A stretch of 61,140 nucleotides of DNA, filler included, from Squatina squatina (lineage: Eukaryota): assembly GCA_031763465.1 (NCBI GenBank). It is 4 parts of 4 records of this genome, joined end to end, with 100 filler letters (N's around TTAATTAATTAA, not from the genome) between each part and the next. Parts side by side here need not be neighbours in the genome. Positions count along the whole stretch, not along the records: positions 1 to 12,523 come from JARFOE011049290.1; 3 more parts are not named here. One strand, 5' to 3'. A model generated the notes under the pieces. The model worked only from the letters and a program-made list of their open reading frames with translations, did no database searches and had not been told where the DNA came from. The position numbers and the translations under genes were made by a program. Of the stretch, positions 1-61,140 are shown piece by piece (the first letter of the stretch is position 1; every line of letters begins with the position of its first letter).

Positions 1-265
1 GATGGGCAAAGTGCTAATGTACTGGCCAAAGCAAAGTTTCAGATTTAGTAGATATGAAGATGCTATTGTACTGACCGGAGAAGTTGTATCTGATTTAGTA
101 GATAGCGGAAAAGCTGGTGCACTGACGAGAGAAGATGCATCTGATTTAGTAGACGGTCAGAGTGTGAGAGCACTGAGCTGAGAAGGTGTAACTTATTTAA
201 TAGGCAATGAGAGTACAAGTGTACTGACTAGAAAAGTCATGTCTGATTTAGTAGATGGTCAGAGC
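1..265 (-). repeat. Degenerate 51-bp (17-codon) tandem repeat encoding Ser/Thr-rich PSTKSD... units with stop codons
   Basis: TCTGATTTAGTAGA-like motif recurs at ~40, 89, 140, 191 and 242. A minus-strand frame reads PSTKSDMTFLVSTLVLS..., PSTKSDASSLVSAPAFP, LSTKSDTTSPVSTIAS, with stops at 259-261, 193-195 and 157-159. Confidence 0.7.
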
Positions 266-266
266 A

Positions 267-3200
267 CTAGTGCTCACTGTTCACCGTGGTCTCAGTCTCA
301 CTGGTCACCGTGAGCGCAGTCTCACTGGTCACCGTGGGCTCAGTCTCACTGGTCCCCGTGGGCTCAGTCTCACTGTTCACCGTGAGCGCAGTCTCACTGT
401 TCACCATCGGCACAGTGTCACTGGTCACTGTGGGCAGAGTCTCACTGGTCGCCGTGGGCAGAGTCTCACTGGTCACCATGGGCACAGTGTCACTGGTCAC
501 CATGAGCGCAGTCTCACTTGTCATTGTCGGCGAATTCTCACTGATCACTGTGGGCGCATTCTCACTGGTCACCGTGGGCACAGTGTCAGTGGTCACCATG
601 GGCTCAGTGACACTGGTCACCGTGAGCGCAGTGGCACTAGTCACCATGGGCTCTGTCTCACTGGTCACCGTGGGTAGAGTCTCACTGTTCACCATGGGCT
701 CAGTCTCACTGGTCACCATGGGCACAGTGTCATTGGTCACCGTGGGCAAAATCTCACTGGTCACCGTGGGCTCAGTCTCACTGGTCAGCATGGGTAGAGT
801 CTCACTGTTCACCATGGGCAGAATCTCACTGGTCACCGTGGACACAGTTGCAATGGACACTGTGGGCACAGTCTCACTGGTCACCATCAGCTCAGTCTCA
901 CTGGTCACCGTGGGCTCAGTCTCACTGCTCACCGTGGGCTCAATCTCACTGGTCACCGTGGGCACAAATGCACTGCTGGCGCCAGGCACAGTTGCACTGG
1001 TCACCATGGGGACAGTCTCACTGGTGGCATCAGGCACAGTCGCACTGGTCACCGTGGGCACAGTTCCATTGCTGGCAACAGGCACAGTCTCACTGGTCAC
1101 CATGGGCATAATCACACTGGTCACCAAGGGCACAATCGCACTGGTCACCAAGTGCACAATCACACTGGTGGCAAAAGGCACAGTCGCACTGGGCACCATG
1201 GGCGCAGTCTCACTGGTCACCGTGGGCGCAGTCTCACTGGTCACTGTGGGTGCAGTCTCACTGGTCACCGTGGGAACAGTGTCATTGGTAACCAAGGGCA
1301 CAATCGCACTGGTCACCAAGGGCACAATCGCACTGGTGGCAACAGGCACAGTCGCACTGGTCACCATGGGCTCAGTCTCACTTGTCACCATGGGCACAGT
1401 GTCATTGGTCACCATGGGCAACATCTCACTGGTCACTGTGGGCGCAGTCTCACTGGTCACCGTGGGCAGAGTCTCACTGGTCACCGTGGGCATCGTCTCA
1501 CTGGGCACTGTGGGCTCAGTCTCACTGGTCATCGTGTGCACAAACGCACTGCTGGCAACAGGCACATTTCCACTGGTCACCATGGGGACAGTCTCACTGG
1601 TCACCATGGGCACAGTCTTACTGGTGGCGTCAAGCACAGTCACAATTGTCACCGTGGGCACAGTCGCAATGGTCACCGTGGGCACTGGCGCATTGCTGGC
1701 AACAGGCACAGTCTCACTGGTCACCATGGGCACAATCACACTGGTCACCAAGGGCACAATTGCTCTGGTGGCAACAGGCACAGTCGCACTGGTCACCATG
1801 GGCACAGTTGCACTGGTCACCATGGGCACAGTCTCACTGGTAATCGTGGGCATAGTCACACTGTTGGCAACAGGCACAGTCGCACTGGTCATGGTGGGCA
1901 CAGTCTCACTGGTCACCATTGGCATAGTCTGACTAGGCACCGTGGTCTCAGTGTGACTGGTCACCGTGGGCACTGTCTCACTGGTCACCGTGGGCAGAGT
2001 CTCACTGGTCACCGTGGGCAGAGTCTCACTGGTCACCATGGGCACAGTGTCAGTCGGTACCGTGGGCACAGTGTCAGTGGTCACCGTGGGCACTGTCTCA
2101 CTGGTCACCCTGGGCTCACTCTCACTGGTCACCGTGGGCACAGTCTCACTGGTCACCATGGGCTCAGTCTCAATGGTCACCATGGGCACAGTGTCAGTGG
2201 TCACCGTGGGCACAGTGTCAGTGGTCAACATGGGCAGAGTCTCACTGGTCACCGTGGGCACAGTGTCAGTGGTCACCGTGGGCACAGTCTCACTGGTCAC
2301 CGTGTGCACAATCTCACTGGTCACCATGGGCTCAGTCTCAATGGTCACCATGGGCTCAGTCTCACTGGTCACCGTGGGCACAGTCTCACTGGTCACCGTG
2401 GGCTCAGTGTCATTGGTCACCATGGGCTCAGTCTCACTGGTCACCATTGGCAAAATCTCACTGGTCACCGTGAGCAAAATCTCACTGGTCACCGTGGGCT
2501 CAGTCTCACTGGTCACCGTGGGCACAGTCTTACTGGTGGCGTCAGGCACAGTCGCAATTGTTACGGTGGGCACAGTCGCAATGTTCACCGTGGGCACAGA
2601 CACACTGGTCACCACGGGCACAGTTGCATTGCTGGCAACAGGCACAGTCTCACTGGTCACCAAGGGCACAATCACACTGGTCACCAAGGGCACAATCGCA
2701 CTGGTTGCGACAGGCACAGTCGCACTTGTCACCATGGGCACGGTCGTACTGGTCACCATTCGCACAGTCTTGCTGGTCAACGTGGGCAGAGTCGCACTGG
2801 TGGCGACAGGCAGAGTCTCACTGATCAACGTGGGCAGAGTCTCACTGATCACCGTGGGCAGAGTCTCACTGGTCACCGTGGCCAGAGTCTCACTGGTCAC
2901 CGTGGGCACAGTCTCACTGGTCACCGTGGGCACAGTCTCACTGGTCGCCATGGGCGCAGTCTCACTGGTCACCGTGGGCTCAGTCCCACTGGACACAATT
3001 AATGCAGTCTCACTGGTCCAAGAATCCATATTTGTGGATAAACTGGAAGGCAATAACGATGCTGTGGAAGTTGTAGGCTGTGCTTCTGAACTGGGCGCTG
3101 GTCTGGTTCTAGCAAGCAAAGAGGAGCTTTGCATTGATACAGAGAGACTGTGCGATAGCGGCGAAGTTGGACTCCTCATGGACGTGGTTGTACTTTTGAT

Positions 3201-3301
3201 GTGGTGGCTCACAGTCCTGGAGTTGATAGAAAGCGCTGTCTGGGATTCGGTGAGTGTCGGGAGCATCTTGGTCATGGAATGCGCTCTGGTCATCGTTGTC
3301 A
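267..3301 (-). CDS. Mucin-like PTS exon, ~1010 aa, made of 8-aa repeats (consensus T-V-P-T/M-V-T-S-E); probable 3' exon of the cobalamin-carrier-like gene
   Basis: Uninterrupted 1011-codon minus-strand frame that is Thr/Val/Ser/Pro/Glu-rich. Candidate acceptor ccaacttttcacag ends at 3302 (phase 1). Stop TAG at 267-269; an internal donor A|gtgagc near 277 is also possible. Confidence 0.75.
270..3020. repeat. 24-bp coding tandem repeat, ~114 units (CTGGTCACCGTGGGCACAGTCTCA on +)
   Basis: Strict 24-bp period visible throughout, with no frame-disrupting indels. Confidence 0.97.
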
Positions 3302-4989
3302 CTGTGAAAAGTTGGAGACACTTTGGAAAGTAATTATTGGAGGCAACTGACAGTGACTTCAGACATATTCAGAGACGCAAAATGGACAGGATCGCATTTG
3401 CTAACCGTTCTGTTATTCAGTTCTGTAAAAATTAATGGCACTGAATATCAGGCAGTGCGTTTAAAAGGAAAGACACGGGACAACGAAGCCATACCGCCTG
3501 ATTCGCGCGCCTGCCCTTGTCGAATTTCACCCACAACTTCTGGTGACACGCTTAAAATCAGCTGTTATTTAAAGTGAAGCTCAGGTACCAACAATCTCTG
3601 CATTGCAAAGTGTGACCATCGTCATATGTGAAGATCACTGTCGATATCTACATTGGAGAACCTCCCACTGGGTGTGAGGCCAAGCAGATGGCTCAGGGCT
3701 TCCAATTCTTCCACCCGAAAACTGAGCAAAGCAAAGGGTTCAGGAAGGCCAAGGAGTGAGTGTGGAAAATCCCCACTTCAGTGTTGTTGGCAAATACCCC
3801 GAGCAAATATTGTGAAACTGCGGTGTAATTTAAAACTAACTGATTAAAACCATAAGGCTATAATTATCGGGACTGTGAGATGTTCAGCATCCTGTAGGAG
3901 GAGCCCAGAGTTTTACTCTTCACTACTCTCTGAGATGGGTGAAAAAGGCAGAAGTCAGGGTAGTTAGGAGAGGCCCTTTGTGTGAATTCACTCCCACTAC
4001 AAGGTGGTTCATTTCAAACTGCTCTCTGAAGTTGATTCGGAAGCCACAAGCCAGGACAACTCGATCTGCCCAATATGTGACTGCAGTCCAGCGCCAAAGT
4101 GGTTGACTCTTAACTGCTCTCTGAAGGGACCTTCATTTGGATCAAATCAATACCAGTAGTTCAAGGAGAAGTCCCTCCATCAACTTTTCAAGGACACCTA
4201 AAGGTGGACAATAAATGATAGCCTTGCCACCGTGGCCCATGTTCTGAGAATTTACTTTCTGCTCTTTAAGTAGCCTACCATCCTCCCAACTCAAATTTAT
4301 TCTGACCTGGTTTAACAGGGAAGTTGTCAAAAACGGCTATCTGAAATCTTGCTCGTATTTCGGAGTCTCTAAATCTAATCAGAAGCAACAGAAGGCCAAC
4401 ATCTGCTTCGGGTCTTCTGACATTCTTGCTGTTCATTGAATCACAGCTTTTATTCTGTTTTGCTCAGATTTAAGGTAATTGGAAAAAAAGTACCGGAGGC
4501 AAGAGTTTCTTTTGTTTTTTTAAAGAATGAGTTGTTACTTTCTGGAATGCACTGCCTGAAAGGGCGGTGTGAGCAGATTCAATAGTAACTTTCAAAGGAG
4601 AATTGGATACATAATGCAAGGGAACTAATTGCACGACTATGAGGAGATGGAAGGGCACTGGGATTAATTGGATTGCACTGTCAAAGAGCCAGCACACGCT
4701 CAATGAGCAGAATGGTCTCAATTTTTACGGTGTGCTTCTATGATTCAATTACATTCACTGTTTCTTGTACATTTTGATTCGTCACCCAGAGCGAGTAGCT
4801 TCTCATCTGTCCATGCTGGGAGCAGAGCATCCAGAAAACTGTGGAGCTGATCATTGGACGCTAGGAAATGAACCTTTCCAATTTTGCTTCGGTTATTTTC
4901 ATTGCACGTTCAGCTATCGCTGTGTAAACTTCCCGCCACATTCTCCATTATAAACAGCAGCTATCAGCTCTTAAAGCTGAGGAGTGGGG

Positions 4990-5250
4990 TCAATTTAGAT
5001 ATGGTCGGGTACCCCACACATCTGGAATCTCTCTAGATATGGATGGGTTCCCCACACATCTAGAATCAATTTGATATGGATGGGTACCCCACACATTCGG
5101 AATCAATCTAGATATGGATGGGTACCCCACACATCTGGAATCAATCTAGATATGGATGGGTACCCCACACATCTGGAATCAATCTAGATATAGATGGGTA
5201 CCCCACACATCCAGAATCATTCCAGATATAGATTGGGACCCCACACAGCC
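4990..5250. repeat. 38-bp intronic minisatellite, ~6-7 copies
   Basis: GATATGGATGGGTACCCCACACATCTGGAATCAATCTA repeated in tandem. Confidence 0.9.
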
Positions 5251-5431
5251 GGACACCCTCTGACCAACCATTGAAGGACACACCTGATATTCAGCTCTAT
5301 TGAAGTCATTGGGACCGAATATGAGGCAGAGCGGATAACGGACGATTAAAGCACAATGCACGCTTTACATCCTCGCTGTGTCGAATTTCCCCCTCCCTCA
5401 TACTTGCTCCGGTCTGTAGCACTACCCTTAC

Positions 5432-5618
5432 ATTTATAAACAGGACAGCTTATCCTGCTGACATCCAGGTAACTCCTTCCTCCAAGGGCTATCGCCGCCT
5501 CTGACACTCTTGTTAGGTTCTCCAAGTTTCCGTGAGACATTTCATGCAGCATTTTCCGCACAGATTTGGTGCAATTATAGACATGTGAGGTGTACACGTT
5601 TATGTTTTCAGAAAGTGC
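5432..5618 (-). CDS. Exon of a transcobalamin/haptocorrin/intrinsic-factor-family protein (end of alpha domain)
   Basis: Acceptor ttttcaccccag|, donor T|gtaagg. Translates ALSENINVYTSHVYNCTKSVRKMLHEMSHGNLENLTRVSEAAIALGGRSYLDVSRISCPVYK, resembling TCN1 AL...WNCQQTLNTVLTEISQGAFSNPNAAAQVLPALMGKTFLD...C. Confidence 0.85.
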
Positions 5619-6049
5619 CTGGGGTGAAAAGAAAGCTACAATAATGTTACTATTTCATGTCAATGCTCCAGAGATCATTTTATCTTAGCACATGTGATCT
5701 GTGTTTGAAAGCTTTGTAGCTTAAAGTTTCAGTCAATGGAAATAACAATCGAGGAGATTTACACGGGGCAGCAGATGGATACATTCTCACTGGTCACCAT
5801 GGTTACAGTCATCACTCGTTTTACGCCATCGCATGAATTCGTAATCTACCCAAGATGAATTCTGACCAGGATACAATTCAGAATAGGTTACTATGTGGTG
5901 AGAACACACTTAGACCACTGTGAGTCGATCTGGCCTGTTTAGACCAATTAGAGCTCTCTGCCCAGTTCTGTTCTCCATATTACTAAAGTGACACCGAGGC
6001 ACTTTTGAAGGTGCAAAGATATTCACAAGGATGATAGCAGAACTGGTTA

Positions 6050-6480
6050 TAAATTCCCAGAGAGACTGAACAGGCTGGGACTTCTGTTGCCGGAGAGGTG
6101 AGCAGAAAGAAGTCTTCAAAATTATGAAGGGATTTCATACAGTAGACATGGAGAAGATATTTCCACTTGTGGGATGAAACCAAAAATTGGGTCATAAATA
6201 TAAGGTAGTCACTAATGAATCCAATAAGAAACTCAGGAGATACATCTTTGCTTAGAGAATGATCAGTTTGAATGTGGATCCCGCTGGTAAAATGAGCGAT
6301 TGAGGCGAATAGCATGAATAAATTTATGGGCAACCAATAAAAGTACATGAAGGAGAAAGGAAAAGAAGAATATGTTGACAGGGTAAAATAAATTACGTTG
6401 CCTGCAGGCTTGTCTGGAGCATATACACGGGCATAGATCAGTTGGTGTAAATTCTGTGCTGTAAATTCAATGCAAGGTTC
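6050..6480 (+). mobile_element. Decayed CR1 LINE 3' fragment
   Basis: Degenerate RT C-terminal pattern (RLGL...FKIMKGF..VD.EKIFPLV) followed by a CR1-like tail. Confidence 0.6.
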
Positions 6481-6739
6481 AACTAGTTTCTCAATATAAC
6501 CCACCATCCTGTTAATAATGTTTATCACCACTTCACGGATTTGATTTGATGAGCTTTGGGTTAATTAGCATTCTTTGGAGGTAATTTAACTTTGCCGATG
6601 GTGCAAATGACCAATTTCGAATGAACCGCCCACGGTAAATCACGCTCGATTTTCCTTTTCATTGAAGTCAATGGACGGGAAAAATGGAAGTGTGAAAATT
6701 GACGGCGAATTTGATAGAACTCATTTTACATGTTCACCA

Positions 6740-7110
6740 AACAACAGCAACAAATCAACAGTAACTTTTATTTATACAGCGCCTGTAATGCAGTAAAACG
6801 TCCTAAGTCACTGCATAGGAGAGCTTTCAAACAATATTTAACACCGAGCCAACATAAAGAGATATCAGGACTGCTGGCCAAAAGCTTGACTAAAGAGGTA
6901 GGTTTTATGGAACGTCTTTAAAGAAGAAAGAGGGGGAGAGGCGAGAGGTTTAGGGAGGGAATTACAGAGCTTAGGGACACGACAGCGAAAGTCTCAGCAG
7001 CCAATGGGGATACAGAGGGCAGAATTGGAGGAGCTCAGGCTTTTCAGAGGGTTGTGGGATTGGGGGAAATTACAGAGACAAGGAGTGGCAAGGCCATGTA
7101 GAGAGTGAGA
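6740..7110 (-). mobile_element. L2-type LINE 3' end
   Basis: TTTATTTATACAGCGCCT...AAAGAGGTAGGTTTT...GGTTTAGGGAGGGAATTACAGAGCTTAGGG is typical of a reverse-oriented L2 tail. Confidence 0.6.
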
Positions 7111-7410
7111 TCAAGGAAGCCAAAAGATAAAATCATCCTTCAAACCTCTTTCAACCCTCCGCTCCTGGGGAGTTCAATCCCAACAATGGTCTAGAGCCGT
7201 CTCCACATCTTCCACTATGCTGCACTTTGGGTTTGTTCACAATGAACGTCACCTGAACACATTAAGCACCGATACACCAATATCGCAATATTAGTTGTAA
7301 GCTCTTGTTTACAGTCTATCAGTTAATGTGGTGTGGAGAAGCTGCTATGTATTAATTGCCCTTAACTGCAATTAAACTAATAACGAATTTCTAATTTCAC
7401 ATCAACTTAC

Positions 7411-7586
7411 CTGCATGGCGAGCCCTGTACTGCTCAAGCCCCCAATGATCCCGTCCTCTCTCACTTCACTGAGAATCCGCCTCATTATGCTCGTTAAAGC
7501 CCTTGTGATGTGAAGTCGAGCTCCGCCTATTGGTTGTTGTGAATGTATCAAACACCTCAGACTAAGTGCAGCAGTGGCCATTGAAT
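7411..7586 (-). CDS. Exon of a transcobalamin/haptocorrin/intrinsic-factor-family protein (alpha domain)
   Basis: Acceptor ttcctgtgttgtag|, donor CAG|gtaagt. Translates (D)SMATAALSLRCL...RRILSEVREDGIIGGLSSTGLAMQ, matching the family motifs DTxAMAxLALTC and ILS...GxIGNxxSTGxAMQ. Phases fit both neighbouring exons. Confidence 0.9.
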
Positions 7587-7889
7587 CTACAACACAGGAA
7601 ACAAATACCATTTTTTAACAGAGAAAATTTCACAGGAGAATCGGTAACAAAAGGAAACAGAAGTAAGATATTGGAAAAGACCCTGAAGGCAGAAGGGGAT
7701 CATTTTATTTACACAGCGAGTGGGTGTAATCTGGAATGCACTACCTGAAAGGGTGGTAGGAGTGGATTCAAAGGGTATTGGATAGATACCTGAAAATAAA
7801 AAACAAACAGTGCGATGTGAAAAGTAGCTAAATGGGGCTGAACGGATGGTTCATTCAAAGAGCCAATTTCATTGCTCACTTTTCACCAA

Positions 7890-8815
7890 CTATTATCCGT
7901 GAACAAGGGTAATCTCTTTCAAAATTCCATCTAATAGGTATCTTCACTGACCAAAACCTGTAAACCCAGGTCACCTCTATCGAACCTCCATCAAATGGAT
8001 ACATTAACTGACCGTGACCTGTGAACCCATGTTCACAAGGACGATGGACAGAATGGTGTCCATCTGCAAGGTTGGATGATTAGATGATGTCCGGAGCCCA
8101 TGACGCATGAGAGATCCGAGAACCCATTGCTGAAGAGACACTTCCCAACTTTCCACTCATTTTACTCTCAGTCCGTTGCCCAATGGAGTCTCTCCCCAGC
8201 AGAAGTTTAAAAATGCCTGAATGCAGAGACTCGGCCTTGTCCTGAACTATACAGATCTTAGAAGAACTTGGGGCAAAGGGGGCAAGGCTGCGATGCTGAA
8301 ATGCTACTTGTGATAACACATGCAAGTTTGAAATTGGCCTTGAGCGGGAATGCAGTCCTGCTGGTAATGTATTTTGCGATCATTATGCACCCCCGCCCGA
8401 TATTTGGTTCTACTGCCTGTTTTACACGCTCACCCAGGTCAAATTTCACCGCACACTCTTCAAGAACTATCACCTGTGAAGCAGGGTAATCTCTTTCAAA
8501 ATGTCATCAAATAGATATCTTCACTGACCAAAACCTGTAAACCCAGGTCACTTCTATCAAACCTCCATCAATTGGGTATCTTCACTGACCATAACCTGGA
8601 ACCCAGGTAAACTCTTTCCACAACTCCATCAATGGGTATCTTCACTGAACATAACCTGTGAACCCAGATAAACTCTTTCTACAACTCCATCAAATGGGTA
8701 TCTTCACTGACCATAACCTGTGAACCAAGATAAACTCTTTCAAAACAGCATCAAATGGGCATCTTAACTGACCGTTACCTGTGAACCCAAGTAACCACTC
8801 TCTACAACTCCATCA
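7890..8815. repeat. ~60-62-bp minisatellite in two blocks (~7890-8035 and ~8475-8815) separated by unique sequence
   Basis: TCTTCACTGACCATAACCTGTGAACCCAGGTAAACTCTTTCAAAACTCCATCAAATGGGTA-like units. Confidence 0.85.
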
Positions 8816-8867
8816 GAAGGATGTTATTGGAACAATAAAATGAAACGTGGTGTCTGCACATACATAC

Positions 8868-9023
8868 CTACAGGTAGTTCTTTCACATGTTGAGCGATAT
8901 GCTCCTCCTGAGCCTGAGCAAAATTATTAATGATAAAGCCAGGGACAGGTTCCTCGTCCTGACACAGCGCCAGCATTGCCAGGTTGGCTTCAGTAAAGGC
9001 CTTTAGAGAATATCCAGCGTTGT
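8868..9023 (-). CDS. Exon of a transcobalamin/haptocorrin/intrinsic-factor-family protein (alpha domain); missed by the ORF track
   Basis: Acceptor gtattttacag|, donor G|gtatgt. The 156-bp phase 1-1 exon reads NAGYSLKAFTEANLAMLALCQDEEPVPGFIINNFAQAQEEHIAQHVKELPV, aligning with TCN1 NGTPLTNYYQLSLDVLALC...FSV. Its last G plus AT of the next exon gives the conserved Asp (VDS). Confidence 0.85.
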
Positions 9024-11039
9024 CTGTAAAATACAGTGACAGATTCTGGCATTAGTGATGTGATTCACGTTTGACAAACGGCAAAGACAGATGTGAGAAT
9101 CCGACACTGGTTCGTTCTACATCCTCTTAAACAGGCCAATTATGCTACACCTGAGCCTCCTAACACCTTACTTCATCTCACCCGAGCAGCTTACCGTTCT
9201 ATTTATTTCTCCCTCATGTACTTGTCTAGCTTTCCCTTTAATGCAACAATACCATTCACCTCAACTTCCCTTTGTGGGAGCAGATTCCACATTCTCACTC
9301 ATCTTCGGGTAAATAAATTTCTCCTGAACATCCCCTTGCTTTTACTCGTGACTACTTTATAGTTATGGCCCCGAGTTATAGTCTACCCTGCAAGTGGAAA
9401 CATCTGCTCTACGCCTATGCTGTCGACACACTTCATCATTTTAAAGACTTCTCTTAGATCACCTCTCAGTCTTCAGTGTCCAGATGAAAGAGCCCAGGCC
9501 TGGTCGGCCTTCCTTGCCTAATAACATAGGTAATAATAAGTAGTTAAGTAAATGATCCAAGTGTTTAGTTTCAAGGGTAGTATTTTAAATAATTGTCTTT
9601 ATAAACCAGTAGTCCGCGATCATATTCCCATTAGGACTTATGTCAATTAGTTCCTTTAATATGTGCTGGGTAAATATCTGGTCTTTTCCGGGTTTGGAGG
9701 TAATGGGAAGAGGTAGAGACTGATAAAGTAATTATCTACTGATGTTTACAGCGGCAGGAATCAACTGAGCTGGCAGTGGGACTGTTGATTAACCGGATAG
9801 CAGCAGACTGTTATGGGAATAGAATTCGATTTTTTTTTTAGATTAAAACAGGCTGAGGTGAGCTTGAGACGGGAGGTTATGCCAGGAGTTACAGATTAAG
9901 ATAAGACTGGGTTGTAGGTCATGTGGATAGATAAAGACATTCGATCGGATTGGAAATAATGGCACACATATAGGCTGAGAGGAAAATTGGATTGGATTTT
10001 TTTAGGAATATGTGAAAAATCAGACCGGGATGGGATTAGCGTTTACGAGTCAAGTACAGAATGTGATAAAAATGAAATGGGGATCCTGGAAACAGGCATA
10101 GAATTATATAGGAATGGAGTTGAAAGCTATAGAGATAGGTATGGAATAAGATCACAATTGGATTGGAGGTAATGAGCCCTGAAAGAGGCTGAGATAGCAA
10201 GGGGATTGGAGGCTACATTCTCAGGTACAGACTGAAATATGAGTGTCATTGGAGTTAATGAGGGCTGGGGCAGGCAAAGATAGTGAAATTGTATGAAATT
10301 GTATGGACCTTGATCTTCTGGAGCCTGTGGATTGAAGGGTTGTTTTTTTTGAAGTAGGCTGGGTTGGGGTTGCTTAGAATTACACAGGATTTACAGCACA
10401 GAAACAGGCCATTCAGCCCAACCAGCCCGTGCCGGTGTTTAAGCTCCACTCATGTCTCCTTTTCCTAAGGATTTCGCCAAACTTTCTATTCCCCTTCCCC
10501 TCAGATATTTATCTAGCCTGCCCTTAAACGCATCTAAACTATTAGCCTCAAGTGCCTCATTCATTTAGCAAAGCAGTGATATATAATTTTATACTATTTG
10601 ACAGAAGAACGTGTAGGTTGAAGGCACCAAACATAGAATCACTTTTTTCAGAGGCTATGGAAGTGGAATAGGGGAAATACTACAGTGAAACAAATCTGTT
10701 GGGAGGTCAGCGGGAAATTGGGGCATTTAAGGGGAGGCAGTCGAAGGAGAATCAAGGCTGAGGAAAATGATGGAAATTACATTGATCTGGAAGTAGAATC
10801 TTCTAATTTGTTCCCTACAAGTTACCCTGAGGTTTCGTGAAACGAGCAGAAGTCAAACTTCCAGAGGGCGTTTATTCAAGGCTCTGTTCAAATGAAACAT
10901 CACTTTTATATTCCAGCCACCTTGCGATAAATCCACACCTGCTATTAGCCACGCTGTGTCTGTGCACCAGCTTTTACTGATTTGTATTAAGGGACACTCT
11001 AAACTCTTTGCTCCTTCTCAGCTCTTGGACTCCCGGCAT

Positions 11040-11185
11040 TCCACTGGAGTAGTGCAGGAAGTGCTTTCGTGACAGAGGCGCCGTCCTTTCGAAAATATGT
11101 TGAGCCTGAGCTACCTCCTGTGTGTTAATTTGACTTTTAAAATTACCCTCTTTGAAGATGAGAAAGGAATTCTGATTTCCTGAAT
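11040..11185 (+). mobile_element. DeuSINE-like SINE fragment
   Basis: AGTGCAGGAAGTGCT...CAGAGGCGCCGTCCTTTCG...TTTGAAGATGAGAAAGGAATTCT resembles the Deu core. Confidence 0.45.
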
Positions 11186-11244
11186 GAGACTTTGTCGCGA
11201 TTCCTTCCATGCTCAAATAGCTGTTTGGAGCTGCCTTGCTGTAC

Positions 11245-24875: not shown

Positions 24876-27744
24876 CTGTAGTTAGTGTTTTTTATGAGGG
24901 ACTCAATAAATGAACGTTTGTGAAACTATGAGGCTTTAGTGTTGAATGCCAGAACTGAAAATTTGACAAGAACCATTTTTTCTTTCAAGATTTATGTCTA
25001 TAGGTAAGAGCATAAAAAGATGAAGACAGACAAAACTTAATAACAAGCATCACTGGTTGACAAGAAGATTCAAGCTTGTGTTAAGTAACAGAAGGTGAAA
25101 TTAAGTATTGTGGTTTGAACAATTGTCAATTTCAAAACCACAAAGCTAAATTAATGCAAAGCTAATCCAGAGAGAGAGAAGAAGGGAGAACGAGAACATG
25201 CCAGAAACTACTATTGAGGATATTGGCCAATGAACGCTAATGAATTGATATGAGAATTCTCTGTCTGCTATTTTAACAGGGGTGTTAACAAATGGGTTAA
25301 CAGCTCCACTATTATAGTAGATGAATGCCATATGAACACCTTAGCATTGGCCGCTAATATTGACAAAAGTACTTCCTACTCTGTATTGTTTAAATGTCCA
25401 GAATTCTAACCAGATGCCCTGTTATCAGCAACAGATGAATGAATGTTGTTGGACCCAATGAATCAGTCTGTGTCAGAGCCAAGGGTTAAGATGATCCGTC
25501 CTGGTCTTATTCACAAACCACATCCAACTGAGCAGAACAATGAAGTCGACAAATGAAGCATTATGGCCTGTATTGCCACACTGTATAGTAAATCTGAGTG
25601 ACAGATAACTGAAGGAGCTAGCAGGCCCCTTTAAAGAATACCCTGAATATGACAGATAAATTGTGTTTCATTGTAGCTGTTATATGACAGAACAGTATCC
25701 ACTATAATTAAACTGATGGAGGGTATGATGAATAAAAGGCCAATCATACAGATTTAATTATACACAGCCAGCAATGTGAAGTGTGCAAAATGGAATTAAT
25801 GAGCACAATAAAGTTTAAATGTCTCTCTACATCATCTAAATCAGTTGGTAGAAAGCTGTTACCCAAGGAATATCCTGCATGGCTCCTCTGCCATTATTTA
25901 GAAGTGAAAATTTCATTTGGACGTAAACACAGAAATATGCAAACATGATGCTGTGTTGTGCTTTTGCACAAAATAGTTATGTGCCAGCTTACTCTGTGAA
26001 ACATTATTGTTACAAATAAGAACATTTATCTGGAATGAGAATTATTCAATAGTTTCACAACTGCTCACTTTTTGGATTCCTCATGACAAAAACTGTTCTA
26101 ATTTTAAAAAATGGCAAACATAGAGAGTTTCAACATCCATTATTCTTTGAAAACTCCATGTTGAAAATACCACTTGTCTCCCCACCCCTTAAGCATTAAA
26201 CCCTGAGGATTAGACAGTGTCAAATAGTCAATTAGTGATACTGAGCAGGATTCACATGGGACAAAATTCATCAGCTAAAAGAAAAATTGGTGCCATTTGT
26301 GGAAAATAAAAGCAAAAGTAGTACCAGCCCTACAACAAAAATTGATACTTTATGAAAATAATTGTACATTTTATATTGAATTTTAATACAAATCTCTTGT
26401 CTAGAACAATGAGCTGTGTTCTGACAAATAATCACCCTTTCATTATAATATTTTGATGCACCACACCCTCCAAAATAATATACTTTATTTTAACTCTCAA
26501 TATCATACACCATATTACATAACTGTTTTGTAAATTAACTCCGTTTTGTATAATTCTCACAGATGGTTTTAAAGGAAAGTGTCTATTGAATTGGAATTTA
26601 TTTTTCTGCTGACACGTGACAGTTCTATCTTCTGTAAAATGAACACTTACTTAATAAAAATAGGTTTTAAAAATATCAAGCAAATATCAATTCCTTTCAA
26701 TTATTTTTTCACTACATTGTGAAATGTTGTGATTAAAGGCGACTTACCAACAGTATTGAGCGCTGTGAGCAGTGACCCTCACACTGCAGTTGGAAATTAG
26801 TGTTGTTTTGCAAACATACTGTACGAAGAAGATCATGCAGCAAGCAACAATGTAATTCATTTGCATCCGTCATATGTTCAGGCTAAGGCATATGCCAGCC
26901 AAATACAGCAGGCACTTAACTCTGGCAAAGGTCATAAGAAGGAGGCAGAAAGAGGAATGCTAGAAAGACAGCAGCCTAGGACACCAGCTGTCTCCATACT
27001 TTACTTTGCGTCCCCTGAGTGTCAGCTGTAAGATCTGCATGTGACTGGATGCTGACCATACTGACATCAGTGGGGAATAAAAAGCTTGACAAAGGTACAA
27101 CTATGTCATGATGTGATGGCAGTCCTGCCGAGCTGACACGGAGCTGTGGTTTCTTTGATACTTCCAAGGTAGATCCCCAGAGCCTAAGTCCAATCAATAC
27201 TTACAGTAACAGTTCTTAATCCTGTGTCCACTCACGCTCTTTGTATAACTAACTGGCACCACTGAAGCTGCATGTATATTGAAATATGCCTCTGGGCTAG
27301 AAAGAGGAACAGTGACCTTTCATGAACCTATCATTAAACCTTCTTCGCAATATGAAATTCATCAAACTGAACAATTCCAGCTAATTCTTTAAAAGAGTCT
27401 CTTATCCAATGATTGATTTACGATGAAGACCTGGGTACTCTATTAAAAGCTTCTCATGCTCCAGTGGCCCTTGTACAGAAACTGACAAGACACCCTAGTG
27501 TTTGGTTGGAAGAGATATTTGCTACTAACAGTACCAGTACCATTTTTTTCCCAGACTAATTTAACAAAGTGCACAGAACATCTGGTCAGGGATAACATGC
27601 TGTTTCCCTTTTTAAAATGAATGAATCATCCATTGCAATTCAATGTAGCAATCATATTAATCAACAAAACATTCTGAAGTCACTACAATATGACATCTAT
27701 TCTGTAATTGCAACCTTTTATTTTTGCCTCCCTCCAAACTTAAG

Positions 27745-28995
27745 GAACCCATGAGTGTTTAACTGAACCCAGCCAGAGACAGCACTTGCAGTGGAGGAGA
27801 GGGAGTTAAACCAGTGAGAGTAGAATTGAACACAACCAGAGTCAGCACATTCAGGGGAGGAGAGAAAGGAACCAGTGAGTGTGGAACTGAATCCAGCCAG
27901 AGTCAGCACCTTCAGGGGAGGTGAGGAAGGGAAATAGTGAGTGTAGAACTCGACCAAGCCAGAGTCAGCACCTTCGGGGGAGGAGAGAGGTAAGAACCAG
28001 TGAGTGTAGAGCTGAACCCAGCCAGAATCAGCACCTTCACGGGATGATTCAACGGGAACCAGTGAGTGTAGAACTGAACCCAGCTAGAGTCAGCACCCTC
28101 AGGGGAGGATAGGGAGAGAAACCAGTGAGTGTAGAACTGAACCCAGCCAGAGTCAGTATCTTCAGGGGAGGAGAGAGAGAGGAACCCATGAGTGTTGAAC
28201 TGAACCCAGCCAGAGACAGCACTTTCAGTGGAGGAGAGTGGGGAGAACCAGTGTGTGTAGAACTGAACCTAGCCAGAGTCAGCACCTTCAGGGGAGGAGA
28301 GGGAGGTAAACCAGTGAGAGTGGAACTGAATTCAGCCAGAGTCAATAACTTCAGAGGAGGAGAGGGAGAGGAACCCATGAGTGTAGAACTGAACCCAGCC
28401 AGAGTCAGCACCTTCAGTGGAGGAAAGGGTGAGGAACCAGAGCGTGTAGTACAGGACCCAGCCGGAGTAAGCACCTTCAGGAAAGGAGAGGGAGGTTAAC
28501 AAGTGAGTGTAGAACTGAACCCAGCCAGAGTCAGCATCTTCAGGGGAGGAGAGGGAAACCAGTGAGTGTAGAACTGAACCTAGCCAGAGTCAGCACCTTC
28601 AGGGGAGGAGAGCGGGGGGAACCAGTGAGTAACTCTGAACGCAGCCAGAGCCAGCACCTTCAGGGAGGAGAGGGAGGGGAACCGCTGAGTGTTGAACTGT
28701 ACCCAGCCAGAGTCAGCACCTTTCGGGGTGGAGAGAGAGGGGAACCAGTGAGTGTGGAACTGAACCCAGCCAGAGTCAGCACCTTTCGGGGAGGAGAGTG
28801 AGGTGAACCAGTGAGTGTAGAACTGAACCGAGCCAGTATCAGGACCTTTAGGGGAGGAGAGAGCGGAGAGCCACTGAGTGTAGAACTGAACCGAGCCAGA
28901 ATCAGCACCTTCAGCGGGGGAGAGGGAGGGGAACCAGTGAGTATAGACCTGAACCCAGCCAGAGTCAGCACCTTCAGCGGCAGAGAGGGAGGTGA
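27745..28995. repeat. ~63-bp minisatellite, ~20 copies
   Basis: AACCAGTGAGTGTAGAACTGAACCCAGCCAGAGTCAGCACCTTCAGGGGAGGAGAGGGAGGGG units, with occasional indels. Confidence 0.95.
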
Positions 28996-30502
28996 AGGGG
29001 GAACCCTACTTACTCAATACGTGATGTTGTCCTCGCTGTAGAGTTAGGGAATTGGACAGACGATAAGCCTAGTTAGGATGACTTGCTCGGGCTGCACCCT
29101 GAGACGAACGGCACTGTGGGAGAAATTTTGATCGAGACAGAACAGCCCTGTGGAAAGTTATTGGCTGTGAAACAAGGAAACATGACTCTTTTTTCTGATA
29201 ATGAATTTTGAAATGAAGTAAATGATCCAAAACTTGTGTGAATGTAGGTTTAGAAGAAGAAATCAACAATTGAGGCAAAAAACCCGAGTCAGGACCGAAG
29301 AGAGGACCACAAGGCCTGATGGGAAATCTTTGGTCAACCCGGGACTATAGGAAAGCTGCAAACAGGAGAACAAAGANNNNNNNNNNNNNNNNNNNNNNNN
29401 NNNNNNNNNNNNNNNNNNNNNNNNNNNNNNNNNNNNNNNNNNNNNNNNNNNNNNNNNNNNNNNNNNNNNNNNNNNNTGGTATAAACATTGTCCTGGCAGA
29501 AAAAAAAGTTTCAAAGTGTTGGGCAGTGGGTGGGGCTCGCCCATTTTAATGAAATACCAGTTAAAAACATGAGAAGCCTGGGGAGTGTTAACTAACAAAT
29601 GTGCTTGTAAGTGGCAATTAGAAAGCATCTGCCAGTCATCATGAACCTTTTGCAGCAGCTAATGAAACATTTTACCCTGACAAATCTAGACAATTCTAAA
29701 AATCCACTGTAGAGTATGCAGTTGCTGTTAGTGATATAGGCACATTTTGGGTGGTGGAGGACACCTCTCAGCATGCTTGAGCATGATAAGCATGACAGCC
29801 TCAGCGCTGTCTCTGCTACTCGGAGAACTTGACAGGAACTCCAAAAGAAGTTGCACAATTTAAAATGAAGGACAATGGTAAGGCTTTAACATTACTGTGC
29901 AGGAGCAGAAGGCATATATGCATGAGGGAAAGTTGTACTTATAAAATATATTTATAAAAATGCTGTACTGGCACAGATAAATGTTAGAAGGCATGTAAGG
30001 TGTTAGAATTGAAAATAGCAGGGTTAGATGAGATACCTTGTACATGCCGAGATTGGAAAATGAATGTGCTGCAGGAAGGAACTTCTGTGGTTACTATGAG
30101 GGTAAACATAATTTATACTGTTTTCCTGGGGATTCTGGAGCTTTTCTACCAAATCTCTGCAGAAAAGCTGTTTCAGTCCCCACTGCTCTTATGTTTAAAG
30201 TAAAACCTCACCTTAAATAAAAGGCCACAGCGCGGAACAGGTGATGAACCTCCAGATCTGAAGGCGCTCACACCACAAGAGGAAACATGGTGGAGAAAGT
30301 GTTTGTGTGCCATTGGGTCTGTGGAGTTTTGAGGAGAGAAGAGAACTAATGGTAAGTGTCATGTTAATCAGATAATCAATGACTTGCACCATTTGCTACA
30401 CAACGATATTCATGCACATTGATTGTGCACAAGGGCATAATAATGTATGCAATTTCAATGGGTTTATCTATTCATAATATATCATTTGCTCTCTCTGCAT
30501 AT

Positions 30503-30622
30503 GAAACATAGAAACATAGAAAACAGGTGCAGCAGAAGGCCATTCGGCCCCTCGAGCCTGCACCGCCATTCAACACGATCATGGCTGATCTTTCAACTCA
30601 GTACCCCGTACCTGCTTTCTCT
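30503..30622 (-). mobile_element. CR1 LINE 3' terminus
   Basis: GAAACATAGAAACATAGAAAACAGG...AGGCCATTCGGCCCCTCGAGCCTGCACCGCCATTCAA, the same tail type as at 12071. Confidence 0.75.
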
Positions 30623-33184
30623 NNNNNNNNNNNNNNNNNNNNNNNNNNNNNNNNNNNNNNNNNNNNNNNNNNNNNNNNNNNNNNNNNNNNNNNNNNNNNN
30701 NNNNNNNNNNNNNNNNNNNNNNAATGGGTAACTGCCTGACCTAAATTTTCAAAGCAATTTTGACTAATAGATTTTAGGCAGTATATCTGCTGATGATGAA
30801 TATAACATTAAAATTGTGGATAAATCATTCCAGATAATATGGAGAAAATAAACATTACATAATTTTGTTAAATTGGTGATGTCTGAATAAATCGTAAACA
30901 ACAATTGAAAACAATGCTTATTCTTTTTTTCACTGCAGTGGTGCTACACAAAGAATTTAGATAGCAGTTGCTGCTTATTTCAGTGCACATTCTGTCACTC
31001 TAGCTGCCAACTTTGTTGCATACTAAATTATTCAGTACAGGCTGAGCATGCCAAGATTTTTAGTGAACAATAAAACAATCTGCCAACAGCTAATCACTCA
31101 TTATGTGATGCAACATTTTGAGACAATTAGCAAACCATACAGCACGTGACAAATAAGACTCATTTGTGATGAAAATAAAATTATATGGTTCATTATCAAT
31201 GTTCCTGTAAAACACACCCACTAATCAACCAAAACACTCCATTCAACCATAGGACAAACTAGACAGTGGGTTCTGCCAAACTCTTTGCTGCTACTGCAAT
31301 TGTAATGTTGTGNNNNNNNNNNNNNNNNNNNNNNNNNNNNNNNNNNNNNNNNNNNNNNNNNNNNNNNNNNNNNNNNNNNNNNNNNNNNNNNNNNNNNNNN
31401 NNNNNNNNNNNNAATGTTGTGTGGTCATCTGTTTCATAATCTGCTTGGATCAAACTGGATAATTGCTCCTAAAGTGCTTTAACAGAGTAAGAACCGGTTA
31501 TCCTATCTATTAATCATACGTATAACTTCACAGCCAAATCAACTAGTATGTTATTGTCCCCTTGAGATCCAGGGAGGGTTAAACCCCTTGTGACCCTGCT
31601 AATATAGCAGTACAGATGGAAAGGAGCATGTCTACAAGGACCAGCTGACAGCTGCCACCCAGCCCTGGGAGAGATGTGAGCCAATAACAGTCAAGTACAC
31701 CATTTGTGAAACGGGTTCCCAATCAATAATCATTGCTTTTGCTACTACATGGCTGTATAATGAAAAACTGCCACTTCCAAACCCTCTATGAATTTAAATT
31801 TGATGTGGTGTAATGGAAGCTTGGCTAATTTTCAAAGACTACCACATTATTAAATATACATATTTAATATATATAGTGACAGGAAAATAATGTAAAACAA
31901 ACCCACATTTTAAACCTGCTAATAAAAATGACAGTTTCATAACTGCAAGTGGAGGAACCTCTAGGTCTTTGCTAATTAGAAGTTGCCAAACCCGTTGCAT
32001 TTTCAAAATAAATTGAGATGTCGCACATACAAATGTCATATTTAGTATAAAATCAAGTGCGTGCAGGTACCTCATTCGTTTCCATTCTATAATGTGTGGC
32101 TTTACGGCATATTTTTCTTAGAAGCCATACTGTATACAAATAAAACAATGAACATCAATCATTGGTTTCTTAGATACGTTTTACGTAGTGTATTTACAAT
32201 ATAATTACAATGCTTGGAACACAAACTTGCTGTTGTAGTTAGTAAGGTAATAGTGATTTTCACTGACTCATTCATATGAGAATTCAGTTTGCTTTTAGAA
32301 CATGAATAAACAGACAGATGGAGGTAGGAAAAAACAAGCAGTTTTCCCTCATTTAGGGATGTGTGTTGACAAATCCCTGGCAAAGGATCCACATTTCAAA
32401 CATCCTACCCCATGGAGCTAGTTAGTGGGGGAAACAAAAGGAGCTACTAGTGCAGACTCTCACTGTAGAAACAAAAGATGGAAAGATAATCAATTTTATG
32501 GTAAATTACTGCAAGCCGTAACTAGTCCTCTGGTAAGCGTGCTTTTGCTTCAAAATGAAACATTAATGAAGGCTGTCTGATTCGAATCTAGGATGAAAAT
32601 CAAAAAACAAAAGTTGCATTATGCATTTTATATGTAAGGAAAATTTCCCAAGCATTTATTTATTTTACGCACCAATTATAATCACACACTGTGACTGCTG
32701 AAAAATCTGCACTGATGCTAAAAATGAATGTTCAGAACAAATTCAGATGATGTTTAATCTTCATGAATAATTCATGCCTTCTGATTGTTTAAAATTTTCC
32801 TATTGATAAGAAATTTGGAAAAAAAAACTGTAACCTTTAAAATGTTATGAATAACTGGATGGAGAAAAGTAAATTTAATTTTGCCTTTCATAATCCTCTA
32901 AAGATAACAACAACAACTTGTATTTATATAGCACCTTTAATGTAGTAAAATGTCCCAAGGCGTTTCACGGGCATATTACAAAACAAAGAAAATGGCAGAA
33001 ATTTCTATAATTTGTACATGGAATTGCACAAGCTATTTGACTTCAATTCATATGTCAAAGCCTGAAGAAATGTAAAATAGTTATTTTAAGGCGTTGGGGC
33101 CGAATTTACTCCAATGGGAGGCCAGTGAAATGACCGGAAACTCTACTGGGACTTGGATACACCAGGTCTTGGCTTAGAATAGGA

Positions 33185-33284
33185 NNNNNNNNNNNNNNNN
33201 NNNNNNNNNNNNNNNNNNNNNNNNNNNNTTAATTAATTAANNNNNNNNNNNNNNNNNNNNNNNNNNNNNNNNNNNNNNNNNNNN
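33185..33284. other. Artificial contig spacer
   Basis: 44 N + TTAATTAATTAA (33229-33240) + 44 N. Confidence 0.97.
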
Positions 33285-35061
33285 TGGGAGAAAGTAAGGG
33301 TTTTCACTGGGAACAAGGGCATCAAAGGCAGAGGGGACGAAGTGATTGAGCAGATTGGCAGCTACAGAAGTATTATGATGAATGGAGGGCCAAAGGCTAG
33401 TCAATTTGTATATGGTATTGCTGTATTTTGCAGGTGAAATATTGCTGGGGAGTACTTCAATCTAAGTATTGTAACTTTTAAACAAGTGCAGTTTCACTGA
33501 ACTCTCGACATGTGGCCCTTAGCCAAGCAGTAAAATTGTGTAGAGGGGTGAAAGGTAGAGAAATATCCACAGTCAATAATTCAAGATCTACAGAGTGATT
33601 ACTTCACCCCGGAGCCCTTGCACAGATGGCTTGACAGGCCATTTCTACACATACATTGTATGAAATCATCTTTTTTTTGTGTGTGAGAACAGTTTGAAAT
33701 GTGGGATGAGGAGGACAAATCACCATCTGGAAACCATTTAGTCAGTAACTTTTGAAGAGAAAAGAAAGCCAGGAGTGACACTGGATCCAAGGACAAAGAG
33801 AGAGGCAGTAATTCAGCAATTAGTCTCAAATGATAAGACTACAAGTAGTTGCTTTTAATGGTTGATTAACTTAATAGTTCTTATTCCCTGGTAGATACAA
33901 AGCCAATAGTATTTTGCAGGCTACGTTCAGTCAATATGACACCAGAATTCTGATACCATATCACTGTTATTGATTAAGTAAGATACTGACATAGGCTGGA
34001 GACTCGCTCAATGATGTAATGGAAAAATACTTCACATATAGGAATGCATTATCAAAAAATCACATTTTTTGCAAGGTAGGTAATTTCAGGAAACAGAACA
34101 AAAGAAAGTTAGTGTTGACCTTCTGGCCATCATCTCCTTCATCTGTACCTGACTCCCTTTCTGTAAATCTTTGATAGCTGTATTGGTTGTGAGAGGNNNN
34201 NNNNNNNNNNNNNNNNNNNNNNNNNNNNNNNNNNNNNNNNNNNNNNNNNNNNNNNNNNNNNNNNNNNNNNNNNNNNNNNNNNNNNNNNNNNNNNNNTTGT
34301 AGCGCTATGGTTGAAGTTCAGCCAAGCTGCAAGGCTTGACTCTGTGCCCATCACTACCTTGTGTCTCGGTTTTGGGAACCCGCTATGGCAAGGCCTTAGA
34401 AACCAGACGAGAAGCAGGTTTTTCTGCTCCTCCGCTTTGAATGGCTTGAACTGCGAGAAATAGGGGAAGGGGAAGAGAGAAAGAGGGAGGGAGGGAAATG
34501 ACTTGTAAAAAGATGTTAAAAGAAAAAAAAACCATGTTAGCGATTATCGACAGACTGCATCTCATTTCACTGACAAATTTGAACCAAAGTTGAAGTAACT
34601 TTATCCACAAACTAGGAAAATAAAACCGGTTTGGGACAGGGAAATTCAGCCGCTCCAGGACATCATAATTCTCAAGGATGCGTAGAGACACAGGTACAAG
34701 TATTAAAACTACTGCGTCTTCATGCACTGAATGCGTGCGTTGACTCTGATCTTAACCCAGATCACATTAGTAATGCTGAATGCCTGTAGGAATCCCTAAA
34801 AAAGGTGGTTGGTTCATTGGCAGAGGGTTAACAGCAATCACATAGCACAGTTACCAGCAACAAAACATCCACAACATTAAACGTCACTCAAGCGCATTAA
34901 TTGCACTTCATGGTTGAACGACAAGTTTAATTCCGTCATTCACTGTCATCACTTATACTATTATTAGGATTCACACTATATAAATATGACTGGTATGACT
35001 ATGAGTACAACTGATACTCAGATGAGTCACACTGCTCAACCTGATGATGTAAGCAGTCTAT

Positions 35062-35372
35062 TTATTCATTCATTCATTCATTCATCTTCTATACCGCTTT
35101 ATCCTGTGATCAGGGTCGCGGGGGGGCCTGGAGCCTATCCCAGGAGGCTTTCGGTCACAAGGCAGGGTACACCCTGGACAGGGTGCCAATCCATCGCAGG
35201 GCACACACACACACATTCACCCACCCATTCACACACTACGGGCAATTTGGGAACGCCAATTAGCCTAACCTGCATATCTTTGGACTGTGGGAGGAAACCG
35301 GAGTACCCGGAGGAAACCCACCAAGCACGGGGAGAACATGCAAACTCCATGCACACAGAGACGGGAATCGAG
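35062..35372 (-). mobile_element. V-SINE (HE1/DANA/Mermaid-type), 5'-truncated, with a (TGAA)n tail
   Basis: Minus strand has the V-domain TGCATGGAGTTTGCATGTTCTCCCCGTG...GGGTTTCCTCCGGGTACTCCGGTTTCCTCCCACAGTCCAAAGA, a TG repeat, CCTGCGATGGATTGGCACCCTGTCCAGGGTG...GGGATAGGCTCCAG and GAATGAATGAAT. Confidence 0.85.
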
Positions 35373-38300
35373 AATTAGTGTTTATCTCAGAAATAAAAAC
35401 TTTTATCCCAGTACCTCTGATAATTTGAATTATTGTAAGGAAATCATATTGTAAGAAATAATTGTGATTGAAGAGAATGTTTGTGAAACTGTTTAATAAA
35501 ACCTATAAATGACACCCGCTCTCTGGCTCAGTGATGACACCAAAGCAAATTTGCAATCGTGCAGCTTTAATCCATTATGTTATACACATTTGAGCTGTTA
35601 ATGAACTAAAAGCAAATCTGGTGGCATTCTTCTGTCACTTTCAGGGCGATGAGTCATTGCACTCTGAATGCATGTTCCCAATTTGTCTGTTTTGAATTGC
35701 TCCCATTCCCACAATTCAACAGATAACAGATTTCTGTGCACTGAGTATTAATCAAAAATAGCTCAAGTGTGGTGCCCAGATTTTCCATGTGTAATACAAT
35801 CAAGGGAGCGATGGAAAGCAAAACAGCCACCTTTGCCCCTGTAGCAAACAGCAGCAACAACAGGAACATTTTTTTTTAAATCTTCCAAAATCAAATTGAG
35901 GCACAAAAGTAATTTGTTAGACTAGGTTCCTTTCAGCGAGTTTTTGGAGTCTGAAGCACTCGTATTTGCATTTGTTTCGAAGGAGCATTCAAGCGAACCC
36001 AATTTAGGATTGAAACAGAAATCTATTATCGCGATTACTCCATGGCGCAACTTTCAATGACATAGAGGAGCAAGAGATTCATGGGTTCCAGTGCGTACAT
36101 TTTAAAAGCAGGACGACCAAGTTGTTGAAAAAACCTACGGGATCCTAGGNNNNNNNNNNNNNNNNNNNNNNNNNNNNNNNNNNNNNNNNNNNNNNNNNNN
36201 NNNNNNNNNNNNNNNNNNNNNNNNNNNNNNNNNNNNNNNNNNNNNNNNNATCAGATAAATTGGGAAAAACAATTCCCTCTGGCCAGTGAATCAGTTATTA
36301 GAAGACTCAAATTTAAGATCATCACCAAAAAGTGAAGCAAAAGGCAGAATCTTATAATGCAGAGGGACACTAGGACTTGGAATCGCCTACCAGGAGTGGG
36401 AGGAATTTCCATTATAGCTTTTAAAAGGGGTGTGAATATATACTTGAAAAATAAAAAATTAACAGGATATGGGGAAGGAGCAGGGAAATGGGACAGAGCA
36501 GGTAACTCTTTCAGAGAGCAAGTGCAATGAGTCGAATAATCTCCTTCTGTGTTGAAAAATTCCATGAGTCAATGCGTTGGCAGAAAATTGTACAGACTCG
36601 TGCTGCATTGTGATGTGATTTCCATTTATTTTCAAGACATGCAACTGTTACTGTTGTGCCCGGAATGAACATGAACTGCTTTACCGAGTCCAGCACCCTT
36701 CCTCTGCCACTCCATTGATACACATTTATTTTTAATACAGTTACAAATTGAAACCAATTTCAATCAGAGTCCTGCTGAATACAGCATGATGCTGATTTTG
36801 GAGTAAAATGCTGAAGTCACCATTTGGCATGTCCAGGCACCACAGTAACAAAAGGAATAAAATACATGAGTTCTATTTGGCAGCAGCATATAAAAACATC
36901 ATATTGTGCCTTGAAACACATTTGTGTCATTATTGNNNNNNNNNNNNNNNNNNNNNNNNNNNNNNNNNNNNNNNNNNNNNNNNNNNNNNNNNNNNNNNNN
37001 NNNNNNNNNNNNNNNNNNNNNNNNNNNNNNNNNNNTGCAAAGAAGTTTTCTTCTGTGCCTCTTCTGATTGGCTGGCTGGTTTAAGCCTTTATGAACAGAT
37101 ATCAGACTACTGTTTTTGGACTGATTTCAAATCTTGCTTTTCGTGCTCACTTCTGCAAATAACTCTGTTCATGAATAAGCTTGTGTTATGGTGTAACGTG
37201 CTACAAAAGTGTCTGGCATGGCTGATAGTAGCCCTCTACTGAAGTAACTTGAGATCTTTTTGATTTCCTACGATTTATCTGGTAACCATAAAAGTGCCAG
37301 GCTTGATAACTGCAATGATGTCATCTTGCTCACCAACCCCATATGGTTATCAAATATTTTGCAAGATAGTTTATCATGCTGACGATGCACCATAAAACTG
37401 TTTTTTCTTTAAAAATCTTACTATGTTGTAGCATGAAAATAAGCTTGAGTTCCTGACCCTAAACTTTTCTGCATCACATATTACTGCAGCCCTGATTGTG
37501 GGCTAGTTTTTGGCGGGTGACCAGAACTGCGAGTTAGAAACTCACCCACTGCTCCAGATATGAGGCCTGGGGTATTTTAACTCCCAGGCCTCAATTAAAT
37601 CCCACCCGTTTTCGGTGGGTACTTGGCAAGAAGCGACAAAAATTGCATGGCTTGGAGGCAGGAGGTAAGTGGCAGGATGTCTACCGGGCCATCTCGTAAG
37701 GGGGGCCTGCAATCAGGAGGGGGTGAGTTTGGGGCTGCAGAGGCCTAATCCTTTCTTGTGGGGGGGGCTCAGAAGAGCACTCTTGCACCTCCCGACCCCA
37801 CAAGGAAACATAAGAAATAGGAGCAGGAATAGGCCATTCAGCCCCTCGAGCCTGCTCCGTTAAGAAAGTAAAAAAAATGCAAACACTTAGCTTTTCGGGC
37901 CTCCTCTGGCCCTGATCCTCTTCACTGCAAGGTTGGCTTGCCAGAAACTCACTGCCACTTTGCACTTAGGCCGCCTATTAAAAATTTTCCATCAGTTCCC
38001 AATTATGTCATCAGGACCCAATATGTATATGTTAAAAAGGACCCCTATGGCTTTGGCGGGTGTCCCTGCTGCCTGCTCAGGGCAGCAAGTGAAAATTGGT
38101 TCCTGTCAGCTCCTGGAGGCTTCAACTTGGGCAATTTTAACTGCAGGCCTGCCCGGTTTCTGCCAGCTGAGTAGGGTTTAAATTGGCCACTCAGTAGCTG
38201 TTCAGTATGTCTTCCAAACCAAACGGTCTTGAAAAGCAACATATCTTGAGCATGCTAGTTAATTAGTGGACTCATGCTACCTTGATCAATTTTACATCAT

Positions 38301-41300
38301 AGAAGTAATTCTCTGATTGGAAGTCATACGCAATGGAAAATTAAAACATGTTTTACTTCGAGTCAAAAGCTTCTTTCTCAGATAAGTTTTTGAAAATTCT
38401 ACTTAGGTCAACGCATTACCCTTTAATATAACTCTTACAAATTAACCAGCTTCTTATTTTATCTGAATGCTTTACAAATTTGGTTTCTTTTCATAGGAGT
38501 TAAATATTATTTCAATTAAATGGCTTATACAATTCTTTAGTAATGAGTTTCCGAATATGATCGAAATTTTTGCTGGGATGTAGTGGGTTTGGACTTCAGC
38601 TTTCTGTAATGGTTACTGCCAAATCACTGAACTGTTTGAAAAGAATTACACTCTGGGATCAGTGCTGTACCAAACAAGAGAAAAACACTTCATCTTGAAT
38701 TCATGACAGAGGCTTGCTGAGTCCGAGCAATCTTGACAAAGCTGATTTCCAAAATTTTTGTGCCTAATTCTACCTGTATGTGTTCAGTTCATGTAAGCAT
38801 TGTATCAATTTCTGCCGTCTTGTGCACAACAGAATGAATTTCCCTGGATTTCGGCTGTTTTACATTAGTATCGGCAGCTGGGACCCAGTGGGCGAGGATT
38901 CACAAGTCAAATAAAAGATGCCTGCAGAACAAGTTAACAGCCAAACTCAAATCTGGTACCATCCAGCTGTGGCCTTTTTTAAACCTGCCTTGTGCATCAA
39001 GCACCTGTCAAATGGATTCACAGGAGTAAGTTCAAAGAGTAAATTGGGAGGACTGTGTTGTCTGTTATCCTTTAACTTTTTTAAAAAATATCATATGCCT
39101 AACGAACCATCAGATTCACTGACGAAACCAAAGGACCAAATTTGAAGAATTCAATCTATCGGCCAGTGCCATCATATGGATGAAGTTCCATTGATGTCTT
39201 CAATTAAACTGATCTCATAAGCAACAGTGCTACTTTACTGCAGTGGAAATCGTACTGATAATTCATTGCANNNNNNNNNNNNNNNNNNNNNNNNNNNNNN
39301 NNNNNNNNNNNNNNNNNNNNNNNNNNNNNNNNNNNNNNNNNNNNNNNNNNNNNNNNNNNNNNNNNNNNNNCTCCAGAATCTCTCTCCACAATTGTTCTAC
39401 TTTGTTTCCCATTGTCCGTCTAGTCCTATACTCACAAACCTTGGCTTAGCTCGCCAACAAAGATGCCTGCATGTTACTTCCAGCTTCCTGGCCTTGCTAC
39501 AGCTGTTGCTCCCACCGTCTCATTTCGCATAATAGCAAATCTTTATTCTTTAATTACATTCCAAATGACTGAGAGCTGCCCTCACATTATCTGCACTGAG
39601 GTATGTTTTTAAGCCATGTCGTTACTTAATGATATGCAAGTTATTTTAAACTGTTACAGATGTCCTGGCAACAGGTGAGCATGGGAAGTTTCGAAGGGAG
39701 CTTCTTTTCATTTTCATTTAGCTGGCACCAGTCCCAAGTAAGTTAAATTAGATAGCACTTCTTTTGCGAGTACAAGAAAGCCATCATGATAGGTGTTTAT
39801 TCCCCATACTGCAGGAGGCAGAAAAGCCAATGCAACAGTGCAAATCACTGCCAGTGCAGGTAACCATGTTTTTGGAGCCACCTCTGGACTGAGTGCTCAG
39901 CCAGATCACACTGGCCTATATGCATCGTCTTCAGCTGCCAGGGAGCTCCTGGATGCCAAAGCAAAATTAGCAACCATTACTGTTAAACAATCTTGTTTCC
40001 CAGCTAGAGAAAGTAGGACAAAGAGCCCAGAAAACGAAGGGAAGAGAAAAAAAATGTAACCCCCTTGCTCCTGAGCAGCTATGCCTTCAGCCATTTCGGT
40101 CCTCTGCTCTGGAATTCCCTCCTTAAAGCTTTCGTCCTCTCCTCCTTTAAGATCCTCCTTAAAACTCACCTCTTTGACCCATCAAGGGCAAAAAATTCAT
40201 GAACGCCACACTGGAAACGCTGCAGCAGGGAATAGCATCCCAATAGCACCCGGCATTAATAGCGCCTGGGTGCTGCAAAATTCATTAACCTTTTTGCATT
40301 TTCCAGGCGTGGCGCTGTCGCAGGAGCTGACAGCTGCATAGAAGCGCTGGAGAGGCGCTCTCTTTCAACCATTTTCATGTGACCCATCTCATTAAGCAAT
40401 TGCATTNNNNNNNNNNNNNNNNNNNNNNNNNNNNNNNNNNNNNNNNNNNNNNNNNNNNNNNNNNNNNNNNNNNNNNNNNNNNNNNNNNNNNNNNNNNNNN
40501 NNNNNNTGGGCAGAGCTCCAGAGATACGTTATTGAGAGCATGTCCGAAGAACATGCTAATGGAGCATCGCACAAATTGCTCTAAACAATTGCAGCAGTCC
40601 TATCCAAGAAACTGTCCCTTGAAAAATGTACCCATCTATCACATCGCCAGAATCATTCTGACGTGAAGTCGGCACTAATTATTCTAGTTACTCTGTCGAT
40701 GTGTGTTTTTCTCTCCCTTTTTTATGTCAATAATTTCCAAATGTTTCCTATTTGACAAGCAGATGCAACAATAGACCATGGGAATGTTTAATTAGTTTTT
40801 AATGAACTCTTGTTCTGCAGATGTGGGTGAATGCCTAACAGGTGCTTGTGTTGCTCAGAGAGTTCTTTTTCTTGGGGAGGGTGGGGAGGTTAAAAATAAA
40901 AGGAGTGTGCAGCTGCACTGCAGTAAAGGCAGGTCAGGTTTTATTGGTAAGCAGTATCAGCTCACCACAGGTTGTCTTCAGCTGTTTTTTGTTGAGGAAA
41001 TTAAAATGATTTTTTTTTAAGCGTTTGGACCTGACGAGATTTATGTACTGCAGTGAATAACCTTCAGAGCAGCTGCATATTGCTGCCTCCATATTAAANN
41101 NNNNNNNNNNNNNNNNNNNNNNNNNNNNNNNNNNNNNNNNNNNNNNNNNNNNNNNNNNNNNNNNNNNNNNNNNNNNNNNNNNNNNNNNNNNNNNNNNNNN
41201 NNNNNNNNNNNNNNNNNNNNNNNNNNNNNNNNNNNNNNNNNNNNNNNNNNNNNNNNNNNNNNNNNNNNNNNNNNNNNNNNNNNNNNNNNNNNNNNNNNNN

Positions 41301-41619
41301 NNNNNNNNNNNNNNNNNNNNNNNNNNNNNNNNNNNNNNNNNNNNNNNNNNNNNNNNNNNNNNNNNNNNNNNNNNNNNNNNNNNNNNNNNNNNNNNNNNNN
41401 NNNNNNNNNNNNNNNNNNNNNNNNNNNNNNNNNNNNNNNNNNNNNNNNNNNNNNNNNNNNNNNNNNNNNNNNNNNNNNNNNNNNNNNNNNNNNNNNNNNN
41501 NNNNNNNNNNNNNNNNNNNNNNNNNNNNNNNNAGTTTTTTTTTAAAAATAACCAACAAAGGTACTCCCCAGTGTGCGGTACGAAACTATATATGGTAGAA
41601 GACTCCCAGATACCACTCC

Positions 41620-41960
41620 TCATCTATGCTATTTGTTGATCTCAGCCAATGTAATGGTTCGGCATCCTGCGAAAAGCCTCCACATCCCTTGGTTCAGGAG
41701 TAAAAGAAAACCAGGGCTCCTGTTGCTGGCGACTATCCAGTGATCTTTACTGGAAAGTGCCTGCAGAGTATGAAGGTGAGACCAGGACAGAATTGGTCTC
41801 AGCTGCCTTTTCCCAACGCCCCCTTCCCCCACAGCTGAATAATCTGCCAACACTCACTGTGTGCGCTCACACATGAAAAACGGTCACTTTGGTGAGAAGC
41901 CGGAGTGCAGTCGAGGCTCACGGATCTATCGCCAGTACGGAATACCGCGTTCATGGCAGG
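41620..41960 (+). mobile_element. Dispersed SINE-like repeat (related copies at ~43010-43390 and ~48250-48560)
   Basis: Shared blocks CCAGGG.TCCT...ACTGGAAAGTG...GAGGACAGAATTGG.CTCAGCTG...CTCACTGT...CACACATGAA appear in three places. Confidence 0.55.
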
Positions 41961-44900
41961 CGAGGAGAGGGGGCTAAAATTGGGAGGGGGGTGGGTGGTT
42001 GGGTGGGAGATGAGGGAAGAAATCAAGCGAGTTGGTAACAGTTGTAGTGTATTAATAATTGGATGTTGTTTGGGGAGAATATTCCAAACAAGAATTTCAA
42101 AGAATCCACATCTGTGAGACAATAGCATAACTGTTAATTCTAAACAGCTGTTACTGACATAAGTACTTCATCTAAAATAACAACACTGCAGTCAGTATTT
42201 TAAACATGTCCAGCTTCCCTATGCAAGTCACTGGGGAAAATGACCTGCTGGTTCTTATTAATTTCAACAATACTTAGGGCTTTAATGAATAACGCCATTG
42301 ATTATAAAGGAGGTTTGTGATTTAAATGTGTGAAATCATTTACAGGGCTGGGGTGTGCAGCAATGCTGACAAAATGTTATCAACAAACTTCATGTCTCAT
42401 GCACATTGCATTGTCCTTTACTTTTTGTGTTTGTTTTAAGTTCGGTCAAAGGATTGGGACTAATGTGACTGCTTTTCTCAATCAAATTGTCAGTAACATT
42501 TGAGAAAGTCAAAAGAAAAATAATCTGTTTCTGATTAAATAAATCTTAAGTCCTTCATTTTTTTTCATAACGTCCTAAGTAAATAAACAGATCTATTTTA
42601 ATGTCTAATTATTCATTTTCATTTTTGCTCCCATTAAAATGAGGCTTCCAAAAGCTGGACAGTTGAGATTTTGCCCCTTATATCTGGTGACTGTAGTAAA
42701 TACTTCANNNNNNNNNNNNNNNNNNNNNNNNNNNNNNNNNNNNNNNNNNNNNNNNNNNNNNNNNNNNNNNNNNNNNNNNNNNNNNNNNNNNNNNNNNNNN
42801 NNNNNNNCTGTCAAAATGTAGAGTTTACATGTAATTTAGATTCTTACTACTAGCAGTGGACTTACACTAATAGATGATTATTTTAGACTTACACTTAAGT
42901 CCTACATCTGATTTTCAGTGGGAATTGATTCACTGCACTAAAGAGCTATAATATGACAGTGAAGATTTTTACTATTTTCGGTGAGTGAAAAGGAATACAT
43001 CAGCCTCTGGCTTGGTCAGTTAATATACTGCTTGATGTAGTACTGAGCCACGCAGAACAGGAAGGTCCCAAGTTTAATTATTTCTCTGTGCTGAATTAAC
43101 CCATTTTGGTTGCTACAGCAGTGGCCATGAGCTTGGAGGGGAAAGCAATTAGCCAGTTTCCTACTCTCGATTGTTTTCCACATTGGAAAGTGGGTGGGGA
43201 TGTGCGTGTACGTGTAAATTTGGGAGAGGACAGCTTGGTCATTTCCTCCCTCCCTTGCTCCCCTTCCAGTCAAAATATCCTGCTGATTCTCACTGTCTAA
43301 GCTTATACATGAGATATGGCCATTGTGTGAAGTGGGCTGTCAGTTGCCTGTGGAACCATGCCTCATCATGAGTCGGTGCTTCAAGTGGATAAGTGGAGTA
43401 AAGGGGCAAGTGCTGTTGGGGACTGACTACAAAATCCTGATTTGTGCCACACAGGCTGGGAAGATCCTCTTTGGATGATCAATTACATCGCTGCGAAACC
43501 TCTGATGTTGAAAGAGATACTTTTCCTTCATTTGACTAAAACAGAAATAAGTAGGTCAATTAGTGAAGAATCAGTCTAAATTGGGCAGAAAAACTGGTTT
43601 CGAAAGCAATTCGTCAAAGTGCTTTAAACTCTTGTAGGACCATTTGATCTTCCATTTGGATCACTTCATTCACGTGGAAGATCTGCCCGCTGGATTATAG
43701 AGCAAAGCAATAATGTTCTGTCATTTTTTTCCTTTTGCATTCCTTTTCATTGCCAGGAATTAAGCCTTCTTTGACCCTTTGATACAAGCGTTTTTCAACC
43801 TGAAACCAGGTTGAAGCCAGAGTTGAATTGTCGTGTGGTGGCTGATGAGTGGCCAGGAACAAAACCATGAACAACAACTTCTAAAAGGATTAACATCCAG
43901 AGCTCTAGCCTCAGGATGATGTAACTGGAACTCTGCAGGAAAAAAAAACATAATAGCAGCATGTTTATAGGAGACTTAGAAATTCCACCATTTAGTCAAT
44001 TACACCTCTAATCTGGGTCTTAAAGGCTGAAAAGCTGGGATTTAGGTGTGACAGATTTAGGCCCGTGATAAAATAGTCTTTGTAGTTTCAGCTTGTAGCT
44101 AGAATTTCTCTTTGGAATTTATGTTTGTGTTTTCAATATGTTTATATTTTGGGCAAGGTGTAAATGCATTTTCAAAATTTTTTTCCAAGAAGATATATTT
44201 ACTGTGTTTAATGGCTTGTAATTGAAATCTAATGGAATTTGTTTCCACTATAATATTCCCAAATCATCTTTTAAGAAACATCCAGATCTGGTGTAGATAT
44301 TTGTTGGATGTACTTTTCCACATTTTTAGTAATCAATGTCATATTTTTCAAATTGTTAGTTTGTCCTACACAGTATAATAACCAAAACCTTTATTAAAAA
44401 TTGCCATTGTTATGAAACCAATCCAGCTCCAGCTCAGGATTCTCGGTTTCTTTTCTGTGGTAACATAGTCATTTAAAAAAATATACAGCACAGTCAAAAG
44501 TGCTTATTATTGAGAAACATAGGTAAAGGGTCACGGTCCTAGTTGAAATGGAGCAGGAATAAAGATGAGATAAATCAAGAAATGATGGTTAAGTGACATC
44601 AAGCTTGAGTTTCTGAAAGCCTGTGGATTTTAGGGAGAAGGGAGGCTGATTTGATGCAGTCCAAATGGATTAATTGGAAGTGTTTTCTTGGATTGTTTCT
44701 AACTACTATCAGTCACCCTCAATGTAGAAAATGGCGGGCTGTAATCTGGCTTGCAATGTGGCATTTTATGAAGATGCATCTGCACAAGCATGAAAACATG
44801 CAGAATTGCACAACGTTTGGTTCAATGTGAATTAAATGCCCGTGGCAGATAGGCTGGAAAAATCGCAGAAGAGGCTTGCATCAAATTGAGAGGAACAAAT

Positions 44901-46362
44901 TCTTGGCAGAATAACAGAATGGTACCCAAGTATCACAAGAAACAAAAACAACAAAGAAATAACAGATGTCTAATTACCTACAAGATAATTTAGTTACAAG
45001 AATGGAATAAATAATTAACCCCTTTATTCTCTCAATTAAAGGAGAATAATATAAAATGAAGATCTTAGGAGTACCTTGTAGCTACATGACTGTATATTAT
45101 CAAGTAATAAGGAAAGAAAGTACTTACATTTACAGTGTCTTTTGCATCCGCAGGGATTCTCAAAGCACTTCACAAACAATGAGTTACNNNNNNNNNNNNN
45201 NNNNNNNNNNNNNNNNNNNNNNNNNNNNNNNNNNNNNNNNNNNNNNNNNNNNNNNNNNNNNNNNNNNNNNNNNNNNNNNNNNNNNNNCCTGTAGAGCCAT
45301 GGCCAACAGCCTGATCCATCCTTCTCACTCACGGGCAGAATAATCTTGCCAACAAACTCAATACACTGGAAAATATCAACATACAAAGTACTCTGTGAAC
45401 AGAATGTAAACTGAATTAATCTGATATGTAAGTACATGTTGGAAAGGTTTTTTTAAAAAAATAAAGAATTCTACTTGTGGACATTTTGTCCATGTACATG
45501 GTTAGGGGAGTTCTTTAATACTTCGACAATATGTACAAAGTCTAACATGAAAATATTGGGTAATGTAACTTACAACAAACTCTATTTACAATTCTATTTT
45601 TACAAAATGTCTTTACAAGAGGTTTGTTATCCCAAAGACGACAAAGATACACTAAACGGACCAACAAAAAATGGTGTTATACAGTAATAAATATTGATCT
45701 AAAAATGACTGCAATGAGGAACATGATTTCTACAGCCAATTCAATAATAGACAAAACAGTACTGGTATTTCCACACTACATTATTATTCCAATATTAAAA
45801 AGTAAATAATTTGTACATATAGACTTTGTTAATTATTCTGTAAACTGTATCATGTTAATATATTCAGCGGAGGTAACATAGACATAGGATTCATGCCTAT
45901 ATGGAACATTGACAGGTCTACCATGCAACCATATTTTGCCAACATCTGATAAGATTCATTTACATTATAATTTAATAACTTTATTACATGCAATAGATTA
46001 ATTAACTGACATAATTCTCATTCCCAGTTAAAATATGCAGATTTTGTCACATTTTCCTAGCTGTCTGCCAATCACAGCTATCCACAGGAAATATGTAAAT
46101 GTTGCATATATCAGGATCAGCACATTCAACAAAACAGGTTAATAAATAGCACAATTTCAAAGCCACCCTGTGAAGACACAATACAGTGATGATAACATTG
46201 AAGTATAGAATTATTATGGCACTGGTTTGATAATCAAATTTTAAAGGAGGCATTGGAGGGAGACATTCTTCTGCATTCTTTTCTATTGAGGAGGGGAGAT
46301 GAGTCTTTTTTTTATNNNNNNAACAGTCCTTAGGAATCTTCCGTTGTGTAATTTGAACTGTT

Positions 46363-46415
46363 TCAGTGTTTTGCTGACACTGGTTTTTGCTGTTGATGAA
46401 GTTTCAGCCTGGGGC
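46363..46415 (-). CDS. ANOS1: Anosmin-1 last coding exon
   Basis: Acceptor tttgttttag|, phase 1, reads (G)PRLKLHQQQKPVSAKH* and is followed by an AT-rich 3' UTR-like region. Called from position and phase more than from sequence identity. Confidence 0.7.
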
Positions 46416-46718
46416 CTAAAACAAAACAGATAAGAGATAGTTAGCCAGAAATAAACACCGTACAGATACAGTACTAAAGTCACAGTATCACTTTACCAGT
46501 GACAAGTACTAAGATCAATAGGCAAAGACTAGAGAAACAAAGCTGCCAGACAGCAATGTAAGTAATTTACCAATAAATATTGCTATTATTATTAAGATAA
46601 ATAGATTATATCTGACAATTTAAGCAACTGTAATAGTTTCTTTTTGCATCCCAAGTTTTGACAAGATTGACTTATAATTCTCTAACATCGTTAGGATAGC
46701 AGAGGTACTGAAGCTTAC

Positions 46719-46860
46719 CGTATAGGAGGGATGAAGATAAGCTAGGTGTCTGGAATGTTTTGACAGTTGCTGGTCCCTCTCCAGCTGTAGTCAGTAGTTG
46801 TACCTCCAACCTATAACAAGTTGTGGGCCTCAGATTGGGCACAATGAGCGAGTGGTGATC
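46719..46860 (-). CDS. ANOS1: Anosmin-1 penultimate exon (4th FN3 domain, C-terminal half)
   Basis: tctttctcag|[48 protein letters not shown]|gtaagc, versus human [39 protein letters not shown]. Confidence 0.95.
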
Positions 46861-47692
46861 CTGAGAAAGAAAAATACAATATTGCAGTGTTTTAAAGTTT
46901 ATATATTCATTATTTTTAAATGTAGACACTGGTTCACTTTATAGAATGTGTCAGATCAATACACAATTACTGACTGTGGATTAACAAAAAACATCTTGAT
47001 TGCAACCATTGCCTTTGCAACACCAAAGGCAGACATACTAAGTGGTGTCACTAATGGAGCTCGCTCGGTACATCTTCTGTATGAGAACCAAGAAAGTAGC
47101 CTCAAAGGTCAGTCCAATATAGCATACTTTTAAAATAAAGCACCCAAATATACTAAAATGTAACAGTTCTGCAGCTATACCTATATTTACTGTAATTTCA
47201 TTCATGGTGGTCTGTTTATACCATTATGTTTGGGTTACCAGTATTTTTTTATGACTCATTTTATTGTGCATTTTGCAGTGCCCAAGTACAAAAGCACAGA
47301 TGGAACCATCCATTTTACATTGTATGCTGGGGTTTTCACATCACACTTGTTTCCATGTGACCCTAATTATTATGCAGAAATGGCAAAGAGCCACTATAAT
47401 CAAAGTCGACTGGGAAAATCCCCACTGATATTCCTACTCTTGCAGCACTGCACTTCCATGCCACAGGCTCATGAGTTCAACCATTAAGTCCACTGGCCAA
47501 TTTCCGGTCTAACTGCTGGTCATATATATGGTATGAGAGAAGGCCCACTCTGCGGTCGTGCAGAGGTTTGTAGCCTGCGGATTCCTGATGTTCTGGCCAG
47601 AAAAGATGCCTGGCATCAGAAATATCCAATGACGGAAAAAGTACCAAAAATGTATTTGAGTGTATACAACAGAAGAATAGTAACTGACTTAC

Positions 47693-47821
47693 TGGTGGCA
47701 ATATTTGCGACTGGGATATAATGCTGTTCGGTAAACTGTTCTGTCGGCTTTCCGTAGTCACCTCTGCCCAGGTCACCTGAAATCCTGTTATAGGCTGTTG
47801 AAGCTGTGTTTTAGATACCTG
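47693..47821 (-). CDS. ANOS1: Anosmin-1 exon (4th FN3 domain), 5'-truncated in this assembly
   Basis: [43 protein letters not shown]|gtaagt, nearly identical to human [31 protein letters not shown]. Confidence 0.93.
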
Positions 47822-48084
47822 GATAGACCTGGAGGCGCCCTTCAGTACTCTCCAGTGAGGGTGCTCTGTATAATAGTGTAGTGCTACGTCCTGCACAACA
47901 TTGCAGGTGAAGGAGGGAAAAGGCGCTCGTCAGGCATCTTTGAATGAGGAGAGCATTGAAGAGGAGGAGGAGGAGGAGTAGGAAGAGGAGGAATATGAAG
48001 ATGGGACACCCATCGCCAGATCAGCTGTGTATATTGCTGCCAGGGTGCCAGGAATGCCAGTTTGACACAGGAAAAAAACAATCT
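47810..48084 (+). mobile_element. Harbinger (HARBI1-like DDE) transposase C-terminal fragment
   Basis: [31 protein letters not shown] followed by a Glu-rich tract, matching the RFRCLDxSGGxLxYxP...CCxLHN motif. Confidence 0.85.
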
Positions 48085-48734
48085 NNNNNNNNNNNNNNNN
48101 NNNNNNNNNNNNNNNNNNNNNNNNNNNNNNNNNNNNNNNNNNNNNNNNNNNNNNNNNNNNNNNNNNNNNNNNNNNNNNNNNNNNGTCACCCTTCTACTAT
48201 TGTGCTGTTTTACCATGCTTAAAATGGGCCAAAGTAGAAAAATCAGATCAGCGACTACTTGATCTGGTGCTGAGCAATACAGAGCAAGAACTGCTTTCAG
48301 CAGAGGTGTCATTGGAGTCAACACAATTGATCTGTGCCCTGGGCTAGGATGGGAAAAAAATCCACTAGGATTCCTATTCCTGATTACTGTCCAATAACTC
48401 CTACTGGAAACTACAATTGTGTGGTTATTGGGTGAGGACAGAATTGGGCTCAGCTGTGGAACCTTCCAAGTCCAAATATCCTGTTGATGCATCCTGCCTA
48501 GATTCACACATAATAAATGGCCACATAGATGAGCTACTGAAGGAATCTAGGGGCTTGTCAAGTCATATAACAGCAAGAGTCAATGTTTTAGTAGTGAAAG
48601 AGAAAACTGAGGGAAGGGAGGACAAAATAAACAGAGCCGGAATCTTGTGATTGAAGTTATTATCATAGAAGCTCATTAAAGACACTCAAAGGATTAAATA
48701 ACATAAGGAAGAAAGCTGATATGTTGGAACCTAC

Positions 48735-48829
48735 ATGGGAGATGGCTTTTCTGGGAACCTTGGTCTCGTTGTGCGTGCAGGACTCCGGCATCCACTGAAC
48801 GAGGTATCGCTCCGCAATGCGGCCTGGAT
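48735..48829 (-). CDS. ANOS1: Anosmin-1 exon (3rd FN3 domain)
   Basis: ttgttcctag|(D)PGRIAERYLVQWMPESCTHNETKVPRKAISH|gtaggt, 95 bp, versus human [21 protein letters not shown]...TH. Confidence 0.85.
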
Positions 48830-49457
48830 CTAGGAACAATGTAACTTGCATGTTATCATCCAGCAGATGCTCTTGACAGAATTCACATGTGCAATTTAGG
48901 AGCTGTTGTCAACCATATGTTCATCAGATGTGTCAGAAAAGTTCAATGAAATATTTGGTCTGAAGAAAGATGGTGCCAAAAATTCTGATCATTCTTTTTG
49001 ATTGGAAAACAAACTTTGTCAAGAATTGTAAACAGATCTATTATTCCCCTTCAAGATGGGTTCGTATCAAATCTTTCATGGGAGGCCTTGAGGCCTCGAT
49101 GGGAAATATAACCTATAAACCTCATGTGTTGCTTTATTCAATAACAATTTCACTGTCAACTGGCTTTAGCAATGGAAATTGAAATTTTGTTCATAGGTCA
49201 GCAATTAATATTCAGACTGCTACTCCATGGCCTGATCAATTCAGCACTAACACAGACACTGGAAATATGAATCCAGTGTTCTATATTTGGAAAAATAAGC
49301 AGCACTTGCATCTGAATCTTTTAACTCTAGTGGTGATTTGGGCTCATTGGTGGCACGAGGAGAGATGAGGCTTACTATCAATAATAACCTCAGTATGCAC
49401 GAAGCTCAAATTCGATGCTTTCTACCCAAGTATTAATGATTATGTGAACTCTAACAA

Positions 49458-49557
49458 NNNNNNNNNNNNNNNNNNNNNNNNNNNNNNNNNNNNNNNNNNN
49501 NTTAATTAATTAANNNNNNNNNNNNNNNNNNNNNNNNNNNNNNNNNNNNNNNNNNNN
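49458..49557. other. Artificial contig spacer
   Basis: 44 N + TTAATTAATTAA (49502-49513) + 44 N. Confidence 0.97.
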
Positions 49558-50269
49558 AGGCAATATCCTCGTAAATCTCCTCTGTACCCTCTCTAGTGCA
49601 ATCACATCTTTCCTGTAATGTGGTGACCTGAACTACACACAGTACTCGAGCTATGGCCCAACGAGAGTTTTATGCAGTTCAAGTAAAACCTCCCTGTTCT
49701 TATATTCTATGCCTCAGCTAACAAAGGCAAGTATCCCGTTTGTCTTCTTAACCATCTTATCTATCTTCCTTGCTTCCTTCAGTCATCTCTGGACATACAG
49801 TCCAAGTTCCTTCTGTTCATCATGTACTTGTGTCTCTCTATGTTATAAATGTAATAACATTTATTTCCGAGTTTGCAATTAACATATATACAAAGATATA
49901 CATGAAATAGATTTATAACGAACACGGAAGCAACACAGTACAATTAAAAATAAAACTGTTTCATTCAAATACATAAACACAAACACAGATAAACAAAATG
50001 TATTCACAACAACTCACAACTGCAACTGTTACCAATGCACAGATATCAAAACATATTTGAAGTACCGCAATTCAAAGATAGGTTAACTCGCTCTAGTTCC
50101 TCGGCAAATGCTGCTGTGCCTGTTTTCCCTGTACTTGTATGTGAAGGTTTGTCGGGCTGTGGTATATCGTTTCCCAATGATGGGCTGTAATAGGCCACAT
50201 TCACTGTTCTATTTGATGTATAATTATGACCTGGACTTGGGTACAGTGGGCATAATTTCAACATCGACA

Positions 50270-50790
50270 GCTGTCTCATCCCCGTGCACAACCCACTGCC
50301 AAATTAGATTTAGCTCTCCCCACAGCACATTTAACCTTGCCGAAAGAACATTGGTCCAAACTCTGTTGAGGTGCAGCACGTCCAACTGTAACAGGTCTGT
50401 CCTGCGCCAGACCTGATCCCAATGCCCCAGGATTCTGAAGTTCATCCTCCTGCACTGTCCATCCAGCCACGCACTAATCTGCTTTGTCCGACTGCTCCTA
50501 TTCCTTCTAGCACAGGAAATAATACAGAGAATACACTTTTGGTGCTGCTCTTTCCTTTCCTTAACTGCTCCTGCAACTCTGACTGAAGGAACTCATCCCT
50601 TTGCTTATCTATGTCACTGGTTCTCCACATCGTCCACATTCAGCTGTTCCCCTTCTCCACTCAAAATGTTCTGCACCCACTCGGTGATGTGTTTAACCTG
50701 GCACATTGGAGGCAACACACCAACGTGACCCACGTGTACCATTGTACAATCACCCATCTATCCCAGTGACTATCGAATACCCAATGACTT
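50270..50790 (-). mobile_element. CR1 ORF1 SGNH-esterase relic within the macrosatellite
   Basis: Degenerate IGxSIV...VCCL...RDEFLQSE...RRMNFRILGHWDQVWRRTDLLQLDVLHLNR. Confidence 0.75.
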
Positions 50791-51777
50791 AAACTTGAAC
50801 CACTTCTTAATTTCAAAAATACCGTACTAAGAATCATAAAAATCTGCAAAGAAATCAGAAAATTTTCGGTACACTCAGCTGGTCATGCAGCTATTGCGGA
50901 AAGATTTCTGATGAAGGAGTTGTGAAGAAATGTCACAGAACTTAAGCTCGAACAATGCAATCCAGAAACAGTCCTACATTCTAATCCCAGAGCCCCAGTG
51001 TGTGGGTATGGTAACCAAGCCAGAAACCACGCATTATCTGAGAGTTAATGTGTCGTGGTACTTCTTGTAAACTAGTTGCAACAACAGAGATAAGAAATTT
51101 AAAAATAAATGCAAATATTTAAGAAACATCATATTTTCGACACCTTGCTTTGTATCTTCAGAAAACTTGGATATAAGGCATTCGATTCCTTCATCTAAAT
51201 CATTAACATATTTTGTAAATAGCTGATGCCCAAGCACCAATCCTTGCGGGACCCCAAAAGTTACAGCCTGCGAACGAGAAAATTACCCGTTTCTCAGAAC
51301 TCTCTGTTTTTTCCCCTCCAGGCAATCCTCTATCCATGCTAATATAGTATCACAAACCCATGAGCGTGGCAACCGTTTATGTGGTGCCTTATCGAATGCC
51401 TTTTGGAAATACAAAAATACCACACTCACTTTTCCTTTATGCACACTGCTGTGTACATTCTCAAAACAACTCTGATAAATTTGCTAAAATTGATTTCCCT
51501 TTTAATAAACCATATTTTTTCAGCCTAATGATATTATGATTTTCTACAAACCCCGTTATCACTTCCTTAATGATGGAATCGAGCATTTTCACAAAGACTA
51601 ACTGGCCTGCAGCTCCCCGCTTTCACTCTCCCTCATTTCTTGAATACTGGGGTTCCGTTTGCAGGGAGCTGCGGTCCTCACGAAGCAACTCACATATCCA
51701 TCTCCTCTTCCAGTTGCACCACTGGTAGCAGAGGTCGAGGTTGTGCCAGGTTCAACTGCGGAGCAGCCAGCTGAAGG

Positions 51778-52398
51778 ACCAGGTGTTGTATTACTGCACC
51801 GCGGCCAGTGGAGGGAGCAGGTGGTGTAATACTACACTGCGGCCAGTGGAGGGAGCAGCAGTACCAGGCGGTGCAAAACAGCACCACGCGGCCAGTGGAG
51901 GGAGCAGGTGGTGTAATACTGCACCACGGCCAGTGGAGGGAACAGCAGTACCAGGTGATGCAATACTCTACAGCGGGCAGTGGATGGAGTAGCAGTACCA
52001 GGTGGTGTAATACTGCACCACGTGGCCAGTGGAGGGAGCAGCTGGTGTAATACTGCACCACGGCCAGTGTAAGCAGCAGCAGTACCAGGCGGTGTAATAC
52101 AGCGGCCAGTGGAGGGAGCAGCAATACCAGGTGTGGTAATACTGCACCGCAGCCAGTGGAGGAATCTGCAGTACCAGGTGATGCAATACTCTACAGCGGG
52201 CAGTGGAGGGAGCAGCAGTACCAGGTGGTGTAATACTGCACCACGCGGTCAGTGGAGGGAGCAGTTGGTGTAATACTGCACCACGGCCAGTGGAGGGAGC
52301 AGCAGTACCAGCTGGTGTAATACTGCACCGCGGCCACTGGAGGGAGCAGCAGTACCAGGTGGTGTAATACTACAGCGGCCAGTGGAGGGAGCAGGAGT
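51778..52398. repeat. 47/38-bp GC-rich minisatellite, ~14 units
   Basis: CAGTACCAGGTGGTGTAATACTGCACCGCGGCCAGTGGAGGGAGCAG, plus variants lacking 9 bp. Confidence 0.9.
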
Positions 52399-53347
52399 GG
52401 GAAACACTCGCCATCATGCAGAACACACAGACCCAGATATGGGTGCGGTGGAAAGGGATTTTACCCCCACATGCTGGAATTTCAAATCGACAACTTCGGC
52501 ATTTCAATCTAGAACATTGGCATCTGTGATATGAAATTACAGAAAAATAAAATTTAGCAGCTTAAGCAAAATGCCGGTGTAAGTTGTGTTGTCAGAGAAC
52601 AAGTGAACTTTTTAGGCCAATAACTGGAGAAATATCAACACTTAGAATGGATTCCAGGCAGAACAATGATGGTGAAAGCCCTGGAATGATTTAGCAAACA
52701 ATTAGAATGGTTTAGCAAACCATTGGATTGAGCAATGGTTAGAAAACTACAGTTTTTCTGGAGTGCTGATTTGAATCGGCTGAATGGATTTCCTCAAGGG
52801 TAAGGATCTTGTGAAAAAGGTGTCCTCCACAGTCTTTATCATTATTTACCTTAATAACTGTCTGCAAACTCAATAAGACTGGGACTACAATCATCCTGCC
52901 CAGTATTTATTCATTAATCAACATATATCAATCATCCTGAACACGATTTATCCCTCAATCAACAAATCAAAATAACATATTATCTGGTCATTTTCACAGC
53001 GCTGTTTGTGGGAGCTTGCTTTGTGCACTTTTAGCTGCCGTGTTTCCTACATTATAAAAGTGGCGTAAAAAATTAGTTCATTGGATACAAAGTGCTTTGT
53101 GACATCTGGTCATCGAGATAAGCGTGATATAAAGGCAGTCGTTGTTTCATTTATCTGAGTCAGTGAGATAGAAGTTCAGAGCGGGTTGAAGACAGAATTC
53201 AAATTCCTGCAAAACCCGTTCACGGAAATTGTTGGTTGTCATCGTGCCTTGAATCCGGAATATTTGCACTCGTAACATCACAAAGTGCTCGGGATTCAGG
53301 AGCATTGATGTGGGAACCGGTTTTCCTTCTTTCCAACAGTTTCAGCA

Positions 53348-53432
53348 GTGGTTCCAGGATTTGAACGCAGGACCTCTCGCACATCCAGACAATGAACCCA
53401 AAGCTAGAATCATACCCCTAGACCAATGAACC
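53348..53432 (-). pseudogene. tRNA-Pro(TGG)-derived gene with a 15-nt intron at position 37/38; probably a pseudogene
   Basis: GGTTCATTGGTCTAGGGGTATGATTCTAGCTTTGGG[ttcattgtctggatg]TGCGAGAGGTCCTGCGTTCAAATCCTGGA matches vertebrate tRNA-Pro. A and B boxes are intact, but the 3' acceptor strand is damaged and there are stem mismatches. Confidence 0.85.
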
Positions 53433-55149
53433 AGCTGATGAAAGCAACTAAACTCACGAGGTATACATAAGCAAACCATGTGTTGTCCATTCTTGGAAAC
53501 CAGAGCACTTTTGACCGAGACTGCTCTGACATTGCCTTCTCTACCTGCTGCACATTTCAACTCAGAGACATAATGAGCTGTTAGGACGGTAATGTATCGA
53601 GACAGCAGGTGCCCATCCCGAGTGCAGCAGCAGAGTTTCTGCATTAGTTTGGTGCGAGGCCTCAGATTTGACCAATGTATCAGCAAAAGCAGTGAGAAGA
53701 CATGGAGGCAGCAAGTGATGCAACAACCGCCCCGGAAGTGATCATTGCATTCTGTGACTGTGGCCAGTTTTATTTGGACAGGAAGATTACTGTCAGTTCA
53801 CAGCCCTACCCGCCTCTTTCCTCGGCCATCATATTGTTCCCCACATCATCACATTAGGGGACGGTCCGTGCAGATTCACTCATATCCCACCTGGTTTCGC
53901 TGAGGCTCCGGCTGTCACTGATCACCAACTAATACAATCTGTAATTTAATTCCTGTAAAACTCCCTCACAAAGTGCAGGAGCAGATGGGGAAGCTGTGAC
54001 CTCTGTTCAAATACATGCCCAATAATGGAGGATTGTCCTCCTCCAAAGATCAAAGCAGTTCCTAGGTAGACACCGACCGCACCTAATCAGACCAAGGAGC
54101 TTAGTCAGACCAAGGCAGGATGAACATTGACACAGACAGTGTCTACACAGACTCAGACAGTTCCTAACAGACCAGAGAGCTGCGAGACAGACCAATAAAG
54201 CTCCTACACAGCCCCAGACAATTCCTACACCTGCTCATGATGTTAGGAGATAGACACAGACACATAACGGTCCTACGCAGAGCTAGACAGCTAGTACACA
54301 GATCCAGGCACTCATGTGCAGTCTGAGAAACCTCCATCACAGTCCCAAAAGCTTGCCCATGGACTCAGACAGCTACTTTCACAGACGTAGCAACACTGAC
54401 ACGCGAATAAACATGTCCTGATCAACCCAAATGCACGCAAACATATTTCTAGACAGCTCCACCCAGACACAGACACAGGCAGCTCCAACATTGAACCAGA
54501 TAGCTCCAACACGGAACCAGACAGTTCCTAAACTGAACCAGACAGATGCTCCATGGAACCAGACTGCTCTCAGACAGAACCAGAGATCGCCTGCACTGAA
54601 GCAGGGCGAACCGCCACCAGCACAGACTTCCCAACACAAGCACAGACATCTTCTTTTGCAGACACAGGAAACGCCTACACAGATGTATTCAGTACAGCAC
54701 AGACCTATGCAGCTGATACCCTGACCCAGACAGCAGCTATAAAGTCCAAGAGCTCCTCACAGATGTAGACATTTCCTGTACGGACGCAGAGAGCTGAGTT
54801 TTCAGACCAGGACAGCTACTACCCTGTCGCAGGTAACACCTATACATATCAAGAGCTTCCGCCCAGGCATTTTCAGTGTTGATATTTCTCCAGTCATCAG
54901 CCTAAAAAGTTCACTTTTACATTTGGGCCTGTTCCACCTTGTTCGTTCTCTGACAATGTAACTTAAACTGGTATTTTGCTTAAGCTAGTAAATGTTATTT
55001 TTCTGTAATTGCATATCACAGTTATGCCATTGTTCTAGAGTGAATTTTCCAAGTTGTCGACTTTAATTTCCAGCATGTAGCGGTAAAAACCCTTTCCACC
55101 ACACCCATATCTGGGTCTGTGTGTTCTGCAGGATCGGCGAGTGTTTCCC

Positions 55150-55335
55150 ACTCCTGCTCCCTTCTCTGACCGCTGTAGAGTATTGCACCACCTGGTACTG
55201 CTGCTCCCTCCATTGGCCGCGGTGCAGTATTACACCACCTGGTACTGCTGCTCCCTCCATTGGCCGTGGTACAGTATTACACCACCTGCTCCCTCCACTG
55301 GCCGTGGTACAGTATTACACCACCTGCTCCTTCAG
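55150..55335. repeat. Reverse-oriented copy of the 47/38-bp minisatellite, ~4 units
   Basis: CTGCTGCTCCCTCCATTGGCCGCGGTGCAGTATTACACCACCTGGTA. Confidence 0.88.
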
Positions 55336-56309
55336 CTGGCTGCCACGCAGTTGAACCTGGCACAACTTCGAACTCTGCTTCGAACTCTGGATATGTGAGT
55401 TGCTTCGTGAGGAAAGCAGCTCCCAGGAAATTGAGTCCCTGTGTACAAGAAAGGAGGGAGAGAGAAAGCAGTGAAATGCAGGCCAGTTAACTTCATGACG
55501 GTCATTGCGAAAATGCTGGATTCCATCATTAAGGATGTGATAACGGGGTTCTCAGAAAATCATATTATCATTAGGCTGAAGAAACATGGTTTCTTGAGAG
55601 GGAAATCAATTTTAGTAAATTTTTTTAGAGTCTTTTTGAGAATGTACCCAGCATTGCGCATAAATGGACAGTGAGAGTGGTAATTTTGGATTTCAAAAGG
55701 CATTTGATAAGGTGCCACATAAATGGTTGCCACGCTCATCGGTTTGGGATAAAATATTAGCATGGATAGAGGATTGCTTGACGGATAGAAAACAGAGAGT
55801 ACGGATAAACGGGTAATTATCTCGTTCGCAGGCTGTAACATTTGGGGTTCTGCGAGGATTGGTGCTTGGGCATCAGCTATTTACAATATAAGTTAATGAT
55901 TTAGATGAAGAAATCGAATGCTTTGTATCCAAGTTTGCTGAAGATGCAAAGCAAGGTGTCGAAAATATGATGTTTCTTAAATATTTGGATTTATTTTTAA
56001 ATTTCGGATCACTTTTGTTGCGACTAGTTTAGAAGAACATCCACAACAAATTAACTCTCAGATAATGCATGGTATCCGGCTTGGTTTCAGTATCCACAGA
56101 CCTGGTCTCTGGGTTTAGAATATCGGACAGTTTCTGGATTGCAATGTTAGAGCTTCAGGTCGATGACATTTCTTCACCACTCCTTCATCAGAAATCTTTC
56201 CACAAATGCTGCATGACCAGCTGTGTGTACCGAACATTTTCTGATTTCTTTGCAGCTTTTTATGATTCTTAGCATGGTACTTTTGAAATTAAGAAGTGCT
56301 TCAAGTTTA

Positions 56310-56830
56310 AGTCATTGGAGATTCGATAGTCACTGGGATAGTCCGGCGTTTGTGCAATGGCACACGTGAGTGATGCTTGGTGTGTTGCCTCCGATATGCC
56401 AGGTTAAAGAACATCACCGAGTGGGTGCAGAAAGGTTTGAGTGGAGAAGGGGAATAGCCGAAGCTGTGGTCGATGTGCAGAACCAGTGATAGGTAAGCAA
56501 AGGGATGAGTTCCTTCAGTCAGAGTTTCAGGAACAGTTAAGGAAAGGAAAGAGCAGCACCAATGGTGTAATCTTTGGATTATTCCCTGTGTTAGTGACGA
56601 TAGGAGCAGTCAGATGAAGCAGATCAGCACGTGGCTGGATGGACAGTGCAGGAGGATGAACTTCAGAATCCTGGGGCATTGGGATCAGGTTCTGCGCAGG
56701 ACAGACCTGTTACAGTTGGACGTGCTGCACCTCAACAGAGTTTGTAACAATGTTCTTTTGGGAAGGTTAACTGGTGCTGCGGGGAGAGCTAAATCTAATT
56801 TGGCAGTGGGTTGTGCACGGGGATGACACA
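56310..56830 (+). mobile_element. CR1 ORF1 SGNH-esterase relic (second copy)
   Basis: VIGDSIV...VCCL..AR.K.ITE.VQ...GEGE...WLDGQCRRMNFRILGHWDQVLRRTDLLQLDVLHLNR. Confidence 0.8.
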
Positions 56831-57917
56831 GCTGTAGATGTTGAAATTATGCCCTCTGTGCCCAATTCCAGGTCATAATTATACATCAAATATAACAGTG
56901 AATGTGGCCTCAGACAGCGCATTACAGCCCATCCATAGGAAATGATATGCCACAGACCGACAAACCTTCACATACAAGTACAGGAAAAACAGGCACAGCA
57001 GCATTTGCCGAGGAACCTGAGTGAGTAAACCTATCTTTGAATTGCGGTACTTCAAATATATTTGGATGTCTGTGCATTAGTAACAATTGTAGTTGTGGGT
57101 TGTTGTGTTGCATATAAATACGATTTGTCTATCTGTGTTAGTGTTTATATATTTGAATGTAACAGTTTTATTTTTAATTGTAATATGGCGCATCCGTATT
57201 CGTTATCAATCTCTTTCATGTATATCTTTGGATATATGTTAATTGCAAACTCGTAAATAAATATTATTACATTTATAACATAGAGGGACACAGGTTCATA
57301 AGTAAAGAAAGGATTCAAAATTACACATTGATAATAACACAGAGAGGAGCACAAATAATTTGATAACTAAAGCAGCTACACACAATTTCATTTACAACCG
57401 ACAGAAAGATACACAAATGTACTTCGAAATATCACGCACATATATCCAAATTCATTAGACTGAAAAACAGAGACACACAGCTATAAAGCAGGGCTATGGA
57501 AAAAAAAACAGTGGCGTCTGAATAATTGATAGCTTATTGCAGAGAGCCAACACAGGCACGATGGGATGAATGGACTCATTCTGTGCTGAATGATTCCATG
57601 ATTTTTTGTGTTCTTGCTGATAAGACAAGTGAGCTTTGTTGGCAGCTGTGTTACTTGTTGCTCAATAACTTCTCCCTGCCTTTAACTCTGGCGCTGGTTC
57701 CTCTTTAAAGAAATCACGTTGGAAAATGAATGTACATTACTGTGTGAGTGGAACAGTGGAGCACTTAAGGATGGTGTGTTTCTTAATTGCTGATTCCCCA
57801 CTAGCCCCTCACTCTGTATTCACCTAAATGCTTTACATCTGCTCTGACTGCGGTACTTGGCAGCTCAACCCACCTCTTTGAACTGGAGTTCAGAAAACTG
57901 GAAGTTGAAATACTTTC

Positions 57918-58230
57918 ACAAAAGCAAAATACTGCGGATGCTGGAATCTGAAATACATCAGAAAATGATGGAAACACTCAGCAGGTCAGGCGGCATCTGT
58001 GCAGAGTCAAACAGAGTGAATGTTTCAGGTCGATGGCCCTTCGTCAGAAGTGAAAAAACTTAGAAATGTAGCAGGTTTTTGATCAGGTGCTGAGGCAGGG
58101 AAAGGGCGGGGGATGAAAAAACAAAAGGAAAGGTCTGTGATAGGGTGGAAAGCACCAGAGATTAAGAGGTCGTGCAAGGCACAAGGAGGTGGCAATGGGC
58201 ACACTGAGAAATAAAAGGTAAATCTAGAAA
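57918..58230. mobile_element. Penelope-like retroelement terminal fragment
   Basis: AAAATACTGCGGATGCTGGAATCTGAAAT...GGAAACACTCAGCAGGTCAGGCGGCATCTGTG...GTTTCAGGTCGATGGCCCTTCGTCAGAA resembles a common elasmobranch repeat end. Confidence 0.5.
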
Positions 58231-60080
58231 TGGGTCTATTTACAATCTTTGTGTTACAGCTCCCTGCATCAGGGCTGCAGTTAGCTGGATCTCTGTAGAA
58301 GTTGTCTGTGACTTTGCCGGAGTAATCCTTTTCTGCAGAGGATCACCTGGGTCTTTGTAGAAGTGTCTCGGTCTGTGCTGGAGCTCCAGGAATCAGTGAG
58401 AGAGCTGACTGCCTCTGTGATGGAGCATTTGATTCATTGCTGCTGCTGTCTTGCTCTGTGAACTGAGCTGTCTAGTTTCCCCGAAAGGAGATCTCTGGGT
58501 CTGTTTAGATGTATTCAGGGCCTTTTTGGAACTGCCTGCGCCAGTACAGGAACTGTCAATGTCTGTGTGGAAGACCTTGGTCCGTATAGGTGTTGCCTGG
58601 GTCAGGGTAGGACCTGTCTGGGTCTGTGAACTGAGCTCTCTGGGTCCGTATCGGAACTGTCTACATCTAGGAGGAGCTCTTGGACTTTATAGCTGCTGTC
58701 TGGGTCAGGGTATCAGCTGCATGGCTCTGTGCTGTGCCAAATACATCTGTGTAGGCGTTTCTTGTGTCTGCGAAAGGAGATGTCTGTGCCTGTGTTATGA
58801 AATCTGTGCCAGTTCTGTTTCACCCTGCTTCTCTGTAGGCGATCTCTGGTTCCATGTGAGAACTGTCTGGTTCAATGGAGCATCTGTCTCGTTACATGTA
58901 TGAGCTGTCTGATTACGTGTATGAGCTGTCTGGTTACGTGTATGAGCTGTCTGGTTACGTGAAAGAGCTGTCTGTTTCCTTGTAGCTGCTGTCTGGTTCA
59001 GTGTATGAGCTGTCTGGTTCCGTGTTGGAGCTGTCTGTGTCTGTGTGGAGCTGTCTGGAAATGTGCTTGGATATACTTGGGCTGATGAGGGCATATTTGT
59101 TCCCGTGTCAGTGGTGCTGCGTCTGTGAAAGTCGCTGTCTGGGTCTGTGTTGGATCAGTCTGAGTCTGTGTAGGAACGGTTTGTGTCTGTGTAGCATCTG
59201 GCTGGGTCTGTGAAGGAACAATCTGGGTCTGTGTAGGGAATTTCTGGGTCTGAGTAGCCGCAGTCTTTGTGTGTTTCTATTTCGTAACTGTCTGGGCCTG
59301 TGTAGGAATTGTCTGGGGCTGTGTAGGCGCTGTATTGGTCTGTCTCACAGCTCTCTGGTCTTTTCGGTACTGACTGAGTCTGTGCGACACTGTCTGTGTC
59401 AATGTCGGCCCTGTCTTCGTCTGACTACGCTCCTTGTTCTGATTAGGTGCTGTCGATGTATACCCAGGAAATGCTTTGATCTTTGGAGGAGAAATCTCCA
59501 TTATTGGGCATTGATTTGCTCAGAGGTCAGAGCTTTACCAGCCGCAGCTGTGCTGTGCCAGGGAGTTTTACAGGAATAAATTTACAGATTGTATTATTTG
59601 GTGATCAGGGACAGCCGGAGTCTCAGTCAAACTGGGTGAGATAGGAGTGAATCTGCGCGGACACGGCCCACAATGTGATGCTGTGGGGGAAAACATGATG
59701 GCCGAGAATAGAGGCGGGTAGGGCTGTGAACTGACATTAATCTTCCTGCCGAAATAAAACTGGCCATAGTCACAGAATCGAGTGGTTACTTCCGGGGTGG
59801 TTGTTGCATCACTTTCTGCCTCCATGTCTTCTCACTGCCTTTGGTGATATATCGCTCAAATCTGAGGCCTCGCACCAAACTAATGCAAAAACTCTGCTGC
59901 TGCACTTGGGATGGGAACCTGCTGCCTCGATACATTACCGTCCGAACAGCTCATTATCTGCCTGAGTTGAACAGTGTGGCAGGTAGTGAAGGCAATGTCA
60001 GAGCACTCTCGGTCTCAAGTGCTCTAGTGATCAAGAATGGCCACTATATGGTTAGGTTATGCATACTGCATGAGCTTACT

Positions 60081-60168
60081 TGCTACTTGGTATAGGGGTA
60101 GGATCCTTGCTTTATGTTTCATTGTCAGATTATGCACGCGGTCTCAGATTCAAATCCCAGACAAGAAC
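60081..60168 (+). pseudogene. More degenerate copy of the intron-containing tRNA-Pro
   Basis: TGCTACTTGGTATAGGGGTAGGATCCTTGCTTTATG[tttcattgtcagatta]TGCACGCGGTCTCAGATTCAAATCCCAGACAAGAAC followed by a T-run; the anticodon is mutated. Confidence 0.75.
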
Positions 60169-61140
60169 TTCTTTTTTTTCCCCCTTAAAAAGAAGGAAAA
60201 CATGTTCCCAAATCAATGAGCCTGAATCTGGAGTGCTCTGTGAAGTTCACCTGTCCAAGTATTCCAGATTCAAGGCACCACAACGACCTACAATTTCTGT
60301 GAACGGGTTGTGCAGGAGTTTGAATTCCTTCTTCAACCCGCTCTGAGCTTTCATCTCACTGAATCAGATAAAAGAAACAAGGACTGCATTTATATTGTGC
60401 TTATCTTGATGACCAGATGTCATAAAGCGCTTTGTTGCCAATGAGCTAATTTTGTGCATGACTTTTATAATGAAGGAAATGCGGCAGCCAAAAATGCACA
60501 CAACAAACTCCCACAAACAGTGAAAATGGCCAGATAATGTATTATTCTGATTTGTTGATTGAGGGATAAATCATGTTCAGGATGATTGATGTGTGTTGAT
60601 TAATGACTAAATACTGGGCAGGATGATTGAAGTCCCAGTCTTATTCAGTTTGCAGACAGTTATTAAGGTAAATAATGATAAAGACTGTGGTGGACACCTT
60701 TTTCACAAGATCCTTACCCTTGAGGAAAGCCATTTAGCCTATTCAAATCAGCCCTCCAGAAAAACCGTAGTTTTCTAACCATTGCACAATCCAATTGTTT
60801 GCTAATTCATTCTAATTGTTTACTAAATAATTCCAGGGCTTTCACCAGCATCGTTCAGCTGGGAATCCATTTTCTGTCTTGGTATTCAGTTATTAGACCT
60901 AAAACGTTCACCTTTACATTTGGGCCTGTTTCACCTCGCTCATTCTCTGGCAATGTAAGTTCAACTGGCATTTTGCTTAAGCTACTAAATGTTATTTTTC
61001 TGTAATACCGTATCACAGATGCCACTGTTCTGGATTGAAATATCCAAGTTGTCGATTTTAAACTCCAGCATGTAGGTTTAAAATCCCTTTCCACCGCACC
61101 CATATCTGGGTCTGTGTGTTCTGCAGGATCGGCGAGTGTT

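Follow-up and report, generated by a model that had tools for sequence, protein, structure and literature searches.

The vitamin B12 carriers intrinsic factor (CBLIF; structures 2PMV and 3KQ4) and haptocorrin (TCN1; 4KKI) consist of a PF01122 alpha6-alpha6 barrel, the alpha domain, joined by a linker to a beta domain. Transcobalamin (TC, encoded by TCN2) has the same fold and in nature likewise consists of two domains with a short linker. Two reports show that the TC alpha domain alone can fold and bind its receptor without the beta domain or B12 (PMC4947154, PMC5599065): CD320 binds the alpha domain by itself (PMC4947154), and the TC-alpha:CD320 complex carried no cobalamin once purified, TC-beta requiring extensive washing (PMC5599065). 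In cartilaginous fishes, the three skate carriers Tcn1/Gif, Tcn2 and Tcn3 all keep both domains, and haptocorrin carries the motif TNYYQ at corrin contacts of its alpha domain (PMC4350170).

The window, by which we mean the whole 61,140-nt stretch of Squatina squatina DNA analysed here, contains alpha-domain exons and a repeat exon, all on the (-) strand. Only exons 4-6 of the alpha part are present, in a TCN exon numbering that we take to apply to this gene. The sequence-only reading had described three minus-strand exons with GT-AG sites and compatible phases, and these were borne out: the exon 4 equivalent (8868..9023, 156 nt, phase 1-1), the exon 5 equivalent (7411..7586, 176 nt, phase 1-0) and the last alpha exon, equivalent to exon 6 (5432..5618, 187 nt, phase 0-1), each with AG before it, GT after it and a single stop-free frame. 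A PF01122 profile search had been set beforehand as a check, and all three exons matched it separately and in collinear order, at profile positions 136-177, 184-240 and 250-297 (E 0.037, 3.4e-10 and 1.1e-6, the first of these under the cut-off), which places them in the barrel of the cobalamin-carrier family. CBLIF and TCN1 give the best sequence and fold matches and TCN2 is more distant by sequence. The exons carry one, one and two conserved cysteines, respectively, as in CBLIF and TCN1, and all four of these columns are kept in the window, in Mustelus, in the ray and in a Heterodontus paralogue. Exon 6 ends, again as in CBLIF and TCN1, where the two-domain carriers begin their interdomain linker.

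Beyond that boundary the gene is unlike CBLIF and TCN1, with no beta domain found and a 1,010-residue Pro/Thr/Ser-rich (PTS) tail instead. An acceptor AG ends at 3302 and the exon would begin at 3301, where the T left over from exon 6 and TG give Leu; the frame 3299-267 then encodes 1,010 residues and closes with TAG (267..269). The claim that this phase-1 T meets the 3302 acceptor in frame with a Thr-rich ORF of about 1,010 codons therefore holds for the frame, and we infer the splice from 5432 to 3301. A non-repetitive leader of 109 codons (2973..3301, 44% Ser+Thr) is followed by 112 in-register 24-bp units (285..2972, consensus peptide VTSETVPT, the units being on average 86% identical to their consensus) with no indels and no Cys. 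The open frame of the repeat is itself weak evidence of coding, because only 1 of the 72 possible point changes in the consensus unit creates a stop; its variants also show no synonymous excess (15/50 seen vs 20/72 possible). Better evidence comes from the leader, which only in the phase-compatible frame is open, with 44% Ser+Thr; the other two frames have 10% and 9% and contain stops. Among 16,853 background windows of the same length, 195 were open and none was open with at least 40% Ser+Thr. At the 3301 acceptor, Ser+Thr climbs from 0-20% to 35-50%.

The tail is 50% Pro+Thr+Ser and 39% Ser+Thr (396 Ser/Thr), and its 112 units of eight residues form the long PTS tandem repeat on one large exon by which mucins are recognized. 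None of the vWD, CysD and cystine-knot domains of gel-forming mucins (MUC2/MUC5 type) was found in the tail, which has no Cys and no Pfam family. A C-terminal anchor of the membrane-mucin (MUC1/MUC4) type was not found either, the top 19-residue hydropathy being 0.29 in the last 60 residues (maximum 0.36 in the ray model by the same test). One internal stretch within the repeat of the window reaches a hydropathy of 2.22. MUC7 and lubricin are non-gel-forming soluble glycoproteins with a folded or unique head and a long Ser/Thr/Pro-rich tail; their head is unrelated, and the likeness is one of layout only. Past the stop by 65 nt, within a 51-bp repeat region, ATTAAA (196..201, (-) strand) is a candidate polyadenylation signal; the 3' flank of the gene is readable only to position 1 of the window.

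The layout of alpha domain plus repeat tail is supported by sequences from relatives. In the electric ray Narcine bancroftii, XP_069792302.1 is a single automatic gene model and the sole member of its cluster; its PF01122 match spans 72-374, and a repeat tail of 628 residues comes after it (36% Pro+Thr+Ser, no Cys). Its automatic RefSeq name, 'mucin-2-like', reflects composition, because PF01122 is its sole Pfam family. It belongs to the same subfamily and has the same layout, but its tail is shorter and more diverged, with a 24-residue period. In Mustelus asterias, XP_078087635.1 and XP_078087636.1 (330 and 372 aa; automatic name 'cobalamin binding intrinsic factor-like') are of the same subfamily, but are alpha-only models with short tails that end before the mucin tail. 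The pair resembles a recent duplication, one model having an 8-residue gap. The Mustelus relative matches PF01122 (E 1.3e-49) and is predicted as a barrel (pLDDT 71.9, pTM 0.76), with intrinsic factor 2PMV as top Foldseek match (E 5.8e-10). Across the three exons, identity to the window is 107/171 for Mustelus, 87/171 for the ray and 60/165 for the Heterodontus paralogue, XP_067874885.1, which is of the same lineage and family as the window gene and the skate carriers. The subfamily of window, Mustelus and ray is 51-63% identical, as against 36% for this two-domain shark carrier; 32 columns unite the three against the paralogue and 8 do the opposite. The forward primer of skate Tcn3 had no match in the window at 3 mismatches, which is uninformative.

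The signs of homology between the repeats of the window and the ray are no more than suggestive. The ray consensus includes VTEPTVPT vs VTSETVPT in the window (74/5,040 column orders fit equally), and a matrix built from the window unit has three matches in the ray tail, equalled by 6/500 shuffles and 43/1,000 column orders. The two leaders do not align (890/1,000 shuffles score equally). In wider searches, the word-index protein search returned nothing for exon 6 and only themselves for the ray and Mustelus queries, a metagenome scan gave 194 pattern matches with none confirmed, and in atlas searches nothing but PF01122 clusters and barrel look-alikes came up, with every feature score <0.9. 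A fourth match from one of the searches that supplied the relatives, P0005, was dropped as an unrelated repeat protein.

Profile and Pfam searches found no beta domain within the window, and the ray model matched the PDB carriers with one stretch only, whereas the two-domain Heterodontus protein, as positive control, matched them with two stretches in 7/9 sequences, plus an isolated beta chain. Pfam missed the beta domain of this control, so a Pfam blank alone is weak. The ray alignment extends weakly into the linker and first beta strand of intrinsic factor, which is no more than a lead, and nothing alike was seen in the leader of the window. The earlier reading had offered a linker either expanded into a mucin domain or replaced by one. 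Replacement fits better, because the frame ends in TAG, the window has no beta exon and no beta domain is matched in the ray model; the tail thus seems to take the place of the beta domain rather than to stretch the linker. In the alpha domain, the TNYYQ position in exon 4 reads KAFTE (KAFTE, KTFNE and KVLTE across the subfamily), unlike the Heterodontus paralogue, which keeps SDYYQ along with its beta domain. KAFTE shares 0/5 positions with TNYYQ and 2/5 with the SAFYG of intrinsic factor. At three further positions that we take to be alpha-domain corrin contacts, Asp is kept, Asn/Asp has become Gly and Gln has become Glu. An altered motif alone does not prove loss of binding, since intrinsic factor, with its degenerate SAFYG, still binds B12. 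Tight B12 binding is nevertheless unlikely given a missing beta domain together with KAFTE for TNYYQ, and of the two roles suggested earlier, corrinoid-binding or repurposed, the first is not supported and the second is the likelier.

We consider it probable that the window contains the 3' half of a shark and ray paralogue of intrinsic factor/haptocorrin, in which alpha exons lead to a terminal Thr-rich repeat exon and the product is a mucin-type protein without a beta domain. Such a product would probably belong with the proteins of mucus and not carry the vitamin; it would likely be secreted and O-glycosylated, a non-gel-forming mucin whose head has the transcobalamin fold. Its signal peptide would lie in exon 1, outside the window, and composition suggests O-glycosylation of the 396 Ser/Thr. 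By analogy with TC alpha and CD320, the disulfide-bonded barrel could be a docking head for a receptor on the epithelium or for some other component of mucus, holding a long hydrated glycan brush at the mucosal surface; because the tail has no Cys and no C-terminal membrane anchor, the mucin would be soluble and non-gel-forming. The gene may have arisen when the Pro/Thr/Ser linker that follows the alpha domain expanded via 24-bp tandem repeats, a stop was acquired before sharks and rays separated, and the beta domain was lost. The linker of the Heterodontus protein is 83 residues long and 48% Pro+Thr+Ser, with the beta domain kept. More tentatively, the gene could represent an undescribed, ancient class of shark and ray mucins, in which a minisatellite exon replaces the B12-gripping half of intrinsic factor, the barrel head anchors the glycan brush to epithelium by way of a receptor, and B12 may be captured only in trans, with free beta-domain proteins of the mucus as partners.

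Several other explanations have to be weighed against this mucin-type reading. It is unlikely that the main product is alpha-only, exon 6 being spliced to 3422 or another intron acceptor and the repeat left untranslated as 3' UTR or a downstream minisatellite. The acceptor at 3422 (3422..3424, (-) strand) gives T+AA, an immediate stop, and of the 75 YAG sites from 5400 to 3250, just two (3346 and 3301) yield more than 100 residues. On a crude matrix, 3301 scores 3.6 vs 5.3-7.4 for three real acceptors, and is outscored by four intron sites (4.2-5.2) that reach stops within 1-17 codons. Both Mustelus models end without a mucin tail, and the repeat is nearly stop-proof and free of synonymous bias. 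Against this stand the unique leader, open and Ser/Thr-rich from the acceptor solely in the compatible frame, the 112 units without an indel, the ray model with its tail translated, and the end of Mustelus XP_078087635.1, which keeps the acceptor region in a shifted frame. The best of about 122,000 placements of its last 30 residues is at 3318 and stays in register through the AG of the 3301 acceptor; the segment lies out of frame, and shifted by one base is compatible with the start of the mucin at 16/24 positions. Of 300 shuffles, one falls in 3230-3400, although the score itself is ordinary (25/300 reach 58) and the segment was chosen after a tblastn match of E 3.0 had been seen. It is quite improbable that the repeat is a giant linker, a donor within it joining beta exons beyond position 1 to give a two-domain B12 carrier with a long glycosylated tether. 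Two weak phase-1 donors within the repeat, at 1381 and 517, score 3.6, near the 3.9 of the exon 6 donor, the beta search was bounded by position 1, the shark paralogue joins a PTS linker to a beta domain, and alpha and beta domains that have been split come together again on B12 (PMC5599065). The frame, however, stays open to the TAG 248 nt beyond the last such donor, with ATTAAA after it, 0/3 subfamily models have a beta domain, and every subfamily member has an altered alpha motif.

The mucin-type reading has also to account for the 5' part of the gene. Exons 1-3 were not found in 9024-61140 by a profile search whose control profile detects exon 4 at E 5e-17, and the Mustelus pair, with its gapped model, looks recently duplicated, as would suit a decaying or 5'-truncated copy from a multi-copy family that makes no protein. 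We regard this as very doubtful: the absence of exons 1-3, and with them the signal peptide, is explained by an artificial join at 12524..12623 (unstranded; N44, a 12-base six-frame-stop linker and N44), outside the gene and about 3.5 kb upstream of exon 4, together with 25 gaps, while three exons and 1,010 codons are free of stops and frameshifts, with 4/4 Cys and all splice dinucleotides intact. A pseudogene inferred from the missing exons was rejected, since the artificial join interrupts the locus. Within the same region, a GALK2-like exon (15702-15790) lies on the same strand with a phase-1 end that would be in frame with exon 4, and neither motif searches of the window nor Pfam over 3302-15701 revealed another GALK exon. 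A GALK2-TCN-mucin chimera, or a gene nested in a GALK2 intron, is extremely improbable, as the pieces are separated by the artificial linker and two 100-N gaps, the N-terminal halves of the relatives are ordinary alpha-domain sequence and phase-1 agreement is frequent by chance; the fusion was rejected on account of the join.

The sequence-only reading knew of no vertebrate B12 carrier described with this architecture, subject to a search. No description of an alpha-barrel protein with a mucin tail appears in the literature searched, and the main text of a shark skin mucus proteome has no mention of cobalamin, intrinsic factor, haptocorrin or B12 (PMC10707392); the layout itself, though, is already present in the automatic RefSeq model from the ray. 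If the mucin-type reading is right, a beta-less lineage joins the B12-carrier family, whose cartilaginous-fish members described in PMC4350170 are all two-domain. A transport protein would have turned mucin via linker growth, with the Heterodontus shark showing the intermediate state, and the lineage would offer a natural test of the role of the alpha barrel on its own. This significance is lineage-specific, with the functional role predicted from sequence. Such genes are easily overlooked: the ray model bears a mucin name, and the shark models end before the tail.

The gene has a real, unusual domain architecture within a known family, that of the B12 carriers (intrinsic factor, haptocorrin and transcobalamin), as judged from sequence alone. 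The sequence-only reading had proposed three minus-strand exons with canonical borders and compatible phases, and all were confirmed where it had placed them, with AG/GT borders and matches to PF01122, the Pfam profile of the alpha barrel. These are, numbered by their transcobalamin equivalents, exon 4 (8868-9023; phase 1-1; profile 136-177, E 0.037), exon 5 (7411-7586; phase 1-0; profile 184-240, E 3.4e-10) and exon 6 (5432-5618; phase 0-1; profile 250-297, E 1.1e-6). The best PDB matches for exon 5 were intrinsic factor first and haptocorrin second, and 4 of 4 conserved cysteines are kept across the three exons. The proposed Thr-rich frame can indeed be joined in phase after the AG at 3302 and is open for 1,010 codons, to a TAG at 267-269, with an ATTAAA 65 nt beyond. 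A leader of 109 codons opens it, followed by 112 in-register units of 24 bp, which have 86% identity to their consensus and zero indels. The repeat alone is weakly informative, since few changes could close it (a stop arises from 1 of the 72 possible single-base changes) and no synonymous excess is seen among its variants (15 of the 50 seen vs 20 of the 72 possible). The leader says more, and would be the better evidence for coding: it is open, with 44% Ser+Thr, in the phase-compatible frame only, Ser+Thr content climbs at the 3301 acceptor, and none of 16,853 background windows was similarly open and Ser/Thr-rich.

A phmmer search with exon 5 against 1.84 billion representatives gave four matches, three of them elasmobranch RefSeq models; the fourth, an unrelated repeat protein, was dropped, and an additional RefSeq model was obtained as a cluster member rather than as a match. 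The ray Narcine bancroftii has a predicted 993-aa protein named "mucin-2-like" (XP_069792302.1), in which PF01122 is followed by a 628-residue Cys-free Thr/Val/Pro/Ser tail. Against the PDB carriers it gave a single matching stretch, the alpha domain. The same comparison can detect a beta domain, the C-terminal domain of these carriers, because the Heterodontus carrier XP_067874885.1 gave two stretches, alpha and beta; the Pfam search missed the latter. For Mustelus asterias there are two models, of 330 and 372 aa, almost identical and both alpha-only. Across exons 4-6, the window gene is identical to Mustelus at 107/171 positions, to Narcine at 87/171 and to the Heterodontus carrier at 60/165, and 32 columns group the first three against Heterodontus, with 8 contrary; these figures make the window sequence shark-like, judged by its closest relatives, and place it in a subfamily common to sharks and rays. 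Two further searches, with the ray and Mustelus proteins, matched nothing except the queries themselves. The alpha-plus-repeat layout is already in RefSeq as an automatic model, and no published description of an alpha barrel with a mucin tail was found in the literature searched, which covered few subscription journals. The three skate carriers described in PMC4350170 all have both domains, whereas the window gene has no beta exon in the window.

The Narcine tail has a 24-residue period and a weaker 8-residue one, and its consensus includes VTEPTVPT and VTRPTVPV, the window unit being VTSETVPT. When the Narcine tail is folded by 8, there is one register in which its column profile agrees with that of the window, and 74 of 5,040 column orders agree as well. 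A cruder repeat test was marginal, its 3 matches in the Narcine tail being reached by 6/500 shuffles and 43/1,000 column orders, and the two leaders did not align. Window 3309-3247 gives an out-of-frame match to the end of Mustelus XP_078087635.1 (E 3.0). When its last 30 residues, picked after that match was seen, were back-translated, the best of ~122,000 placements lay in register across the 3301 AG; the score is ordinary (reached by 25/300 shuffles), the location unusual (1/300). Read one base over, this tail permits x-T-T-M-T, matching the window, and 16 of its 50 24-mers rank in the top 20 at the 3301 AG region, 11 of those first. Mustelus therefore probably has the same mucin exon start, entered by the RefSeq model in the wrong frame.

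We infer that exon 6 is spliced to 3301. A serious alternative is an isoform with the alpha domain alone, since the 3301 acceptor scores weakly on a crude splice matrix and use of the 3422 acceptor would terminate the frame at once; the open, Ser/Thr-rich leader lies on the side of the mucin exon. Beta exons downstream, past position 1 of the window, are unlikely; what keeps them in play is a pair of phase-1 donors in the repeat, which score 3.6 on the crude matrix where the real donor of exon 6 scores 3.9.

A predicted fold of the Mustelus relative, from a 4-sequence alignment, is a helical barrel (pLDDT 71.9, pTM 0.76), and B12 carriers fill the top 13 Foldseek ranks. PMC4350170 associates the TNYYQ alpha motif with four hydrogen bonds to the corrin. 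This position reads KAFTE in the window; its relatives have KTFNE and KVLTE there, and the two-domain paralogue has SDYYQ. Intrinsic factor is likewise degenerate (SAFYG), so that the change is only suggestive of a lost B12 contact. Absence of the beta domain is the stronger argument against tight B12 binding, which the window protein has probably lost. In published work, TC-alpha:CD320 came out of purification without cobalamin and TC-beta kept it (PMC5599065), the cobalamin-beta interface ranked highest (PMC11107200), the C-terminal site is termed primary (PMC3331988), CD320 is bound by the alpha domain alone (PMC4947154), and cleaved intrinsic-factor fragments reassemble on B12 (PMC6257451).

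On balance we favor the reading that the product is a soluble mucin whose alpha head serves for docking. The tail (104 kDa, acidic, pI 4.05) has 396 Ser/Thr and no Cys, and no C-terminal membrane anchor was found in it. The product would be secreted, with the tail O-glycosylated on Ser/Thr and the alpha head binding a receptor or mucus component. Between its two domains, the Heterodontus paralogue carries an 83-residue Pro/Thr/Ser/Leu repeat linker (residues 261-343, 48% Pro/Thr/Ser), and may represent a stage on the way from ordinary carriers to the mucin type; this linker suggests an origin by linker growth followed by gain of a stop, which would precede the shark-ray split. The start of the Narcine tail (residues 370-402) aligns weakly to the linker and first beta strand of intrinsic factor, hinting that the mucin exon may derive from an ancestral linker/beta exon.

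Exons 2 and 3 were not found in 9024-61140 by tblastn and profiles from the relatives (exon-4 control, E 5e-17), most simply because of the assembly, which has 25 gaps upstream of exon 4. In the first, 12524-12623, two N44 runs flank 12 bases that carry a stop in each of the six frames, a pattern identical at 33185-33284 and 49458-49557; we read all three as artificial joins, across which neighbourhood is untrustworthy. Past the first join from exon 4 sits an 89-nt minus-strand GALK2-like exon (15702-15790; AG/GT borders; PF10509; human N-acetylgalactosamine kinase PDB 2A2C, E 5.5e-6), the only GALK exon found in the window. The exon 5-6 intron holds a 193-codon minus-strand frame (5986-6564) with no Pfam match. 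Another, of 316 codons (11620-12567, minus), had no Pfam match at E 0.01, and by eye its motif resembles that of a LINE reverse-transcriptase fragment. Two inverted duplications (49822-51949 vs 57299-55150; 52403-54584 vs 61140-58929), each ~2.2 kb with 80-86% identity, contain 38/47-bp and 21-bp minisatellites, and a 63-bp minisatellite of ~20 copies at 27744-28996 shows strong purine skew.
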